Below, one piece after another: positions 1 through 64,000 of a DNA stretch of 64,000 nucleotides (within the stretch, counting starts at the first letter, position 1; every line of letters starts with the position of its first letter). The notes below the pieces were generated by a model. It searched no databases. It saw only the letters and a list, made by a program, of their open reading frames with translations, and had not been told where the DNA came from. Source of the stretch: Cyanobacteria bacterium auto_48_18. GTDB lineage: Bacteria > Cyanobacteriota > Vampirovibrionia > Obscuribacterales > Obscuribacteraceae. Made by a program: the position numbers and the translations under genes. Where the stretch lies: assembly GCA_036170915.1 (NCBI GenBank), contig JAVHQC010000035.1:256001-320000 (forward strand), in the 5' to 3' direction.

Positions 1-263
1 AAGTCAGCAAGCAAGTCGAAATGATTTAAGAGAAATTTCGAAGTTGTGCGCTCATTGCTCGACAGTTTTTCGTTAGCGATTGCACTGCGTAATTCACCAC
101 GGGTTAAGCCGTCTGCTTTATTAGTGTCAAATTTGTCATAAGCGTCTTCGAAGCAATACTTAAAAGCAAGTGCTCCAGTAATTATGTCGTCGCTTGGAAC
201 ATCAGCGCGAGAAATCGATTGGGATTTAGAGTCATATTCGAATTTAGCGTCATGTTTGGTCAT
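1..263 (-). CDS. Partial hypothetical protein with a degenerate EF-hand-like loop (3' end runs off the window)
   Basis: My translation from ATG at 263 stays open to position 1 (MTKHDAKFEYDS...AYDKFDTNKADGLTRGELRSAIANEK...). GGAGC RBS lies at 271-275 on the minus strand. Absent from the ORF track because it is truncated. Confidence 0.65.
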   Translation of the reverse strand, partial: MTKHDAKFEYDSKSQSISRADVPSDDIITGALAFKYCFEDAYDKFDTNKADGLTRGELRSAIANEKLSSNERTTSKFLLNHFDLLAD

Positions 264-289
264 TGAGAAAGCTCCACAAGTGAAGTCGA

Positions 290-1741
290 TTAGATTTTGC
301 GAGGAAGTGTTGGTTTGCAATTCGAAGAGTTGTCTGGAATTACATTAAGTGGATCGAAATTGTGCCGCGCCTCTTCACTGAAAGTTCTCACTTTTCCAGT
401 TTTAAACTCTGTCCATTTAGGTGCGATCATGACACCATTAGACGATTGGTAGTCGGTAGCTCCGCTTTCATCTGCGCGCCTAACTAACTGACCGTATTTA
501 TTGTAGGTAACAATAGAAAATTTGTTGTATTCAGTCTGTTCGTTCTGACCGGCGAAAACCAAAGTTCCATCAGCGCGAACATAAATGTCACCATTAAATG
601 GCTTGAGCTCTTCACCTAAAGCGGTGTGTTTCCATTTGCCTTCGGTGACTTTTTCAAATGTACCCAAGTGCTCACTTTTGACTTCAACCAGTGAGCCATT
701 TTCGGCATACTTAAAATCAGTGCGCGGGCTGTGTTGCCAGTGCCTAACCCAGCTAATCCTTCCTTCTTCGTCGAATTTCATACCAGCTCTGTCGTCACCT
801 GGTCGATTGACGAACAAAGTCTCGTCGCACACTTCGCCGCTCTTTTTGGAAACCACTGAACCATCTTTAGTCACTTCCATAGACAAACTTTCGCTGCCTG
901 TGTGTTCACGGAAGCCAAGTGAGTATTTCAGTCTGACATCGTATAGCCCAGTAGACGGGTTGTATTGACCTGCTAAGCGATCGATAAAGATGGGATTACG
1001 AGTGCTGTCGATTTTAAATGCAGGCAAGGTTTTATAAGAATGGGAGTCAAATGGTTTCTTTTCTGCCGGTTCATAGTCAACATAATAAGACATCAGTTGA
1101 TTTTTTCTATTGATAGTCTCACTGCCCACAAAGCTGTGATTATTCGAGAACGCCTCTGGATATGACTCACCGTTGTCGCGCACAGTTAAGGCAACGCCTC
1201 TATAACCAAAAGAGTCTGTGTTGATCGGTGAGTTTTTAGTAACAACCTCGCGATTGGGCGAAGGACCGTGTTTCCAAAACGCATACCATGGCTTCTCTGA
1301 TTCTTGAGCTTCGCCTGGGGTCAGACCAGTCAAACCAGCAGGCCGCACCAGAGTTTTTTTCAAGTCACTATTATTGATCTCTAGTGGTCCAAGCTCGTCT
1401 TTGCTCAATTTTGCTACATCGTGATCTCGCACCGACTGAGAGCGCACAAGTCTAGCGTCGTCTCCAAGGTAGAGAACCCGTTCCGACGTCTTAACAGCAA
1501 CGGTATTGTCTTTAGTATCAAGTCCAAGAATCTCGAATTGATTATTGCGGTTGCGTTCGTTATGTTTGTAATTTACCTGATCTAAGATTGCTTTGAATTG
1601 AGCAGGAGTTTGCTCTGCTTGAATCTCTCGTAGCTCTTCGGCGAATTTATCAAAAGTCCTATGTGCAAGACTTTTATGTAATTCGCTCAGTAGCTTCTCG
1701 TCAGGAGATATTTTGGCCAAGTTCTGATCATTCGCTGCCAT
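290..1741 (-). CDS. Hypothetical protein, 483 aa, with a beta-rich YD/RHS-like C-terminal region
   Basis: Long ORF with a GAGG RBS upstream. C-terminal segments FDEEGRI, FKYAENGSLVEV and TYNKYGQLVRR resemble YD repeats. Confidence 0.6.
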   Translation of the reverse strand: MAANDQNLAKISPDEKLLSELHKSLAHRTFDKFAEELREIQAEQTPAQFKAILDQVNYKHNERNRNNQFEILGLDTKDNTVAVKTSERVLYLGDDARLVRSQSVRDHDVAKLSKDELGPLEINNSDLKKTLVRPAGLTGLTPGEAQESEKPWYAFWKHGPSPNREVVTKNSPINTDSFGYRGVALTVRDNGESYPEAFSNNHSFVGSETINRKNQLMSYYVDYEPAEKKPFDSHSYKTLPAFKIDSTRNPIFIDRLAGQYNPSTGLYDVRLKYSLGFREHTGSESLSMEVTKDGSVVSKKSGEVCDETLFVNRPGDDRAGMKFDEEGRISWVRHWQHSPRTDFKYAENGSLVEVKSEHLGTFEKVTEGKWKHTALGEELKPFNGDIYVRADGTLVFAGQNEQTEYNKFSIVTYNKYGQLVRRADESGATDYQSSNGVMIAPKWTEFKTGKVRTFSEEARHNFDPLNVIPDNSSNCKPTLPRKI

Positions 1742-1779
1742 TACGAAAAACCTCTATCAAAATAGTAAAATCGTCGCCG

Positions 1780-1804
1780 AAAAAAGGCCCATCTGCATGG
1801 GTCT
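1780..1804 (-). terminator. Probable intrinsic terminator downstream of ppk2
   Basis: Minus strand reads AGACCCAT-GCAG-ATGGGCCT (one mismatch) followed by a T run. Confidence 0.5.
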
Positions 1805-1820
1805 ATTAGACCGCTTCAAT

Positions 1821-1897
1821 GTGGCGGCTACGTGGCGACTATCTGGCAGCCAAATAGCGACTAATTGACGACTAATTGACGACTACGTGGCCGATAA
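1821..1897. repeat. Degenerate 11-bp tandem repeat, 7 units
   Basis: GTGGCGGCTAC GTGGCGACTAT CTGGCAGCCAA ATAGCGACTAA TTGACGACTAA TTGACGACTAC GTGGCCGATAA. Confidence 0.7.
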
Positions 1898-1918
1898 AAA
1901 GGCAGCCTTGGGGTTCTC

Positions 1919-3022
1919 TTATTTTGCCGGTTTAGATTTTTTCTTTGACTTTTGTTTTTTTGCTTTGTTCTTTTTGGCTTTTTGTTCCAGATCTTGTGCC
2001 AGATTAGTCAGATCAGTTTCTTTCGCCTGTGCCATCACTTCAGTCGAATGACCAGTTTCTGCAGCTTGGTCATCAGTGCTCACATTCGTCTCAGCCGCTT
2101 GCACCGGCTCATCTGGAGCCTTTGCCGGAGCACCATCTTCTAACTCAAGCATGCGTCTGGCTTTGGCCAGCTCATCAAGGTGAGCTTGATTCAATTTTGG
2201 ATAATGTAAATCAATGCCTTTTAGAGTCTCGGCAATAATGTAACTCACGGCCAGACGACAAAACGGTTTATGGTCTGCCGGAATAACATACCAGGGAGCA
2301 GCCTCTGTACTGGTATTGGCCAGGCAATCTTCGTAAGCGCTCATATACTCGTCCCAGTGGGCACGTTCGAGCACATCAGCTGAAGAAAACTTCCAGTTCT
2401 TCTCTGGGGTATCCAGCCTGGCCAAAAAGCGTTTCTTTTGCTCGGCTTTGGAAATATTGAGGAAGAACTTCAAAACAATAGTGCCGTTATCAACCAGATG
2501 TTTCTCAAAATTGTTGATTTGTTCAAAACGCCGCTTCCATATACCCTTGCCTGCCAGCGCCTTAGGCAACGCTTGCCTGGCCAATACTTGCGGATGAACG
2601 CGCGTCACTAGAACTTCTTCATAATAGGAACGATTGAAAACACCAATGCGCCCACGCTCAGGCAGCGCCTTATTGCACCTCCAGAGGAAATCATGATCAA
2701 GCTCTTCTTCTGATGGCGCCTTAAAGCTAAATACCTGACACCCTTGAGGATTTATTCCTGACATAACATGTTTGATAGTGCTGTCTTTGCCAGCAGCGTC
2801 CATGGCCTGAAAAATAATCAAAAGCGAATACTGGTTTTGAGCGTACAAAATATTCTGGTATTCAGTAAGGCGCTCAATATCGCTGGCCAGAAGTTCTTTG
2901 GCGGTTTCTTTGTCTAAGGCCGAAAGATCTAAACCGACTTTAAAATCATTGGCAAGATCGACTTTCGCTTGAGGTTTAACCAGGAAGCGCTTTCTAACTT
3001 TCTCTTTTTCTGAATCTTTCAC
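1919..3022 (-). CDS. ppk2: Polyphosphate kinase 2 family protein, probably class III, with an acidic then Lys-rich C-terminal tail
   Basis: Walker A-like [16 protein letters not shown], plus [27 protein letters not shown] and [12 protein letters not shown] start. Confidence 0.92.
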
Positions 3023-3043
3023 AGTGTCCTGCCTTATACATAA

Positions 3044-4522
3044 TTAGAACTGGAAATAAATAAAGCGGTTGGCCTCATCAGGCATAAGCGTAATCATCAT
3101 AAATATCAGAAATGCACAATAAATCGCCTGCAGTGGTCTGGGTGTCTTAGACCAGAATGCATTCCGGCGCAAAAATTCAGACAATATGTGGGCCAGCACC
3201 AGAGCGGCAATTATAAACGGTATTAGAGGAGTAATCAGAGGCCCCTGGGTTGACAAAAATAGTGGCCGCCCGTGAGGTGCAGCATACCAGAGACGCAGCA
3301 TGCGACCAAGAATGTGCAAAGCGATGGCATTGGTGTCGGCACGGAAGAAAACGTAGCTGAGGCAAAATGCGTGGAAAGTAATAAAAATGGCAATGATTGT
3401 CCATAACTTGCTCTGCACAAATTTTTTCAGCCAGGCAATGTTCTCATAAAATCGCATCCACTCCCGATTGACTATTAGAGACAGACCTTGAAATAGACCC
3501 CACATCACATGGTGCCAGGCGGCTCCGTGCCATAGCCCGGCCAGAGCCGTAGTGATGAGCAAATTAACGTACACTCTTCCTCTTGAGCACCGCGACCCAC
3601 CAAGGCTGAAGTAGACATAATCGCGAAACCAGTTAGAGAGCGAAATGTGCTGCCGGTGCCAGAGTTCACGAATACTCGAAGCCATGTAAGGCACATTAAA
3701 ATTGGGCGGCACTTTAAGGCCCAGCATTAATGCTGAGCCTATGGCCACATCGGTATAACCTGAAAAATCGCAATAGACTTGAAAGGCAAAAGCATAAGTG
3801 GCCAACCACAAATCAAGGTTGGTGGCCGCACCAGGGGCGCCATAGATATGATTGACGTAAATGGCCAAGTTGTCAGCTAACAGCACCTTTTTCGCCAGGC
3901 CGTGTAAAACCATGACAAAGCCCTTTTCCAGGTCAGCGATGCAAAAAACACTGGGCAGCTCAAGCTGAGCAATGAAGTCTTCATAGCGTTTGATTGGCCC
4001 GGCAATTTGAGTAGGAAAGAAGGCGGCAAACACCGCAAACTTGATGGGGTCTTTAACCGCCTGACCACCTTTAAAAACTTCGACAATATAGTGGAGAAAC
4101 TCGAAAGTAAAAAACGAAATACCAAGAGGCAAAATCACATTTAAATGCCAGGCTTCGGGCAATTGCGCAGTGCCATTTCCTGTTATGGAACCGCCGGGCA
4201 ATTGCACCAGGTGAAAAAGCTCAACAATAGAACTGAAAATAAAATTGACATATTTGTAATAGCAAAGAGTGGCCAAATTGAAAACTATGGCTGCCACCAG
4301 CAGCGGTTTTCGCAACTGCACCGCCGGCGCAATCAGTAAACCAAAGACCCAATTAACGAGAGTCATGCCCACAATCAATAAAAGATAGATTGGATTCCAG
4401 GCACTGTAAAAAACATAACTGGCAACCAGCAACAGTATTGGTCGATACTTATTTGGTACTCGCCAGAAAAGCAAAACCACAACAGGCAAAAAAAGCATAT
4501 AGCTGAAGCTATTGAAGAGCAT
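3044..4522 (-). CDS. MBOAT family membrane-bound O-acyltransferase (AlgI/DltB-like)
   Basis: MLFNS N-terminus, LPLGISFFTF, FFPTQIAGPIKR, YCDFSGYTDVAIG and catalytic His in GLWHGA; many TM helices. Confidence 0.93.
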   Translation of the reverse strand: MLFNSFSYMLFLPVVVLLFWRVPNKYRPILLLVASYVFYSAWNPIYLLLIVGMTLVNWVFGLLIAPAVQLRKPLLVAAIVFNLATLCYYKYVNFIFSSIVELFHLVQLPGGSITGNGTAQLPEAWHLNVILPLGISFFTFEFLHYIVEVFKGGQAVKDPIKFAVFAAFFPTQIAGPIKRYEDFIAQLELPSVFCIADLEKGFVMVLHGLAKKVLLADNLAIYVNHIYGAPGAATNLDLWLATYAFAFQVYCDFSGYTDVAIGSALMLGLKVPPNFNVPYMASSIRELWHRQHISLSNWFRDYVYFSLGGSRCSRGRVYVNLLITTALAGLWHGAAWHHVMWGLFQGLSLIVNREWMRFYENIAWLKKFVQSKLWTIIAIFITFHAFCLSYVFFRADTNAIALHILGRMLRLWYAAPHGRPLFLSTQGPLITPLIPFIIAALVLAHILSEFLRRNAFWSKTPRPLQAIYCAFLIFMMITLMPDEANRFIYFQF

Positions 4523-5705
4523 GCTTCTCTCCTGCCGTCAGGCTATCAAACACAGCAGGATAGCGCTCTTGAAGTTGGCCCACGATCTTATCGGCCAGCT
4601 TTTTTGCGCCGCTAAAATTCAAATGCACGCCATCTTTATAATCGCTGTCTTTAAAAGCAGCGTCACCCCAGAGGTCAATTAAATAAAAGTTGCCAGCTTT
4701 CTCACTGGCGTGGAGAAACTGCCGAAATCCATCCATCTGAGCAGCAGGCACAACTTTTGACGTATCAGGTGAAAGCGGCATGTTCACAAGCACTAGAACA
4801 ATTCCTTTGCGTCGGCAAAGTTGCACCAGCTTAGCTAAATAATGATTAGAGACTTCAGGTGCCTGTTTATACTGATTGCGATAAATCATGATTTGGAAAG
4901 TCTTGTAGTAATCGCGCAAGACTTCCGGATGGGCCTGATACATTTGCTCGGCAAATTTTTCTTGCTTGCGCGGAATCCACTGCTCGAATAAAAAGCCTTC
5001 CTTGAGCTGATGCCACTTGTGGTCAGGGCCCAGACGGGGAAAATAGAAATCTACAGGCAGGGTTTCAATGAAGTTTTTAGCCAGCACACTAAAGAAATTT
5101 TTGAAGTCTGTGCGATTGCGATAAATGTAGAAGAAATGGCTAGCGAGAAATTCGTCGGCTCCTTGTTTGGAAAATACATTTTCTCTGGCAGAAATTGGAG
5201 CCAGTGGTGCAACACTATTAAAGCTGTCTGTATGCCACTCGGCAGCCAGGGCATCTTGAATGAAATCGCGCATGGAGACGCCGTATATGATTACTTTAGG
5301 ATAGCAATCATTATTGCAAGCCGCTTCAGTGACCATATAAGCCTCTGAAACCATTTGCAGGCCTGTACTAAGATTGACGCACCTGATTTCTTTGCCGGTG
5401 ACACGATTAAAAAGGGCACCAAGATAGCTGGGATCATAGCCAGTGTAGAAGTGGCTACCATGCTCGTCTTGATTTAATACCAGCATGAGCGATGAGCCAA
5501 TTAGCGCCACTTGTGGGCAGACTTTGCGCGACACATTGATGCGGCTGACAATATCCCACGAATCAACATTGCGAATGCCGATGGCATCCATGGGGTTACC
5601 CTGACGCAACCACAATTCGCAGCCAAGCAAAACCAAAAGCGTCAAAACCGGCACAGAAGTAAATGCTCGAAAAGCTTTACTAACCGCGTTCTGAAAGCCG
5701 CTCAT
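4509..5705 (-). CDS. Membrane-anchored SGNH-like protein (AlgJ/DltD/DUF1574-like partner of the MBOAT)
   Basis: N-terminal TM helix, IGSS block-I Ser motif and C-terminal DGVHLN (DxxH); overlaps the MBOAT start. Confidence 0.75.
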   Translation of the reverse strand: MSGFQNAVSKAFRAFTSVPVLTLLVLLGCELWLRQGNPMDAIGIRNVDSWDIVSRINVSRKVCPQVALIGSSLMLVLNQDEHGSHFYTGYDPSYLGALFNRVTGKEIRCVNLSTGLQMVSEAYMVTEAACNNDCYPKVIIYGVSMRDFIQDALAAEWHTDSFNSVAPLAPISARENVFSKQGADEFLASHFFYIYRNRTDFKNFFSVLAKNFIETLPVDFYFPRLGPDHKWHQLKEGFLFEQWIPRKQEKFAEQMYQAHPEVLRDYYKTFQIMIYRNQYKQAPEVSNHYLAKLVQLCRRKGIVLVLVNMPLSPDTSKVVPAAQMDGFRQFLHASEKAGNFYLIDLWGDAAFKDSDYKDGVHLNFSGAKKLADKIVGQLQERYPAVFDSLTAGEKHALQ

Positions 5706-5711
5706 CAATTT

Positions 5712-7706
5712 TTATTTGGCACAAATAAAGTCTAGTGCTTCAGGATTTTCAATTGAAGATAAATCTCCCGGCGCCTGGCCAAGATACTTGCGCTTAATTG
5801 TAGCTCTGACGATTTTCCCAGAACGAGTTTTAGGCAACGCGGCCACAGCCAAAATAGTATCAGGTTTAAGAGTCGAACCTAACTTAACACCCACCATGCT
5901 GCGCAGCTCGGCCATCTTAGCTTCATTCAAATTCTCCCCTGGCATCATTACCAGGAAACATACCAGGCACTCGCCTTTGAGCTCATGGGGCACCCCAATC
6001 ACTGCGGCTTCTGAGACTGATGGGTGTTCGACCAGAACCGATTCTACTTCGCCCGGCCCCACTCTTTTACCCGAGACTTTGATGGTGTCGTCGGAGCGGC
6101 CAAACAAAAACCATGAGCCGTCTTTGTCGACTTTTGCCCAGTCGCCGTGGTACCAGACACCAGGAAATTTAGTGAAATAGGTTTCGATATAGCGGTCAGG
6201 ATCTTTAAGAAAACCCCTGGTCATGGACGGTGCCGGCTTGCGACAGACCAGATGGCCAATTTCGCCATGAATACTTTTACCGTCTTCAGAAAAAACGTCA
6301 ATATCCATACCAAGGCCAGGCGCACCAAGTGAACAAGCTTTTAAGGGCATCACCGGCAGTGGCGACAGCAAACAGCCAACTATTTCAGTGCCACCAGAAA
6401 TATTGATAATCGGGCAGCGTTTTTTGCCTACTTGCTCAAAGAACCACATATAGCTGTCTTCATCCCAGGCCTCGCCGGTGGAGCCAAGCAGACGCAAACT
6501 AGAAAGGTCGTTCTTATCAACCCAATCGTTACCCTGTGCTTTTAAACTGCGAATCAAAGTGGGGCTGATGCCGAGGCTTTTAACTTTGTAGCGCTCGCAA
6601 ATTTTCCACACAGCGTCTGGTTCAGGATAAGCAGGGTGCCCTTCGTAGATAAGCATGGTGGCACCCCAGAATGTGGTGCCGATCATCTCCCAGGGGCCCA
6701 TCATCCAACCAATATCGGAAACCCAGAAAAAGACATCGTCAGGTCGCAAGTCAAAAGCGAAACCGAGCTCTTTAGCAATTTGTGCCAGAGCACCAGCATG
6801 AGTATGCACCGTACCTTTTGGTTTACCTGTGGTACCTGAAGTATAAAGATACATAGAAGGATGTTCAGCGGAAAGATTTGCGACGGTACTGGCTTCTTCG
6901 GCATCGTTGACTAGATCGTTAAACCACAAATCTCGGCCGCTCTGCATGGGTGCGCCGCTATCGCAATGCTTGAGCACCACCATGTGTTCCAGCGATGGCA
7001 CCATTGCTGCAGCCTGGTCAGCTTCAGCTTTAATCGGTATCAATTTGCCGCGTCGCTTACCCGAGTCAGCCGTAAATAAAATCTTTGCTTCGGCATCGTT
7101 CAGTCTGGTCGCCAGTGATTCAGGGCCGAAGCCACTGAAGACAGGTACGGCAACGGCGCCAATCTTAAAGCAGGCAAAGAGCACCGCCACCACTTCCGGT
7201 ACCATAGGCATATAGATACCGATGGCGTCCCCAGCTTTAACATTGAGCTTAAGCATGGCGCCGGCGATTTTTCCACTCAGCGCGCTGAGCTCACCATAAC
7301 TATACTGGCGCTTGCGGCCATCTTCACCTTCCCAAATAAGTGCTGGATGATCTGCACCCACACTGACGCGATCACCTGCAACTTTGCCCTTCTCCAAATG
7401 CCAATCAAGAGTGTTGGACATGATGTTCAACTCACCACCCACGAACCATTCAGTCCAGGGGAAACCTTTCGAGCTATCCATCAATTTTGTGTAAGGTTTA
7501 TGCCACTGAAAACCCATGTATTCAAGCGCTGCTTGCCAGAACCAGTCGGTGTCTCGATTAGACTCGTCAATTAAAGTCTGCCAATCGGCAATGTCGTGCT
7601 TCTGCATGAAATCAACCACCCGGCTCTTGAGATAATCTCCGCTGGGACTCCAGATGATTTCGGTGGCAGCATTAACTGAATCGGTTGCCAAATTGGTTTT
7701 ACTCAT
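5712..7706 (-). CDS. AMP-forming acyl-CoA synthetase (acetyl-CoA synthetase-like)
   Basis: YTSGTTGKPKG, GDWAKVD, GRSDDTIKVSGKRVGPGEVE and LPKTRSGKI motifs. Start placed at ATG 7706; the ORF track uses TTG 7745. Confidence 0.9.
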   Translation of the reverse strand: MSKTNLATDSVNAATEIIWSPSGDYLKSRVVDFMQKHDIADWQTLIDESNRDTDWFWQAALEYMGFQWHKPYTKLMDSSKGFPWTEWFVGGELNIMSNTLDWHLEKGKVAGDRVSVGADHPALIWEGEDGRKRQYSYGELSALSGKIAGAMLKLNVKAGDAIGIYMPMVPEVVAVLFACFKIGAVAVPVFSGFGPESLATRLNDAEAKILFTADSGKRRGKLIPIKAEADQAAAMVPSLEHMVVLKHCDSGAPMQSGRDLWFNDLVNDAEEASTVANLSAEHPSMYLYTSGTTGKPKGTVHTHAGALAQIAKELGFAFDLRPDDVFFWVSDIGWMMGPWEMIGTTFWGATMLIYEGHPAYPEPDAVWKICERYKVKSLGISPTLIRSLKAQGNDWVDKNDLSSLRLLGSTGEAWDEDSYMWFFEQVGKKRCPIINISGGTEIVGCLLSPLPVMPLKACSLGAPGLGMDIDVFSEDGKSIHGEIGHLVCRKPAPSMTRGFLKDPDRYIETYFTKFPGVWYHGDWAKVDKDGSWFLFGRSDDTIKVSGKRVGPGEVESVLVEHPSVSEAAVIGVPHELKGECLVCFLVMMPGENLNEAKMAELRSMVGVKLGSTLKPDTILAVAALPKTRSGKIVRATIKRKYLGQAPGDLSSIENPEALDFICAK

Positions 7707-7797
7707 GTTGATATTTCGCTCGCTAGCGCTAGTCTTAAGGCTCAAATTTTAGCGCTGGAAGGCACTTTACAATATCAAAACAGGCAAAGAAAAATTA

Positions 7798-8157
7798 TCA
7801 AGGCTGGGAAAATATTCCAGGAATGGCTCCCACCAGAGCTTCCACGGCCAGAAGAACGCAGCCAAGCAAATTGGCAGTCAGTGCGCAAGCCCACACCAGC
7901 TTGGGATCTTTGCTTTCAAGCAGCATTAAAACCGTGCCTTCCACCATGAATGAGTAAGTGCCGAACAGGGTCAAACCCATGGGCATGGAGCCGGTTATAT
8001 ACGGGCCCAGGCCTAAGACGAGGCCTAAGAAAGAAGCGAAGTTCATCATCAGCGAATCAAACATTGAGCGCGGCAAAGAAGCCCATTTCATGCGCCAGAG
8101 TACGATGCCTTCAACAATGACAATAGGGACAAACTGAAATATATAAAAGCCGAGCAT
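7798..8157 (-). CDS. Small integral membrane hypothetical protein with about 4 TM helices
   Basis: 119 aa hydrophobic ORF with an internally repeated (V)EG(I/T)VL motif. Confidence 0.7.
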   Translation of the reverse strand: MLGFYIFQFVPIVIVEGIVLWRMKWASLPRSMFDSLMMNFASFLGLVLGLGPYITGSMPMGLTLFGTYSFMVEGTVLMLLESKDPKLVWACALTANLLGCVLLAVEALVGAIPGIFSQP

Positions 8158-8239
8158 GCGCCTATTGTAGTCGAGATTTGTTTGACTAGTTGATACTTGT
8201 GGTGATAGCTAGGGTGGTAGTTTAGTGATGCCTAGAGGC

Positions 8240-8307
8240 CACCTAGAGATTTTTTACAACCTCTAAGTTGTAAAAATGTACAACTTATGAGTTGTAAAAT
8301 TTCTTAG
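8240..8307 (+). repeat. 68-bp dispersed palindromic element, copy 1
   Basis: CACCTAGAGATTTTT-TACAAC-CTCTAA-GTTGTA-AAAATG-TACAAC-TTATGA-GTTGTA-AAATTTCTTAG. Apart from the 6-nt spacers and one base, it matches the reverse complement of 62491-62558. Confidence 0.9.
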
Positions 8308-8360
8308 GCGAGCAGATTAGACACCGCCAGGTGTCCACGAGCAAAAATCCAAACAAAACA

Positions 8361-8948
8361 CTACTGTTTATGCGCTGCCACCATAGCAAGAAAGTAACGG
8401 TGCACACGCAAATCGCCGGTAATCTCAGGGTGGAAAGCAGTCACCAGCAAATTATTCTGCCTGGCCATGACAATTCCGTCGTCTAATTGCGCCAATATTT
8501 CTACATCAGACCCACATTCAGTGATTACAGGCGCACGGATGAAGACTGCGGGGAAAGGTTCTGCACCAAGAGCATCAATGACAAGATCAGCTTCAAAACT
8601 GCGACGCTGCGGGCCAAATGCATTGCGCTTGACCTTGACGTCCATCACGGCCAGACGGCCTTGCTTAGAGCCTTCGATATCTTTGGCAAGAAAAATCGAG
8701 CCCATGCAGGTGCCGTAAACCGGAAGTTCTTCTTCGCTAATTTTTCTCTTGATGGCCGAAAAGACAGGTGCACTGCCATCATCAGTCAGCTTATCAACAG
8801 CTGTTGATTCACCACCAGGAATAATCAGACCATCCAGGGCGTCCAGATCTTCGGCATAACGCACAGCTACAGTTTTTACACCGCAGTCCGTAAGCATCTT
8901 CATATGCTCGGCGAAATCGCCTTGCAAAGCCAGCACTCCAACAATCAT
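8361..8948 (-). CDS. pdxT: PLP synthase glutaminase subunit
   Basis: GVLALQGDFAEH, IPGGEST, GTCMG, VFIRAP and FHPE motifs. Confidence 0.97.
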   Translation of the reverse strand: MIVGVLALQGDFAEHMKMLTDCGVKTVAVRYAEDLDALDGLIIPGGESTAVDKLTDDGSAPVFSAIKRKISEEELPVYGTCMGSIFLAKDIEGSKQGRLAVMDVKVKRNAFGPQRRSFEADLVIDALGAEPFPAVFIRAPVITECGSDVEILAQLDDGIVMARQNNLLVTAFHPEITGDLRVHRYFLAMVAAHKQ

Positions 8949-8953
8949 AAAAT

Positions 8954-9853
8954 CTACCAGCCGCGGCTAGCCAGAGTTTCTGCCGGAGCCAGATCACGAC
9001 AGTTGCGTCCGACCATAGCTTCGCCTAAATTGCGACTTACTTTTGCCAGAACTTCAGGATCTTTATAGAAGGTGGTGGCTTTAACTATGGCTTGAGCGCG
9101 CTGCATCGGATTGCCTGATTTGAAAATACCAGAGCCGACAAAGACGCCGTCTACACCAAGTTGCATCATCAAAGCAGCGTCAGCTGGAGTGGCAATGCCG
9201 CCGGCGGCGAAATTGACTACAGGTAATTTGCCTTCAGCTGCAACTTTGACGATTAACTCGTAAGGAGCACCAATATTCTTGGCATAGCTCATTAGTTCTT
9301 CTTTGGGCATGGCGGTAAGTCGTCTGATTTCGCCCAGAATGGCCCGGGCGTGTCGTACGGCTTCAACCACATCACCAGTGCCGGCTTCACCTTTAGTGCG
9401 CATCATGGCAGCACCTTCGCCAATGCGCCTCAATGCTTCACCAAGATTTTTAGCACCGCAAACAAAAGGAATGGTGAAAGCGTTTTTGTCGATGTGGAAT
9501 TCTTCATCGGCAGGAGTCAGAACTTCGCTTTCGTCAACACAGTCAACACCTAGCGATTCAAGAATTTGAGCTTCCACAAAGTGGCCAATTCTTGCTTTCG
9601 CCATAACTGGAATTGAAACTGATTCAATAATCTGAATAATCAATTCAGGGTCACTCATGCGGGCAACACCACCATCGGCGCGAATGTCAGCTGGTACACG
9701 CTCAAGAGCCATAACCGCTACTGCACCGGCTTCTTCTGCAATCTTTGCCTGTTCAGCATTGACCACATCCATAATTACTCCGCCTTTGAGCATTTGTGCC
9801 AATGCTTCTTTGACGAGTCTGGTACCTGTTCTTGGTGTAATTACTGTAGACAT
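8954..9853 (-). CDS. pdxS: PLP synthase lyase subunit
   Basis: [32 protein letters not shown] and [12 protein letters not shown] motifs. Confidence 0.98.
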
Positions 9854-9900
9854 GTGAACTCCTGATTAAGTGTGATGATTGTTCGTCGAAAAAACTAGAA

Positions 9901-11535
9901 TTAAATCAATACGTGCTCGTTGTGCCTTTGCCTGATGGTGTTGGCAGCCCGCTCAAGGTAGTGATGGTCGAGATACTTTGTGATTGCCCGGGTCAATCTT
10001 TTGATGCCTTCAACTATGCGCTCGTTGGAATTTTGAATAAAACAAAGGCGCAAATGATTGAGCGAATTAGAATCAAGGAAACACAAATCGCCAGGCGAAA
10101 ACACAACTTTTTCAGCCACGGCAAATTCGAGTAAATCGCGATTTGATACACCCTCAGGCAAAGTCAGCCAGATGAATAAACCGCCTGCTGGTGTGGACCA
10201 GCTGATATCAGGATAGTGGCGCAACTCTTGGCTTAGAGCAGCAATGATTGTATCGCGACGTTCAGCGTAGATTTTGTTGACTTTGCTTAAGTGCTCCTGA
10301 TAAAGACCACGGTGCAAAAATTCGGTGAGAATAACCTGGGCCATAGAATTGGTAGCTAAATCGCTGGTTCTTTTTGCAAAACTCAATTTATCAATTACAT
10401 CTTGTGGTGCTACCAGCCAGCCAAGCCGAATGCCAGGGCAGAGGGCCTTGGAGAAAGTACCTTGATAAATGACCATATCTTCGCCGCCAGGCAGCGACCT
10501 CAGAGAAGGTAGGGGTTCGCCATCGTAAGCCAGATCGCCAGAGTAATCGTCTTCTAAAATAGGAGTTTGGTATTTGCGTGCCAGAGCTAACAGGCCCTTT
10601 CGCCTGGCCAGTGACATAGTAATACCGGTGGGATTCTGATTGTTAGGCATGACATAAATAAACTTAGGCTGATACCGAATCAGGTGCCCTTCCACAGCTT
10701 GCAGTGAAATGCCTTCTTCATCAAGCGGGCAACCAATAAGCTGCGCCTGTCTGGCTTTAAAATTAGAAATGGCCCAGAAATATGTGGGCTCTTCTACTAG
10801 AACGCAGTCACCCGGATCAATCAGTAAGTTAGCCACCAGGTCAATACCTTGCTGAGAGCCGCTGAGAATCAGCAGTTCTTGATCGGCAAAGCTCATGCCG
10901 CGCAAAGCTAAATGCTTGGTCACCGCCCTGCGCAAGTCAGGCTCTCCGGCAAAGGGGCTGTAATCAAACATGGTGGCACCACGGCCGTGAGACAAAAGAT
11001 CAAGAACGATTTTTTCGAACTCATGACTGGGATAAGAGTCTTGCGACGGTATGCCACCAGCAAATGAAATGAATGCATCGCCAGAACTTAGCTGGGGCAA
11101 TTTGTTCATAGAACTTGAGAGGCCATCAGCATAGCGAGAAAAAATTGCCGGCCACTGAACTTTTTCTTCTGACGTTGATAAGGACAATTGCTTACCGGTA
11201 CTTGAGCTCAAATTAGAGCGCGCACTGGCAGAACTTAAAGAACTGACAGAACTTACAAAAGTCCCGCGACCGACATGCGACTCAATCAATCCAAGCTGCG
11301 AGAGTTCAAGGTAAGCTCTAGCTACCGTAGAGCGATCTATTTTGAGTTCTTGAGCCAGTTCACGATTGGTAGGCAGGCGAACTCCGGCAGCCATTTCGCC
11401 AGACTGAATTGCCGCCTTGAGGCTTTCCACCACTCGCACATATAAGTGAGAGTTGCTTGGTTTAGCCGCAGATTTGACTGCGATGCTTCTGCTGACTCCA
11501 GCCAATTCTTGGGCTAATTTATCCTGCCAATTCAT
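9901..11535 (-). CDS. MocR/GabR family transcriptional regulator (GntR wHTH plus PLP aminotransferase domain), likely PdxR-like
   Basis: RLPTNRELA...STVARAY...GRGTFV wHTH; SGSQQG, NPTG, EDDY and TFSKALCPGIRLGW; lies directly upstream of pdxST. Confidence 0.9.
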   Translation of the reverse strand: MNWQDKLAQELAGVSRSIAVKSAAKPSNSHLYVRVVESLKAAIQSGEMAAGVRLPTNRELAQELKIDRSTVARAYLELSQLGLIESHVGRGTFVSSVSSLSSASARSNLSSSTGKQLSLSTSEEKVQWPAIFSRYADGLSSSMNKLPQLSSGDAFISFAGGIPSQDSYPSHEFEKIVLDLLSHGRGATMFDYSPFAGEPDLRRAVTKHLALRGMSFADQELLILSGSQQGIDLVANLLIDPGDCVLVEEPTYFWAISNFKARQAQLIGCPLDEEGISLQAVEGHLIRYQPKFIYVMPNNQNPTGITMSLARRKGLLALARKYQTPILEDDYSGDLAYDGEPLPSLRSLPGGEDMVIYQGTFSKALCPGIRLGWLVAPQDVIDKLSFAKRTSDLATNSMAQVILTEFLHRGLYQEHLSKVNKIYAERRDTIIAALSQELRHYPDISWSTPAGGLFIWLTLPEGVSNRDLLEFAVAEKVVFSPGDLCFLDSNSLNHLRLCFIQNSNERIVEGIKRLTRAITKYLDHHYLERAANTIRQRHNEHVLI

Positions 11536-11634
11536 TTATAGACCGTTTACAGACCAATTATAGACCATGATTGACCCAATATATACCAGCCATTACTGCC
11601 AGGCAATCCAGCCAATGTCATAATTTACCAGCCA
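11536..11634 (-). promoter_or_regulatory. Direct-repeat cluster upstream of the MocR regulator, candidate autoregulatory operator
   Basis: TTA(T/C)AGACC three times at 11-bp period (11536, 11547, 11558) and CCAGCCA three times (11586, 11608, 11628). Confidence 0.5.
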
Positions 11635-11679
11635 ATTCGATAAAAGGCTTTAAATGGTTTTTACATGGAAGCTAAAAGA

Positions 11680-12513
11680 CTAAATAGCTGAATGATCGGC
11701 AGAATCGGCTAATTCAGGATCAAATTCACCAGGAGATTTTAATTCTCCGTGCGATGCAGCAGCGATGTTGAGTTCTCTTTTTTGATCGAGCACTGAATCA
11801 ATGTTCACACCAGAAAATGCAGCGAGAAAAGATAGCCCCAGGTTGCTTGCAAACATAAGTGACATAGCAACTGACACCATGCCATTGAATGTGGTGACAG
11901 ATATTGCCAGCATGCAGAGCCAGACCGGCAGATGCGCCCACGCTAGAGATCGTGGCAAGACGCGGGTTCTACTCAGACAATGAGTAATCGCTAAACCGGC
12001 CAGACCATACAAGGCTGACGAAATCATGAAGGTCTCAGTAATTGATTGATTGATCAAAGTCCAGCCGATTTGCACCAGTTCGTTGCCCGTGTAGGTACAA
12101 ATGGCAGTGCCTTGCAGGGCGATATCACTGAACAAAACCATCATTCGGCTCACAGCAGCAAGATCTTGCGAACAAGCCAGAACAGCCAAACATACAGCCA
12201 CGCCGATGATAAAGCGAAATTTCTCTTCTAGTATTTCTCGCATGGCGAGAATGAAAACTAGAGTAGAGATACTGGAGCATATTACCGAGAGACAGCAAAT
12301 TCTCCACAACACAAGATGTCGCGGCACAAATTCCATCAAACGGGCTGGTGTAAAATCGACGAAATTTCCTTCGCGAAAAGCGTAAACGCAAAGCAGCGTT
12401 GCCGCAGTGTGAGCGATGGCGGCAAGCAAGCAAGTAAGTTGCACAAAGCGGTGGCGCCGCATGGGCGAAGGTGCAGAAACGAGGGCTGTTGTATCTGGCT
12501 TAAAATCAGCCAT
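11680..12513 (-). CDS. Integral membrane hypothetical protein (DUF4386-like)
   Basis: About 6 hydrophobic segments; begins 4 bp after the serS stop. Confidence 0.65.
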   Translation of the reverse strand: MADFKPDTTALVSAPSPMRRHRFVQLTCLLAAIAHTAATLLCVYAFREGNFVDFTPARLMEFVPRHLVLWRICCLSVICSSISTLVFILAMREILEEKFRFIIGVAVCLAVLACSQDLAAVSRMMVLFSDIALQGTAICTYTGNELVQIGWTLINQSITETFMISSALYGLAGLAITHCLSRTRVLPRSLAWAHLPVWLCMLAISVTTFNGMVSVAMSLMFASNLGLSFLAAFSGVNIDSVLDQKRELNIAAASHGELKSPGEFDPELADSADHSAI

Positions 12514-12517
12514 TGAC

Positions 12518-13801
12518 TCAAGTAACTGCTGCTAGTTTGGCTGCAATGACGCTGACACCCATGTATGGTTGCAACACAGTGGGCACTCTCACAGAACCGT
12601 CGGGCTGTTGATTGTTTTCCAGAATGGCTGCCATGGCCCTACCAATCGCTAAACCAGAGCCGTTGATGGTATGCAAATATTTCGCTTTGCCACCATCAGT
12701 GGGTTTGTAGCGCAGATTGGCACGGCGCGCCTGGAAGTCACCAAAGACTGAGCAAGAGCTGATTTCACGATACTTATCTTGAGCAGGGAACCAAACTTCC
12801 AGGTCATAACACTTGGAGGCACAAAAACCCATGTCACCGCTGCAAAGCAGCATGCGTCGATAAGGTAATTCAAGAGCTTCTAAAATAAGTTCGGCGTCCC
12901 GTGTCAATTTTTCATGTTCTTCAGCACTGGTTTCGGGAGTGCAAAATTTAACCAGTTCGACTTTATTGAACTGATGCTGGCGAATGTATCCGCGAGTGTC
13001 TTTACCAGCGCTGCCTGCTTCTCGTCTAAAATTAGGCGTATACGCGCAATGATTAATGGGCAAATCGGCTTCGTCAATTACTTCTTCTCGATAGAGATTG
13101 GTAATCGGCACTTCCGCCGTTGGCACCAGATATAGTTCGTCATCAGCGCACTTGTAAAAGTCATCGGCAAATTTAGGTAACTGGCCTGTGCCCACTAAAC
13201 AATTTCGATTTACCAAAATTGGGGGAAAGACTTCGCTATAGCCCCGCTTAGAATGGCTATCGAGCATGAAATTCATCAATGCTCGCTCCATTTTTGCGCC
13301 CCAGTTCATCAGAACTGTGAAGCGCGACTCGGCAATTTTTACGCCGCGTTCAAAATCGAAGATGCCTAATTCAGCACCGATATCATAGTGATGGCGCGGA
13401 TTTTTGATACCAGGGATGGTGCCCCAGGTAGAGATAATTTTGTTTTCTTCTTCATTTTTACCATCAGGCACGTCGGCGCCGGGCATGTTGGGAATAGCAA
13501 GAGCGAGCTGAGTTCTTTGCCCCTCGAGCACTCTCTTTTCTTCCTCGACTTCACCCTGTCGACTTTTAATTTCTTTGGTCTCGCTCTTAAAGCTCTCTTT
13601 TTCAGGGCCGGAAAGCTTACCAGACTTAAATAACTCAGAAATTTCATTGCTGCGGCAGTTTAATGCTTCCCATTCAGACTGCACTTTGCGCAACCTGGCG
13701 TCGATTTCTACCAGTTCTTTTATGGAAAAACCGCCGTGACGGCGTGCAAGCGCAGCTTCTACGGCGTCTGGATTTTCTCTGATCAATTTAAGGTCTAACA
13801 T
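12518..13801 (-). CDS. serS: Serine--tRNA ligase
   Basis: MLDLKLIRENP start, PTAEVP, FRREAGSAGKDTRG, EISSCS and HTINGSGLAIGR. Confidence 0.98.
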   Translation of the reverse strand: MLDLKLIRENPDAVEAALARRHGGFSIKELVEIDARLRKVQSEWEALNCRSNEISELFKSGKLSGPEKESFKSETKEIKSRQGEVEEEKRVLEGQRTQLALAIPNMPGADVPDGKNEEENKIISTWGTIPGIKNPRHHYDIGAELGIFDFERGVKIAESRFTVLMNWGAKMERALMNFMLDSHSKRGYSEVFPPILVNRNCLVGTGQLPKFADDFYKCADDELYLVPTAEVPITNLYREEVIDEADLPINHCAYTPNFRREAGSAGKDTRGYIRQHQFNKVELVKFCTPETSAEEHEKLTRDAELILEALELPYRRMLLCSGDMGFCASKCYDLEVWFPAQDKYREISSCSVFGDFQARRANLRYKPTDGGKAKYLHTINGSGLAIGRAMAAILENNQQPDGSVRVPTVLQPYMGVSVIAAKLAAVT

Positions 13802-13893
13802 TTTGAACTTCTTTGTGAGCGATGACGTTATAGGAAGTAGGGCCGGAATTTTCACCCGGTTCCAGATTATAGCTTTTGAGGAGGGGCAATGCC

Positions 13894-14403
13894 ATGGAAC
13901 TGACAGCTAATACTAAGAAGTGGAGACAAACTCTAGGCACATTAGGTGAACAAATAGCCTCTGAGTATCTGGCAGAGCAGGGTTTTCAATTGCTGGCGCA
14001 AAACTATAGAGCCGGTCGCAGCGGTGAAATTGACTTGATTGCCTTGAAAGACCTGCAGCCTGAGCGCAAAAAGCTGATTATGTTCGCAGAAGTCAAAACC
14101 AGACTGGAAGACAGCCCTGGCTGTGGTCTTGCACAAACTGGGCAAATGTCTATCGACTTGCGCAAGCAGAAAAAGATCATCACTACTGCTTTACATTTTC
14201 TCGGGCAAGCTAAACAGGTGGGCTCAAAAGTCTACATGCCGCAGTTGTCTGGCTCACGCACACTACAATTTGATGTGATTTTGATTAACTATCAGCTCAG
14301 CCGCAACCAGATACTGGCACTTCTGTTTGCAGGTGACCTGGTAACCCTGAGAAACAACGCCAGCGTCATTCATCTCATGGAGGCATTTGGGCGCTTTCAA
14401 TAA
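13894..14403 (+). CDS. yraN: YraN (UPF0102) family protein
   Basis: LGTLGEQIASEYL, NYR...GEIDLIA, FAEVKTR and FDVI; GAGGAGG RBS upstream. Confidence 0.88.
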   Translation: MELTANTKKWRQTLGTLGEQIASEYLAEQGFQLLAQNYRAGRSGEIDLIALKDLQPERKKLIMFAEVKTRLEDSPGCGLAQTGQMSIDLRKQKKIITTALHFLGQAKQVGSKVYMPQLSGSRTLQFDVILINYQLSRNQILALLFAGDLVTLRNNASVIHLMEAFGRFQ

Positions 14404-14520
14404 ATTAATTTCAAAGTATATACTCAAAGGCCCTGGCTAATTACAGGCAGGGCCTTGGTATGTCAATATGGCAAGCGCAGGGAACAGATATCAGACTGAA
14501 GTGTTTTGAGGATTTAAATC

Positions 14521-15471
14521 ATGTTTTCTTGGAAAGACAAGCGCTCACAAGCAGAACAAGCGCAAATGCTCAAAGACACCATCAGCAATCACAAAGGGCT
14601 GAATAAGCGCGCTGTGGGCCTTTTTCCACAACCAAAAGATGAGCGCCCCAGCGACATTGATCTCTCCAGCCATGTCAAATTTCACAATCTTCTCGTTGCC
14701 ATTGAAGGCAGAGAAGAAACCTGCGTTATTCGCATGATTTCACCTGGTCAAAAGTGCCGGGCCGCCGCTCTGGTTTTTCGCGGCCGGGTGCTTGCCTGCG
14801 TCTACGGTCGAGAAGACAGCGAAACCCAGTTGCTCGGTCAAGAAGCATTCAATCAAGCCAAACTGCAAATGCTAGCCAGCGATGCCATTGTTGATACTTA
14901 TAAAATCGATGACAAAACTGCTATCGCCGCATCATCCATGTTTCATGGCGAGCTCTATGATCCGCAATGCATGATGACACCACAAGACGTTTTACATTTT
15001 TCACTCGAACATTTGCTTGAAAGCAACGCTCCAGGCACCATTGTCATCAACGAAGGCGACGGCACCAAAGCAATAATCTACACTTTTAAAGGGAAAGTAC
15101 ATGGTATTTTCTCCTTCAAAGACGGCTGGATTGAACCATCGATTGATAATGCCAGGGGAATTCTACACGGAATTTATAACGCCAATATTTCAGCGTCGAA
15201 ACTGCGCCTTTGCAATATCTGGGAACTGAAGCCATTTACTTTCTCCCTCACTGGTTTAGAAGAGCAGTTGTCTTCAGGCAAGCAATACGCTTCACTAAGC
15301 CTCGACTACTCTGAGTTGAAAAAAGTTGAGCAGAAGCACAAAGACGGCCTGGGTACTGCATTACATGCAGACAGAGAAGAACAATTCAAAGCTGCTCACC
15401 CTGAGAATGCCCCCAAAAGTAGCGGCAACCCATGGAAAAGTGCCCGCGGCAATAAAATCGGCGGAAACTAA
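14521..15471 (+). CDS. Hypothetical protein with two similar alpha/beta modules (possibly DUF4388/PATAN-like)
   Basis: Repeated motif ALVFRGRVLAC / IIYTFKGKVHGI; GAGGA RBS. Confidence 0.6.
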   Translation: MFSWKDKRSQAEQAQMLKDTISNHKGLNKRAVGLFPQPKDERPSDIDLSSHVKFHNLLVAIEGREETCVIRMISPGQKCRAAALVFRGRVLACVYGREDSETQLLGQEAFNQAKLQMLASDAIVDTYKIDDKTAIAASSMFHGELYDPQCMMTPQDVLHFSLEHLLESNAPGTIVINEGDGTKAIIYTFKGKVHGIFSFKDGWIEPSIDNARGILHGIYNANISASKLRLCNIWELKPFTFSLTGLEEQLSSGKQYASLSLDYSELKKVEQKHKDGLGTALHADREEQFKAAHPENAPKSSGNPWKSARGNKIGGN

Positions 15472-15480
15472 AATTTACCA

Positions 15481-16821
15481 ATGACGGCTGAAAAAATAAA
15501 AACCGAAAGTCCAAATCAGAGCATCATGCCGGTGACGGCCGCGATTAACGAGCACAATCACCTCACTGTGGGTGGCATCGACGTGGTTGACCTGGTGCAA
15601 GAATTTGGCAGCCCGCTCTGGATTGTGTGCGAAGAAACTATTCGCCAATCTGCCGAGGCCGTCAAACTCGGATTGAGCAATTATGGTCAGGCCCTGCCAT
15701 GTTATGCCGGTAAGGCATTTTTGTGCCTGGCACTAGTAAAGCTAATTGCAGATCTCGATTTTGGCCTTGACGTTGTCTCAGAAGGCGAATTATTCACAGC
15801 ACTGAAAGCCGGTTTTCCTGCTGAGAAAATTTTCTTTCATGGAAACAACAAAAGCGATCGCGAATTAAAAATGGCTCTCAATGCCGCAATTAAAATCGTT
15901 GTCGACAACGAAAGTGAGTTAGCGACTCTCATCGCTTTAGCTAAACCGCTGAGAAGAAAAGTAGAAATTCTCCTGCGCATTATTCCTGGTATAGAACTTG
16001 ACACCCACGACCATATTAAAACCGGCCACGATAAAAGCAAATTTGGTATTCCCTTAGATCAACTGGGCGCCGCCATTGAACTGATTGCCAGCCAGAAGAA
16101 TGTTGAATTACTGGGGCTGCATGCTCATATCGGCAGCCAGGGTATGGACCTTGAGCCTTTTCTCGAAAGTGTGGACGTATTTGCCGAGCTCTATGCCAAT
16201 CTAAAAGACAAATACAATCTCACACTGCCGCATCTAGACGTGGGCGGCGGCCTGGGCATTGCCTACACAGCCGATGATCATCCTCTGGCACTGCAAAGCT
16301 GGGCTCGAGCGCTAAGCGTAAAAGTCAAAGAAGCTTTCAACGCTAGAAATTTGCCCATCCCCGAACTTTCTGTCGAACCAGGACGCGCAATTGTCGGCAC
16401 CTCAGGGGTAACCGTTTATCAGAGTGGCCACTTAAAAGAATTGCCAGGAATAAACTACCTGGCTGTAGACGGCGGCATGGCCGACAACCCTCGGCCGATT
16501 ACCTATCAAGCAAAATATACCGCTGCAGTAGCCAATCGCATGGTCGGCGAGCATGACAAAATCAAGCCCTGGTCAATCGTTGGCAGATATTGCGAATCGG
16601 GCGACATAATTGTAGAAGAAGCAAAATTGGACGCCCGGGAGGGTGATTTGATTGCTGTATTTGCCACAGGTGCATACAATTACAGTATGTCATCCAATTA
16701 CAATCGCACAGCCAGACCAGCCTGCGTGCTGGTGAAAAACGGCCGGGCCGAAATAATTCTGGAGCGCGAGACACTTAAAGATTTAGTCAGCCACGACCGT
16801 ATTCCCAGTTGGCTAACTTGA
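15481..16821 (+). CDS. lysA: Diaminopimelate decarboxylase
   Basis: YAGKAF PLP lysine, HGNNKS, HAHIGSQ, GGGLGI, EPGRAIV, CESGD and GAYNYSMSSNYN. Confidence 0.97.
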   Translation: MTAEKIKTESPNQSIMPVTAAINEHNHLTVGGIDVVDLVQEFGSPLWIVCEETIRQSAEAVKLGLSNYGQALPCYAGKAFLCLALVKLIADLDFGLDVVSEGELFTALKAGFPAEKIFFHGNNKSDRELKMALNAAIKIVVDNESELATLIALAKPLRRKVEILLRIIPGIELDTHDHIKTGHDKSKFGIPLDQLGAAIELIASQKNVELLGLHAHIGSQGMDLEPFLESVDVFAELYANLKDKYNLTLPHLDVGGGLGIAYTADDHPLALQSWARALSVKVKEAFNARNLPIPELSVEPGRAIVGTSGVTVYQSGHLKELPGINYLAVDGGMADNPRPITYQAKYTAAVANRMVGEHDKIKPWSIVGRYCESGDIIVEEAKLDAREGDLIAVFATGAYNYSMSSNYNRTARPACVLVKNGRAEIILERETLKDLVSHDRIPSWLT

Positions 16822-16847
16822 AACCAGGCAGTTCAATTTGAGGTTTC

Positions 16848-17738
16848 ATGCCAGATCTGAGCGATTTCATCAAACAAATTGATTTGCTCACATGGGGCAA
16901 AACACTGCTGCAAGTGCTGATTGTATTTTACGCAGTGCTTTGGGTCTGGCGACGTATTGTCGGCACGCACGCAGAGCGTCTGGTCAAGGGTTTGCTGGTG
17001 CTGGCAGCCATCAGCCTGGCTTCCTCGTGGCTGCAGCTTACTTTGATCACTTCAATTTTGCATCATCTAATTCCGGCGGCAGCTCTGGCACTGGTTATGG
17101 TTTTCCAGCCGGAAATCAGGCGGGGTCTAGGCTACCTTGGCCGCGTGCAAACCTTCAAATTTGATCTTTCACTGACCAATAGCGATGCTACTCGCACCAG
17201 TCGTGATATCACTCAAATAATTCAAGCAGTCACCGAATTATCGCGCACCAAAACCGGTGCCCTGATAGTAATTGAACCTCCAGAAGGAGAACGCGATTAT
17301 TTGAGCCCCGGCACACCAGTCAATGCTGATATTTCAGCCACTCTACTGCTGGCTTTGTTCTTTCCTAAATCGCCCCTGCATGATGGCGCGGTGGTGATTC
17401 GCAAGCAAAAGATTGTGGCCGCTGGTGTGATTTTGCCCATGACCGACAATGCGAAACTATCATACAAGTATGGCACCAGACACCGGGCGGCCATAGGCCT
17501 GTCAGAAACCTACGACGGTCTTTGTATAGTGGTGTCTGAAGAAACCGGCGCGATTTCGGCAGCCAGCCGGGGCATGCTGGCTAGCTATGCTACTGCCGAA
17601 GACCTTACAGATCCTATTGCTTACCTTTACTATCAGGGCAGCGAAGAACAGCATACAAGCCCGCTCAACTCATTCATGTCGCTTTTTGGACGGGGCAAAA
17701 ATGAAGCGGTGCCGGCAAGCAAATCTTCAGAAGTTTAA
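16848..17738 (+). CDS. cdaA: Diadenylate cyclase CdaA (c-di-AMP synthase)
   Basis: Three N-terminal TM helices, FQPEIRR, catalytic HDGA and GTRHRAA motifs, VSEETG. Confidence 0.95.
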   Translation: MPDLSDFIKQIDLLTWGKTLLQVLIVFYAVLWVWRRIVGTHAERLVKGLLVLAAISLASSWLQLTLITSILHHLIPAAALALVMVFQPEIRRGLGYLGRVQTFKFDLSLTNSDATRTSRDITQIIQAVTELSRTKTGALIVIEPPEGERDYLSPGTPVNADISATLLLALFFPKSPLHDGAVVIRKQKIVAAGVILPMTDNAKLSYKYGTRHRAAIGLSETYDGLCIVVSEETGAISAASRGMLASYATAEDLTDPIAYLYYQGSEEQHTSPLNSFMSLFGRGKNEAVPASKSSEV

Positions 17739-18520
17739 ACAACAGCCAACTCTTCTACAATCAGGCGGGCAGCAGCTTTGCGATCTTTGGCCTTAACAAT
17801 AGGTCGACCGACAACAATATAATCGGCACCACGGGCAATGGCATCTCCAGGCGTAACAATACGTGATTGATCATTTGCTTCCGCCCATTTTGGTCTGATA
17901 CCCGGCGTGACAATAAGAAAATCATCGCCGCATGCCTCTCTAATTGCCGCTGCTTCTTGAGCCGATGCCACCACCCCGTCAAGGCCACACCGTTGTGCCA
18001 TCTTAGCCAGATAGGGCACCATTTGCGGCAGTGGCAATTGTACTTTCAACTCGTCTTCTAGAGCTCGGCCGTCCATGCTGGTTAAAATAGTGACGGCAAT
18101 TAAAGCTGGTCTATTTGCCAAAGCCGCGGGTGTAAGCGACCCGCTTGCTTTCAATTCGCCGTAGGCTTCAGCACTGGCTCTGGCTGCCGCTTCCATCATG
18201 GCTACGCCGCCCATGGCGTGGAGATTGAATATATCTACCGATTGCCTTACCGCCGCCTTGCAAGCATGAGCCACGGTATTGGGAATGTCGTGAAATTTAC
18301 CGTCAAAGAACAATTTCACGCCATATTCTTTAGCCAGTGCAAATAAAGTGGTGCCGCAAGCAGTGAACAATTCAAGACCACACTTGAAGACGCCCACATC
18401 ATCTTTCAGTTCTTCAATCAGAGCCCGCGCCTCTGCCTCAGACGAAACATCAAGGGCCACAATCAATCTGTCTTTAGGGGTCAGTTGCCTTTTCACGCCG
18501 TCATCCTTATATACTTGCAT
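17735..18520 (-). CDS. pyrF: Orotidine-5'-phosphate decarboxylase
   Basis: LIVALD, DGKFHDIPNT, VTPGIRP and YIVVGRPI; convergent with cdaA and overlapping it by 4 bp. Confidence 0.96.
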   Translation of the reverse strand: MQVYKDDGVKRQLTPKDRLIVALDVSSEAEARALIEELKDDVGVFKCGLELFTACGTTLFALAKEYGVKLFFDGKFHDIPNTVAHACKAAVRQSVDIFNLHAMGGVAMMEAAARASAEAYGELKASGSLTPAALANRPALIAVTILTSMDGRALEDELKVQLPLPQMVPYLAKMAQRCGLDGVVASAQEAAAIREACGDDFLIVTPGIRPKWAEANDQSRIVTPGDAIARGADYIVVGRPIVKAKDRKAAARLIVEELAVV

Positions 18521-18557
18521 GGCATTGTACTATTAGAACTTTAGTAGGAACACACTG

Positions 18558-19607
18558 GTGCATTCGACTATTTTTATTGCCAGAGCTTGTTTTGTCACAA
18601 TGTTTCTGCTGGTCTTATCTTTAAGCCAGGGCCACTTGCAGCCCGCGGTGGCCGTCAATGCATCTCAGTTTAACCAGAACCTGGGCACAGGTATAAATCT
18701 CGGTAACGCTCTTGACGCACCCAAAGAGGGGGAATGGGGCGTAACTCTAGAAGCGGATTATTTTCGCCTGATAAAAGAAGCAGGGTTCAGCCATGTGCGC
18801 CTGCCCGTGCGCTGGTCAAGTCATGCCGACCAACAAGCCCCGTACAAAATAGACCCGAGCTTTATTGCCCGGGTACGTTGGGCGATTAAACAAGCAGGCC
18901 AGAATAATCTTAAAGTCGTGCTCAACATGCACCATTACGAAGAATTCGAGCTTGATCCGGATGCTCATAGAGAGCGCTTTTTGGCACTATGGAAACAAAT
19001 TAGCGAAGAATTCAAAAACGAGTCAATCGATCAAGTTGCTTTTGAAATTTACAATGAGCCGGCAAAAAAAATCAACGCCGCTTTCTGGAATAAATTGTTT
19101 GCTGAGGCACTAGCCATGGTGCGTAAGAATAATCGTGAGCGAATTATCGTTGTCGGCCCTGTGCAATGGAATAGCGTCACCGCGCTCGACACTTTGCAAT
19201 TGCCTGATGACAAAAACCTGCTGGTTACTATCCACTACTACGAACCATTCCACTTCACTCACCAGGGCGCAGAGTGGGTAGGAGCAGAGAGTAAAAACTG
19301 GCTGGGCACAACCTGGTCTGGCGACGCAGCACAAATGGCCGCAGTGGAAAGCGATTTCAACAAAGCGCAGAAGTGGGCTGCCGCTCGTGAGCGCCCCATT
19401 TATCTTGGTGAATTCGGCGCTTACAGCAAAGCCGACATGCCTTCTAGAGCTAAGTACACTCAGGCAGTGCGAGAAACAGCTATCAAGCATGGCTTTTCAG
19501 CGGCCTACTGGGAGTTCTGTTCAGGATTTGGCGCTTACGACACAACCAGCCGCAGCTGGCGTAAGCCACTCTGGGACGCGCTCATACCGACAAAAGCTGG
19601 CCATTGA
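18558..19607 (+). CDS. Secreted glycoside hydrolase family 5 (endoglucanase-like)
   Basis: Signal peptide; GINLGNALDAP, VRLPVRW, acid/base NEP, HYYEPFHFTHQGA, nucleophile GEFG and YWEF. Confidence 0.93.
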   Translation: MHSTIFIARACFVTMFLLVLSLSQGHLQPAVAVNASQFNQNLGTGINLGNALDAPKEGEWGVTLEADYFRLIKEAGFSHVRLPVRWSSHADQQAPYKIDPSFIARVRWAIKQAGQNNLKVVLNMHHYEEFELDPDAHRERFLALWKQISEEFKNESIDQVAFEIYNEPAKKINAAFWNKLFAEALAMVRKNNRERIIVVGPVQWNSVTALDTLQLPDDKNLLVTIHYYEPFHFTHQGAEWVGAESKNWLGTTWSGDAAQMAAVESDFNKAQKWAAARERPIYLGEFGAYSKADMPSRAKYTQAVRETAIKHGFSAAYWEFCSGFGAYDTTSRSWRKPLWDALIPTKAGH

Positions 19608-19721
19608 AATAGAACCATTGACCAGGCAACCGCTGAACATGAAAAGAGACCTGGCAACTAATCAATTGCCAAGTCGTCTTAAAAATAAATCACAAATAGC
19701 TTATCGCTTTGACACTAGAAA

Positions 19722-19946
19722 CTAAGGTGCAGCTGTAGTGGCTGCTCCATCGCGTTTGTAGCGCTTCATAAAGCGGTCTACACGACCTTCTGTGTCAACA
19801 ATTTTTTGTTGACCGGTATAGAAGGGGTGACAGGCGCTGCAAATTTCAACGCGAATCGCTTGTTTTGTGGAACCCAGCTTTACAGCATTACCGCAGACAC
19901 AGGTCGCGATAACTTCTGAATACTTGGGATGAATTCCTTCCTTCAT
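19722..19946 (-). CDS. rpmE: 50S ribosomal protein L31, Zn-binding type
   Basis: MKEGIHPKY...CVCGN...[10 protein letters not shown]...GRVDRF. Confidence 0.97.
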
Positions 19947-20077
19947 GATGACACCCTGAATTTTTAGAATAAGGCAAAAGATACCACGCATTGAAAGGCC
20001 ATGCCGCTCCTCTCAACATTATCGTAAGGTCCCTTAACAGAAAACCTGAAAAGACTTCAATATCTATATTAGCGGAT

Positions 20078-20677
20078 CTACTGATTTATTGGTTGGGCCA
20101 CGTCAATTCCATCGCCTGTGGCCTGTGACACCCGCTCACCTTCGACATTGAGAAAGACTTTCGCCTTACCGGCCGCTGGCGCCACCTCTTCCACTGTGCG
20201 CTTGAGTTGATTCATGCGCATTTCAAAAGAATCAGCCCCACTACCAGCGAGAAAACGTTTTGAAAGATTGAGAGCAATGCCTTCGCCTTTGGCTTTCGTC
20301 ACTGAGATGAGAACAGTTCCTTTTGGAATTTCGCTGCCCAGGCCTTGCGCTTCTTCTTCAGCCTCTGGCCCTTTAACGAGCTCAGAGACTGCGCTCTCAA
20401 GCATTTGCATGATTGGAGTTTGACCAGCCTCTGCACTGCCTGACAGTCGTAAATTGCGTTTGACCGGAACGATTTCAAATTTGTCGTCGGCGCTTTTTAT
20501 AAACCAGACGTGACTTTGGCCACAACGCGGATCGCCTACCGGTGAATTGCCGCTCACCAGGCTGCCGCTTACCTTCTTCTTCTCTTGCAAAATCGTACGT
20601 TGACCGGCACACTGACTCAAAAGCGGAATTAAACTCACAAGCAGCATGAGCTGCACCAGCCTATTTCTATTTGTCAT
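20078..20677 (-). CDS. GerMN domain lipoprotein
   Basis: Lipobox LSQC; LVKGP...LGSEIPKGTVL...LNLSKRF and VFLNVEG are GerMN signatures. Start chosen to fit the signal peptide. Confidence 0.8.
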   Translation of the reverse strand: MTNRNRLVQLMLLVSLIPLLSQCAGQRTILQEKKKVSGSLVSGNSPVGDPRCGQSHVWFIKSADDKFEIVPVKRNLRLSGSAEAGQTPIMQMLESAVSELVKGPEAEEEAQGLGSEIPKGTVLISVTKAKGEGIALNLSKRFLAGSGADSFEMRMNQLKRTVEEVAPAAGKAKVFLNVEGERVSQATGDGIDVAQPINQ

Positions 20678-20784
20678 AAGTTTCCAATTTTTTGATTCCT
20701 TATCGAGTCGAGTCTTCTCATTTTTTGACATCAATAATTTGTTTAACAGTGCCACGAAAATACTGCCCAACGTCAAACTCTTCA

Positions 20785-23700
20785 TCATGTATTTGCACTC
20801 GCAGCCGCAGCGTCATGTTTTTGTCTTTTCATCGTGAAGCGAGCTAAAAGCGGTACGAATATAAGTGTAAACAAAGTGGAGAGAGAAAGTCCGCCGATGA
20901 CTGTTATGGCGAGCGGTCGATGCAATTCTGACCCGGCTCCGTGACTAAGCCACAACGGTGTCAGAGCAAGCAAGGTGCAAAGCGTTGTCATCAGTATTGG
21001 TCGCAATCGAATAATGCCTGCTTCTACTAAGGCTTCTTCAGGTGATAGTCCCTGATCTTGCAGACGGTTTGCGTATTCCAGTAAAATAATTCCGTTCTTT
21101 ACAACAAGCCCTACAAGCAGTATCAGTCCCATGAACGAAGAAACATTCAATGGCGTGCCAGTTCCAAGAAGAGCCAAACCAACACCAAGCATGCCGAGAG
21201 GTAAGACGAGCAGTATGGAAAGCGGCTGCAGGAATGAACGGAACTGAATGATCATCATGAGGTAAACAAGCGCGGTGGCAAGCAACAACACGAGCAATAG
21301 CTGCTGAAAGCTTTCTTGTTGACTCAGGTATATGCCACCGATGTTTACTGAAACACCCGTAGGAAGCGACATCGGTTTTAAAATGGTCCGAATTTCTTCA
21401 ACCGTGGAACCAAGATCACGCCCTTCTATACTGGCTTCAACAGACACATATCGTTGTTGGTGCTCTCGCAAAATTTCAACTTCGGAGTTAATCTGCGATA
21501 TGGTGGCTATGGAATTGAGTGGAAGCACAGAGCCATTTTTGCCTAGTATCTGCAACTGACCAATCATGTCAGGATTGAACCGAACTTTGTCAGGAAACCT
21601 AACACGCACATCAACAAATTTGTCTCCTTGCCTCATCTGTGTTGCAACTTGGCCTAAAAATGCCGCTTTTACTTGATCTGTTACGTCGAGCGGTGTAAGT
21701 AAAAGCCGTCCAGCGCGTAGTGGATCCACTTGTATGTCGAACTGTGGAGCGCTGTCCTGGCTAGTTAAGGCAAGGTCGACCAAACCGTGAATTTTTTTCA
21801 GTTTTGCTTCAATCGTCTCTGCAACGGATCTTATGGCTTCGCGATTCTCGCCGAAAACGCGTATCTCAACTGGATTTCCGGCACCGGCTAAGTCATTGAG
21901 CTGATCGGCCAGAATCGGGTGAAACTCGGTTTCAACCTGTGGAATTCGCTCAGCAATCTTGCTGCGCTGCTCGTCCATAACATCCGACGTTGAACGTTTA
22001 CGTTGATCGTGTGGCCTCAGAACGACAAGAATGTCGCCGGTGTTCGGTTGAGTAGCAAATAATCCGAGCTCAGCGCCGGTTCTCCGTGTCCATGCCATTA
22101 CTTCTGGAGTTTCACCCAATATTTTTTCAATTTGTTGGCAAATTTGATCGGTATGGGGTAAGGAAGTTCCGGCAGGCATCAAATAGTCCAGAACATAGCT
22201 GCCTTCGTCCATCTCTGGCAAAAAGTCAGTGCCTATTATTGTAAACAAAAAGTATGAGGTAACAAGGATTACGACGGCGAACAAACCAGCGGCCAGAGGA
22301 TGACAAAGCGATGTTTTCAATACTCGACGGTACCAATCCCCTTTTTGATTGCTTGCCTCTTCTTTCTCTTTTGCATGGTGGCTTTGTTGTTTCATAACTT
22401 GCGCGCAAAAAATGGGCACGACGAACAAGGCGAGGAACAATGAAAAGGCAACAGCGCTGGCAAGCGTGATAGTGAGGGCAGTGAAAAACTGACCGGCTAC
22501 CCCTGAGATGAATCCCAACGGCAGAAAAACAACTAGAGTGGTGGCAGTCGAACTGGTTACAGGACCGGCTAACTCTTGGACAGCAGCAATTACGGCTTGA
22601 TCTGAGGTTAGTCCTTTCTGTAGCTGCCGGTGGATGTTCTCAACAATGACAATCGCGTCGTCTATTACTAAGCCTAATGCAATGGCTAAGCCGCCTAGCG
22701 ACATCAGGTTAAGGCTTTGGTGCATCAATGCCATGGTCGCGAAAGCTGCGGCGGCGCATAACGGAATCGTAAGAGCCGCTATCAGAGTGCTTTTCCAAGA
22801 ACGTAAAAAAGCAAACAGAATCGCGATTATAAAAACAATTCCAATGGCGATCTCTTGGAGGATTGAAGCCAATGCCTGGCGCACTAGCCTCGATTGATCG
22901 TAAGCCTTGCTTATTTTCACGCCACTAGGGAGTGTGGTTTTGATGCGCTCTATTTCTGCAGCAACTCCGTCAGAGACAGCCACGACATTACTACTTGGCT
23001 GTCGGAAAATGTTGACGACAATACCCTCTTTCCCGTCTGCACTGATCACACTGAGCGGATCACGGAATGAATTTGCAATAGTGGCGATGTCTTTCAAGTA
23101 AATCGGTTCGCTGCCGGAACGCGCTATGACTAAGTCGTAAAGCTGCTCGGGCTTAACTGACTCACCTGGCCCGACGATCAAGTTTTGCTTGTATCGATCG
23201 TCAACTCGTCCCAAGACTTCAATTTGATTCGTCCTAGTAAGTGCTGTCGCCACATCCACAATACTGATTTTGTAAGCGGCGAGTTTTGCGGGATCAACCT
23301 GCACAGCCACTTCGGGTATTTTTCCAGCTTGAGTTATTGCTCGTGCTACTCCAGGAACTTGCAGCAAGCGTGGTTCTATTTCGTATCTCACTGTGTTGTA
23401 CAAGTCAGAATCAGGCACAGTATCAGACGTTATGTTGTAATTGAGGACGGGGAAAATCGCCGGTGTCACTGGCTCTACAATAAGAGAGGCCGAAGCAGGC
23501 AAGCTGGCTCGAATTTCCGCTATCCTTGCTTGCACTTGCTGCCAGGCAAAATTCATGTCTGTACCCGGCTGGAACTCTATGGACAGCTCGCTGGCCCCTC
23601 GAATCGTTTTTGAGCGAATCCACCTGACGCGATAGGCCTGACTGGCAGCTTCTTCCATGGGTCGGGTCACGGTCAAAAGAACACGATCCGGTGCAATATC

Positions 23701-23862
23701 ACCGACGGCACCGATAACGGCAATACGGGGGAAGGCTAGTTCGGGATATACATCACTAGGAAGAGATTGAAACGACAGCACGCCAGCGATTGTAATGAGC
23801 ACGATGAGAAAGTATAGAGCGCGGCTCTGCTTCAGTAAGTACTGAAGTATTTGGGTGATCAT
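20785..23862 (-). CDS. RND efflux permease (AcrB/CzcA-like superfamily)
   Basis: 1025 aa; GLVIDDAIVIVENI (TM4), FLPEMDEG, GLVVKNGIIL and RLRPILMT. Confidence 0.95.
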   Translation of the reverse strand: MITQILQYLLKQSRALYFLIVLITIAGVLSFQSLPSDVYPELAFPRIAVIGAVGDIAPDRVLLTVTRPMEEAASQAYRVRWIRSKTIRGASELSIEFQPGTDMNFAWQQVQARIAEIRASLPASASLIVEPVTPAIFPVLNYNITSDTVPDSDLYNTVRYEIEPRLLQVPGVARAITQAGKIPEVAVQVDPAKLAAYKISIVDVATALTRTNQIEVLGRVDDRYKQNLIVGPGESVKPEQLYDLVIARSGSEPIYLKDIATIANSFRDPLSVISADGKEGIVVNIFRQPSSNVVAVSDGVAAEIERIKTTLPSGVKISKAYDQSRLVRQALASILQEIAIGIVFIIAILFAFLRSWKSTLIAALTIPLCAAAAFATMALMHQSLNLMSLGGLAIALGLVIDDAIVIVENIHRQLQKGLTSDQAVIAAVQELAGPVTSSTATTLVVFLPLGFISGVAGQFFTALTITLASAVAFSLFLALFVVPIFCAQVMKQQSHHAKEKEEASNQKGDWYRRVLKTSLCHPLAAGLFAVVILVTSYFLFTIIGTDFLPEMDEGSYVLDYLMPAGTSLPHTDQICQQIEKILGETPEVMAWTRRTGAELGLFATQPNTGDILVVLRPHDQRKRSTSDVMDEQRSKIAERIPQVETEFHPILADQLNDLAGAGNPVEIRVFGENREAIRSVAETIEAKLKKIHGLVDLALTSQDSAPQFDIQVDPLRAGRLLLTPLDVTDQVKAAFLGQVATQMRQGDKFVDVRVRFPDKVRFNPDMIGQLQILGKNGSVLPLNSIATISQINSEVEILREHQQRYVSVEASIEGRDLGSTVEEIRTILKPMSLPTGVSVNIGGIYLSQQESFQQLLLVLLLATALVYLMMIIQFRSFLQPLSILLVLPLGMLGVGLALLGTGTPLNVSSFMGLILLVGLVVKNGIILLEYANRLQDQGLSPEEALVEAGIIRLRPILMTTLCTLLALTPLWLSHGAGSELHRPLAITVIGGLSLSTLFTLIFVPLLARFTMKRQKHDAAAASANT

Positions 23863-25007
23863 TTTGGTGGCGCTCCTCGTTCCAGTATGGTTCCATCAAC
23901 CACACCATAGCCACCTGATGTAACTACTTCATCGCCACTGGACAAGCCTTCAAATACAGGTACCAAGCCATCTTGAGCATCGCCGACCGTAACCTTTGTA
24001 AGCTTTAGCTTGCCGTTGCGAACAACATAAACGAAGTGCTCTGCAGGATCATCTGCGCCAGGAACGAAAGATGTTTGTGGAACAAGCGCCGCTCTGCTTG
24101 CCACTGTTGCAATGGCGACATTGACTTGTTGTCCTTCTTTAAGTCTTCCTTGATCATTGTTACAGAGTAATTGAATCGAAGACGTATTCTTTACGGTATC
24201 AACAATCGGACTAATCGCGGTTACTCTCGCATTGTATTTGATTCCGGGTAGTGCAACGGTGGTGATGATGGCCGTCTGGCCAACTCTAGGATCAGCGGGG
24301 GAATCCGCAGGCATGTTTGCATCAACAATTACCGAACTTAAGTTGACTACGTGCGCAATCGGTTTGCTGGGATCGGTCATGTCACCAACGTTCAAAAACC
24401 GTTGAGCAATAACGCCAGCGATGGGGGATACAACCTTTGTCCATGCCAGTTGAGTAGAAACATTCAATGGTGCGGCCTTTGCTTCTGCTACTCGGGCTTG
24501 AGCAGCTTCCACCTGGGCTTTCAACAAGTCAACCTGGCTCTGGGCAGCAATTACATCCTTTTCCGCAATGATATCTTTGGTAAATAAAGCCTCGGATCGA
24601 CTGAGGTTTTTTTGCGCAAGATCAAGTGCAATCTTTGCCTGCTCAACCTGACTGAGAGCAGTGCGTTGGGGCGCCGTTGACTGTTGAAGTTGCGCCACTA
24701 ACTGCTGGTCGTCCAGCACTGCAACAAGCTGGCCTTTTGAAACTTTTTGTCCTGGCACCACAAGAACTTTGTTTATTTTTCCTGCGATGTTAGGTGTTAT
24801 AGAAACTGAATGATCTGGCAAAGCAGTTATCGTTCCCGGGAATGTAAGGCGCTTCTGAACTAAGACTATGCTTATGCGCATTGTCGGAAGGGATACCCGG
24901 TGTACCGCTTCAGTTTCTTCCTCATGTTTGGCTGCTTCTGGTTTTGTGCATCCTTGTAGCAAAAAAGCGAATCCTAGTGTCACAAAAATTTTCGTAGACT
25001 TCATCAT
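23859..25007 (-). CDS. RND periplasmic adaptor (membrane fusion protein), lipoprotein
   Basis: LQGC lipobox, lipoyl-like GQKVSKGQ and SPIAGVI motifs, coiled hairpin, GLSSGDEVVTSG. Confidence 0.93.
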   Translation of the reverse strand: MMKSTKIFVTLGFAFLLQGCTKPEAAKHEEETEAVHRVSLPTMRISIVLVQKRLTFPGTITALPDHSVSITPNIAGKINKVLVVPGQKVSKGQLVAVLDDQQLVAQLQQSTAPQRTALSQVEQAKIALDLAQKNLSRSEALFTKDIIAEKDVIAAQSQVDLLKAQVEAAQARVAEAKAAPLNVSTQLAWTKVVSPIAGVIAQRFLNVGDMTDPSKPIAHVVNLSSVIVDANMPADSPADPRVGQTAIITTVALPGIKYNARVTAISPIVDTVKNTSSIQLLCNNDQGRLKEGQQVNVAIATVASRAALVPQTSFVPGADDPAEHFVYVVRNGKLKLTKVTVGDAQDGLVPVFEGLSSGDEVVTSGGYGVVDGTILERGAPPK

Positions 25008-26362
25008 AAGAGTGGGTGTCCTACAGACTGTTCAAGGTCATTTAACGCAAGTTGGTATTCCAATATTGATTGGAGATATTGAGTGCGAAGAAGATTATTG
25101 CGTTGTTGAACATCAAGCACTGCGTTTATATCAGTGTGTCCCAATTTATAGCCGACATCGGTACTAACGACCAATTGCTCCGAAGTGGGAATTGCTTCTT
25201 TTATATATCGACGTATTTTTGCACGCGACATTTCTACACGGCGATAGGCCAATGCAACTTCAGATTCTATGATATTTCGCTGGCCTATTTCTGCCTTACT
25301 CCATTGATTGATTTCAGCCTTTGCTTTAGCTATTCGGCCTTGCTGTCGATCAAAAACCGGCAAGAACACTTGTGTTTGAACGTAGGGAACTTTTCGTAAC
25401 TGTGGTCCGTTTATCCGATCTTCGATCATCAATCCAGCGTTAACTAATCCACGTGGAAAGTTATCGCCTCTTGCCACTTTCAATTGCGCCCTTGCCACTT
25501 CAGCGGCTTGCTGAGCCACTTTAAGCTCGAATCTACTTTGAAATGCTTCTTCAACTAATTTTTGCCTGGGCGGCATCTCGGTCGAGAAATTTGGCAGAAG
25601 TCCAAAAGTGGTAGCCACGCTTTGCTCGTGCAGTAGTGAAGGCAGATTCATAGGACCATCAGCAGGTCTACCGATAAAAATATTTAGCTGTTCTCGATTG
25701 CGATCAATCATTATGTGCGCCTGTTCCGAATCTAATTCAGCTTGAATGACAGCCAGCTTCGCGCGATGAACATCAATCTTTGGCACATCGCCACTTTCAA
25801 ATCTGTTCTCCGCATTTGCATACAATCTTTTAGTGAGCGCCACCAGCTCATCTTGAGTAGCAGCTAGTTCCGAAGCCATTATCAATTCAGCGTACAGACG
25901 CCTTGCTTGACCTCGAAAATTCCACAGAACTTTGGCAAGCTCAAGATCGGCCTGCTCAACTTGCTTACGTGCGGCCATAAGGCGGAAAAGAATTAGCCAT
26001 GGCGCTTCAAATTGAATCATGCCCCCAAATTTATAAGTGAACTGAACTTGTAGATCAGTCATAACACCCGGATTGGGAAAGACCGTGGCTTGCTTGAGAG
26101 CTGACTTAGCTAAAGGTATTTGAGAGCGGGCCTGCTCAAGTCTTGGACTATTACTAAGACCTTCGTTCATTACCTGGTGAACAGTGACTATGCTGGAGCG
26201 CAGCAAGACAGTGTCTTGTTGCGGGGTCGACAAGGGCGGCTGCGGCACGGTTGCCGCATGCAACTTCCCATCTGGGCTTCCATAAATTAAGAGCACTAAA
26301 AGCAGACCGGTAATTGCTTGGCCACGTCTTTTTTTAGAAATCCATCTGGCCATGAGAGTCAT
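25004..26362 (-). CDS. TolC family outer membrane efflux protein
   Basis: OEP repeats (RFESGDVPKIDV; LPVFDRQQGRIAKAKA; GYKLGHTDINAVL). Confidence 0.9.
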   Translation of the reverse strand: MTLMARWISKKRRGQAITGLLLVLLIYGSPDGKLHAATVPQPPLSTPQQDTVLLRSSIVTVHQVMNEGLSNSPRLEQARSQIPLAKSALKQATVFPNPGVMTDLQVQFTYKFGGMIQFEAPWLILFRLMAARKQVEQADLELAKVLWNFRGQARRLYAELIMASELAATQDELVALTKRLYANAENRFESGDVPKIDVHRAKLAVIQAELDSEQAHIMIDRNREQLNIFIGRPADGPMNLPSLLHEQSVATTFGLLPNFSTEMPPRQKLVEEAFQSRFELKVAQQAAEVARAQLKVARGDNFPRGLVNAGLMIEDRINGPQLRKVPYVQTQVFLPVFDRQQGRIAKAKAEINQWSKAEIGQRNIIESEVALAYRRVEMSRAKIRRYIKEAIPTSEQLVVSTDVGYKLGHTDINAVLDVQQRNNLLRTQYLQSILEYQLALNDLEQSVGHPLL

Positions 26363-27648
26363 TCGTTCCTGCCAATAGATGTACTTCGTGCGCCTTTAAC
26401 ATCGACCTTAAATGAAGTATGTTTTCCGGGCTCACTAATCACCCCTATGGTGCCTTCATATTTTTCAACGATTGCCTTGACAATAGGCAGACCTAAACCA
26501 TTGCCACCATTGTGGTAAGAGCGGGCTTGGTCTGCTCGCCAGAAACGCTCAAAAACCTTCGGAAGGTCGTCTGCATTTATCCCGATTCCTGAATCGGTTA
26601 CGGTAATACGAATGCCTGCGTTAGTGACGGAAGCGGATATAGAGATAGTTCCAGCTTCTGGTGTGTACTTGATCGCATTGTCCAAAAGGTTTCTGAGAAC
26701 GCAGTCTAGATCATCATTGTCCATGTACACATAAAGATGTTCAGGTACTTCAACTTGAAATTTCAAGTTCTTTCGGCCAGCACCAGGAGCAGCTTTTTCA
26801 AGAGCCGACTGAACTTGCTGACTTAGTTCAAGTTGAAAGGGGCAAGGACCCAATTTGGGTTTCTCTGCAAACTGCTCGGTTCTCGCTAGCATTAGCAAGT
26901 CTTCTGTTAGCTTTTCTATTTGCAGAGCGCCGCTGGCAATTGACTCAAACTTATCTTTATCTGTTAATCGCATGCCATCGGCATGACGCAATGCCACATT
27001 TGAGTTGGTGCGAATAGCAGTGATTGGCGTGCGCAATTCGTGCGCAGCGTCTGCACAAAATTGCTGCAAGAGTTGGATGTTTTCTTCGATTGGCCGAAGT
27101 GATTGCCGTACTAATAAAAACACGCCGACACTACTAGCAGTGACTGCTACCAGCGCTCCGAGGATCAGACACTGAAGTAATAACGCTTTTTGGTTTTCAA
27201 TGGCAACAAGGGGATGCCCTACCCTGACGTACCCTAAAAGCTTTCCGTTTGCTATTGCGGGTTTGGTAAAAACTAAAGCACGAGGAATTGGTTGCCATTG
27301 ATACGATTCTCTGCGCTCAAGTGATACGGTTAAGGGCATAGCGCCCTTCTCGATATCGAGTTTGCCGTGTGGGTCAAACCATTGGATTCTCATACTCTTG
27401 AGAGTCGGTGCCGCCTCATCCGGAAGCGCAGAAACAATCAAATCCGGTTTTCCATTGTGGTCTTTGCCGTAATCATCAAAATCAATGGAAGAAATTGCAG
27501 AGTCTGCAATAGAGCGTAGTTTATCCTTCAGCTGGACATCAAAAGCTGAACATCCGAAGCAATAGACCGCTCCACAAAATATGGCAAGAACGGTGACGAA
27601 CACTACGATGTTCATAAACAATAAACGCTTTTGCCACTTCTCAAACAT
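26359..27648 (-). CDS. Sensor histidine kinase
   Basis: Two TM helices, H-box DAAHELRTP, N-box NLLDNAIKY, G1 DSGIGI, F-box FERFWR and G2 GNGLGL. Confidence 0.95.
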   Translation of the reverse strand: MFEKWQKRLLFMNIVVFVTVLAIFCGAVYCFGCSAFDVQLKDKLRSIADSAISSIDFDDYGKDHNGKPDLIVSALPDEAAPTLKSMRIQWFDPHGKLDIEKGAMPLTVSLERRESYQWQPIPRALVFTKPAIANGKLLGYVRVGHPLVAIENQKALLLQCLILGALVAVTASSVGVFLLVRQSLRPIEENIQLLQQFCADAAHELRTPITAIRTNSNVALRHADGMRLTDKDKFESIASGALQIEKLTEDLLMLARTEQFAEKPKLGPCPFQLELSQQVQSALEKAAPGAGRKNLKFQVEVPEHLYVYMDNDDLDCVLRNLLDNAIKYTPEAGTISISASVTNAGIRITVTDSGIGINADDLPKVFERFWRADQARSYHNGGNGLGLPIVKAIVEKYEGTIGVISEPGKHTSFKVDVKGARSTSIGRNE

Positions 27649-28321
27649 CGCTTCTTAATCTATAGCCAAAACCATAAACAGTCTCTATCACTTGCTCGCT
27701 TACGCCGACAGCAGCAATTTTCTTTCGCAATGTTTTTATATGCGTCTTGATTGTTTCTCTTCCCCCGACAGATTCTGGAGACCAGAGTTTATGGAGAAGT
27801 TCCTCGCCTCTGAAAATAGCTGTTGGATTATGTGCAAAATGCATGAGGAGTCGATACTCTGTCGGTGTCACGTCTATGACATTTCCCAGATAGGTTACGA
27901 GACAAGAAACTGTGTTTATTTGCAGGGGGCCACATGAGATTACTGATGAACGGCTGTGGGCGACTGAGCGTCGAAATAGCGCACGTACTCTTGCAGACAA
28001 CTCGTCCAAGTCGAATGGCTTTGTCACAAAGTCATCAGCACCACAATCTAACCCGACAACCTTGTCCACTTTGCCGGATCTAGCAGTGAGCATCAAAATT
28101 GCGCAAGAATTGCCGCTCTCTCGTAGCTGCTTGCAAACGCTAAAACCACTTAGCTTTGGAAGCATAAGATCAAGCAGAACAACATCATACTGACCTGCTT
28201 TAGCCATTTCGAGCCCTTGCAAACCATCATGAGCAACGTCAACCACATAATTTTGATGTTGCAATTCTTCCTTAAGTGGAACAGCTATGCGCTTATCGTC
28301 TTCAACTATTAGGATCTTCAT
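27641..28321 (-). CDS. OmpR/PhoB family response regulator
   Basis: MKILIVEDD, LLDLMLP, GADDFVTKPF and ETVYGFGY; start placed at ATG 28321. Confidence 0.95.
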   Translation of the reverse strand: MKILIVEDDKRIAVPLKEELQHQNYVVDVAHDGLQGLEMAKAGQYDVVLLDLMLPKLSGFSVCKQLRESGNSCAILMLTARSGKVDKVVGLDCGADDFVTKPFDLDELSARVRALFRRSVAHSRSSVISCGPLQINTVSCLVTYLGNVIDVTPTEYRLLMHFAHNPTAIFRGEELLHKLWSPESVGGRETIKTHIKTLRKKIAAVGVSEQVIETVYGFGYRLRSDV

Positions 28322-28347
28322 GTAGCTCGTCAATTACGTATTCGTCG

Positions 28348-28384
28348 AGTTTAAGGCAGGGCAGGTGAAGATCTGGTGAAGATC
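28348..28384 (-). promoter_or_regulatory. OmpR-type direct-repeat box with -10 element for the two-component/RND operon
   Basis: Minus strand GATCTTCACC-A-GATCTTCACC (perfect 10-mer at 11-bp period), then 10 bp, then TAAACT. Confidence 0.7.
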
Positions 28385-28460
28385 GACATTATGGATGTCT
28401 TTAATTTGATTCTCGAGACTGCAAATTCACTAAAACATGCACACCTCGAACCTAGCAAAC

Positions 28461-29573
28461 TCAGATACGGCCTTCGTCCGGTCGTCTAAAAGTAGATACC
28501 GGAGCAGCAACTGGCGCAGAAACCGGTTGAAGTTCTGGTTGAGCTTCGGGGGCAGGTGCAACTACCGGAGCTACTGGAGCTACTGGAATTACTGGTGTTA
28601 TTGGAGCTTTTGGTACCAGAAGCAGTTTACCATCACCGGCGATACCACCACCAGAAACATTTAAACCGGCCATGCGGAAAGCATGATCGCGTCTATCTAA
28701 GCGACTAAAATCAATCAGCGGGTTGAGTAGTTCTTGAGCGAATCGAGCAAACTTCTCCGGCTCTACAATATCTGGGCCTTCAACCTGCAAGTCTTGCAAA
28801 ATAATCTTACTGTCGCCCACGAGCTCAGGGCGGGCAGTAATCTTAATAGGTACGCCAGATTCAATAGTGCCGCCCTTGGTGACAAGCACTGCTTCTAAAA
28901 TAATTTTGTCGCCTACAATTTGCACTTTAGGATTAAGCGGTTCAAGCTGCTCTCCACCCAGGCCGGGCAAGTCTAACTTCAGACCACTGAGTGACGCGGT
29001 TAAGCGAGGGCTCTTAAGCGACTGAGCCAATTGCTCTTGATTTATGTTAGCGCTAATAAGCATCATAGTTGGTGCCTTAAAACCAGGGCGCTCGCCATTT
29101 TTCTTATTTCGATAATTGACCCAAATCGGATTCTGCGAAGCCATTTTCACCTGACCAAGCTTCATGCCTTTCATCTCAGGATCATCTACTTGCACTGCCA
29201 CAGATTTGACTTTACCGGCAATTAAATCAGTCAGGCTGTACGTTTTGACTTTTACTTTGACCTTGCCACCAGTTTTTTTGCGCACTGCAGCTTTGGCCAC
29301 CTGGCTAGCCACCACTTCAGTGACAAAGTTGATACCGGTAACGGTTTGCAGGGTGCGAGAAAACTTTGAGCCGATTTTAAAAGTAGGTTTTGGTGTGGCT
29401 GTCTTAATTTCAGGCCTCTCAGCATGAATCAGTGAGTTTGCTGAATCTGCTGACTTTCCTGAATCAGCTGACTTGGCCGATGCGTCTAAAGCTGCCTGCT
29501 CGGCCTGAGCACTGGGCATCATGGCCAAAAGTGTGAGAGCAATTAAAATTTTGATGTTAGTTGATTTCGGCAA
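28461..29573 (-). CDS. Exported DUF2993/LmeA-like phospholipid-binding protein with a Pro/Val/Ala-rich tail
   Basis: Signal peptide (AQA), DLIAGKVKSVAV and INQEQLAQSLKSP segments typical of DUF2993. Confidence 0.65.
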   Translation of the reverse strand: MPKSTNIKILIALTLLAMMPSAQAEQAALDASAKSADSGKSADSANSLIHAERPEIKTATPKPTFKIGSKFSRTLQTVTGINFVTEVVASQVAKAAVRKKTGGKVKVKVKTYSLTDLIAGKVKSVAVQVDDPEMKGMKLGQVKMASQNPIWVNYRNKKNGERPGFKAPTMMLISANINQEQLAQSLKSPRLTASLSGLKLDLPGLGGEQLEPLNPKVQIVGDKIILEAVLVTKGGTIESGVPIKITARPELVGDSKIILQDLQVEGPDIVEPEKFARFAQELLNPLIDFSRLDRRDHAFRMAGLNVSGGGIAGDGKLLLVPKAPITPVIPVAPVAPVVAPAPEAQPELQPVSAPVAAPVSTFRRPDEGRI

Positions 29574-29665
29574 AATGTCACCAACAGGCAGAAACAGGCG
29601 TGTTTATATCTACGCCACCGGCTGCACTATAGCAAAACCGCAAAACCATTACCAAGAGGAAGATT

Positions 29666-30538
29666 TTAAAGGTTGTGTGGCGGCTGAGGTTGCTGCGGCT
29701 GTTGTGGCGGTTGCGGCGGATTCATTTTATTCTGCAAAGCATCTTTGAGCATTTCGTTCTGGCGCAAGAGCGCCTTCAAGTGTTCATTGGCTATAGCCAA
29801 CTCAGCCTGCAGCTCAGCTACAGTTTGCTCGTGCGAGACACCAGTCACAGGGTCACGTCCGGGCATCTTAGGCAGCAGCACATAACCCAATTGAACAGCC
29901 TTCAATGCCGCCGCAGTTCGCGTAGGCACTTTGAGCTTGGCCAGAATGCACTCAATATGTTTTTCTACTGTGCGCAGCTTCATGTCGAGCTCTTCGGCAA
30001 TTTCTTTGTTGCGCAAATCAAGACGAATCAGCACTTCAATCTCTCTATCGGTGAGATTGCAGTTAGGCATATTTGTAGTCGGGGCTTGCTTAACCAGTTG
30101 CGTAATCTTGGGATCGCAATAAGGCAAACCACGTGTAATTTGTTCGATAGCTTCAAAGAGTGTGCGCGGTCCTGAGCTCTTGAGGCAAAATCCGCGGGCG
30201 CCGGCGCGCATCAGTTGATTGTGATATTTAGTGGCATGGTAAGAATCGGTCAGTACCAGCACATTGGCATTAGGCAGTTCCATGCTGACTCTGCGGCATA
30301 CTTCCACGCCATTGAGAACGTCCAGATCAACATCGAGAATGACAAAATCTGGCCTTAATCTGCGAATCATTTCAGTGGCGGCCATACCATCGGCAGCCTC
30401 ACCGACAATCTCTACAACTTCAGAAACTACTCGTTTGAGACCAAAACGAATTAATTCGTGTCTCTCACAGAGCACTGTTCGAGGCCGAAAAATTGAGGGT
30501 CTTTGCGTTGAATCCAAGAGTGTCTCCCGTCTATCCAT
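29666..30538 (-). CDS. NarL/LuxR family response regulator with a C-terminal coiled-coil and Q/P tail
   Basis: Receiver domain (RPDFVILDVDL, GFCLKS) and LuxR HTH (LTDREIEVL...NKEIAEEL...RTVEKHIECILAKL); divergent from the TPR-rpoB-like operon. Confidence 0.9.
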   Translation of the reverse strand: MDRRETLLDSTQRPSIFRPRTVLCERHELIRFGLKRVVSEVVEIVGEAADGMAATEMIRRLRPDFVILDVDLDVLNGVEVCRRVSMELPNANVLVLTDSYHATKYHNQLMRAGARGFCLKSSGPRTLFEAIEQITRGLPYCDPKITQLVKQAPTTNMPNCNLTDREIEVLIRLDLRNKEIAEELDMKLRTVEKHIECILAKLKVPTRTAAALKAVQLGYVLLPKMPGRDPVTGVSHEQTVAELQAELAIANEHLKALLRQNEMLKDALQNKMNPPQPPQQPQQPQPPHNL

Positions 30539-31065
30539 CTGCCCTTTGAGAACTCCATGGCTTCGCCTATTGCAGCTCGGAATTATTGTAACAGCGTGGG
30601 CAGTCCTGTCACCATCAGGGCAGTAACTTCTTTATATACCCTATATTCTCTACGATCTAATCCTTTACTCATTTGAACGAACCCTGAGCCCCTGGGCCTT
30701 TGCGGGCGGATGGAGAAACTCACTCCACAACTATCAATGATGAAAAGGGGCATTATCAGACGCCACCAGCGATAACGCGCAAACACACCGCATATTCAGC
30801 ATATATCATCTGCAACATACTTCTGCCGGACGAGCAGAATTTTGTCTTCGCCAGCAAAATAATCTATATGGGCGCTCAAGAGATAAACTAGTAGTATCTT
30901 TCTGCTTCGCGCTAGCTAAAGCAGCTGTGTTTGGGGGAATCTTACGAGAAGCATGGGAAAAATCCCAGTAGCAGGCTATTCTTTAAATGGTTAAGCTGAC
31001 CTCATAATATTTATTCCAGGCACTGATAAATGGCCACAGACCGGCGTTCTTGAATTTTCAAAGAA

Positions 31066-33174
31066 GTGATGACAACTACAGGATTTAAAATCGAAAAAAA
31101 ATTTCGCGACCTGGTAATTACAACTGGCCTTGTATTTTCCATCGCCCCTATTGTCTCGCTGACAACAGCCGCCCCCGCCCAGGCCACCAAACTCAACGCC
31201 GCACCGCTTCCCCATCGTGGAGAAGCTAATTCTGACAACCAGAATAATTGGGGCAGGCCTACCAAAAACTTTTCACAGTCGCCCGAGCGCACAGCCTTGC
31301 CTCCATCTATGTGGGAGGGAAGGCGACCTGATTATCGCGATGAAGAAAAGCGTAAAAAACTGGAAGAAGCTGCCAATGCCGTCAAAGCAGCTGCAGAAGC
31401 GAAAAAAGCACAAGAAGCTGTCAGGCGTGCAGAACTTGACCGCATTAATGCCGGCAAGCAATATCAACAAACCGCCATCGATGCCAATAATCGAGGTGTG
31501 GCTCTTGGCCGTCAGGGTCGCATGAATGAAGCGATTGCGCAGCATGAGCTGGCTTGCAAATATGATCCCGGCAACAAGATGTTTCGCACTAACCTGACCA
31601 GCGCCCGCACCATTTATGGTCAGCAGCGCATGGCGCAAAAGGATTATACGGGAGCCGCTCACCTTTTTCGCAAAGCACTGACCGCCGCTCAAGACAATTC
31701 GCTGGCGGCAAAATTATTGAATGAATCAATTCAAAAAACCGGCCTTGATCCCACACTTTCTGATAATCGTGTGGGAATAGGCGATCAGTTAGCGGCATCA
31801 GGTGATCTTGATGGCGCCATGATTGAGTATCAGCAAGCCATGCAGCTTGACCCCAGCGCCCGAACCTACGTCAAAATGGGCGATATGATGTTGCGTTATG
31901 GCCAGGCACCAAATGCTTTAAGCTGGTATCGCAACGCTGTGGTTAAAGATACAAACTATGGCCCGGCTCACAGGCAGCTCGGCATGATGTATATGATGCA
32001 GAAAGATTATGCCTCCGCGGCAGCGTCTTTGCGAAAAGCGGTAATTCTTGATTCGAAAGATGCGGCAGCTGGTCAGGCTTTAATTGATATCTGGCGCAAA
32101 CAGGTCTCTATCAATCCTGAGCTGGCTGAAAATCACCTTGGCCTGGCTGGTGCCTTTCAGCTCACAGGCGATTTTCAATCGGCCGCCGGTGAATATTTGC
32201 AAGTTGAACAGCTTGACCCGGGCAACGCAAGACTGGCTCCAGGGCGAGAAAGTTTGCAGAGGGCAATGAAGCATACAACAGCCGAAAAACACCGAGCTGC
32301 TGCCGAAGTATTTATCAGTCAGGGTCTGGCCCGCGACGCTCTGGCTGAAATTAGTCAGGCTGTCACTGTCGAACCGCGCAATGCCCGCTATCAATTTTTA
32401 ATGGGCGAAGCATTAGAAAGCGGCGGAGATGTTCAAGGGGCATTGCGAGCCTATCACACTTCAGTTTTGATCGACCCTGAAAACAACCAGGAAGCAGCAG
32501 CAAGAATGCGCGATTTGCAATCAAAGATCAATGCTGGTGCCGGTTCTAACAATAGTAATGCTGGCGCCAACAACCCAGCTAATAAAAGAAGTGCTCGCAC
32601 TCTTTATGAAGGCGTGCCGCCTCAATCTAATAGTAATGCTAGTGGCGGTGGTGGTGGCGCAGCAATAAGAGAAGCCAGGCAAGAAACACCGTTTACCGGC
32701 AGCTTCCGCACTCACGACGAGTCCGGAAACCCTGTACAGATGACTAATCCAGGTGTAGGTGCCGGCGCAGGTCAGCGAACCGAAAACGCAGTCCCTCAAT
32801 CATCTCCACCACCACAAGCCCGTGCTGAGAGGCCGGCCCCTGCCAATGATAAACAGACTCGCGACAGCCAAACTACAGCTACGCTTAAAGCCTGCGATGA
32901 AATGGAAATGCGCCGAGATTTTCAGGGCGCTGCCAATTTATTGCGAGAAGCACTCTCCAATAATTTGCAAAATGCTGACATTCACCACCGCCTCGGTCTG
33001 AATTTACTCAGTTCAGGTCAACTTTCCGAGTCTGTCTCTGAGCTGCGCATTGCCAGCGCGCTTTCGCCCAGCAACAAAGTATTTGTGGCTGACCTGGCTA
33101 GAGCACTGAATATACACAAACGTTCTCTTTCATCTGATTCAGATCACGTGCAAGGAGCCAATCCCGCTCAATGA
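31066..33174 (+). CDS. Exported multi-TPR protein, 702 aa
   Basis: Signal-like N-terminus ending APAQA, many TPR repeats (ANNRGVAL, AHRQLGMM, NHLGLAGA, IHHRLGLN) and a low-complexity linker. Its stop overlaps the next start (ATGA). Confidence 0.88.
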   Translation: MMTTTGFKIEKKFRDLVITTGLVFSIAPIVSLTTAAPAQATKLNAAPLPHRGEANSDNQNNWGRPTKNFSQSPERTALPPSMWEGRRPDYRDEEKRKKLEEAANAVKAAAEAKKAQEAVRRAELDRINAGKQYQQTAIDANNRGVALGRQGRMNEAIAQHELACKYDPGNKMFRTNLTSARTIYGQQRMAQKDYTGAAHLFRKALTAAQDNSLAAKLLNESIQKTGLDPTLSDNRVGIGDQLAASGDLDGAMIEYQQAMQLDPSARTYVKMGDMMLRYGQAPNALSWYRNAVVKDTNYGPAHRQLGMMYMMQKDYASAAASLRKAVILDSKDAAAGQALIDIWRKQVSINPELAENHLGLAGAFQLTGDFQSAAGEYLQVEQLDPGNARLAPGRESLQRAMKHTTAEKHRAAAEVFISQGLARDALAEISQAVTVEPRNARYQFLMGEALESGGDVQGALRAYHTSVLIDPENNQEAAARMRDLQSKINAGAGSNNSNAGANNPANKRSARTLYEGVPPQSNSNASGGGGGAAIREARQETPFTGSFRTHDESGNPVQMTNPGVGAGAGQRTENAVPQSSPPPQARAERPAPANDKQTRDSQTTATLKACDEMEMRRDFQGAANLLREALSNNLQNADIHHRLGLNLLSSGQLSESVSELRIASALSPSNKVFVADLARALNIHKRSLSSDSDHVQGANPAQ

Positions 33175-36100
33175 GTTTTTATTTTCAGGCACCAGACTTA
33201 GCTGAATTTCCACGTCGCTCTTACAGGCGTTTCCTGGAAGAAACCATCGGCAATTTATTTTCCGAAATTTCGCCTGTAGCGAGTGAATATTCCGCTCGCT
33301 TCGAACTCACTTTCATTGGCCCAGACGGTAAAGTGCACTGGCGTTTTGAAGATTATGCGCCTGATTCGGGCTATCCGACGTCGCCTGAACAAGCTCGCAA
33401 ATCAAACATGACGCACTCTAAACGCATGATGATGGAAGTGTGGTTGCGCGATACCTTGACCGGCGAATTGCGCAAATCAACCGCTTACGTAACCGACGTA
33501 CCGGTGATTACAGACCGTGGTACTTTTGTTATTAACGGCTCTGAGCGCGTGGTGTTAGGTCAACTGGTGCGCGCCCCGGGCGTCTATTTCAGCCAGGGTG
33601 GTCAGACCAGCTACAAAGCGCTTTTGCTGGCAGAAATGGGTGCACCCATTGCTTTTGAATTAGAACTCGACGCTAGCGGTGGCAAAACCAGCCGGGCAAA
33701 ATGCCGCATCAAATTACCTAAAAGAAGTTGGGTAGCTGCCACCACAGTACTAGCGGCGATGGGCGTCGACGCCCAAGATTTGCAAAAACGCATCGGTAGT
33801 TTGCTCGAACGCAATCGCATCGACTTTAAACCATTAACTCAAACTGAAGCATTAGCCGTTGTTGGCCGCTCGTGGAAACCTGATGGTGGTGGTGGCGCAT
33901 CTGGTGGCGCTACTGCCCTGAAAGAATTGACTGACAGGCGCCGCTATTCCCTGGGCACTCTCGGTCGCAAACGTGTCAACGCCAAACTAGGTATTGAAGA
34001 ACTATCACAGCAACTGAGTGCCGACGACATTCTGGCAGCAGTGGAATATTTACTCGGCTTACCGCTGGACATGGGCCGCACCGATAATATCGACAGTTTA
34101 GAAAATCGCCACTTGCGTGGTGTAGGCGAAACTCTCACAAAGGCTGTGAGGCCAGCACTCGGCCAAATGACCCGCTCTATTCGCACGCGCCTTGAGATGA
34201 ATGAAGATGAAGAAATAGGCTCACCTAACGAGTTGCTCGATATTCGCCCCTTCTCAAATGCGCTCAATAAATATTTTGTCGGCAACCCTCTGGTACAGTA
34301 TCTCGACCAACAAAACCCGCTCTCAGAGCTATCTCACAGGCGCAGAATCACGTCATTCGGACCAGGTGGTATCGACCCCAATGCAGCACCTGTAGAAATG
34401 CGCGACGTGCACCCGTCTCAAATTGGTCGCGTTTGCCTGGTAGAGTCTCCCGAAGGTAAGAATTGCGGCATGGTCTCTTATATGGCCACTTACTGCCGTA
34501 TTGACGACGACGGTTTCATGACTGTGCCCTATAGAAAAGTATTCAATGGCCTGGTATCAGATGAGGTGCAATTCCTCACCCCAGCTGATGACAAACGCTT
34601 TACTCTGGCACCACCTGATACCAAGGTGGTTGAAAACAAAATTTCAGGTCCGATGGTGGCGGCCAGGCGGGGCGAGAACTTCATTGAAGTAACACCCGAA
34701 GAAGTAGACATGATCGGTATTGCCCCGCAAGGCTTCATATCGGTAGGCTCCGGGCTGATTCCTTTCTTAGAACACGACGACGCCAACCGCGCCCTCATGG
34801 GTGGTGGCATGATGCGCCAAACTCTGCCTCTGATTCGGCCAGAGCGGCCGCGAGTAGGCACAGGTATGGAGCGTATCGTTGCTCGCTCCAGCGGACATTC
34901 CATTATTGCCAGACGAGCAGGAACGGTGACGAAAGTAACCGGCCGAGAAATTGTGGTGGCACAGTCGTCCGGCGAATCACGTTCTTATAATTTGACTAGA
35001 TTTGATCGCACCAATCAGAACACCATTTTAGACCAGAGACCGTCGGTGCAGGTAGGACAGCAGGTAGAAACAGGTCAAATTATTGCTGACGGACCAGCCA
35101 TTGACTCTGGCGAACTGGCTCTGGGACGCAATCTATTGATTGCTTTCATGCCCTGGTATGGCTATAACTTTGAAGACGCTATTGTGGTGCGTGAGGGCCT
35201 GGTAAAAGATCAAAAACTAACCCACATTGAAATTGAGAAACATTCTTGCGGCGTGCACCAAACTTTGCGTGGCCCAGAAATTCTTACCCCTGAACTGCCT
35301 AACGTCACAGCTAAAGATCTTGAGCACCTGGATGACCGCGGCATCGCGAAAATCGGCTGTTATGTGAATCCTGGCGATATTCTTGTGGCAAAATTATCAC
35401 CTAAAGAGGCTAAAGCTCTTTCAGCTGAAGAAGAATTGCTGCAAGCAATTTTCGGCAAAGTGGCTGAAGAAATGGGTGATACCAGTTTGCGTGTGCCGCA
35501 CGGCTCAGGTGGCCGAGTGATTGACGTGCGCATTTTCACACCAGAGACCACCCCTGAACTGAAGGCCGGTATCATCTGCGATATCGAAGTCTTAATCGCC
35601 CGCATGTGCCCTGTTGAAGTGGGCGACAAATTAGCTGGACGCCACGGCAATAAAGGTATTGTTTCAATTATCGTGCCCGATTGCGACATGCCCTTCATGC
35701 CCGACGGTACGCCTGTAGATATCTGTCTAAACGCCCTCGGTGTTCCCAGCCGTATGAATGTAGGCCAGGTTTTCGATACTCAACTTGGATATTACGCCAG
35801 CATTCTCAACCGCTACTACCGCATTCACCAGTTTGACGAATCGATTGCACCAGATGCATCATTCAGACTGGTTACAGACGCTCTTAAAGAAGTGCGCAAA
35901 GTGCCAGGCTATGAATGGATGGGTGAAGACGGCAAAGTAGTCTTGACTGACGGCCGCACTGGCGAGAGATTTGACCGCCCTGTGCTGGTAGGTCGGCAGT
36001 ATATGCTCAAATTAAATCAGCTGGTTCTGCACAAAATTAATGCTCGCTCTGGTTTGGGTGGCCCGTATGCCGCAGTCACACAGCAACCGGTGGGCGGAAA

Positions 36101-37004
36101 AGCCAATCATGGCGGCCAGCGTATGGGAGAAATGGAAGTCTGGGGCATTCAAGCCTATGGCGCGGCCAATATTCTGCACGAAATGATGACCATTAAGGCT
36201 GACGACATTCAAGGCAGGCACCAGTCATATGCTGACATGGTGCAAGGCAACCCACTTACGCCAGGTGGTCGCACAGCCGCTTTTGACGGTCTCTGCTGCG
36301 AAATTCGCGGCCTTGGCATGGAGATGACCCTGGGCAAGGTAATTGACTCCTTCGAACCCATTGAAGACCGCTCCTGCGCAGTACCAAATGGGACTTCTAC
36401 GAAAACTCTGGAAGAGAAATATCAGGTCTCATCAGTACAGCAAATGGAGAATAACGAAGGCCAGAAAGTGCTGGAGATCCCTGCTGGGGACTTCGTTCCG
36501 GTCTCCAAGCCACCCGCCTTACCGATCATAACTTCGATGACTAGCGGAAAACACGGTGGGAAACCACGTATTGAAATGTCCCAGGAACCGTTGTTTGATG
36601 ACATAGACGAAAGCGCGCAGGCGCCAGGTGATTCTTCCGCCACCGACGATTTCATCGAAAGGCTATTAAGAGAAGAAGAAGAGGAAGAGCGAAAAGCAAA
36701 GGAAACCAAAGACGGTCCGGCAAACTATCTGGCAGAAGTTCTCACCAGGGAATTAGGTGCGCAATCACCACTCAAAACTTTCCCCTCACTGAGCGAACTG
36801 TCCACACTAGCCCAACAGCTGGTGCTTGTTTCTCAAAAAGATAGCCACCCGCAAACTAATCTAGACGACCAAATCAGCGAACTTAGCGAATTCACAGAGC
36901 TAAGCGGCTACTTCAAAAAAGCAGCACAAAAAACCACAAGTTCAACTTCAACCTTAAATACAACTGAATCGCAAGCGATTCACCAAGAAGACGACTCAAG
37001 TTAA
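33171..37004 (+). CDS. rpoB: Divergent DNA-directed RNA polymerase subunit beta paralog with an acidic C-terminal extension of about 220 aa
   Basis: Colinear RpoB motifs: GTFVINGSERV, DQQNPLSELSHRRR, RDVHPS, PFLEHDDANRALMG, GELALG, MPWYGYNFEDAI, GDKLAGRHGNKG, GVPSRMNVGQ and GGQRMGEMEVW. Many normally invariant positions are substituted and no rpoC is adjacent, so the symbol marks homology only, not necessarily the housekeeping copy. Confidence 0.93.
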   Translation: MSFYFQAPDLAEFPRRSYRRFLEETIGNLFSEISPVASEYSARFELTFIGPDGKVHWRFEDYAPDSGYPTSPEQARKSNMTHSKRMMMEVWLRDTLTGELRKSTAYVTDVPVITDRGTFVINGSERVVLGQLVRAPGVYFSQGGQTSYKALLLAEMGAPIAFELELDASGGKTSRAKCRIKLPKRSWVAATTVLAAMGVDAQDLQKRIGSLLERNRIDFKPLTQTEALAVVGRSWKPDGGGGASGGATALKELTDRRRYSLGTLGRKRVNAKLGIEELSQQLSADDILAAVEYLLGLPLDMGRTDNIDSLENRHLRGVGETLTKAVRPALGQMTRSIRTRLEMNEDEEIGSPNELLDIRPFSNALNKYFVGNPLVQYLDQQNPLSELSHRRRITSFGPGGIDPNAAPVEMRDVHPSQIGRVCLVESPEGKNCGMVSYMATYCRIDDDGFMTVPYRKVFNGLVSDEVQFLTPADDKRFTLAPPDTKVVENKISGPMVAARRGENFIEVTPEEVDMIGIAPQGFISVGSGLIPFLEHDDANRALMGGGMMRQTLPLIRPERPRVGTGMERIVARSSGHSIIARRAGTVTKVTGREIVVAQSSGESRSYNLTRFDRTNQNTILDQRPSVQVGQQVETGQIIADGPAIDSGELALGRNLLIAFMPWYGYNFEDAIVVREGLVKDQKLTHIEIEKHSCGVHQTLRGPEILTPELPNVTAKDLEHLDDRGIAKIGCYVNPGDILVAKLSPKEAKALSAEEELLQAIFGKVAEEMGDTSLRVPHGSGGRVIDVRIFTPETTPELKAGIICDIEVLIARMCPVEVGDKLAGRHGNKGIVSIIVPDCDMPFMPDGTPVDICLNALGVPSRMNVGQVFDTQLGYYASILNRYYRIHQFDESIAPDASFRLVTDALKEVRKVPGYEWMGEDGKVVLTDGRTGERFDRPVLVGRQYMLKLNQLVLHKINARSGLGGPYAAVTQQPVGGKANHGGQRMGEMEVWGIQAYGAANILHEMMTIKADDIQGRHQSYADMVQGNPLTPGGRTAAFDGLCCEIRGLGMEMTLGKVIDSFEPIEDRSCAVPNGTSTKTLEEKYQVSSVQQMENNEGQKVLEIPAGDFVPVSKPPALPIITSMTSGKHGGKPRIEMSQEPLFDDIDESAQAPGDSSATDDFIERLLREEEEEERKAKETKDGPANYLAEVLTRELGAQSPLKTFPSLSELSTLAQQLVLVSQKDSHPQTNLDDQISELSEFTELSGYFKKAAQKTTSSTSTLNTTESQAIHQEDDSS

Positions 37005-37014
37005 ATAGAGCAGG

Positions 37015-37971
37015 ATGAAAACCATGACAGGCGCCGGGAAAAGTCAGCTAAACAGCAAAAGCAGTTTCTGCTTGACCAACCTTCTAAGCGCCTTTTTGTT
37101 TGCTGCAGTGATTGCCCTCACTTCATCAGTCAGTGCTCAAGCCCAGTTTGGTGGCGCTCAACCACCACCCGTAGGTGACGGCAGCACTCCTGCCCCGGTC
37201 ACCCCTGGCGATACTTCTGGTGGTGCCGCCGCTCCGTCGAACAGCGCTGATGCAGGCCCCGGCACAAACAATGCCATCGGCACAGGCCGCGACCGCACTG
37301 TGGTTCGCATATTCAAGCAATCGGCAGGTCGTGGCGCACGCATGGTGCAAACTTTGCGCCCTGATACTCTTTCTGATGAAGCTAGAGCCAGAATCGACGG
37401 CATTCTCGGTATCAACATGTTGTCCGGCGAACAAGCCATCGACATCACCGCTACCGATGCCCAGATTGAACAAATTCAAGAAGCGCTGGCAGCTTATCCA
37501 CAGACCAGTAACAATGCCGGCCGCAAGACTATTACTGGTGACAATCCAGCTGCTGGTTATCCAAGGCCAGGCCGCAACAGCATTTATCGCTTCGATAATC
37601 AGTTGCCTACAGTGGCCACCTTCTCTCGTTATTTAGTTATTTTAGGCGTAGTCTCGGCCACAGTATTTATGGCTCTAGCAGCCTATTCTGTGGTGATGGG
37701 TAACCCTTATGGTGGTGCCAGGGTAATTGGCGCAGCATCTGGTTTGCTCTTCTTAATGGCCGCTTACACAATCTGGAAAATTGTCACCATGAATACTTTC
37801 GGTGCCAATTCACCAGACACTGCTAGAGCTCAAAATCGAACTCAGCAAGGTCTTGTACAAGACGCCTTCATGACCAGGCCGCTCACGCCGGTGACACCTA
37901 ACGGTGGTGTCAATGGTGGTGCTGCCAGAGGCGGAGTGCCGGTGCAACCATTCGGCAACGCAGGCAACTAG
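37015..37971 (+). CDS. Exported/membrane protein with a C-terminal VirB2/TrbC (T4SS pilin)-like two-helix domain
   Basis: Signal-like segment ending AQA, low-complexity linker, then YLVILGVVSATVFMALAAYSVVMGNPYGGARVIGAASGLLFLMAAYTIWKIV. Confidence 0.55.
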   Translation: MKTMTGAGKSQLNSKSSFCLTNLLSAFLFAAVIALTSSVSAQAQFGGAQPPPVGDGSTPAPVTPGDTSGGAAAPSNSADAGPGTNNAIGTGRDRTVVRIFKQSAGRGARMVQTLRPDTLSDEARARIDGILGINMLSGEQAIDITATDAQIEQIQEALAAYPQTSNNAGRKTITGDNPAAGYPRPGRNSIYRFDNQLPTVATFSRYLVILGVVSATVFMALAAYSVVMGNPYGGARVIGAASGLLFLMAAYTIWKIVTMNTFGANSPDTARAQNRTQQGLVQDAFMTRPLTPVTPNGGVNGGAARGGVPVQPFGNAGN

Positions 37972-38007
37972 TTTTAGATCGAATCATTTAAAAGGACCCG
38001 GAAGAAA

Positions 38008-38715
38008 GTGAAAAGAGTGGACACCACAAAACTGTTGAAGAGATTGAATATCTCTCTGATAGTGGCCGCCCTAGCCGGCGTGCAAGTGGCAAGCGCTCAA
38101 CCTAAAAATGAATTTTTCGGCGGCAATTCCAGCACTCCTGCACAAAAAGGTTATTCCAATTTTCAGGGTCCTGCGCCAAAAGGTCCGGCCAACGGTGTCA
38201 CCGCCAAAGGTGCCGGAGCGATGGATTCTGACGCGAGCCCAGAGCTAACCTGGTTTGAAAAATTCGATGGCATTAGTTATCACGGCCGACCTACCGACTC
38301 TGAAAGAATCATTTTGAACATGCCCTTTAACCAGGAGGCAGAGCGTGTACAAAGATGGACAGCAGCTGCAAGTGCTGTTGCTAAAAGATATCGCGAAACT
38401 TCGAAAGCGCTGAAGACTCTACACGCACCTCGCGGAAGAGCTGATTTGGATGATCTCTGTTATGCACGAATTAACTGGTTTAACGATGCAGCTTTAGTTT
38501 ACGAGGAGATGATTCGGCCAAGAAATCCTGCTCAAACCATTGAAGAATTGAACGACCAGTTAAGACAGGTGAAAGACCAAGCTGGTGCACTAAAAAATCA
38601 AAATGTGACAATCTTGGCCTCTGACCGAAAATTGAGGCGATTTTATCGAGTTCATGCACCAAAAGAAACCGACGCCCTTACCGGATACATCAACGGCCAA
38701 TACAAAAAGAATTAG
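38008..38715 (+). CDS. Exported helical hypothetical protein
   Basis: GTG start with AAGGA RBS, signal peptide ending ASA, helical C-terminal domain. Confidence 0.75.
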   Translation: MKRVDTTKLLKRLNISLIVAALAGVQVASAQPKNEFFGGNSSTPAQKGYSNFQGPAPKGPANGVTAKGAGAMDSDASPELTWFEKFDGISYHGRPTDSERIILNMPFNQEAERVQRWTAAASAVAKRYRETSKALKTLHAPRGRADLDDLCYARINWFNDAALVYEEMIRPRNPAQTIEELNDQLRQVKDQAGALKNQNVTILASDRKLRRFYRVHAPKETDALTGYINGQYKKN

Positions 38716-38798
38716 ATCACAGTTACGCAGCTAGCTACCCCACGTCCAAGCACCGCAGACCACAGCAAACCACCCCAAAACATCCGAGGACCTCTTAA

Positions 38799-39560
38799 AT
38801 GGCTATTCAGTTAAATGACAGAGACCATCTTATTTTCAAACTAATTGATGAGCATGAGGTCTTACTTGAGAAACATATTTCGTGGTTTATTGCTGGTGAA
38901 GAAAAACCAGTCTTGATTAGAGATCGGCTGCGCAAGCTCTTCTATCTTGATTATTTGCTTTGTCATCGTCATGGCAGCAAATTGCCATGGTGGACAACTC
39001 CCACCAAGCCACTGGTTTACATGCTCTCTCCTTTAACGAGAACCATCGCTGGTGCTCCTGAAGCAGACGACACCATGCTCGATAATGAGTTCCAACGGCA
39101 CCACCTCGAGGTCGCCAATCTGCGCATGCTTTACCTGGTTGCACAAAAAGACGGCCAAATAAGTGCATTTCAGTGGACAACTTGTAAGCAAGCCAAAAAC
39201 GCTGAAACAGGACTTGACGCCAAAGTCGAATTTCGCAATGGCACATCGACAACCAAAGTCGGTCTGGTCAACAATCTCGCCCTTGACCAAGCAAGTATCA
39301 CCAAACTGACTCAATCTCTCGCCACTGAAGAAATCGATTCATTGCTGCTTATCTCTCGTGATGACCTGGCGCAAAAAGCATTGCAACAACTGGTTGCTCA
39401 AGCTGGCGGAGAACTGGCCAAACGGGCATTGTTCTCGACTCACCAGGAGTTATATAGAGACGGCATTGTCGCTACCCGCTGGCAATCAGTAGCCGGCGCT
39501 GCAACGCTTAAGCCAGAAGTTGCATATATAGGAACGATGGCTCAGCCGATTGCCGTATAG
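38799..39560 (+). CDS. Replication-relaxation (Replic_Relax)-like wHTH plus degenerate nuclease-fold protein
   Basis: QLNDRDHLIFKLIDEH...IRDRLRKLFYLDYL...PLVYML...HHLEVANL...GLDAKV follows the Replic_Relax pattern, but the expected acidic ExD motif is missing. Confidence 0.55.
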   Translation: MAIQLNDRDHLIFKLIDEHEVLLEKHISWFIAGEEKPVLIRDRLRKLFYLDYLLCHRHGSKLPWWTTPTKPLVYMLSPLTRTIAGAPEADDTMLDNEFQRHHLEVANLRMLYLVAQKDGQISAFQWTTCKQAKNAETGLDAKVEFRNGTSTTKVGLVNNLALDQASITKLTQSLATEEIDSLLLISRDDLAQKALQQLVAQAGGELAKRALFSTHQELYRDGIVATRWQSVAGAATLKPEVAYIGTMAQPIAV

Positions 39561-39636
39561 CCTATTTATAGATGGCCTGAGATTTAATCTAACGCCAAGA
39601 ACATTAAGCAGGGCTCATTTAAACTGAACAACAAAA

Positions 39637-39723
39637 GCTGTGGGAGAAGGCTAGCATGGGGATGCTGGCCTTCGTGCTTAGGCCTTAGCCTGGCGGCTTC
39701 CAGGCTGAGTGCTTATTGACAGC
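39637..39723 (+). other. Twin GC-rich hairpins in an intergenic leader (candidate structured RNA)
   Basis: GAAGGCTAGCAT/ATGCTGGCCTTC and CTTAGCCTGG/CCAGGCTGAG stems, each with one G-U pair and each ending at or followed by GTGCTTA. Confidence 0.55.
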
Positions 39724-39802
39724 AGAGATGGGGAATACTAGGATTAGATTATTAGTAGCATTTAAGCAAAGCAATAGTTTTGTGCAGGCTGGGGGTTGAA
39801 GC

Positions 39803-41866
39803 ATGACTAAAAATCAGAGAAATCTGATCAAACGCAGGCAACGAGGCAATATGCTCGTCTTTGCCACTGCCATAACGGTCTTTCTTGTGGCCGTTCTAGC
39901 CTTCTTCAGTCTCGGTTATGTGAGACTGCTGGGCAGCAATAGCGAACAACGAAACGCGATTGAAGCGGCGTCGCTAGCAGCTGCTCGAGATTTGAGCATG
40001 ATCGCAGTAGATACCGATGAGTATGGTTGGGTCTCAGTATCCGACGCGGCACCAACAGGCTCGGTAACCACAGCCAATGATGCGTACAACGTGCCAGTCA
40101 GAGGCATTAACAGCATCATCGGTACAATTCGCCTCGACTTAATTATTGCCAATGAGCTGGCCGATGCCAATCTCAAACAAATTATCAAAGCTGATTTAGT
40201 CAAGGCTAAAGCAGCCCAAGCCAAATTAGCTACTGAACTGAAAAAAGCAATTGTGCCAGGCTATATAGCCAAAGACATTAACAATCAAAATATCAACGTA
40301 TACAAAGATGCGGAAGATGCTTATACCGCTAATCAAATTCGCATGACCGGCTCGTCTAACTATGTCAAAAATTCCCTCAAGCTGTCTCTGGGCAGTATCG
40401 CCAATGGTGGTGGCGTCACCAACACTCCGCTGCCCCGCCCCATTTCCAAAGCCAGCGTTCCAAGCGGCGGATCGCAGAATAATTTTTACCGCTCATACTT
40501 CAATCAGACTTTCGACGGAGAAGATTTTGTCTTCGCCGGCATTGGTGATGCCATCAAACTGATTGATGTAAAAAACTGGACCCCCTCTGTAGCCTCACTG
40601 CCATATCAGATGCAGACTGTTGTTAAAGCTGAGGCCGACCAACAAATGAATAATGGTCAAAGTGGACAGACTTATACCATTCATGCCATCGCATGCGCCC
40701 AGCCTGCCAACGTGGCTGATCCAAAACCAGCACCTGGTGCACTAAGCTTCAGCTTCCCAGACGGCATACCACCTGAAATTACAAAGCCCATAGATATGTT
40801 TACCGATGCTCAACTGAACAGTGGTAATAACTGCAATGTGCAAACTTCCAAAAATGGTGACTATCCAATTGGCAAACCCACCACACAAATCGTCGATATT
40901 ACCTGGCCATATCCTTCTCTAGCTGAGAGCACTGGTAATGTCTTCCGTCTAGCCCTGTTCGACTGGTGGAAAAGAGCCGGGACTAAACTGAACATTGATT
41001 CGGCAGTAACGATGATGACCGACCCCAAATACAATTTCAACACTCCGGTGCCGGACAAAATCGATTGGAAAACTCCTGCCAAACTCGGCGACAAAACCAT
41101 CTACAACTTGGGTCCTATCCCCAACGGCAACATCCATATTTATCGAATTGATCCTGCCAGTGGTCAAATCAGCTATCAAGACAAATCACTAGCTCCAGTG
41201 CAATATAGTGTGGCCGGCAACCAACAACTGTATTCAGAGAATATTGACGCTATCACAAAAAGCAAAGTTGGTACTCAGACTGTAGGACCATTCGAGTTTC
41301 CTAATACCGGCTATCTCGTTGATACGGTTTATTTGAAGCCAGTCTATGACGTTTATATACGTGACCAGGTACATCAACCTGGCAAAGCGCTGGGAGGTGA
41401 CCACGCCGGAGAGCCGATGGATTATCCGCTAGTTTCGCAAGCCACCACCGGCAGAGATCTAGGTGGTGCCGGATTTGGTGCAGCTAAGCCACCACCCATT
41501 GACCAAAGGGCCAAGGGTTTGCCTCCAGCAATCACTAACCAGTCAGACTTCGCTGAAACCGCTGGTTTCCCTATGAATTCGAGCTTTTACAATAACTACT
41601 CAGCTGGCCCTGGTGTGAAAAATATGCGGCCTACTTATCAGAAAAACGGTATGGCTGTTGATGTTCGCTTTAGAAGGCAGGTTGATACAGGCACGTTCAA
41701 AGATAGTCTCGGTTTTAGCATAGGCTATGTAGGCGAAAAATATCCGCCTGGCACACCGGCGATGACTGGCATTCCGTATGTGCCACCACCCCCACCTACA
41801 CCACCTGTTCCAGATCCGGCAGCGCCAGCTGATCCAGCAGCGCCACCGGCAACACCGACACCATAA
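39803..41866 (+). CDS. TadG-like (Tad domain) large pseudopilin/adhesin, 687 aa, with a Pro-rich tail
   Basis: Basic leader RRQRG followed by a hydrophobic helix, then QRNAIEAASLAAARDL, matching the Tad/TadG QxAxDAAALAAA motif. Confidence 0.75.
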   Translation: MTKNQRNLIKRRQRGNMLVFATAITVFLVAVLAFFSLGYVRLLGSNSEQRNAIEAASLAAARDLSMIAVDTDEYGWVSVSDAAPTGSVTTANDAYNVPVRGINSIIGTIRLDLIIANELADANLKQIIKADLVKAKAAQAKLATELKKAIVPGYIAKDINNQNINVYKDAEDAYTANQIRMTGSSNYVKNSLKLSLGSIANGGGVTNTPLPRPISKASVPSGGSQNNFYRSYFNQTFDGEDFVFAGIGDAIKLIDVKNWTPSVASLPYQMQTVVKAEADQQMNNGQSGQTYTIHAIACAQPANVADPKPAPGALSFSFPDGIPPEITKPIDMFTDAQLNSGNNCNVQTSKNGDYPIGKPTTQIVDITWPYPSLAESTGNVFRLALFDWWKRAGTKLNIDSAVTMMTDPKYNFNTPVPDKIDWKTPAKLGDKTIYNLGPIPNGNIHIYRIDPASGQISYQDKSLAPVQYSVAGNQQLYSENIDAITKSKVGTQTVGPFEFPNTGYLVDTVYLKPVYDVYIRDQVHQPGKALGGDHAGEPMDYPLVSQATTGRDLGGAGFGAAKPPPIDQRAKGLPPAITNQSDFAETAGFPMNSSFYNNYSAGPGVKNMRPTYQKNGMAVDVRFRRQVDTGTFKDSLGFSIGYVGEKYPPGTPAMTGIPYVPPPPPTPPVPDPAAPADPAAPPATPTP

Positions 41867-41877
41867 CAAGTTCGCCT

Positions 41878-42426
41878 CTAGGGCATTGAAGAGCCACCAG
41901 TCTTATTGACGGGTGGCTTTTCTAATTCTCCACTTAAGTCTTTCTGTACTTCCTGTACTTTTTGTACTTCCTTTACTTCTTGCTCCACAGTTGGTCCGGT
42001 CAAGGCTTTGACAGTTTGAATGCGCAGCATGCGTGAGCCGCCGAGATCACCAACCCATCCAGTCACTGTTACTTTTTCGCCCACGTAAGGCAACAATAAT
42101 TCCTGGCAACCTTTAAACCCTCTGTACTTTGCCGCGATAAATAAAATATTGGTGCCATCTTCCAAAATACCGACACTGACACCACCATGAATGCAATTGA
42201 GTGCGCACGCCCTATGACCAGGTCCGCGGCCCGGGCCCATGGTTTGCGAAGCATAACACCAGGCGTCCACCACTTCACCAGTAATGGTGACAGGCTTAAT
42301 TGTAGCCACCGTTTTAGTCGGCCGATAATGGGGGCGTTTCCATAAATAAACTAATCCTGATGCCAGAATTACAATCACAAGCAGTGAGAGAATTATTCTC
42401 AAATTTCTATCAGAAATTTTCGTCAT
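41878..42426 (-). CDS. Membrane-anchored hypothetical protein with a Cys/His cluster and OB-fold-like region
   Basis: N-terminal TM; ITGEVVDAWCY...GPGHRACALNCIHGG...YVGEKVTVTG. Confidence 0.7.
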   Translation of the reverse strand: MTKISDRNLRIILSLLVIVILASGLVYLWKRPHYRPTKTVATIKPVTITGEVVDAWCYASQTMGPGRGPGHRACALNCIHGGVSVGILEDGTNILFIAAKYRGFKGCQELLLPYVGEKVTVTGWVGDLGGSRMLRIQTVKALTGPTVEQEVKEVQKVQEVQKDLSGELEKPPVNKTGGSSMP

Positions 42427-42440
42427 TTAACTCCCGCACT

Positions 42441-43604
42441 TTATTTAGACTTAGCAGCCATTTTCTTTTCCAAGTCTTTGAGACTGTTAGCAATCTCTCG
42501 ATCTTTTTTCTCTACATCTAAGGCGCTGGCTCGTTTATACGCTGCAAGCGCACCTTTGAAATCTTTGCGATGGCGCTCGAGATCTTGGCCAAGTCGCATA
42601 TGGCCTCGCGCAAACTTTTCATTCAACCTTAAGCCATCCTGATATTGCTTGATGGCCTGCTCACGCATTTCTTTGCGGTCATAAACGTCACCAAGAGCAA
42701 AATGCAATCTTGCTTTGATATCCTTTCCACTGAGGCGATTTTCAGCAGCAGCAATAATGGGGCCAGCGTCAGGGGGGAGCTGGCCAAGCAAATTAGTGCT
42801 GCGAATTTTAGCCGATTCCATTTCTTTACCCGCACCATTGGCAAGCAGGCAGAGAGCCACTTCCAGTGCTTTAGCTTTTTTGCCTCTGGCTGCCAGTGTG
42901 GTGGCATACAATTTATTGCTGGGAAAATTCGCGGGATCGCTGACAAAGTTTTTGTCTAATTCAACTAAGGCTTCATCAACTCTCTTAAGGGCCAGTAGCA
43001 CTTTTGCTTTCTCGTAAATACTAAGTACATTGGGTTTGCTCAATTTTTCAAAGCGCTGAATTTCCAACAAGGCCTGATCTGGTTTTTGCATAGCTGCAAG
43101 AACGTCGGCCATGGCCAGACAAATTTGGGCGTCACCAGGTTTAGCCGCTCTTGCTCGTTGATACATATTGAGCGCCGCTGACAGCTTATTTTGATTATGC
43201 AAAACATAACCGGCCGTAAGCAGCATGCCGTAGTCGTTAGGAAAAAGCCTCAGACCATCAGTAGCCGCTTTTTCGGCTTTTGGATAGTCACTGGAGCGCA
43301 GAGCTAATTGAGCTAGTCTTTTGTAGCCGTCAGGTCGACTGGAGGGAAATGACACTGCCTTTTTGTATTCTTCTTGGGCCTCGCTATAAAATCCGCGTGA
43401 CTCATACAAACGCCCGGCCGCGTAATGAGCCTCATAACTCTTGGGTTGTTTTTTTAAAAGCTCGGCTACTTGAGTCTCAGTAGGAATATCAGGTTTCCCA
43501 CTGCTGGTAGCAGCAGGGCCAGCCAGGGCAGCCGGCCATGAAGAATTTAAACAGACAGCCAAACAAAAAACTGCTTGTCGCCAGATATTTTTTTGATTGA
43601 ACAT
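42441..43604 (-). CDS. Exported TPR protein
   Basis: Signal peptide ending ALA; TPR repeats AHYAAGRLY, LHFALGDVY and GHMRLGQD. Confidence 0.88.
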   Translation of the reverse strand: MFNQKNIWRQAVFCLAVCLNSSWPAALAGPAATSSGKPDIPTETQVAELLKKQPKSYEAHYAAGRLYESRGFYSEAQEEYKKAVSFPSSRPDGYKRLAQLALRSSDYPKAEKAATDGLRLFPNDYGMLLTAGYVLHNQNKLSAALNMYQRARAAKPGDAQICLAMADVLAAMQKPDQALLEIQRFEKLSKPNVLSIYEKAKVLLALKRVDEALVELDKNFVSDPANFPSNKLYATTLAARGKKAKALEVALCLLANGAGKEMESAKIRSTNLLGQLPPDAGPIIAAAENRLSGKDIKARLHFALGDVYDRKEMREQAIKQYQDGLRLNEKFARGHMRLGQDLERHRKDFKGALAAYKRASALDVEKKDREIANSLKDLEKKMAAKSK

Positions 43605-43610
43605 GGTGCC

Positions 43611-44189
43611 CTAACGGTCAGTATAGGAAATAGTTACAGACGTGCGGTCTTTAGCCGAAATCGGCGCAATGACATTGATTGAACAACTGACACCATTTCT
43701 GGTGGCAGAAATTGACGACACGGTTCGACCGGCCACACTACTCATTTCTTTAACGGTCCAACCAGCGCTTTCCAAACTGCGTTTGTACCAGTCAAGCACG
43801 GTAGCCGCCGGGTTTACTGTAGTCAGGCGCAGCATGGTCATGCTTTTGGTGCTGATATATTGACTCTGATAACCAGCAACAAATTTTGCATCAGGCGGCA
43901 ATGGTATCGGCACAGTGTTAGGCCATGTAGTCAAAGGACGATGAACGCTCTCAACCGGTGCAGGTCTGCGCGCGCGTGCTGCCGGCTGACCCGCAGCCTG
44001 AGGCTGCGCATACTGCTGCCGCACTTGCTGCTGGGCTTGTGCTGGTGAATTGCACGTAACTGTACCTATAGCCGCTATAGCCGCTATGGCAACCGCAAGC
44101 ATTGAACAAGTAAGTAAACAACATGACAGCCGTATTTTGAATCTCTCAATCAGACGTGTCTGACCAGAAGAATACATATCAGTCATCAA
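43611..44189 (-). CDS. Exported hypothetical protein
   Basis: Hydrophobic signal ending AQA; WPNTVPIPLPPDA...VLDWYKRSLESAGWTV domain. Confidence 0.7.
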   Translation of the reverse strand: MMTDMYSSGQTRLIERFKIRLSCCLLTCSMLAVAIAAIAAIGTVTCNSPAQAQQQVRQQYAQPQAAGQPAARARRPAPVESVHRPLTTWPNTVPIPLPPDAKFVAGYQSQYISTKSMTMLRLTTVNPAATVLDWYKRSLESAGWTVKEMSSVAGRTVSSISATRNGVSCSINVIAPISAKDRTSVTISYTDR

Positions 44190-44234
44190 TTGTTCCTTTC
44201 GGTTCCGTTCAGTTCAGTAGCAGTATTCGCTGGT

Positions 44235-46511
44235 TTAGCAGGGCCCGGTGGAGTCGCAAGTAGTTGTAGGAGGGCAAGCGCATCCAGGTGGCATGGTTAG
44301 AGTATCACCACCACTGCTGTAATTGATAGCGAAGGCACCAGAACCTGTTGATCCCTCAGGGCAGCAGCTCGTGCTGATAGCACCAAGGTTGATTTGACCA
44401 AGCAAATTGTTCCAGCCGCTGGCAGGTGTGAAAGAGAACCAGTTCATCAAACAAATTTTGCCCGGATAATCATAAGGCTGAGGATAGCCCCAATCTCCGG
44501 CAACGTTGATTTGAGTGAAAGGCATAAGCTCAAATTGCCTGGTTTCGGTTGGTGAACTTGGGCTCTTAGCATCAGGCAATTGCCCGATGAAGTCACTTAA
44601 CCAAGGCGAATCAGCTAATGCAGCAGATTCTGATTTGAGCACAAGGCCGCCTTTGCCGCCATTGGCATTTGCGCTCATGTAAATATAGCCGCGACCTCCC
44701 ATAGGCACCATATTCTGACTGAGAATATAATCAAGAGGACGATTTTCACTGGCGTAGATGCCAGTGTTGGCGTATTTTAGCCACTCCGGATCAATCTGAT
44801 ACATGCGCTGGGTCAAATAATTCCACATTGGACCGTTCAGACTGATACCTTCTGTACTTTTGCTATCAAGGCGAACACCTTGATCGGTAGTGATGCGGAA
44901 ATCAGGAGCACTGAGCACGGGACGAGTTTGTGGCACACGAGCGATACCAGACTGGTAAGTACCAGGGTGGAAATCATAACCTTCAGCCCGCTGAGTGAGC
45001 AATTGCAAGTTGACAATGTCTGCTACGTTGACACTGGCACCGTTGCTGCCTGTAGGAGTAGGAGGCTGAATATTGTAGGCCGCTTCCAGAACAGGACGGG
45101 CCCACAAACTGCGGTTGTCAGACGAGTTGTACGCGTTCATATCTTTATTGATTTTGGCACTTGGAGTATTGAGCGCAATATTGTCTACGCCACTACCACC
45201 GATACCACCAATGTTATTGCAATTTGCTTGCGAAACTCCGCCCAGGCCAAGGCTGTCACCAGCAAGTGCATAGCCAACGCTAAGACCTGAACAATTTGGT
45301 GTTTTACCATCTTTGATATCTTGCACAATCTTGTTGAGGTAATCTTGGCCGTTGGCGGCACCACCTGGTAGCGGCGAATCATTCATACCAACGAAATATG
45401 GCAGCGGCTTGCCGTTGATGTCGGAAGGGTAGGCCTGCGGATTGTTCATGGTGTAGACAAAAACATCAGCACTGTTATTGCCGGCTACACCTGTTGTAGG
45501 CGACGCAGCACCATTTTGAATGCGGATGAAGCCGTGCGGCAAAGCTGCAGCGAAACCGACTGGATCAATGGGTTCAACCAGAGCATATGCATTGAAGCCG
45601 CCGTTATATCCTTGTGTCGATTTAGCCTGGGCCCTCAATGAAAGGGCATTGGGCACTGGCTTTGTCCAGCTAAAGGCATTGGCGCCGACTGAGGCTTTGT
45701 CATTTTGATCAAAAGCCAATTGAGGCACCAGGTGCGGTTTGGCACCAGGCTTGAGAGGAACAAAATAAGTATTGGCAAAATTGGCCGCAGGAGCCATACC
45801 TTCAAGGTAACCCTTCAAATAATTGTGAGGTGTACCGCTCGAGTCAAGATGGGAGTTTACAGGTAAAACCCAGCCACTGACCTTGTCGTTGTAGATTTTG
45901 GAACTTTTAGTGGTGAAGTTATAGTCTGGCATCGCTGAAGCAGAAATGTAGACGTTGGAAGGCTGAGTGCGGTCCATATAAGAGAATGTCGGCGCACCTA
46001 AAGGAGCAATGTCTTCGCTGCCGAATTGTTTAGTCGGATTGAGTTTGGCTATGGAGCTGAAGAAGACCTGCACTGACGATGGCTTGGCCAGCTCATCACT
46101 AAGCGATTTACCTAGTTGCTGAGACACTGTCGTAATTTGGGCGGCGTGAGAGTTGGCACCTTGATCAAGACCATCAGCAGCAATCTTGTGAGCATTGAAA
46201 TTGATGATCAGAGCCTGCGCCATCACCCTGTTGATGTTGCGCAAGTTGATGACACCATGCGCGCCCATTGTGTGATCACTGACACCGTTAAATTGAACTT
46301 GATCGCCAGTGTTGGCCAGTGGCACTGCCACTTTTACCAGTACAGAGCGGGCGAGAGAAAGGTTACCGGCATCGGTAGCACGCTGCATCTGCTGGCCACC
46401 ACCAAGCAAGTTAATCAGCGCAATTGCCGCCACGATAATGACAGTTAGAGCCAGTATAAAAGCTGTTATCAGCACCAATGATGCTGCACGCTGCTTTCTC
46501 TTCCGTTCCAT
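44235..46511 (-). CDS. Second TadG-like large pseudopilin/adhesin, 758 aa, with a Cys-rich C-terminus
   Basis: Basic leader RKRKQRA followed by a hydrophobic helix and QMQRATDAGNLSLAR; ends CC...CAC...C...C. Confidence 0.72.
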   Translation of the reverse strand: MERKRKQRAASLVLITAFILALTVIIVAAIALINLLGGGQQMQRATDAGNLSLARSVLVKVAVPLANTGDQVQFNGVSDHTMGAHGVINLRNINRVMAQALIINFNAHKIAADGLDQGANSHAAQITTVSQQLGKSLSDELAKPSSVQVFFSSIAKLNPTKQFGSEDIAPLGAPTFSYMDRTQPSNVYISASAMPDYNFTTKSSKIYNDKVSGWVLPVNSHLDSSGTPHNYLKGYLEGMAPAANFANTYFVPLKPGAKPHLVPQLAFDQNDKASVGANAFSWTKPVPNALSLRAQAKSTQGYNGGFNAYALVEPIDPVGFAAALPHGFIRIQNGAASPTTGVAGNNSADVFVYTMNNPQAYPSDINGKPLPYFVGMNDSPLPGGAANGQDYLNKIVQDIKDGKTPNCSGLSVGYALAGDSLGLGGVSQANCNNIGGIGGSGVDNIALNTPSAKINKDMNAYNSSDNRSLWARPVLEAAYNIQPPTPTGSNGASVNVADIVNLQLLTQRAEGYDFHPGTYQSGIARVPQTRPVLSAPDFRITTDQGVRLDSKSTEGISLNGPMWNYLTQRMYQIDPEWLKYANTGIYASENRPLDYILSQNMVPMGGRGYIYMSANANGGKGGLVLKSESAALADSPWLSDFIGQLPDAKSPSSPTETRQFELMPFTQINVAGDWGYPQPYDYPGKICLMNWFSFTPASGWNNLLGQINLGAISTSCCPEGSTGSGAFAINYSSGGDTLTMPPGCACPPTTTCDSTGPC

Positions 46512-46836
46512 CTTAAGGACCTCGCCTTTGGTTTAACCGTAAGCACCACTTATATGGATGCAAGTTAGTAATTCTTCCCAAGCCGTAACAGCCTGAGTTT
46601 ATACTGTTTGTTCAACACTCAAACGGCACAGAGAAGCTGAAGAGCGCGTTTGGCCTGATTATTATAGCAGTTTAATAATCTTTGACAAGAAAAATTTGCT
46701 TCATCTAGCCAGTTTTATGGTAAGAGCCCCACGTAAGACGGGCAACTATAGGCGATCGAGACAATAAAACGTTGCACGGTAGCCAGATAGGGGCATAATC
46801 TATCGTAGTAAGTTTAGTGACGGATTAGATCGACTT

Positions 46837-47358
46837 ATGAAACGTTCGCCCAGGCAAACCCGTTCGAGACACCACAGAGGAAGCGTAATTGCCGAATTCG
46901 GTCCGGCAATTTTCATTTTTGTTATGGTGGTTTTTTTCCCATTTCTGAACATGATTGGAATGGCCATCTCTTATGCTGATTGTCTCTACTTAAATACTTT
47001 GCTATTGCGTCAGGCAGCGTTAGAAAATGTGCTCGTGTTAGATAACAGCACCAACCCTGCATCACTTCAAACAGATCTAACATGTAGTACAGATGCTAAT
47101 GGCGCCTTGAATATGATCATCAAAAATTGGCAGCAAATGGGATTAGGTCAATTTGCCAGCACAAGCTCTATGCCCAAACAAACTTGCTATATTGATTTGA
47201 CGGAAGGCACACCCAAGGTCAAATTTATTCACCTAGATTTACTAGTTCAGTGCAAACCGTTTTTGCAAATACCATTTTTCCTTCAAGTGCCCGGCATCAA
47301 TCAACCCGTCACTTTTAAATTTAGTGGGCGATCGGTAATCGAAAACATACCCAGTTAA
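46837..47358 (+). CDS. TadE-like pseudopilin
   Basis: Prepilin motif RG|SVIAEF (Glu at +5) followed by a hydrophobic helix and LLRQAA. Confidence 0.75.
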   Translation: MKRSPRQTRSRHHRGSVIAEFGPAIFIFVMVVFFPFLNMIGMAISYADCLYLNTLLLRQAALENVLVLDNSTNPASLQTDLTCSTDANGALNMIIKNWQQMGLGQFASTSSMPKQTCYIDLTEGTPKVKFIHLDLLVQCKPFLQIPFFLQVPGINQPVTFKFSGRSVIENIPS

Positions 47359-47375
47359 AATAGCCAGGTGCACCA

Positions 47376-47819
47376 GTGACGGATCGTATTTTCTTGAAGA
47401 GAGGTTCAACTAGGCGGCCTACCGGCCAAAATCTGGTGGAAATTTTAGTGGGCTCCATTGTACTGGTGCCCATTGTGCTGGCCATCATCGACCTCGCTGT
47501 GGTGGTTATCGGCGGTGATATCTGCAATGATCTGGCTAAACAAGCCGCCCGTGCCGCCGCCAATTCTTCTAGCCTGGCTGAAGCAACTGCAGCTGTGGCT
47601 GACGTAGAAGCCAACTTTACTAAATCACCCACCTATCAGGGTCTGGTGCTGAAACTAGATAAATATGACGGCACTGCAGACGGACTTGCCAGTGTGCAAT
47701 GCAGTGTAGTTATCGTCATGCCTGTACCTGTGCCGTTTTTAAATGTCGGCCCGACAATGAACGTAAAAACTCAGGCTTCTGAGCCTATTGTTGGTATTGC
47801 ACCACCGCGCCCAACCTGA
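47376..47819 (+). CDS. TadE-like pseudopilin
   Basis: TG|QNLVEI (Glu at +5), hydrophobic helix, IIDL...LAKQAARAAA. Confidence 0.8.
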   Translation: MTDRIFLKRGSTRRPTGQNLVEILVGSIVLVPIVLAIIDLAVVVIGGDICNDLAKQAARAAANSSSLAEATAAVADVEANFTKSPTYQGLVLKLDKYDGTADGLASVQCSVVIVMPVPVPFLNVGPTMNVKTQASEPIVGIAPPRPT

Positions 47820-47833
47820 CTTGACCCGCCAGT

Positions 47834-48286
47834 TTACTTGGGCAAAATCGACACGCCGGTGACCAATAACATGATCATTTTGGCATTGAATGCCAAATAG
47901 GTGCCCAACAAAAATGATCCTAGTATCAGCTGCCAGGCTAATACAGCCTGCCTTGGCTTGAGCGTGCGTAAAACGCCGAAGCGCACGGCAATAAAAAACA
48001 ACAAAATTACCAGCATCAAACCGTCGGCAAGAATAGTGCAAAGCTCCCTCTGTTGGGGCATCAGTTGAGCTGCCACCACAATCAATAGTGCCACCACAAG
48101 CAGTATCTGAGTGACCTTGTCGCTCTTGCGCAATTTGATAAAACCGGTTTCGGCGTGCGCACTCTGCAAATATTTGACGGAAGAAAAAAGACCTTCAACG
48201 ACGTTGTCGCGGTTCTGGTGATTCTCTAGATTTCCCGACTCTGATTCCGCTTTTCGAATAGCGCTAAGGTCATCATCATCAGCCAT
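47834..48286 (-). CDS. Small membrane protein with 3 TM helices
   Basis: ATG at 48286 with GGGAGA RBS; three hydrophobic segments. Confidence 0.7.
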   Translation of the reverse strand: MADDDDLSAIRKAESESGNLENHQNRDNVVEGLFSSVKYLQSAHAETGFIKLRKSDKVTQILLVVALLIVVAAQLMPQQRELCTILADGLMLVILLFFIAVRFGVLRTLKPRQAVLAWQLILGSFLLGTYLAFNAKMIMLLVTGVSILPK

Positions 48287-48296
48287 TAATCTCTCC

Positions 48297-48641
48297 CTAC
48301 TTGTATAGAGGCAAAAGCAAAACCGGCACTTCGGCAATTTCATGATCGACTACTTTTACCGCTGTGGCATTCTCTGCAGCAAAAACTTTGGCAAGGTCTT
48401 TCATTGATGTCTTGGCATTGTCGTAAACCACGATGGCAGCGTATGGTCGGTAAACTGAAACCATTGCTTTGAGCACACCAGGCCTGGCTTTAAGCTTTTT
48501 CTCAATGCGAATTAAACAGGCCGCACAACTACTACCGGCCACAACCATATCTGCGCGCTTAAGGGAAGCGCTTACGGGTTGCGGTGTCAGCCAGGCACTG
48601 ACAATCGAGGTGAACAATAGGACTTGGAGCAGTTTTCTCAT
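48297..48641 (-). CDS. Exported heavy-metal-associated (HMA) domain protein
   Basis: Signal peptide, then VAGSSCAACLIRIEKKLKARPGV (CxxC HMA motif). Confidence 0.8.
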   Translation of the reverse strand: MRKLLQVLLFTSIVSAWLTPQPVSASLKRADMVVAGSSCAACLIRIEKKLKARPGVLKAMVSVYRPYAAIVVYDNAKTSMKDLAKVFAAENATAVKVVDHEIAEVPVLLLPLYK

Positions 48642-48822
48642 ATATCTGTAGTGTAATGCCATTTTCAAATCAGCGTTTCCAAGCTTGAATATGCCCATTT
48701 TGCTCTAAGCGGTTTAACACAGTTAAAACAGTGGCCGGTTGCCAAGCATCAGAAGGTCGAGATTGGCGCAATCAGTTTAAACGCTGCTAAAATACCTGCT
48801 CATGCACATGACTGAATAGAGA

Positions 48823-50160
48823 ATGGACTTTTCCAGTGAGGATAATATAGTGTCGCGAAGAGTTAGTAATAGAAGTAACTTATTAGCCCTGGCTGCTCTA
48901 GCATCGCTGGGCTTTTCATCTATGCCCACCGCAGCAGAGGCGGCGCTTTCGGCAGGTCAGATTATCACCGCTGTGGAACAAGGAAAGATTCTTGCTAACG
49001 GTACTCGAGTCAATGCTGCAGTAAACGGCGCTGAAGCTTACGTTTCTACCTATCGCAATGCCCGCGCCAATGACAATGACTGCAAAATCGAAGCGGTACT
49101 GGTAGCAAAAACCGTCATTGATCTGGCTCCTACTGACATTAGTCGAGTGACTGTTTACTTTTACAGCTCGGCCAATCTGAACAAAAGAAAAGTAGTTTCA
49201 GTCACAGTGGGTGACGTAAAAGCCTTTGGTGCCGGTCAGTTAGGTAGAGAGCAGTTGCTCGCTTCTCTGAACATAAAAGATGATGATGTTAGCGACCCGG
49301 CCAGCAGACTTTCAGCTTATTTGCAAAACAGAGAATCGGCACGCAGCCGCAAGCGCATCGACACAATCATGGTGGGCGATACACTTGAAGTAACCGCTGA
49401 TCTTGATACCGACATGACCGATCGCGATATGAAATTCGAAGCTTTAAAAATTGGTGAAAAAGCCATCGAAACCGCCGGTCAAGCCGCAAAGAGAGTGCGC
49501 ATTAGCTTCTCTGACCCGGCCGCTAAAGGCACTTTCCGCCAGATAGAGTTTGAATCTTCGCAATTGCGCAGTTTAGACAGCAGCTTGCAATCGGCCTTAA
49601 GCAATGTACAAATTGCATCCATCAACGCTAAAGTCGACGTGCAAAGTCTTAGCACCGCAGACGGTGCCGACAAAGATTTGCGTGACAAAGCTCTCAGTCG
49701 CCTCAAAGATTTCGATAGCAAAGGAGTCGGGGTCGGTCCTTTTCTCAAATCGTTCTTCGCCATTGAACAGTTGATCTCACTTGGCAGTGACGAACAGGCT
49801 CACGCCGCCATTCTAAAACTAAACACGGCGCTAGACGAGCAGGCCGAACGAGCCAAGAATGCTAAAGAAATTAAGCCGGTGAAAACAGCAACAACCGCAG
49901 TAGTTGATAAATCGGCACCTGTAGCCAAAAACACAAAAAATCGCTTTGGTGGCACAGCTCTTTTGTCTGACAGCGAAATTATGACCGACCCAGAACGAGT
50001 TCTAAAATCGCAAGAGACAGAATTAGGTGACCCCTATAGCCCAAGAATTGTGGCAGTTTACACTCGTATTATCGAAGTGCTGACTGCAGCCAATCGCACC
50101 GACGATGCTCGCAAATTTACCGACAAGCTAAATTCGGTCAAGTCTAGGCTGACCAAATAA
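48823..50160 (+). CDS. Exported hypothetical protein, 445 aa
   Basis: Signal peptide ending AEA; two similar alpha/beta modules (DCKIEAVLVAK / DMKFEALKIGE). Exact start uncertain. Confidence 0.75.
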   Translation: MDFSSEDNIVSRRVSNRSNLLALAALASLGFSSMPTAAEAALSAGQIITAVEQGKILANGTRVNAAVNGAEAYVSTYRNARANDNDCKIEAVLVAKTVIDLAPTDISRVTVYFYSSANLNKRKVVSVTVGDVKAFGAGQLGREQLLASLNIKDDDVSDPASRLSAYLQNRESARSRKRIDTIMVGDTLEVTADLDTDMTDRDMKFEALKIGEKAIETAGQAAKRVRISFSDPAAKGTFRQIEFESSQLRSLDSSLQSALSNVQIASINAKVDVQSLSTADGADKDLRDKALSRLKDFDSKGVGVGPFLKSFFAIEQLISLGSDEQAHAAILKLNTALDEQAERAKNAKEIKPVKTATTAVVDKSAPVAKNTKNRFGGTALLSDSEIMTDPERVLKSQETELGDPYSPRIVAVYTRIIEVLTAANRTDDARKFTDKLNSVKSRLTK

Positions 50161-50161
50161 A

Positions 50162-50887
50162 CTAATAAATAAACACTCTGCTGCCGACGATTTGTTTGAA
50201 AGAATGTTCGGCCATAGTTTGTTGTGACGTTTCAGATTGATTCGAAATTGCTTGACGACACTGGTCGTCATACAACTGTGAGATTTCATCACAAAGGTCG
50301 ACAATCTTGGCTTGAAATACTGCAGCGACATCAGCTTCAGCCTGTTGTAGTGCCATTTTTCGAGCCTGCGACAAATTTGCACCCATGCCGTTATAACTTT
50401 TGCCAAGGACGCTGCCACCAGCAAGGCGCGCGGCAGCAGGTGCCATTTCGTAAACTTTGCGGCAAATATAAACATGCCCATCTTCATGAGCTCGAGTGAG
50501 CGCAGAGGCTTTTTTTTCCATCCAGATATTGATAGGACAGCTGAGCCGCATTTGCACACCTTTGACTTTTACTCTTAAAGTAGAAGCACCTGCTGTATCG
50601 TCAAACTCTTGATCTTCTAACTGAAAATCAGCAAAGCAGTGGAAAAACCACAATGTGTAAGCTTCGAAGTTCGGATCTTTTTCCACGCTGGGCAGTAAAT
50701 CTCGCACACCAAAATAGTTTTTATGCATCGCCAGCGGTGCACACTCGACCCGCACCTCCCTGGCGGCGTTAGCTGTGATTTGCTCATCATTTAGCAAGGT
50801 CGGCTTGCCCCCGGTGCAGGCAGAGCAGACGCTGAGGCATAGAAGTTGAGCGATTATAAGCTGCCAGCGGCTCATGAGGCTGCTCAT
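50162..50887 (-). CDS. Putative lipoprotein zinc metalloprotease (DUF922-like)
   Basis: Lipobox-like CSAC and HExxH motif AHEDGHVYI. Confidence 0.6.
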   Translation of the reverse strand: MSSLMSRWQLIIAQLLCLSVCSACTGGKPTLLNDEQITANAAREVRVECAPLAMHKNYFGVRDLLPSVEKDPNFEAYTLWFFHCFADFQLEDQEFDDTAGASTLRVKVKGVQMRLSCPINIWMEKKASALTRAHEDGHVYICRKVYEMAPAAARLAGGSVLGKSYNGMGANLSQARKMALQQAEADVAAVFQAKIVDLCDEISQLYDDQCRQAISNQSETSQQTMAEHSFKQIVGSRVFIY

Positions 50888-52620
50888 GAAACTACCTTAT
50901 TGACCTTGTGCTCGAGAATGACCTTACGAGTTATATCTGAGCTAATGGAAAGCTGCCTGATTGTCTTTTCTTGAAAAGATCCCGCTTGCGGAGGAATGAA
51001 TTTAAAAGTGTAGACACCTGAAGGCAAAGTTAATCGGCAAATGCCTTGATCGCCTGTGAGCACATAGCCGTAAGGCAGACTCATGGCGCTTCCTGAGGCG
51101 GCATTGACACTTTCTTCAGCATCACTTTCACTGCCGTAAGGATGGTAAAAGACCTGACAGCGAGGCACGGTCTGATCATCATCGCCGAAAACTTCGAACT
51201 TAATGCGCGACCAGCCGTGCCAGATAATATCTTCTTTGACAGGCTCACTGCCTATTTCAATGCGTCTGGCACTGCTAAAGTCTTTATGAACAACAAGCCA
51301 GTAGGCACCCGGTGAGAGAAAGAGGCAATAATTGCCTTCACCATCAGTAATACCATACACCAGAGCACTGCTGGTCAAATCAGGAGCAGCGCCTTGATCG
51401 ACGAAGGCCGAGACCCGCACACTAGGCCGTGCCTGGCCTGAATCATCACAAATGCGCCCTTGCAGAGCCGTACCTTCAGTTAGGCGAATGGCTACGTGTG
51501 TATCGGCGCCCACCACCACATTGCGCGACCATGGTGCCAGACTGCTATATTCACAACCATCAATCACTATCGGCGGCGCATCTTTTGGATGAGCCTGCGC
51601 CACCAGCTTATAACTTCCTCCCGGCACCGAAAGCGAGAAGTTGCCTTCATTGTCGGTGCGAGTAATATATTCTTGCTTGCTCTCAAGGCTTTGCACACGA
51701 ATCAAACTTTGCGATAAAGACGCACTTTCAAACATTACTTGTCCACGCAAGCGATGGCCCTCAGCAAGTGTGAAGCGCTGCTCCGTATTTTCCATCACTG
51801 CCAGATCTGTTTGCTGGGCGCCAAACAAAATCGAACCTGGTGGTGCTTCAATGACTAGATCATAAGAACCAGGCTCAAGCGCTAGTTCAAATCTTCCACT
51901 GTTGTCGCTGTATGTCTGGGCGCCAAAACTAAGTTCATTCAATAGCAAGCTGCGCCTCGAGGCCGCAGGTGAAATTCTTATCTGCGCCTTTTCAACAGGC
52001 TGACCAAATACATCTACAATTTCGCCTTTGAAAGAGAGTAAATCAGGCCATTCCAGCGCCAGATCCACATCTCTATCAACAGTTAAAACATCGCTGTGAG
52101 TGGTAATTATTTTGGCATTGTCGGAGTTATCATCTGCCGAGCAGCGCAGGGCGATATGATATTTTCCTCTTGGTACACACAAACTGAACTGGCCGTCTGC
52201 GTCTACAGCACTAACTTGTTTGTATGATGAAGGTTCAATTCCTAGTGCCACCACCTCAGTGCCCGCCACCATTTCGGCTGTAACTTGCTTAATCGTGCCA
52301 GAGACTATAGAACCTGTACTGAGGCTAATGTTGAGATTAGTGTTGGTAATCACTTTTACTTCAGGCACAGAGTGCTTAAGAATGCGAGTGGTGGCATCGG
52401 GAACCACGTCAATTCGATATACACCAATTTTCACCGAAAAGGAAAAATCACCTTTCGCACCGGTTTTGACTTCTTTGAGCGGCACCTGCCCATCCAGATC
52501 TTCATTGCTGAACAAATCGAAAAGCTGAACACTAACTCCTGCTAGCGCCAAACCCTGATGCCTGACGTGACCGGCAAGATTGAAAAAATGGTCGTTAATG
52601 GCGAACACTCCGGCTAACAA
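50884..52620 (-). CDS. Protein with tandem carboxypeptidase-regulatory/transthyretin-like beta-sandwich repeats
   Basis: Repeated G-x-V...(T/S)DxxGxF/Y...PGxY motifs. Confidence 0.78.
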   Translation of the reverse strand: MLAGVFAINDHFFNLAGHVRHQGLALAGVSVQLFDLFSNEDLDGQVPLKEVKTGAKGDFSFSVKIGVYRIDVVPDATTRILKHSVPEVKVITNTNLNISLSTGSIVSGTIKQVTAEMVAGTEVVALGIEPSSYKQVSAVDADGQFSLCVPRGKYHIALRCSADDNSDNAKIITTHSDVLTVDRDVDLALEWPDLLSFKGEIVDVFGQPVEKAQIRISPAASRRSLLLNELSFGAQTYSDNSGRFELALEPGSYDLVIEAPPGSILFGAQQTDLAVMENTEQRFTLAEGHRLRGQVMFESASLSQSLIRVQSLESKQEYITRTDNEGNFSLSVPGGSYKLVAQAHPKDAPPIVIDGCEYSSLAPWSRNVVVGADTHVAIRLTEGTALQGRICDDSGQARPSVRVSAFVDQGAAPDLTSSALVYGITDGEGNYCLFLSPGAYWLVVHKDFSSARRIEIGSEPVKEDIIWHGWSRIKFEVFGDDDQTVPRCQVFYHPYGSESDAEESVNAASGSAMSLPYGYVLTGDQGICRLTLPSGVYTFKFIPPQAGSFQEKTIRQLSISSDITRKVILEHKVNKVVS

Positions 52621-52644
52621 GAACTCATTTTACCCTAGATCTAA

Positions 52645-54039
52645 TCAGCACTCTGGCCCAAAAAACTTAATGGCCTCGCGTATCGTGGCAAAAGAGCCTG
52701 TGGCAACTAAATATGGGGCCCATTTTGATTTAGCGGGCTCCTGTTCAATTGTATGCCGCCCAATTTTCACCGCCTGCTCAAAATTCTCAGCCACTATGGC
52801 TTGAGCACCTAAAGCACGCCCGATATCAGCCAGTTGCTCTGGTCTATACATATTTCTCTCACTTGCCTGGGCGGCAAAAGTAAGCAGTAAATCGCCTTTT
52901 GTCAAAAGCGCTTTAAGCAACTCTTCGGCATTCTTGTTTTCAAAACAGGTCAATATAAAAATCATTTTTTTGTCAGAGCCAAATTTATCAAGCAGTGAAG
53001 CACGTAAGGCTGTTGCTCCATGCGGATTATGGGCACCGTCTAAAATAAACTTTTTGCTTTCCAAAATTTCAAAGCGGCCGGGCCAATTGGCTTTGCTTAA
53101 GCCGCGCTTTAAGCTGGCAAGAGTGTGTGCGCTATCAGCACTGATTAACGGTCGAGCAATGCCGCTCACTCCAAGAGCCATAAGCGCCGTTAGAACATTG
53201 ACTCGCTGGTAAGCACCATTTAGACCCGAGGCAAAATCGTCTGTTAAAAACAGCTCTTTCAACAAGGCCACAAACTCTTCCACATAATGAAAATCGTATT
53301 CAGGAGTTAAATATTCGATGGCAAAAAGACGAAAAATATCGTTGCTGCTGGCCCCCAGAGAAACATTTTTTATGGCGTACAGAGGGCAGCCTACAGCTAT
53401 TGCGCGCTCGCGTATTACTTCTAGAGCGTCGCCATCACAGGTGGTGAGTACGGGAACACCAGTTTTCAGAATTCCGGCTTTCTCAAAAGCGATTTTTGCT
53501 CTGGTGTCACCAAGAAACTGCATATGATCAAGATCTACATTGGTAATCACCGACACCAAGACATTGTTTAGAACGTTGGTAGCATCAAAGCGGCCACCAA
53601 GGCCGACTTCAAAAACACAAAAGTCGACCTCGCTCTCACCGTAATATGCAACAGCCATGGCCATGAGAAATTCAAACCATGTGAGCTTACCTAAATCTTC
53701 ACGCTCTCTACTGAAAGCGAGCGATTGTTGATGAACGAGCGTGGCGATGCGAGCAAAAGAGATATCGTCGATAGCCTTGCCGTCTACTACAAAGCGTTCG
53801 TTGAAGGCAATTAAGTGCGGGCCTGTAAATTTGCCGCAGCGGTAACCGAGCTCACTCAACATTGAGGCGAGCAGAGTGCTTACTGAACCTTTACCGTTGG
53901 TACCACCAACATGAAACGCCTTTAGCTGGTTTTGCGGATTGCCGCGAGCAGCAAAAAAGCTCTCCACGCGCGTTAAGCTTGGACGCTCAAGAGTCGGCAC
54001 AAGCGATTTTATGTAGTCAAGACTTTCCTGGTAATTCAA
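52645..54039 (-). CDS. folC: Folylpolyglutamate/dihydrofolate synthase
   Basis: HVGGTNGKGS, FEVGLGGRFDATN, IAFEKAGI, WPGRF and LDGAHNP. Confidence 0.96.
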   Translation of the reverse strand: MNYQESLDYIKSLVPTLERPSLTRVESFFAARGNPQNQLKAFHVGGTNGKGSVSTLLASMLSELGYRCGKFTGPHLIAFNERFVVDGKAIDDISFARIATLVHQQSLAFSREREDLGKLTWFEFLMAMAVAYYGESEVDFCVFEVGLGGRFDATNVLNNVLVSVITNVDLDHMQFLGDTRAKIAFEKAGILKTGVPVLTTCDGDALEVIRERAIAVGCPLYAIKNVSLGASSNDIFRLFAIEYLTPEYDFHYVEEFVALLKELFLTDDFASGLNGAYQRVNVLTALMALGVSGIARPLISADSAHTLASLKRGLSKANWPGRFEILESKKFILDGAHNPHGATALRASLLDKFGSDKKMIFILTCFENKNAEELLKALLTKGDLLLTFAAQASERNMYRPEQLADIGRALGAQAIVAENFEQAVKIGRHTIEQEPAKSKWAPYLVATGSFATIREAIKFFGPEC

Positions 54040-54080
54040 AAGATACTTTACTGCGGCGACTGAAACTGAATTTTAATTGA

Positions 54081-54716
54081 TTGTGGCTCTCATTTCTTTG
54101 CTTTACCATAGACCGTAACTCACTCTTACTTATAGATAGCGACAAAATCGAGGCCAAATTGTTATTTACCAGGAAACACTGCACGTCGAGCAAGAGGCTC
54201 TGGGAAGGCGGCATTATCAAACTGCGCGTTGATACTCTTAATTCTGAGGGTCACGAGACCATAAGAGAAGTTGTTGAGCACAACGGCGGAGTTGTGATCG
54301 CGGGCTGTAATAGCGAAGGCAAGGTTTTACTGGTCAGACAATATCGATATTCACTTGACCAGGATTTACTTGAATTGCCCGCCGGGCGCATCGAAGCTGG
54401 AGAAGACCCGCTACCGGCCGCCCAACGGGAACTGACGGAAGAGACCGGATATAGCGCCGAAAGCTGGAGTGAGCTATCGCGCATGTTTACAGCACCAGGC
54501 TTCTGCAATGAGGTTCTGTATCTCTACCATGCACAAAATCTGAGCTTTAAGGGCAAAAATCTTGATTTCGACGAAGAAACCGAGGTGCTTGAACTCACAC
54601 TCGAAGAGGCCTGGCAAATGGTTCAAGAGGGTAAAATTCAAGATGCTAAGACCATCGCCGGTCTCGGTCTATTGAGTCGCCTGGCAACGACTGCGCAAGC
54701 AGCATTGCCATTATGA
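54081..54716 (+). CDS. Nudix hydrolase (ADP-ribose pyrophosphatase-like); true start may be downstream
   Basis: Nudix box GRIEAGEDPLPAAQRELTEETGY, plus VRQYRY, APGF and IQDAKT. Confidence 0.9.
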   Translation: MWLSFLCFTIDRNSLLLIDSDKIEAKLLFTRKHCTSSKRLWEGGIIKLRVDTLNSEGHETIREVVEHNGGVVIAGCNSEGKVLLVRQYRYSLDQDLLELPAGRIEAGEDPLPAAQRELTEETGYSAESWSELSRMFTAPGFCNEVLYLYHAQNLSFKGKNLDFDEETEVLELTLEEAWQMVQEGKIQDAKTIAGLGLLSRLATTAQAALPL

Positions 54717-54832
54717 AATTCTTTGAAGCAAATTTACCTCTGTAAAGGTCCCTTTAAACCTGCTTTGACCCGAGTGCTACGGTGCTACAATTTGAGACAG
54801 TTCAGGAAGTTCGAGTTATCAGGTAGAAAAAT

Positions 54833-55081
54833 ATGAGTACTCAGAAAAACACCGGCGCATCATTCCCAATCGCAGCGATGTTTATTATCAGCATCATTTC
54901 AGCGCTTGTGGTGGCCGGTTCGTTCGAAGTGATCAAGGTCTGGCCACTACCTGCCAGTATCGTTCCAATGTTTGCCTGGCGCGGTGGCCTCGGCTGGGGG
55001 CTGATTGTTGGCGCAGTCAGTGGTCTCGTTCTCGGCTTTCTTACTGATGACAAGCATTTTGACGAGCCAAGTGAAGCCTGA
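54833..55081 (+). CDS. Small two-TM membrane protein
   Basis: 82 aa, two hydrophobic helices, the second Gly-rich; AGGT RBS-like sequence upstream. Confidence 0.7.
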   Translation: MSTQKNTGASFPIAAMFIISIISALVVAGSFEVIKVWPLPASIVPMFAWRGGLGWGLIVGAVSGLVLGFLTDDKHFDEPSEA

Positions 55082-55202
55082 TTTCGCCCGCTCGTATTGC
55101 AATCTTCTATAATTGGAAAACTATTACAGATTGGGTATGAACCCAATGTGTATAACTTCAATGTGAACCAATTGAATTTGAAGACCAGCAATTCAGGCCA
55201 GT

Positions 55203-57566
55203 GTGACGGACATGCAGAGCGATAACTTTCGAATGCCCGCCCAGACTGCCGCCAATAATTTGCAGCAAGCTGAATGGCTGGCTAAAGAAGGCCGCCTGGA
55301 AGAGGCAATTCCCTTATATGAAAGTGCCCTGGCCAATTTAGAGCGCACCAACGGTATGGAAGCGCCTGAACTGGCGGAATGTTTGCAAAATCTGGCGGAA
55401 GCTTATCAGTCTGTGGCGAGATACGAAGATTCGCTGCGCACAAACTGGCGACTGGTAAGAATCGGCGAAAAAATATTAGGACGCGTGCATCCTGATATGG
55501 TGAGCATGCTGCTCAAAATTGCCCAGACCAATGAAATGATGGGCAAGACTGAAGACGCTCTGCACATTGTCGAATCAGCTATTGCCACAGCAAAACAATG
55601 CATGCAGAGTGATAATCCGCTGGCGGTGAAACTGATTGAGCGGCACACTTATTTAGTTAACTTGCTGCGCAATCAAGGCGCTTCTAAATCTCAATACGAC
55701 GATCCCAGTCTTTATCAGGGAAATTCAGCTCAGTTACCGCCGCAACCGCAGATTCACAATCCAAATCCAAATCAGAATCAAGGCGCCAATACACCGCAAA
55801 ACCAGGTGCAGATTCCTTCTCAGTTGCATCAACAAATGATGCAGTACGAGGTACCGCAACCACAAGCTGCGGCTCCCAACGGTGCTTATCAGCATCCAGC
55901 CCAAGTACCCGTGCAAAAAATATCTGTGCAGCCGCATCCGATGGAAATTTCTATGGGCCATTCGGACATGCAAAACTTTGCCCGCGAAATGCTTAAAGAT
56001 ATGCCGGGCCCCCCTGGCAGCAAATCCCCTTTCAGCCAATCAGTTAACTTAGGCAATGCCAGTGGTGTCAACTACGAAGAAGTAACCAACCCGCAAGAAG
56101 CACTTGCTCTTGATCCTCGCATTGCGCCGATGCCGTTACCTCCACAGCGTCCTCAGGGTCTGGAAAAACAAGCCAGTTACGGTAATGCCCTGGCGCAGAG
56201 ACCTTCGCAAGATTTTGATAGTGGCGAAGAAGAAGAAGAGCCCTATACGGCAGAAGCAATTGCCAGTCTCACCAATCGCAATAAACCGAGCACACGCTCC
56301 AACGCTAAAGGTCGGCGACTATCAGATAGTGAGCAAAGTCGCATTCGCGTTGGTCGCGTTCTTAAAGATTTTGGTCTGCCTCTGGTGGCGCTGATTGTGC
56401 TGGTGGGCATGGTCTTTTATATTTTTAAATCATCCAAACCGGCGGCACCAGTTAAGCCTGCCACCGCAGCTGTTCCTCGTGGTCAATTGACCCTATTCGA
56501 GGGCCCCGACGGAAAAAAGCAGTTAAGACTTCTGGGAACGGAAGTCGCCTACCTCGTCAGTCAAAACGCCGCCACTAAAGTACCTTACAAACGAATCGGC
56601 AATAACTGGAGCGATTATTTCGCCATCACTTTTGGTTCGCTGACAGAGAAACAATTGTGGTTCGAAGAAGAAAAATCAAGTTTAAAGGGTGAAGACGGTT
56701 CAATTTATTATGGCGTAGACGGCCCGGAAAATATTGTTCTAGAAAAAATGCGCGATCTTGGCGGATTTGCCCAGAGTTATTTTTTACGCACTGGTGAATA
56801 CCCCAAAATGGTGCCGCCAGGTGCAGATTTTGCTTTCTCTTATATAAGCCCCTACAGTGGCAAAGGCTTAAGCATTCCAATCAGAACCGTCAGAGCAAAA
56901 GAAAAAGATTGCTCTGATGTTTTGTCTACTTTGGAAGGCGGTAACTATTTAGGTAACGAAGAAACGGCCACACCAGGTTATATCTGTGCCTATGCCGCTA
57001 CTTATGGCGACAATGCCACCGACACAATGAAATGCGTGAAATTTTTTGTGCGTGGCTGCAGGAAAGACGGCCGCTTTTTGATGACCGATCACGACAAAAT
57101 TTTTGTACTCACCGCTGACAATAGTTTTCTAAAACAGCTAGCGCCATCTGTTGTAGATAAGAAAGCAGACAAAGTGCCTTTGCGCACCAGCGTTCGCAAT
57201 CGCAAATCAAAAAAAGCCGCCCCGCCAGTGGTGGCAGCAGCCAAAAACTTTGAGATTCCAAAAGCCAAATCGCAAACTACGACGGCCATAGATCAGGCGG
57301 TTTATTCAAGAGCAGAACCGCCCGAGAAACCCACGCAGATGTATTTGATCATGAATCCACCAGTGCCCTTGGGCGTGCTCCATCACCTCGTACCCTTGCT
57401 TCTACTGCTTCTCACTTTTGCCGCTTTCATTCGTTCTCAAATGGTCGGTTTTGATATTAAGGGCCAAGCTGTTTCTACCGGTTCCAATGCCGCTGTCCTA
57501 GTGGCCGGAATAAGCTTCTTGCTACTGGCAGTGTCGGTTTTGATTCAGTTTGCCATCTTCCGCTAA
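55203..57566 (+). CDS. Membrane protein with N-terminal TPRs, Q/P-rich linker, central TM, extracytoplasmic domain and 2 C-terminal TMs
   Basis: Kinesin-light-chain-like TPRs (LAECLQNLAEAY, HPDMVSML), TM LPLVALIVLVGMVFYIF and two C-terminal hydrophobic helices. Confidence 0.8.
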   Translation: MTDMQSDNFRMPAQTAANNLQQAEWLAKEGRLEEAIPLYESALANLERTNGMEAPELAECLQNLAEAYQSVARYEDSLRTNWRLVRIGEKILGRVHPDMVSMLLKIAQTNEMMGKTEDALHIVESAIATAKQCMQSDNPLAVKLIERHTYLVNLLRNQGASKSQYDDPSLYQGNSAQLPPQPQIHNPNPNQNQGANTPQNQVQIPSQLHQQMMQYEVPQPQAAAPNGAYQHPAQVPVQKISVQPHPMEISMGHSDMQNFAREMLKDMPGPPGSKSPFSQSVNLGNASGVNYEEVTNPQEALALDPRIAPMPLPPQRPQGLEKQASYGNALAQRPSQDFDSGEEEEEPYTAEAIASLTNRNKPSTRSNAKGRRLSDSEQSRIRVGRVLKDFGLPLVALIVLVGMVFYIFKSSKPAAPVKPATAAVPRGQLTLFEGPDGKKQLRLLGTEVAYLVSQNAATKVPYKRIGNNWSDYFAITFGSLTEKQLWFEEEKSSLKGEDGSIYYGVDGPENIVLEKMRDLGGFAQSYFLRTGEYPKMVPPGADFAFSYISPYSGKGLSIPIRTVRAKEKDCSDVLSTLEGGNYLGNEETATPGYICAYAATYGDNATDTMKCVKFFVRGCRKDGRFLMTDHDKIFVLTADNSFLKQLAPSVVDKKADKVPLRTSVRNRKSKKAAPPVVAAAKNFEIPKAKSQTTTAIDQAVYSRAEPPEKPTQMYLIMNPPVPLGVLHHLVPLLLLLLTFAAFIRSQMVGFDIKGQAVSTGSNAAVLVAGISFLLLAVSVLIQFAIFR

Positions 57567-57584
57567 GTCGTATTTTCCATAAAC

Positions 57585-58289
57585 TCAAAGCAAAGCTTCG
57601 GCAAGAAAGTAAGCGGCCACACCAAAAGCCACCGAGGCATTGAGCGATTCTTTCTCACCACGCATACTGAGGTGACAAACATGATCGGCCAGCACCAGTG
57701 CTTCAGGCGAAACTCCTTGCACTTCATTGCCTAAAATTAGACAGATTGGCAGCGATAATTTTTTGCCGGTAAGCTCAGTATACAAAGACTTCGACGAAGC
57801 ATTTTTTTCAAGTGCCACTATTGAGTAGCCTTGCATTTTCAGCGGCAAAATAATGTCAGGCAAAAATGAAAAATATGAAAAAGCAATCCAGTCTTCAGCA
57901 CCGAGGCTTACTTTAGCTATTTGTTTGCGAGGCGGCACACCGGTGATTCCCGCCAGATAAACATGTGAAAAACCGGCAGCATCAGCAGTGCGAAAGACAG
58001 CGCCAACATTGTGCAAACTGCGAATGTCGTCAAGCACCACCACTAATTGATTTTGCCCGGCATCAAGCACAGGCGAAGCCACTGTCTGTGGTGCGTCAAA
58101 TTGAGATGAATCTAGCTCTGGTTTGGTATTTTTAGCAGCCAGTTGTTCAATCAACTCTGCCGGTCGCGCCAGACACGGCCGCGAGCAGTGCGGGCAATCA
58201 GTGCCGCCGAAGCGGTCGGTCAAATTAAACTGCGCCCCTTCTACCTCAAAGCCCTTGCGGCAATCAGGATAAGGACAAATGGAAAGCAC
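57585..58289 (-). CDS. TrmH/SpoU family RNA methyltransferase with an N-terminal zinc ribbon
   Basis: HNVGAVFRTADAAG, ILGNEVQGV and ESLNASVA; N-terminal CPYPDC...CPHC. Confidence 0.92.
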   Translation of the reverse strand: MLSICPYPDCRKGFEVEGAQFNLTDRFGGTDCPHCSRPCLARPAELIEQLAAKNTKPELDSSQFDAPQTVASPVLDAGQNQLVVVLDDIRSLHNVGAVFRTADAAGFSHVYLAGITGVPPRKQIAKVSLGAEDWIAFSYFSFLPDIILPLKMQGYSIVALEKNASSKSLYTELTGKKLSLPICLILGNEVQGVSPEALVLADHVCHLSMRGEKESLNASVAFGVAAYFLAEALL

Positions 58290-58295
58290 AGCGCT

Positions 58296-58919
58296 TTAGG
58301 CCCTTAACTTGGCTTCGATACCACCAGCAAATTGTTCCATCTGGGCAGCGATGGAATCGCGAGAAGTCTTACGCAATAAATGAGCGTAGTTGCGCAGCAA
58401 GTTGATCAAATCTGGATGGTTGTTTCCAAGAGACTTGTTTTTAATATCGAGAGCTTTGCGATAATGACCGTCGGCTTCATCATACTTTTGTTGAGCGTGG
58501 CAAACCAGAGCCAGGTGATAAAGCGATTTGCCCACTTCTAAATGCTCAGCCGGAAAAGACTTGCGACGCATGGCCAGCGAACGCTCAAAATGACTCATGG
58601 CATCTTTATAAAAGCCACGCTTGAAATAAACGGCGCCCATATTGTTGAGTACCGTGGCAATGTCTTGATGATCGTTGCCCTGAGCACTTTCGCGCAGACT
58701 CAATGCTCGCTTGTAAAGCGATTCGGCCTCAGCATAATTGCCTTTGACAAATTGCACTTGAGCCAAACCTTCTATTGAAGTCACCAGACGACCGTCGCCT
58801 TTGGCAAACTTCTCAGCTTCTTCCAGCGCGGCTTGCCAATCTTTCACGGCATTCTCCAGATCCTTCGCTTCCAGGGCTTTGTATGCTGAATCTTTCAGAT
58901 CGGTCCAGACTTGAGACAT
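58296..58919 (-). CDS. TPR protein (kinesin-light-chain-like repeats)
   Basis: GNYAEAESLYKRAL, HQDIATVLNNMG and HPDLINLLRNYA. Confidence 0.9.
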   Translation of the reverse strand: MSQVWTDLKDSAYKALEAKDLENAVKDWQAALEEAEKFAKGDGRLVTSIEGLAQVQFVKGNYAEAESLYKRALSLRESAQGNDHQDIATVLNNMGAVYFKRGFYKDAMSHFERSLAMRRKSFPAEHLEVGKSLYHLALVCHAQQKYDEADGHYRKALDIKNKSLGNNHPDLINLLRNYAHLLRKTSRDSIAAQMEQFAGGIEAKLRA

Positions 58920-59093
58920 TTGCTCTTTGCTCCCTGCTTATCATGTTTGAGATTGACTCTCGGGCTTTTCAATATGTACCCGCTCAGGCATTTAATTCCA
59001 TTTTTAATTCTACAAGAGTTACACTAACGCAAACAAAAAGCACAGGCCTCAGCAGTCGGTGCATTCCTGCGTAATTGCACTTTGGAGGAATTT

Positions 59094-60908
59094 ATGAAGG
59101 TCGTCGAGACGAATCCTAAAGAGTCAGGCAAAGCTCATGCCAAGCCTGAAAAACAATCGCACCATACTCCAAAGGGTGCCAAAAGGGAACTGATTAAAAA
59201 ATTCCCTGTGAGATGCAATCTTGAAGATTACGATACCGCCTATAACGAATTTACCTGGGATGACGGCAGAAAGGAAATTTCGTATTTCGCCGGCGGAAAA
59301 GTTAACGCTGCTTACAATGCCATAGACAGGCATCTTGTAGACGGCCGCAAAAATAAGGTTGCGCTATACACGGTTGGTGCGGATGGCACACTGAACAAGC
59401 TGACTTTCCTCGAAATTTATGAAGCGGCCAATCGTCTCGGCAACGCCCTGAAGGCCATTGGCATCAAAAAAGGCGATCGCGTATTTGTCTTCCTGCCCCG
59501 TGTGGCTGAACTGTATATTGCCACTATTGCCATTGCTAAAATTGGAGCCATTGCCGGCCCGCTCTTTTCGGCCTTCGGTCCAGACGCACTGCGCGATCGC
59601 TTGCAAGATTCTGAAGCTAAGGTGGTAATAACCAACCCTGCTTTAAAGGACAAAATTCATAGCATCAAGAAAGATTTACCTGACCTTGAGCACATCATCG
59701 TTACCGAAACGGACGATAAAGCCCTGCTCAAAAATGAACTGTCATACCGTGCCCTTGTGGCCAATGAATCTACCGAACTCAAGTGTGAGCCCATGGATCC
59801 TGAAGATCCACTTTATCTGCTCTACACCTCTGGCACTACCGGTAAACCTAAAGGTGTGATTCACGTGCACGAAGATATTGTTGGTCATCACATGACCAGC
59901 AAATGGGTGCTCGATTTAAAAGATGACGATATCTACTGGTGCACAGCCGATCCGGGCTGGGTCACCGGCACCGTATATGGTATCTTCGGCCCCTGGTCAC
60001 TGGGTGCATCATGTGTTAGCTATGAAGGACGCTTCGACGCTGCCAGCTGGTATCAATTAATTGACAGACTGAAGGTGACTGTCTGGTACACCGCACCAAC
60101 TGCTCTGCGCATGTTGATGAAAGCTGGTGACGATGTGGTTTATCAACATAGCTTGAACAGCCTGCGTCATGTGCTTTCAGTCGGTGAACCGCTCAATCCG
60201 GAAGTGGTACGCTGGGGTATGAAAGTGTATGGCCTGCCGATTCACGACAACTGGTGGCAAACCGAAACCGGCATGCAATTGATTGCCAATCTTCCTTGCA
60301 ATGGCATCAAACCAGGCTCAATGGGCAAACCACTGCCAGGAGTCTACGCTGCCATTGTCGATGATGACGGCGAAGAGCTTGAAGCAGGCGAACTTGGTCG
60401 GCTTGTCGTAAAGCCAGGCTGGCCTGCCATGCTGCGCACCGTATGGCGCAACGAACCGAAGTTTCATGAATATTTCAAAATTCCCGGCTGGTATTTCTCA
60501 GGCGACAATGCCTGGAAAGACGAAGATGGCTACTTCTGGTTTGTGGGCCGAGCCGATGATGTAATCAATACTTCAGGCCACCGGGTAGGACCATTCGAAG
60601 TCGAATCGGCTTTAGTGGAGCACCCAGCTGTGGCGGAAGCAGGCGTAATCGGTAAACCAGACAAGGAACGCGGCGAAATCATCAAAGCATTCATAGTTAT
60701 GGCAAACGACACTGCCCCTTCTGATGCTTTGATGGAAGAAATCAAAGAACACTGCAAGAAGACACTGGCTGCCCACGCTTATCCTCGTGAGATAGAAGTA
60801 AAGGACAGCTTGCCTAAAACTCGGTCGGGCAAGATTATGCGCCGCTTACTGAAAGCCTGGGAGCTTGGCCTGCCAACAGGAGATATGTCTTCTTTAGATG
60901 ACGATTGA
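59094..60908 (+). CDS. acsA: Acetate--CoA ligase
   Basis: YTSGTTGKPKG, WCTADPGWVTG, YTAPTALR, SVGEPLN, DNWWQTETG and LPKTRSGKIMRR; GGAGG RBS before ATG 59094. Confidence 0.95.
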   Translation: MKVVETNPKESGKAHAKPEKQSHHTPKGAKRELIKKFPVRCNLEDYDTAYNEFTWDDGRKEISYFAGGKVNAAYNAIDRHLVDGRKNKVALYTVGADGTLNKLTFLEIYEAANRLGNALKAIGIKKGDRVFVFLPRVAELYIATIAIAKIGAIAGPLFSAFGPDALRDRLQDSEAKVVITNPALKDKIHSIKKDLPDLEHIIVTETDDKALLKNELSYRALVANESTELKCEPMDPEDPLYLLYTSGTTGKPKGVIHVHEDIVGHHMTSKWVLDLKDDDIYWCTADPGWVTGTVYGIFGPWSLGASCVSYEGRFDAASWYQLIDRLKVTVWYTAPTALRMLMKAGDDVVYQHSLNSLRHVLSVGEPLNPEVVRWGMKVYGLPIHDNWWQTETGMQLIANLPCNGIKPGSMGKPLPGVYAAIVDDDGEELEAGELGRLVVKPGWPAMLRTVWRNEPKFHEYFKIPGWYFSGDNAWKDEDGYFWFVGRADDVINTSGHRVGPFEVESALVEHPAVAEAGVIGKPDKERGEIIKAFIVMANDTAPSDALMEEIKEHCKKTLAAHAYPREIEVKDSLPKTRSGKIMRRLLKAWELGLPTGDMSSLDDD

Positions 60909-60955
60909 GAAAGGCTACTAATAAATAATTTGCTTGACGGCAAATTTTGACTATA

Positions 60956-60997
60956 TAGAGGCCCTGCCGTGGTGCAGGGCCTCTAATATTTATTTTG
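60956..60997 (+). terminator. Strong hairpin after acsA, probable terminator
   Basis: TAGAGGCCCTGC-CGTGGT-GCAGGGCCTCTA perfect 12-bp stem followed by an AT/T-rich tract. Confidence 0.7.
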
Positions 60998-61068
60998 TTT
61001 TCGCTGCCGAAGCCAACTAACTGCCTGGCTTCAGGCTAAACTTGGAAGAAACAAATAAGCGGGTATCA

Positions 61069-62448
61069 ATGGCTGCAGAACTCTCACCAATGACCGATTC
61101 TTCAATGGAAAGATTGCCGCCGCAGTCTTTAGATGCGGAGCAGGCGGTGCTGGGCGCTCTTTTGGTAAGCGGAGATGGTGTTTCGCGGGTAGTGGACGTA
61201 CTGGAGCCCGAGTATTTTTATCGCAAAGCGCACCAGGTGATATACGCTGCCGCCTTGGACCTTTATGAAAAAAATGAACCCATTGATATCGTCACCATAT
61301 CGGCTTTTCTTCAAGATCAAGGCAAACTCGATTTAGTTGGTGGTCGCCTCTATATCACTGACCTCTCGCGCTCTGTGGCTACTACGGCCAATCTTGAGTA
61401 TTATGCCAAGCTGGTACAAGAAAAAGCATTACTGCGCAGCTTGATTAAAGCCGGTACTGAAATTGTCGGCAGCTGCTACGAAGAAACAGATGCAGACACG
61501 GCTTTAGACAAAGCCGAACACATGATTTTCAATCTCGCTCAGCGTCGCAATATGCAGCAGATGGTGCACATCAAACATATTGTTGAAGCCTCTTTTCAAA
61601 AAATCGAAGAGCGCTACGAAAACAAAGACACGCTTTCAGGCACGCCGTCTGGTTTCTATGATCTTGACGCTATGACTTCCGGTTTTCAACCTTCTGATCT
61701 GGTTATTATTGCTGCTCGTCCTTCCATGGGTAAAACCGCATTCGTACTCAATATTGCTCAGGCCTGTGCCGTTGAACATAATGTACCTTGCGCAATCTTC
61801 TCACTAGAAATGTCAAAAGAATCGCTGGTACAGAGAATGCTCTGCGCCGAAGCAAAAATAGACTCGAACCGCTTGCGCACAGGGCACCTGCATACAAACG
61901 ACTGGCAGGCACTGGCTATGGCCATGGGACGCCTGGGTGAAGCGCCCATATTTATTGACGACTCCGCCATGGTCAACGTGCTCGAAATTCGCGCTAAATG
62001 CCGCCGTCTTAAGGCTGAAAATAAAGCTCTCGGCATGATTATCATTGACTACATTCAGCTTCTGCAAGGCCGCAAACAGACCGACAACAGAGTGCAGGAA
62101 GTTTCGGAAATATCGCGGTCGCTCAAGACATTAGCAAGAGAATTAGCAGTGCCGGTGATTGCTCTTTCTCAGCTCTCACGCGCTGTAGAAGCTCGTCAAA
62201 ACAAAAGACCGATGCTTTCAGACTTAAGAGAATCTGGCTCCATTGAGCAAGACGCCGACCTGGTAATGTTCATTTATCGCGATGAATACTACAACGCTGA
62301 TACTGAGCAAAGAGGCGAGGCCGAAATTATTATCGCTAAACAGAGAAATGGCCCCACGGGCACCGTTGATTTGCTCTATCAAGGCAGCATCACCAGATTT
62401 CTCAATAAAGTGCATACTGACGGTGCGCCCAATCCGAATCGGGATTGA
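61069..62448 (+). CDS. dnaB: Replicative DNA helicase (no intein)
   Basis: LPPQSLDAEQAVLG, AARPSMGKT, FSLEMS, IDYIQL, LSQLSR and DLRESGSIEQDAD. Exact start uncertain. Confidence 0.98.
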   Translation: MAAELSPMTDSSMERLPPQSLDAEQAVLGALLVSGDGVSRVVDVLEPEYFYRKAHQVIYAAALDLYEKNEPIDIVTISAFLQDQGKLDLVGGRLYITDLSRSVATTANLEYYAKLVQEKALLRSLIKAGTEIVGSCYEETDADTALDKAEHMIFNLAQRRNMQQMVHIKHIVEASFQKIEERYENKDTLSGTPSGFYDLDAMTSGFQPSDLVIIAARPSMGKTAFVLNIAQACAVEHNVPCAIFSLEMSKESLVQRMLCAEAKIDSNRLRTGHLHTNDWQALAMAMGRLGEAPIFIDDSAMVNVLEIRAKCRRLKAENKALGMIIIDYIQLLQGRKQTDNRVQEVSEISRSLKTLARELAVPVIALSQLSRAVEARQNKRPMLSDLRESGSIEQDADLVMFIYRDEYYNADTEQRGEAEIIIAKQRNGPTGTVDLLYQGSITRFLNKVHTDGAPNPNRD

Positions 62449-62490
62449 TTGAGCGGTTTTTGGCCTGGCAGGGGTATCTGTTTTCAAAGT

Positions 62491-62558
62491 CTAAGAAATT
62501 TTACAACCGATAAGTTGTATGCCGCTACAACCCACGAGTTGTAAAAAAACTCTAGGTG
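62491..62558 (-). repeat. 68-bp dispersed palindromic element, copy 2 (inverted relative to copy 1)
   Basis: Plus strand reads CTAAGAAATTT-TACAAC-CGATAA-GTTGTA-TGCCGC-TACAAC-CCACGA-GTTGTA-AAAAAACTCTAGGTG. Confidence 0.9.
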
Positions 62559-62589
62559 AGCAAAAGCGATCATCCCAGGTGACGAGAGC

Positions 62590-64000
62590 CTATTCGATAG
62601 GCGCCCAGATAATTTCATCAGAAGTCTGATTAATGACAGGCTGTGCTTCAAATTCACCACTGACGGTATCGAGCACACCAAAGGCAGTTGTGGTGGCACT
62701 GGAGACAATTAATTTCTTACCGTCAGGTGTAAGAGTGATGTTGCCAGGAAAATCAATATCTAATGGCAATTTGATTTGCTTGACCGAGCTTCTGCTAGCG
62801 GTATCAAAAACAGCAATAATATTGTCTTTGGCCACCGCATTATAGAGTGTTGCTCCATCAGCCGAAAGAGCAAGGCCAGTGGGTCCGTTGCCAGTTTTCA
62901 AATTAGCTAGAATGCCGCGTCTGGGAATATCAATTATGGCAATGCGATTGGCGGTGCCGCGGCAAGAAACATAACCAGTTTTTCCATCAGGTGAAATTAC
63001 TACAGACGAAGGATTGGCACCGACAGTAACAACACCCAAAACTTTCTGATTCAGTGTAGAGATAAAAGTCACCTGACCGGTGGCTGAATTGAGCACAAGA
63101 ATAGTATTGCCGTTAGGAGTGATGGCCATGTGAGCAGGGCCAGGACCTACTTTAGTGCGCAAGAGCACCCTGGCAGTATCAACTTCGATAATGGCGACGT
63201 CAGCGCTACCGCTTTCAGAAACATAGAGCATTTTGCCGTTGGGTAAAGCGAGCACCGCTTTTGGTGCCGACTTGGGAAGCAAATCAATCTGACCAACAAA
63301 GCGTTTTCCCACCGGATCAAGAATAAGTACGCGACCGCGACTCTGGTCGGCAATGTAGATGCGGCCATTGACATAAACCATTCCTGCCGGAGTGCCTTCA
63401 GTGGGAAACTCGCAAATCTTTTTCCAGGTTTTATCATCAACCAGAGTGATAATTCCTGAATTGCGCGATGTGAGAAAAATGCCGCCGTGTTTAGCTGTGG
63501 CGGCAGCCGCAGTTATTTCAGGTCTAGTGCTTGCCTGTGTGCCTGTGTGAGTTCCCGCAGCCGCGTGAGCACCACTTTCGAGATGCACTGCAGTCTGGCC
63601 CACCACTGGCTTCCATACTGCCGCTAGGCTAAAATTCTCGGGCACAATTAAATCTTCGGCTAAGTGACCGGCAAGTATGGCTTTGCGCAATTTCTCACTG
63701 CATGCTGAAATTGCAGGAAAGCTTTTACCTTTGCCTGCGGCAATCACTTTGACAAAAGCGACACCATTGTCAAAAAGCAAAATCTCTGGTTTCGGCGACT
63801 TCTTCTGAGCAGTAAAACTCTCCAGCAAAATTACTTTTGCTTTTTTTGCTTGGCTTGGTGGCAGAATAGGCAAATACAATTCGCCCCCGCTTTCCAGCGC
63901 TCCATCTAAACGAAACCGCATATCAGGGAAAATGGTCTTAACAGCGAGAGCAAGCTCGGCAGCTTGCCTTGTGGCATGAGCCGGCAGACAATGGCCCGCA
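62590..64000 (-). CDS. YncE/YVTN-type beta-propeller protein (5' end outside the window)
   Basis: Repeats VGPGPAHMAITPNG, VGANPSSVVISPDG and TGNGPTGLALSADG. The reading frame stays open from 63921 to the window end. Confidence 0.88.
   Translation of the reverse strand, partial: AGHCLPAHATRQAAELALAVKTIFPDMRFRLDGALESGGELYLPILPPSQAKKAKVILLESFTAQKKSPKPEILLFDNGVAFVKVIAAGKGKSFPAISACSEKLRKAILAGHLAEDLIVPENFSLAAVWKPVVGQTAVHLESGAHAAAGTHTGTQASTRPEITAAAATAKHGGIFLTSRNSGIITLVDDKTWKKICEFPTEGTPAGMVYVNGRIYIADQSRGRVLILDPVGKRFVGQIDLLPKSAPKAVLALPNGKMLYVSESGSADVAIIEVDTARVLLRTKVGPGPAHMAITPNGNTILVLNSATGQVTFISTLNQKVLGVVTVGANPSSVVISPDGKTGYVSCRGTANRIAIIDIPRRGILANLKTGNGPTGLALSADGATLYNAVAKDNIIAVFDTASRSSVKQIKLPLDIDFPGNITLTPDGKKLIVSSATTTAFGVLDTVSGEFEAQPVINQTSDEIIWAPIE

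Follow-up and report, generated by a model that had tools for sequence, protein, structure and literature searches.

The RpoB2 cluster and its probable control region

The stretch of DNA analysed here (the window, 64,000 nucleotides) carries a full-length homolog of the beta subunit of bacterial RNA polymerase, called RpoB2 in what follows, as the second gene in a cluster of five. In order, these encode an exported TPR protein, RpoB2 itself, a two-pass membrane protein, an exported helical protein, and a winged-helix/nuclease-fold protein. The features at the locus are these:

29666-30538, minus strand: LuxR/NarL-type response regulator, 290 aa, divergent from the cluster (Pfam Response_reg and GerE)
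30935-31000, plus strand: conserved non-coding block 5' of the TPR gene (alignment of 10 intergenic regions)
31066-33174, plus strand: exported TPR protein, 702 aa (TPR families in Pfam); its stop overlaps the RpoB2 start as ATGA
33171-37004, plus strand: RpoB2, diverged RNA polymerase beta paralog, 1277 aa
33171-36380, plus strand: RpoB2 core, residues 1-1070
36381-37004, plus strand: acidic, fast-evolving tail of RpoB2
37015-37971, plus strand: membrane protein, 318 aa, beginning 10 bp past the end of RpoB2
38008-38715, plus strand: exported protein, 235 aa, with signal peptide, disordered linker and helical-bundle domain
38799-39560, plus strand: cytoplasmic protein, 253 aa, with nearly invariant, helix-turn-helix-like first ~75 residues and a predicted C-terminal PD-(D/E)XK-like fold
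39684-39709, plus strand: terminator-like hairpin of 10 pairs (6 G-C) closing the five-gene unit (consensus scan)
39716-39744: promoter-like site ahead of the next gene (consensus scan)

The makeup of the RpoB2 operon is fixed. Its gene order is identical in 19 of 19 related loci from 14 genera, two of these loci coming from single-contig genomes, and the conserved synteny ends where the terminator-like hairpin stands. The gap between the TPR gene and RpoB2 is 0 nt or less in all 20 loci (15 ATGA overlaps, three one-base overlaps, and two directly adjacent pairs). Within the window, the reading frames and junctions are as a first-pass annotation had described them: the TPR gene, the full-length RpoB homolog, the ATGA overlap, and the 10-bp gap.

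Misassembly does not account for the arrangement; the order is the same in the relatives, and contigs bridge the junctions. Logan contigs of run X1 span 29500-35849 and 35828-40500 with 0 differences. This run is not independent support, of course, because it is likely the source sample. In a relative, the junction of the TPR gene with RpoB2 is spanned by a contig from another study (X2), which differs at 273 of the 3,428 bases aligned.

The operon has a conserved promoter block dedicated to it. Here, a palindrome (TGGGAAAAATCCCA, 30954-30967) is followed directly on its 3' side by a -35-like TAGCAG, 17 bases, and a -10-like TAAGCT. Of 20 loci, 17 carry this composite motif, the exceptions being L028, L032 and L034. 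The palindrome has a single match in the window, where 0.31 would be expected, and its 18-base form has one match in the whole 4.9 Mb genome, against 0 for a control pattern. Rfam gives no match in the leader block. We infer from these letters that the block would be the operon promoter together with an operator for the neighbouring regulator.

That regulator is itself atypical. An 18-copy alignment gives it an unusual acidic pocket in the receiver and a coiled-coil tail after the helix-turn-helix. In the 17 related loci that hold a copy, it is 83-95% identical to the window's copy, and its dN/dS is 0.024. Orthologs at E<=1e-40 were found, in a sample of the class, in 46 of 47 genomes of the same family (f1), in one of two genomes of a sister family (f2), and in none of the 151 genomes from nine other families. 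PADLOC gives the regulator weak CARF3 matches, the best at E 0.00014.

The partner proteins are, for the most part, directed to the envelope. The TPR protein carries an N-terminal hydrophobic signal in 18 of 18 copies, and a mature end of the form TK(L/M/F)... follows A-x-A in 17 of the 18 (not L029). The 318-aa protein, judged from its translation and a 17-copy alignment, combines a signal peptide with a region rich in Pro and Gly, a small domain that is conserved and, close to the C-terminus, a strongly conserved pair of transmembrane helices; it is present in 18 of 19 related loci. It had been called pilin-like, a label that did not survive: Pfam, NCBIfam, PADLOC and PHROG give it no match, and the signal peptide and two transmembrane helices are what is found instead. 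The 235-aa exported protein has no family match in Pfam or NCBIfam, and its best ESM-Atlas score is 0.84. An AlphaFold2 model of it has a mean pLDDT of 74, with ~90 in the domain. The fold matches to this domain were only generic helical bundles, and the best of them, at Z 10.3, falls short of what would be informative for a helical fold.

The last protein of the cluster is the one with a suggestive fold. Its C-terminal domain is modelled at pLDDT ~90; the best Foldseek match is BamHI (E 3.5e-3, probability 0.99), and the best VIA-align match is N.BspD6I (Z 7.6, rmsd 5.5, 189 aligned), followed by other restriction and CRISPR-ancillary nucleases. The invariant residues of this domain (E104, N158, H215 and Y219 in alignment A1) spell no clear D...(D/E)xK triad. 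The distribution of the protein matches that of RpoB2 (46 of 47 genomes in f1, 0 of 2 in f2, 0 of 151 in other families). A profile search gave 295 matches; the 120 listed are all close orthologs, whose names, where given, are Obscuribacterales or cyanobacterial. The description "Replic_Relax-like" holds only in part. Neither the window's protein nor its 18 orthologs match PF13814 at E<=10; Replic_Relax clusters do appear at 0.94 among its ESM-Atlas look-alikes (17 of 30 matches), which is a lead only. PADLOC, run on the five operon proteins, gave nothing of note, the TPR protein alone appearing at E 0.0075.

A link to surface appendages had also been proposed, and this part of the annotation was not borne out. 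The supposedly Tad-like gene (39803-41866, 687 aa) matches PF13400 only below threshold (18.4 bits against a cut-off of 22.3), and a scan of 49 ORFs of the window found no Tad machinery (Tad ATPase, secretin). Membership of a pilin or Tad family was not found, and the Tad-like gene lies outside the conserved unit, beyond the terminator-like hairpin.

Ancestry and constraint of RpoB2

A housekeeping rpoB is nearly always a single copy adjoining rpoC. RpoB2 lacks this context: it is a second copy, and a Pfam scan of the whole window finds, as had been claimed, no rpoC or ribosomal-protein genes among its ORFs. The canonical rpoB lies beside rpoC1 and rpoC2 on a different contig (C16) of the same genome, and RpoB2 is 43% identical to its product over 1059 residues. 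No second rpoC1 or rpoA was found: the genome, 86% complete, has a single match each for PF04997, PF00623 and PF01000.

Family models recognise RpoB2. Pfam places Rpb2 domains 2, 3, 45, 6 and 7 above their cut-offs, with domain 1 weak (22.1 against 28.2). The NCBIfam rpoB equivalog models score 1057 bits with NF001616 (cut-off 896; the housekeeping copy reaches 1613) and 1012.8 bits with TIGR02013 (cut-off 801). The best matches among solved structures are the cyanobacterial beta chains 8syi_C and 8gzg_C, at 891 bits over residues 5-1058 in one collinear stretch. These matches, with the canonical rpoB elsewhere in the genome, bear out the description of RpoB2 as a genuine, diverged, orphan rpoB paralog. 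Because it passes rpoB marker models, methods that rely on single-copy markers may count RpoB2 as a duplicate in this lineage.

A long RpoB2 match is present in 53 of 57 genomes of its own family in a sample of the order, with contig-end fragments in two more; in the class sample, the count is 44 of 47 genomes of that family and none of the 151 from nine further Vampirovibrionia families. Public records give the family's genomes the names Obscuribacterales or Melainabacteria. Searches of G001 and G003, two sister-family genomes that are 94% and 88% complete, gave no RpoB2, which is therefore either dispensable there or unassembled.

RpoB2 is an ancient, vertically inherited paralog, neither an artefact nor a recent copy. 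The branching order among its copies mirrors the tree of the housekeeping RpoB, and the split between the two is as old as an order, or older. Its stem is long: LG+G4 puts it at 1.6 changes per site, LG+C20 at 3.6. The clade was to be tested for a long branch with conserved TPR, pilin and Tad synteny; the long stem is there and the TPR gene is kept, while the Tad-like gene is not part of the conserved unit. On the RpoB tree, RpoB2 falls on the Cyanobacteriota side of a branch with 100% SH-aLRT. AU tests reject neither an attachment as sister to Obscuribacterales RpoB (p-AU 0.175) nor one outside all canonical cyanobacterial RpoB (p-AU 0.31); the mixture-model tree and these tests used a 32-row RpoB set.

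This history bears on the view that RpoB2 came from a mobile element or a phage, or is a decaying or misassembled duplicate. The last gene of the cluster, with its nuclease-like fold and its look-alikes in Replic_Relax, a family typical of plasmids, lends that view some colour, as does a PHROG family that matches RpoB2 at 904 bits. However, the chromosomal neighbourhood is the same in all 19 loci, the RpoB2 tree is congruent with the housekeeping tree, the frames are intact in nearly all genomes that hold the gene, and contigs bridge its junctions. Base composition and codon bias are host-like. No close relative of RpoB2 stands on phage or plasmid records, where all matches lie below 60% and near the ~40% identity expected of any cellular rpoB, and PADLOC gives RpoB2 no match. 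Such an origin is very improbable. The cyanobacterial rather than phage affinity asserted earlier is favoured by the same ~40% identities, by the solved cyanobacterial chains, and by the fully supported branch. The matching PHROG is a cellular-type rpoB family, PHROGs being otherwise uninformative here, and an ENC of 48.2 for RpoB2 and 50.3 for the housekeeping rpoB sets neither gene apart by codon bias.

On codon comparisons, the RpoB2 core is evidently under strong purifying selection. In seven of eight within-genus comparisons, core dN is ~0.031, dS 1.8-2.9 (saturated) and omega ~0.012-0.017, values of omega that are rough because within-genus dS is saturated (1.6-3.1 across genes). In one RpoB2 pair, the eighth, dS could not be estimated, and it was likewise undefined for the TPR and 235-aa genes. 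A dN/dS of ~0.015 is far below 1, and it goes with a gene order kept in relatives. With the canonical rpoB on C16 and no misassembly, each of the three conditions that the first-pass annotation had set as refuting is decided in favour of the paralog. The acidic tail is looser, with an omega of ~0.26. Across 18 genomes, mean core identity is 81.9% for RpoB2 against 90.4% for the housekeeping RpoB, and the RpoB2 core evolves at ~1.9 times the housekeeping rate.

Active centre, predicted beta-prime contact and proposed role

What, then, has been kept? Of 200 universally conserved positions (columns at least 95% conserved in 75 canonical RpoBs, a count that depends on a fast-mode MAFFT alignment), 171 keep the same residue in RpoB2 and 29 differ. 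The kept motifs include PFLEHDDANRALMG, GRHGNKG, GGQRxGEME, and the flap-tip core LLxAIFG, which, by comparison with E. coli beta, would carry the pair of catalytic acidic residues, the lysine of the initiating site, and the docking helix for sigma region 4. Such motifs would be pointless in a protein no longer working inside RNA polymerase, and their retention favours a swappable subunit over a repurposed protein.

At 22 of the 29 changed positions, all 19 RpoB2 copies carry the identical replacement, and several fixed replacements are non-conservative and close to the active centre. RER in the loop after GPGG has become PNA, GSNMQRQ has become GGGMMRQ, PESF has become TAAF, and DDKIHARS has become LHKINARS; the histidine lost in the last is presumably the initiating-site histidine of E. 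coli beta.

These losses could be taken to mean that RpoB2 is a beta subunit that no longer catalyses. It might then serve as a regulator or decoy, for example by soaking up sigma, beta-prime or some factor that binds the polymerase, or else as a scaffold that binds nucleic acid and is linked to the operon's envelope proteins. Its co-transcription and translational coupling with exported proteins would suit such a role, and so would its long acidic tail, fast-evolving at an omega of ~0.26. A decoy would not, however, need a whole active-centre architecture, with 171 of 200 universal residues kept and the catalytic-site motifs among them, nor a core omega of ~0.015, as low as in an essential enzyme. 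Repurposing of this kind is rather unlikely.

The surface presented to beta-prime speaks to both readings. When residues 800-1070 of RpoB2 were folded with the RpoC1 of their own genome, the score was 0.87 in three runs, against 0.46 for the best of 3 controls; at least 96% of the contacts are common to the runs, with a partner pLDDT of at least 85. Among solved complexes, 116 of 157 reach that mark, and among mismatched pairs 2 of 215 do; these counts apply only roughly here, since our own alignments were used. The pass may reflect the likeness of a textbook pair rather than binding of RpoB2 itself, because like complexes are already solved. The model supports, without showing, RpoB2-RpoC1 binding. 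The RpoB2 consensus agrees with that of the 75 canonical RpoBs at 61% of the 90 predicted interface positions and at 50% of the other 181. Conversely, among universal positions in this region, 9 of 41 are changed inside the predicted RpoC1 interface and 2 of 41 outside it, a point in favour of repurposing; docking on beta-prime may therefore be altered.

A further possibility is that RpoB2 forms an active polymerase kept as a spare target because it resists some RNA polymerase inhibitor, whether competitors or the cell itself produce it. Fixed changes cluster (SQLSQFMDQT to NPLVQYLDQQ, CPVETPEGPN to CLVESPEGKN, NMQ to GMM) in stretches that we take to be the rifamycin pocket and the sites of initiating-site inhibitors. 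RpoB2 is a source of natural variants for both regions. Precedents for such a role exist in the actinomycete rpoB(R) and rpoB2 genes (PMC5431353). Yet the hallmark actinomycete substitutions are absent, divergence is protein-wide and far beyond the needs of resistance, the window holds no biosynthetic genes, and a dedicated regulator with fixed envelope partners would be left unexplained. Spare-target immunity is clearly unlikely. As an actinomycete-type resistance paralog in the strict sense, RpoB2 was rejected: identity is 43%, LSELSHRRR retains its His, and the Ser has become Thr.

On balance, we lean towards an alternative beta subunit: RpoB2 would be made only under certain conditions and would assemble with the one beta-prime and the one alpha that the cell has. 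The atypical LuxR-type regulator would activate the unique promoter 5' of the TPR gene, and the cell would then produce RpoB2 along with its four partners, three of them envelope proteins and the fourth of a DNA-binding type. RpoB2 would compete with the housekeeping beta for the single beta-prime (RpoC1 plus RpoC2), alpha and omega. The outcome would be a second, presumably catalytic, RNA polymerase core form with an altered active-centre periphery, and the behaviour of this enzyme towards promoters, initiation or inhibitors may differ. To be set against an alternative beta are the 29 changed universal positions of 200, the three of four co-transcribed partners that are exported or in the membrane and have no known tie to transcription, and the absence from G001 and G003.

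The whole picture is offered more tentatively, as something short of an even chance. Here, Obscuribacterales would have two RNA polymerases with a common beta-prime and alpha and different betas. The second would be ancient, with a remodelled initiating-nucleotide site and fork loop; it would be made only when the LuxR-type regulator fires a once-in-genome promoter, and would be partnered by the near-invariant winged-helix/nuclease-fold protein in envelope remodelling.

RpoB2 among duplicated polymerase subunits

Bacteria, in the textbook view, have a single RNA polymerase core, and to our knowledge the exceptions for beta are the duplicates of actinomycetes, which are close copies. A second beta hints at two versions of the gene-reading enzyme in a non-photosynthetic cyanobacterial family. 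In the literature outside subscription journals, 10.1101/2020.02.28.969766 (journal version PMC8047818) and PMC5431353 included, no published description of RpoB2 was found, only actinomycete rpoB duplicates.

Those duplicates, Nonomuraea rpoB(R)/rpoB(S) and Nocardia farcinica rpoB2, are described as a "wild-type" and a "mutant-type" copy whose differences lie mostly in the rifampicin clusters, with substitutions of the His-to-Asn and Ser-to-Tyr type (PMC5431353). The likeness is that a second rpoB accompanies the housekeeping one and gives two possible polymerase forms with a common beta-prime; conditional use and a changed global transcription are, in the same text, proposed for them (PMC5431353). 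RpoB2 differs in being only 43% identical over 1059 residues after a split that is order-old or older, in the absence of the His-to-Asn change, and in belonging to a fixed cluster of five genes that includes envelope proteins and has a regulator of its own. So divergent a beta paralog, strongly constrained throughout a family and set in an unchanging cluster beside a dedicated regulator, goes well beyond the actinomycete duplicates.

Compared with the housekeeping cyanobacterial beta (8syi_C, 8gzg_C), RpoB2 has the same domain order and no large lineage-specific insertions. Unlike it, RpoB2 does not adjoin rpoC1 and rpoC2, has replaced 29 universal positions, and sits on a long stem.

Francisella RNA polymerase has two divergent alpha subunits, both thought to sit in the same enzyme. 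As there, a deeply diverged duplicate of a core subunit is kept across a bacterial lineage. Here, however, it is beta that is duplicated, and the Francisella alphas define no alternative enzymes.

A further analogy lies in plants, where NRPD2 of Pol IV and Pol V is a paralog of the second-largest subunit. Eukaryotes duplicate the largest subunit too, and the function has been demonstrated; here only beta is duplicated. Like NRPD2, RpoB2 is an old, diverged beta-type paralog that would define a specialised polymerase whose other subunits are common. RpoB2 makes the swapping of a bacterial subunit directly testable as a route to such an enzyme, and the two-polymerase reading, if true, would supply a bacterial counterpart of eukaryotic polymerase specialisation.

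A second rpoB and its neighbors

The genome sampled here (39 contigs, 86% complete) contains two matches to the RpoB catalytic domain. One lies on contig C16, followed by rpoC1 and rpoC2; this is the canonical locus for which the first-pass annotation had proposed a search. The other, called RpoB2 here, lies in the window. Each of two RpoC1 domains, like the alpha subunit, finds a single match in this 86% of a genome.

RpoB2 exceeds the Pfam cut-offs for Rpb2 domains 2, 3, 45, 6 and 7, and passes the NCBIfam rpoB equivalog models (with NF001616, 1057 bits versus 1613 for the housekeeping protein). It shares 43% identity with that protein across a collinear alignment of 1059 residues. Public records name RpoB2 just "DNA-directed RNA polymerase subunit beta." The TIGR02013 rpoB model is in use as a single-copy marker. 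Because RpoB2 passes this model also, it may account for part of the 1-7% "contamination" that genomes of the family, Obscuribacteraceae, are reported to have.

RpoB2 is the second gene of a five-gene cluster, with a regulator diverging from it.

Features of the cluster and the neighboring regulator
29666-30538, minus strand: LuxR-type response regulator, divergent from the cluster
31066-33174, plus strand: TPR gene, 702 aa, an open reading frame overlapping the RpoB2 start
33171-37004, plus strand: RpoB homolog (RpoB2), 1277 aa, its ATG overlapping the TPR stop
37015-37971, plus strand: 318-aa gene, starting 10 bp beyond RpoB2
38008-38715, plus strand: 235-aa gene
38799-39560, plus strand: 253-aa gene

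The layout of the five genes, including the overlap and the 10-bp gap, is the one that the first-pass annotation had described, and reading of the frames bears it out. So too with its statement that rpoC and ribosomal-protein genes are absent nearby: neither these nor Tad machinery were found in the 64-kb window, the remainder of which is ordinary chromosome (seryl-tRNA synthetase, PdxS/PdxT, DnaB, an RND efflux pump, two-component genes).

The arrangement is conserved. Related loci with flanking sequence number 19 and come from 14 genera; in every one the TPR gene is directly upstream of RpoB2 and the 235-aa and 253-aa genes are downstream, and the 318-aa gene is present in 18. The gap between TPR gene and RpoB2 is zero or negative in 20 of 20 loci, with an ATGA overlap in 15, a one-base overlap in three, and direct adjacency in two. 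A terminator-like hairpin (39684-39709), with a promoter-like site behind it, coincides with the end of conserved synteny. The "Tad-like" gene at 39803 lies beyond this end and is thus outside the five-gene unit.

In the window's genus, about 11 kb (39803-50887) separate the cluster from the genes that come next in other genera. Within these 11 kb are the gene of 687 aa that is weakly "Tad-like", a gene for a TPR protein, and several proteins that belong to no family. The 687-aa gene stands in two tandem copies in the relative G048 (locus L017, 2988-5156 and 5321-7390). Beyond the regulator, most related loci have an LmeA-like gene (PF11209) and then a Germane-domain gene (PF10646). At 20078-29573 of the window, an RND efflux pump, its adaptor and outer-membrane factor lie between these two, together with a histidine kinase/OmpR pair (20785-28333 in all). 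One locus (L032; G042:C2, locus coordinates 9005-14000, from a genome of 3 contigs) has RpoB2 broken into frames of 91 and 1100 aa, a 235-aa gene likewise in two parts, and a truncated 253-aa gene, with no match to the 318-aa gene. This cluster is either decaying or carries the frameshift errors of a long-read assembly.

Distribution and descent

Searching 5.8 billion proteins listed 103 RpoB2 clusters at 69-90% identity, after which matches drop sharply to 48% or less. Where the source names them, the listed clusters are mostly Obscuribacter, Obscuribacterales or Melainabacteria. A library clustered at 50% identity keeps a single full-length representative of the RpoB2 group (2070 bits) plus a fragment; the protein ranking after these has 792 bits and 42% identity. 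Some public records of Obscuribacterales-type proteins (matches to RpoB2 and the 253-aa protein) are labelled Planktothrix sp., Trichormus sp., Drouetiella sp. or Chroococcales ("MAG TPA"), which look like taxonomic mislabels of metagenome bins.

Within the family, 53 of 57 other genomes have a long paralog match (71-91% identity) alongside a canonical copy at 43-47%, and two more have fragments at contig ends; no paralog turned up in G017, which is 83% complete, or in G030, which is in 740 contigs. Across a sample of the class Vampirovibrionia, it is present in 44 of 47 family genomes, neither of two from the sister family, and none of 151 from nine other families. Of 120 genomes sampled elsewhere in the phylum, 111 gave a match, none above 54% identity, the full-length ones at 42-45%. 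One sister-family genome, G005, does have a copy, on a 4.5-kb contig, placed as sister to all family copies (87% SH-aLRT). Either the gene is older than the family, or this contig was wrongly binned.

The paralogs are monophyletic (100%) in RpoB trees. Their stem is very long, at 1.6 changes per site with LG+G4 and 3.6 with LG+C20, and their branching mirrors that of the housekeeping copies of the same genomes. In both trees, a branch with strong support (98% and 100%) groups them with the cyanobacteria. With LG+G4, they branch off below all canonical cyanobacterial RpoB; with the site-heterogeneous model, they shift inside Vampirovibrionia (87%). AU tests leave both placements standing, as sister group of the Obscuribacterales RpoB (p 0.175) and as a branch beyond every canonical cyanobacterial RpoB (p 0.31). 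Since placement moves with the model and both alternatives survive, these sequences favor, and no more than favor, a gene that arose inside the lineage and then went through a burst of change.

The first-pass annotation had argued for a lineage-internal duplication rather than a phage source. The second half is favored: RpoB2 is on the cyanobacterial side, and phage and plasmid records match it only at about 40%, the level of any cellular rpoB. The first half is less firm, as the point of attachment shifts between the two models. Base composition and codon bias are native. That RpoB2 came from a mobile element, or represents decay or an artefact, is very improbable. One PHROGs family, phrog_24349 ("unknown function"), matches it at 904 bits over most of its length, and looks like a cellular rpoB that got into a phage collection.

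Conserved and replaced positions

Comparison with 75 canonical RpoBs (41 cyanobacterial, 34 others) defines 200 universal columns, conserved in at least 95%. The RpoB2 clade keeps 171 of these and departs at 29; at 22 of the 29, all 19 paralogs have the same replacement. The motifs kept are PFLEHDDANRALMG, GRHGNKG, GGQRxGEME, and the flap-tip core LLxAIFG. By comparison with E. coli beta, we take these to include the two catalytic acidic residues, the lysine of the initiating site, and the docking helix for sigma region 4. Replaced are RER by PNA in the loop after GPGG (presumably fork loop 2), CPVETPEGPN by CLVESPEGKN, GSNMQRQ by GGGMMRQ, DDKIHARS by LHKINARS (losing what we take to be the initiating-site histidine), and, near the C-terminus, PESF by TAAF. 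As aligned, the fixed changes cluster around the presumed initiating site, fork loop, and inhibitor pockets. RpoB2 might then be a spare target insensitive to an inhibitor, a reading that we consider unlikely.

Selection on the core (residues 1-1070) has been strong. Across 18 genomes, identity to the window's copy is 81.9% for the RpoB2 core and 90.4% for housekeeping RpoB, about 1.9 times as much change in RpoB2. Within the genus, core dN is ~0.031 and dS 1.8-2.9; the dN/dS check advised earlier thus gives an omega of ~0.012-0.017, on a dS that is saturated. The C-terminal tail is much freer (omega ~0.26, within the genus). This tail (window 36381-37004, and relatives) is acidic, of low complexity, and highly variable in length, open frames in relatives ranging from 1173 to 1620 aa; a ~70-residue stretch directly after the core and a short DFPSLSEL motif are moderately conserved.

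A predicted complex of residues 800-1070 with the genome's RpoC1 scored 0.87 in three runs; the best of three controls reached 0.46. Among solved complexes, 116 of 157 reach that mark, and among mismatched pairs, 2 of 215; these counts apply only approximately to a prediction made from custom alignments. At least 96% of contacts agree between runs, with a partner pLDDT of at least 85. Because like complexes have already been solved, the modelled pass speaks for likeness rather than binding. Within residues 800-1070, the canonical consensus is matched at 61% of the predicted RpoC1 interface versus 50% elsewhere, yet 9 of the 11 universal positions altered in this segment fall inside the interface.

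Across the family, the regulator shows 83-95% identity; it is order-specific, and has an unusually conserved coiled-coil tail behind its HTH (18-copy alignment). Its receiver has C-E where two aspartates are usual in 17 of 18 copies, and V-E in one, while keeping the phospho-acceptor Asp, Thr and Lys positions of typical receivers. As the two-aspartate acidic pocket is missing from all 18, the regulator may not rely on ordinary phosphorylation. Between it and the TPR gene is a conserved block: a GGGA-N5-CCCA palindrome and, immediately after it, a TAGAC-like and a TAAGCT hexamer with 17 bases between them. The composite recurs in 17 of 20 loci, and the 4.9-Mb genome has a single match to its 18-base form. 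This has the look of an activator site dedicated to the operon and set right against the -35 element of its promoter. A regulator ortholog (81% by BLASTP) is also found in a sister-family genome (L095; G003:C233, 9935-10780), where an unrelated gene of 238 aa diverges from it in place of the TPR-RpoB2 cluster; that contig ends 0.8 kb beyond the regulator.

The best fit, somewhat better than even in our judgment, is that RpoB2 is an alternative beta subunit. This is because active-centre and sigma-docking motifs are kept, omega is extremely low, a single beta-prime was found as its potential partner, and the cluster would have its own switch. A non-catalytic regulator or decoy, in a protein that departs at 29 universal columns and keeps these motifs, we rate at about one chance in a handful.

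Partner proteins and known relatives

The TPR protein reads as exported, with a signal sequence in 18 of 18 copies and, in 17 (not L029), a conserved end, A-x-A then TK(L/M/F). The 318-aa protein has a signal peptide and two highly conserved transmembrane helices; the 235-aa protein has a signal peptide and a helical bundle, without informative match. The 253-aa protein reads as cytoplasmic. Its first ~75 residues are almost invariant, and its C-terminal domain is confidently modelled as a nuclease-like, restriction-endonuclease-like fold. It had been called "Replic_Relax-like"; language-model features do return such look-alikes, but Pfam gives no match. It occurs in 46 of 47 genomes from the family but in neither of the 2 from the sister family and none of the 151 from other families, a phyletic pattern equal to that of RpoB2. 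None of the four readings accounts for the co-transcribed envelope proteins, which are the strangest part of the finding.

A literature search found no description of the Obscuribacterales paralog. The nearest known counterpart is found in some actinomycetes, whose duplicated rpoB genes are described as wild-type and "mutant-type" (PMC5431353). RpoB2 differs from these: it is not a close copy, and is without the His-to-Asn type change. On these two defining features, it is not a member of that group. It may still work similarly.

Follow-up and report, generated by a model that had tools for sequence, protein, structure and literature searches.

RpoB2, an ancient second RNA polymerase beta subunit that probably provides the Obscuribacterales with an alternative transcription machine

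The window analysed here, 64,000 nucleotides of the Cyanobacteria bacterium auto_48_18 genome (contig JAVHQC010000035.1, positions 256,001 to 320,000), carries an intact second rpoB gene, rpoB2 (33171..37004; coordinates are those of the window and refer to the plus strand unless stated). Its product, RpoB2 (1277 aa), is an ancient beta paralog that occurs family-wide in the Obscuribacterales under selection as strong as that on canonical rpoB, and the swap of this one subunit probably gives these organisms an alternative transcription machine. The first-pass annotation had taken this ORF for an RpoB paralog, and this was borne out, the canonical rpoB-rpoC1-rpoC2 operon being located on contig C16 and the two products of the same genome sharing 43% identity (57% of sites differ). 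RpoB2 passes the NCBIfam rpoB cut-offs (TIGR02013, score 1013 versus 801) and displays Pfam Rpb2 domains 2, 3, 45, 6 and 7 above cut-off, with domain 1 weak. Its structure model has an RpoB fold (pLDDT 79.7, pTM 0.75) for which the best Foldseek matches are all RpoB (TM-score to target of 0.82-0.85 for PDB 8syi_C and 8gzg_C); confidence is low for aa 953-1009 and for the tail. The RpoB core (aa 1-1054) is followed by a conserved extension of ca. 100 aa (aa ~1055-1155; 36333..36635), found only on the RpoB2 family and modelled with low confidence, and then by a long, variable, acidic and partly disordered tail. A search with the extension returned 57 matches, all RpoB-bearing or short pieces. 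An Rfam search gave no match. The GC3 of rpoB2 is 0.50 versus 0.47 for the genome. As to codon usage, a weak type of evidence, rpoB2 scores in the 87-90th percentile versus the 99th for canonical rpoB.

The Obscuribacterales are uncultured, non-photosynthetic relatives of cyanobacteria. The gene rpoB2 was detected in 77 of 82 genomes of the family versus none of 318 other genomes of the class; a wider count found it in 91/104 family genomes, the canonical fragment itself being missed in 10/104, and no second rpoB copy occurred in 29 genomes of the phylum that were examined. Its dN/dS (0.014-0.049, ca. 0.02) is comparable to that of canonical rpoB (0.019-0.046), while dN is ca. 1.9-fold that of canonical rpoB and rises in step with canonical divergence (rho 0.94 across 10 related genomes). 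Only one copy each of rpoC1, rpoC2 and rpoA was found in this genome, which also encodes six group-1/2-like sigma factors, and near-complete relatives have a single rpoC1 and rpoC2 in 5/5 cases. Because no cognate beta-prime accompanies it, catalysis by RpoB2 would require the beta-prime of the host.

Residues were compared using E. coli RpoB numbering, checked against the actual E. coli sequence, and 148 RpoBs, each representing one 50%-identity cluster, as background. The motifs named in the first-pass annotation are all present in the ORF, with the numbering given there correct, and the catalytic residues that it listed as kept (R678, E813, D814, K1065, K1073 and R1106) are indeed found in 54/54 orthologs. 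They lie in the link region (34779..34820; DANRALM from 34779), at E813/D814 (35163..35177; YNFED from 35163) and in the active-site stretch (35622..35759; GDKLAGRHGNKG from 35622, PSRMN from 35745), in which D1084 is also kept; D1084 and G1215, both retained, are alpha-binding sites. Of the 12 beta residues that PMC3994528 lists for the i and i+1 sites, 10 are kept. Around these ligands, the changes reported for the link region (GGMMRQ from 34803; N684G and Q686M, next to M681, M685, R687 and Q688 that are kept, 54/54 each) and for the switch-3 stretch (36009..36143; KLNQLVLHKINARS from 36009, RSGLGGPYAAVTQQPVGG from 36045) proved fixed: H1237Q (codon 36018), H1244N and the two-residue insertion occur in 54/54 orthologs. 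The latter stretch also has D1240L, D1241H, S1252A, L1253A, L1259V and Q1264N, with K1242, R1246, Q1268, R1269, M1273 and E1274 kept. H1237 is a histidine in 147/147 bacterial-type RpoBs, N684 and H1244 are near-invariant, G684, Q1237 and N1244 occur in 0/148 of this very diverse background, and the segment of switch 3 has its canonical length in 146/147. Upstream, W183P (PNRGAW to AEMGAP, 33630..33647), which removes the residue stacking on the non-template +1 base (PMC4499132), is fixed in 52/52 orthologs and occurs in 0/144 background sequences.

Several motifs were less uniform than first described. NALG (from 35730) is present in this ORF but P1100A occurs in only 20/54 orthologs, 33 retaining the proline, and DANRALM keeps R678 throughout but N677 in only 74% of orthologs. 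The CRE-pocket segment DNIDSLENRH (34083..34112) exists as reported, with D446 and R451 kept and H447S, G449E and R452H changed, yet S447 and E449 are frequent in other RpoBs (19/148 and 8/148). Other changes were absent from the earlier list. The rifampicin pocket, fork loop 2 and D2 loop (34284..34475) have S509N, Q510P, S512V, S531T, L533F, R540P, R542A, Y555I, P560L, T563S and I572V, and keep Q513, D516, H526, R529, E565, G566, N568 and G570, among which R529, G566 and G570 are the least mutable in an E. coli scan (PMC10550828); P567K is a further substitution. The flap tip (35412..35480) keeps its hydrophobic L901, L902 and F906 and is shifted to acidic charge (K900E, R903Q, E908K, K909V, R911E), and at the clamp anchor (36273..36290) PES is replaced by TAA (P1320T, E1321A, S1322A) together with V1325G.

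Among the 174 sites at least 90% conserved in the background, the RpoB2 consensus agrees at 154 and departs at 20, with 16 of these departures fixed, whereas the canonical RpoB of this genome differs at 5 (background median 2.9%, maximum 20/174). Changes affect 82% of variable sites but 12% of the most conserved ones, the latter being 95% invariant among RpoB2 orthologs, and ca. 120 constant-but-different sites are combined in the protein. Together with the canonical-like dN/dS and the invariant catalytic ligands, this upholds the earlier view that the changes do not reflect random decay; the signature changes are also fixed across RpoB2 orthologs, and canonical RpoB of the phylum lacks them. 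The further idea that changes target nucleic-acid contacts holds only in part. A literature search for a contact list gave nothing of use. With a provisional list, 9 of 27 deeply conserved contacts are changed, the maximum in 148 background RpoBs being 8 (Fisher p=0.02-0.03), but the excess is not significant against the phylum baseline (20/42 contacts versus 189/498, p=0.25) and non-contact conserved sites are heavily changed too (39/250, equally high in 3/148 background RpoBs). The alignment thus suggests a modest enrichment. By the same kind of evidence, sigma-facing and clamp surfaces appear altered as well: sigma-facing sites are changed in 16/29 versus 193/511 cases (p=0.08, not significant) and, by provisional interface lists, 25/80 beta-prime-facing and 5/14 alpha-facing conserved sites are changed, clamp anchor included.

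The gene lies within a fixed five-gene operon, apart from rpoB-rpoC1-rpoC2. It is preceded by a TPR protein gene (31066..33174; 50/51 loci) whose product has, by eye, a signal-peptide-like N-terminus and whose stop overlaps the rpoB2 start (ATGA), so that rpoB2 appears translationally coupled to it. Downstream are a Melainabacteria-specific gene (37015..37971; 46/51 loci) encoding a signal-peptide-like start and two hydrophobic helices, with a weak TrbC/VirB2 pilin lead (atlas score at most 0.79, under the lead threshold), and a gene for a helical protein with a signal-peptide-like start and no Pfam or NCBIfam family (38008..38715; 46/51 loci); three of the four partners appear to be exported. 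The fifth gene (38799..39560) encodes a cytoplasmic protein that is nearly invariant over its first 110 aa and has a Replic_Relax-like (PF13814) lead; it is co-distributed with rpoB2 (76/77 family genomes, 0/223 others), and its single-sequence fold is unusable (pLDDT 41.7). A terminator-like hairpin, a consensus match only, follows at 39684..39709. On the other side, a divergent NarL/LuxR response regulator gene (29666..30538, minus strand; 41/51 loci) is mostly 83-100% identical across the family, and an upstream element (30933..30997), conserved among the 37 ortholog regions compared, contains two GGGA half-sites, a TGGGA-N5-CCCA palindrome and a predicted sigma70-like promoter (TAGCAG-17 bp-TAAGCT). 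A genome scan with this motif gave 30 matches versus ca. 54 in shuffles, and since this is below the shuffled level no regulon is claimed beyond the one further site having the full layout.

We are evenly poised between belief and doubt about the reading that we put forward, in which RpoB2 enters the host core as an alternative beta, and the enzyme so formed is active but holds promoters less firmly and differs in the sigma factors or promoters that it selects. In response to some inducing signal, the operon would be switched on, probably by the divergent NarL-type regulator, and RpoB2 would take the place of canonical beta in the only core of the cell (alpha2, RpoC1, RpoC2, omega). The resulting isoform should be catalytically active, its nucleotide-addition centre being intact, while W183P, the gate loop, fork loop 2, Q510P, H1237Q, H1244N, switch 3 and the flap-tip charge would loosen or remodel its hold on sigma, on the early hybrid and on the non-template strand. 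Such an enzyme would be expected to form short-lived open complexes, to work poorly at rRNA-type promoters and to prefer a different set of sigma factors or promoters. It would amount to a hard-wired "stringent-like" polymerase serving a programme specific to the family, with a possible link to the cell-surface proteins that the operon encodes. By analogy, E. coli alleles at sites changed in RpoB2 would count for such an enzyme: H447P, T563P and H1244Q remain active with destabilised open complexes and reduced rrnB P1 activity (PMC9254596), and W183A shortens open-complex life five-fold with termination unchanged (PMC4499132), although these E. coli residues differ and were tested singly while RpoB2 combines ca. 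120 sites. A giant-virus RPB2 (Mollyvirus Mo1-1; one sequence) carries the same G684 and Q1237. Against an active isoform stand the loss of H1237, the invariant contact to the gamma-phosphate of the initiating NTP, and the many changed beta-prime- and alpha-facing sites, clamp anchor included, and the exported-looking partners are left unexplained by a role in transcription. A bolder proposal, tentative and on the doubtful side, is that the Obscuribacterales build two functionally distinct core polymerases on one beta-prime, one housekeeping and one regulated. The regulated form, with its anciently diverged beta, would prefer sigma factors or promoters of its own and would work with a dedicated accessory factor, either the winged-helix-like protein that is co-distributed with rpoB2 or some partner of the unique tail.

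The same residues could alternatively mean that RpoB2 assembles without promoter escape or stable elongation, making abortive or short RNAs (primers) or titrating beta-prime as a dominant-negative subunit, e.g. in dormancy. We find this unlikely, if worth keeping in sight. [quoted passage not shown] In addition, E. coli switch-3 mutants reach 15-35% of wild-type scaffold binding (PMC3505966). A pure sponge, however, would need neither the six catalytic ligands nor Q688, R687, E565 and N568, nor the template contacts K1242, Q1268, R1269, M1273 and E1274, all invariant in 53-54 orthologs, and K or Q at 1237 is tolerated in 3 of 5 viral beta-like subunits checked. Recruitment away from the cell's own transcription, as a scaffold or as cargo passed to prey or host cells along with the pilin-like and exported operon products, would fit the coupling to the TPR gene, the pilin-like and exported-looking genes downstream (46-50/51 loci) and the disordered acidic tail, but is improbable given that RpoB2 has no signal peptide, that its site-by-site conservation still matches the RpoB profile and that the pilin match falls short of a lead. 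Somewhat less probable still is a subunit conferring resistance to antibiotics that target RNA polymerase, comparable to Nocardia RpoB2. N684 is a GE23077-resistance site, V146, S512, S531, L533 and I572 of the rifampicin pocket are changed, and P560L, F545, L571, E1279 and S1322 are resistance sites for CBR703, streptolydigin and myxopyronin; yet the main rifampicin residues Q513, D516 and H526 are kept, drug pockets coincide with functional sites so that overlap is expected, known resistance paralogs differ by few residues, and a gene that is kept universally, sits in a fixed operon beside unrelated exported-looking proteins and has a unique tail does not resemble a resistance gene.

The origin of RpoB2 was addressed by phylogeny. 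It groups with plastid-like long branches when these are included and falls at the base of the Cyanobacteriota rpoB clade without them; AU tests reject neither sisterhood to Obscuribacterales rpoB (p=0.39) nor an outgroup position (p=0.13), and shared-residue counts are flat (6, 5, 2). The very long stem (1.1-3.2 changes per site, model-dependent) and 2 of 54 frames that are short, with some tails interrupted, would suit a duplicate in decay, a contig binned wrongly or a gene from a phage or plasmid, a most improbable explanation in view of the low dN/dS, the family-wide presence, the GC3 close to that of the genome and the lack of close relatives in viral contigs, phages or plasmids. Pseudogene or contamination was ruled out by selection and distribution. 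A phage or viral two-barrel polymerase was rejected on the absence of a beta-prime-like partner, of a close viral relative and on the tree position at the Cyanobacteriota clade, a housekeeping rpoB on the separate operon, the non-single copy and a distribution that is not phylum-wide, and a simple rifampicin-resistance duplicate on the low identity and on H526 being kept in 53/53 orthologs.

The standard teaching is that bacteria have a single core RNA polymerase, and the exceptions known to date are duplicates that are nearly identical. A family-wide paralog at 43% identity, constrained like the essential copy, breaks this rule; one subunit exchanged in an otherwise identical enzyme makes a clean experiment, and RpoB2 is a natural test of residues held invariant (H1237, N684, H1244). 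If the proposal of two core polymerases is true, the exchange of a core subunit would regulate transcription globally at a level above sigma switching, much as Pol I-V are specialised in eukaryotes. Annotation pipelines label RpoB2 plainly as "RNA polymerase subunit beta", a label that can distort trees built on rpoB and counts of single-copy markers in the Obscuribacterales.

Compared with known systems, RpoB2 shares fold, domain order and catalytic ligands with cyanobacterial-type canonical RpoB (8syi_C, 8gzg_C), its best sequence matches, but lies outside the rpoBC operon and has near-invariant sites changed and fixed, a switch-3 insertion and a unique tail. No second beta of this type was found in the literature searched. 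Nonomuraea rpoB(R) and Nocardia farcinica rpoB2 (PMC5431353) likewise encode a second beta beside the canonical one with a shared beta-prime, and the mutant-type actinomycete copy redirects transcription as a proposed stringent polymerase; these copies carry H526N and differ by five substitutions plus a six-residue deletion, whereas RpoB2 has H526 intact, diverges at 57% of sites and is an ancient gene found throughout its family. The stringent rpo-star alleles of E. coli (PMC9254596) and W183A (PMC4499132) affect the same positions and leave active enzymes with unstable open complexes, but are single laboratory changes to other residues, those of RpoB2 being natural, combined and fixed. The viral RPB2 of Mollyvirus Mo1-1 resembles RpoB2 in G684 and Q1237. 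Pol I, Pol III and plant Pol IV/V (NRPD2) have paralogous second subunits in which catalytic ligands are kept and hybrid contacts altered. These eukaryotic and viral subunits have their own largest subunit, whereas none was found for RpoB2, and the variant enzyme would therefore arise by swapping beta alone.

The rpoB2 gene (33171-37004, + strand) encodes a product of 1277 aa in which an RpoB core (aa 1-1054) is followed by a tail. Its predicted model has the RpoB fold (pLDDT 79.7, pTM 0.75; confidence low at aa 953-1009 and in the tail) and resembles RpoB chains of known structure. Within the tail, the first 100 aa form a conserved extension seen on this paralog family only; past it (window 36636-37004) ortholog tails range from ca. 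30 to 500 aa and often end with an FPS-x2-EL-x2-LA motif. Exactly one other rpoB copy occurs in the genome, located in an ordinary rpoB-rpoC1-rpoC2 operon and sharing 43% identity with RpoB2 over 1059 columns. Single copies of rpoC1, rpoC2 and rpoA are present in the host, and rpoC1 and rpoC2 are also single in each of five near-complete relatives; RpoB2 would thus pair with the sole beta-prime of the cell.

Most of the named loci that carry the paralog bear the label Obscuribacterales or Melainabacteria. Using best E-values cut at 1e-20, a paralog-diagnostic fragment was matched in 91/104 genomes from the Obscuribacterales family; absences look like assembly gaps because a canonical fragment was also missed in 10/104. 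When genomes at least 80% complete are considered, which are kin rather than independent, the paralog occurs in 77/82 of the family and 0/318 elsewhere in the Vampirovibrionia. In the sister family the fragment was found in one of three genomes, with a GC content consistent with the host. No second rpoB copy was found among 29 Cyanobacteriota genomes and no close relative in the viral and plasmid sequences searched. Clustering at 50% gave only two clusters similar to RpoB2 (next matches at most 47%). In trees RpoB2 falls with or beside Cyanobacteriota rpoB, its placement being compatible with more than one origin. RpoB2 is real, ancient and family-defining. G053, the sole family genome at least 85% complete in which neither rpoB2 nor the 38799 gene was found with the queries used, is a possible case of real loss. 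Genome G020 has two copies (L135, L136), each beside a TPR gene and regulator; with 8% assembly contamination, these may represent two populations. A few ortholog frames (L082, L084, L020, L021) are short or interrupted, through either frameshift or assembly error.

The motifs named in the first-pass annotation were all located in the window where it had placed them, and its numbering is correct when compared with the actual E. coli protein. Alignment of 94 frames (79 distinct, of which 54 are paralogs and 25 canonical; the N-terminus is missing from two of the paralog frames) indicated that R678, E813, D814, K1065, K1073, R1106, Q688, R687, E565, G566, D446, R151, R451, Q513, D516, H526 and R529 are invariant in all paralogs covering the site, as are the template-side K1242, Q1268 and R1269. 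Fixed changes comprise W183P, H447S, G449E, R452H, Q510P, S512V, Y555I, P560L, T563S, N684G, Q686M, H1237Q, D1240L, D1241H, H1244N and a 2-residue insertion; R540P and R542A each occur in 52/53 paralogs. The NPLG to NALG change proposed as a paralog feature is not common to the family (P1100A in 20/54 orthologs). P183, G684, Q1237 and N1244 occur in none of 148 background RpoB representatives (mutual identity <50%), and RpoB2 is changed at 20/174 deeply conserved sites, level with the most deviant background rows. Five representatives (P0146, P0139, P0145, P0044, P0104) have 15-20 changes at near-invariant sites, in a set unlike that of RpoB2. At 475 phylum-invariant sites, the paralog is the same and invariant at 260, constant but different at 121 and variable at 94.

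The claim that changes target nucleic-acid contacts held under the deep baseline, with 9/27 contacts changed (above every one of the 148 background rows) versus 39/250 other sites (p=0.02-0.03), but not under the phylum baseline (20/42 versus 189/498, p=0.25); contact, sigma-facing and beta-prime-facing lists were provisional assignments rather than sets derived from coordinates. Listed sigma-facing sites are changed in 16/29 cases (p=0.08, phylum baseline) and beta-prime-facing sites in 25/80, the gate loop has been rewritten, as has the clamp anchor, and the flap tip retains its hydrophobic patch with a charge now acidic. The entire channel and the partner-facing surfaces are thus remodelled, the catalytic set being untouched.

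Twelve beta residues are listed at the i and i+1 sites, of which RpoB2 retains 10, having lost N684 and H1237, the latter a contact of the gamma-phosphate of the initiating NTP; replacing six such residues is reported to abolish function (PMC3994528, citing Mustaev 1991). The least mutable R529, G566 and G570 (PMC10550828) are all retained. E. coli H447P, T563P and H1244Q (the last being rpoB-star-35; PMC7544221) are active, with shortened open-complex life, lowered rrnB P1 activity and elongation complexes not destabilised (PMC9254596); W183A reduces open-complex life five-fold (PMC4499132), and switch-3 mutants are weakened rather than dead (PMC3505966). These retained residues and precedents favour activity. 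That RpoB2 is expressed, assembled and active is an inference.

In the 51 loci compared, some truncated at contig ends, gene order is fixed as TPR gene, rpoB2, 37015, 38008, 38799 (downstream genes named by window start), the genes being present in 50, 51, 46, 46 and 46 loci, respectively, with a divergent NarL-type regulator in 41. The stop of the TPR gene and the start of rpoB2 overlap, a ribosome-binding site is conserved in most orthologs, a conserved upstream element combines a palindrome with a predicted sigma70-like promoter, and a hairpin closes the 3' end. The 38799 gene, whose product gave a Replic_Relax-like lead, has the range of rpoB2 (76/77 in the family, 0/223 others); the 37015 product gave a weak pilin lead, and three of the four partners (the TPR, 37015 and 38008 products) appear, by eye, exported. 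The same arrangement of promoter elements (two GGGA half-sites, palindrome, -35, 17 bp, -10) recurs at L132:13700-13800 (G000:C20 ca. 148794, minus strand) upstream of an 893-aa ORF for which no Pfam match was found, and weaker sites lie ahead of genes at C24:20374, C33:173973 and C34:99595. At L133:7086-11138, five small proline-rich, exported-looking ORFs without Pfam match occur in a run, two sharing an N-terminal motif with the 37015 product. A 687-aa protein (39803-41866), its N-terminus pseudopilin-like by eye, has four paralogs in the genome and lies near rpoB2, on either side, in 26/51 loci. Sigma70 factors of the non-photosynthetic host number 12, and six of these (on contigs C22, C35, C36, C16, C30 and C6) belong to the group-1/2 type.

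The most likely reading, to which we give about an even chance, is that RpoB2 is a regulated alternative beta in an active, stringent-like RNA polymerase, which would differ in sigma or promoter choice. H1237A reportedly retains catalysis and blocks escape; an escape-defective or dominant-negative subunit is a rather unlikely alternative. Recruitment to a role outside transcription is less probable still, and an antibiotic-resistance subunit appears slightly less so again. Decay or artefact is very improbable: rpoB2 dN/dS is 0.014-0.049 versus ten relatives (core only; dS measurable in 6/10), that of canonical rpoB being 0.019-0.046 (8/10), and rpoB2 dN is ca. 1.9-fold above canonical with the same ranking of relatives. 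In trees the paralog has a very long stem (1.1-3.2 changes per site) below a short crown, which points to a burst of change followed by renewed constraint.

No description of the paralog was found in the mainly open-access literature searched, nor is it mentioned in the accessible part of an RpoB survey covering Vampirovibrionia (10.1101/2020.02.28.969766). Second rpoB genes are already known in actinomycetes, where PMC5431353 gives ca. eleven residues of difference from the canonical copy, whereas RpoB2 is only 43% identical to its own. Among five viral beta-like subunits (L138, L139 and L140 included), residue 1237 is K in two, from Salmonella phage Arash and Vibrio phage D69, and Q in one; Mollyvirus Mo1-1 RPB2 has both Q1237 and G684, as in RpoB2.
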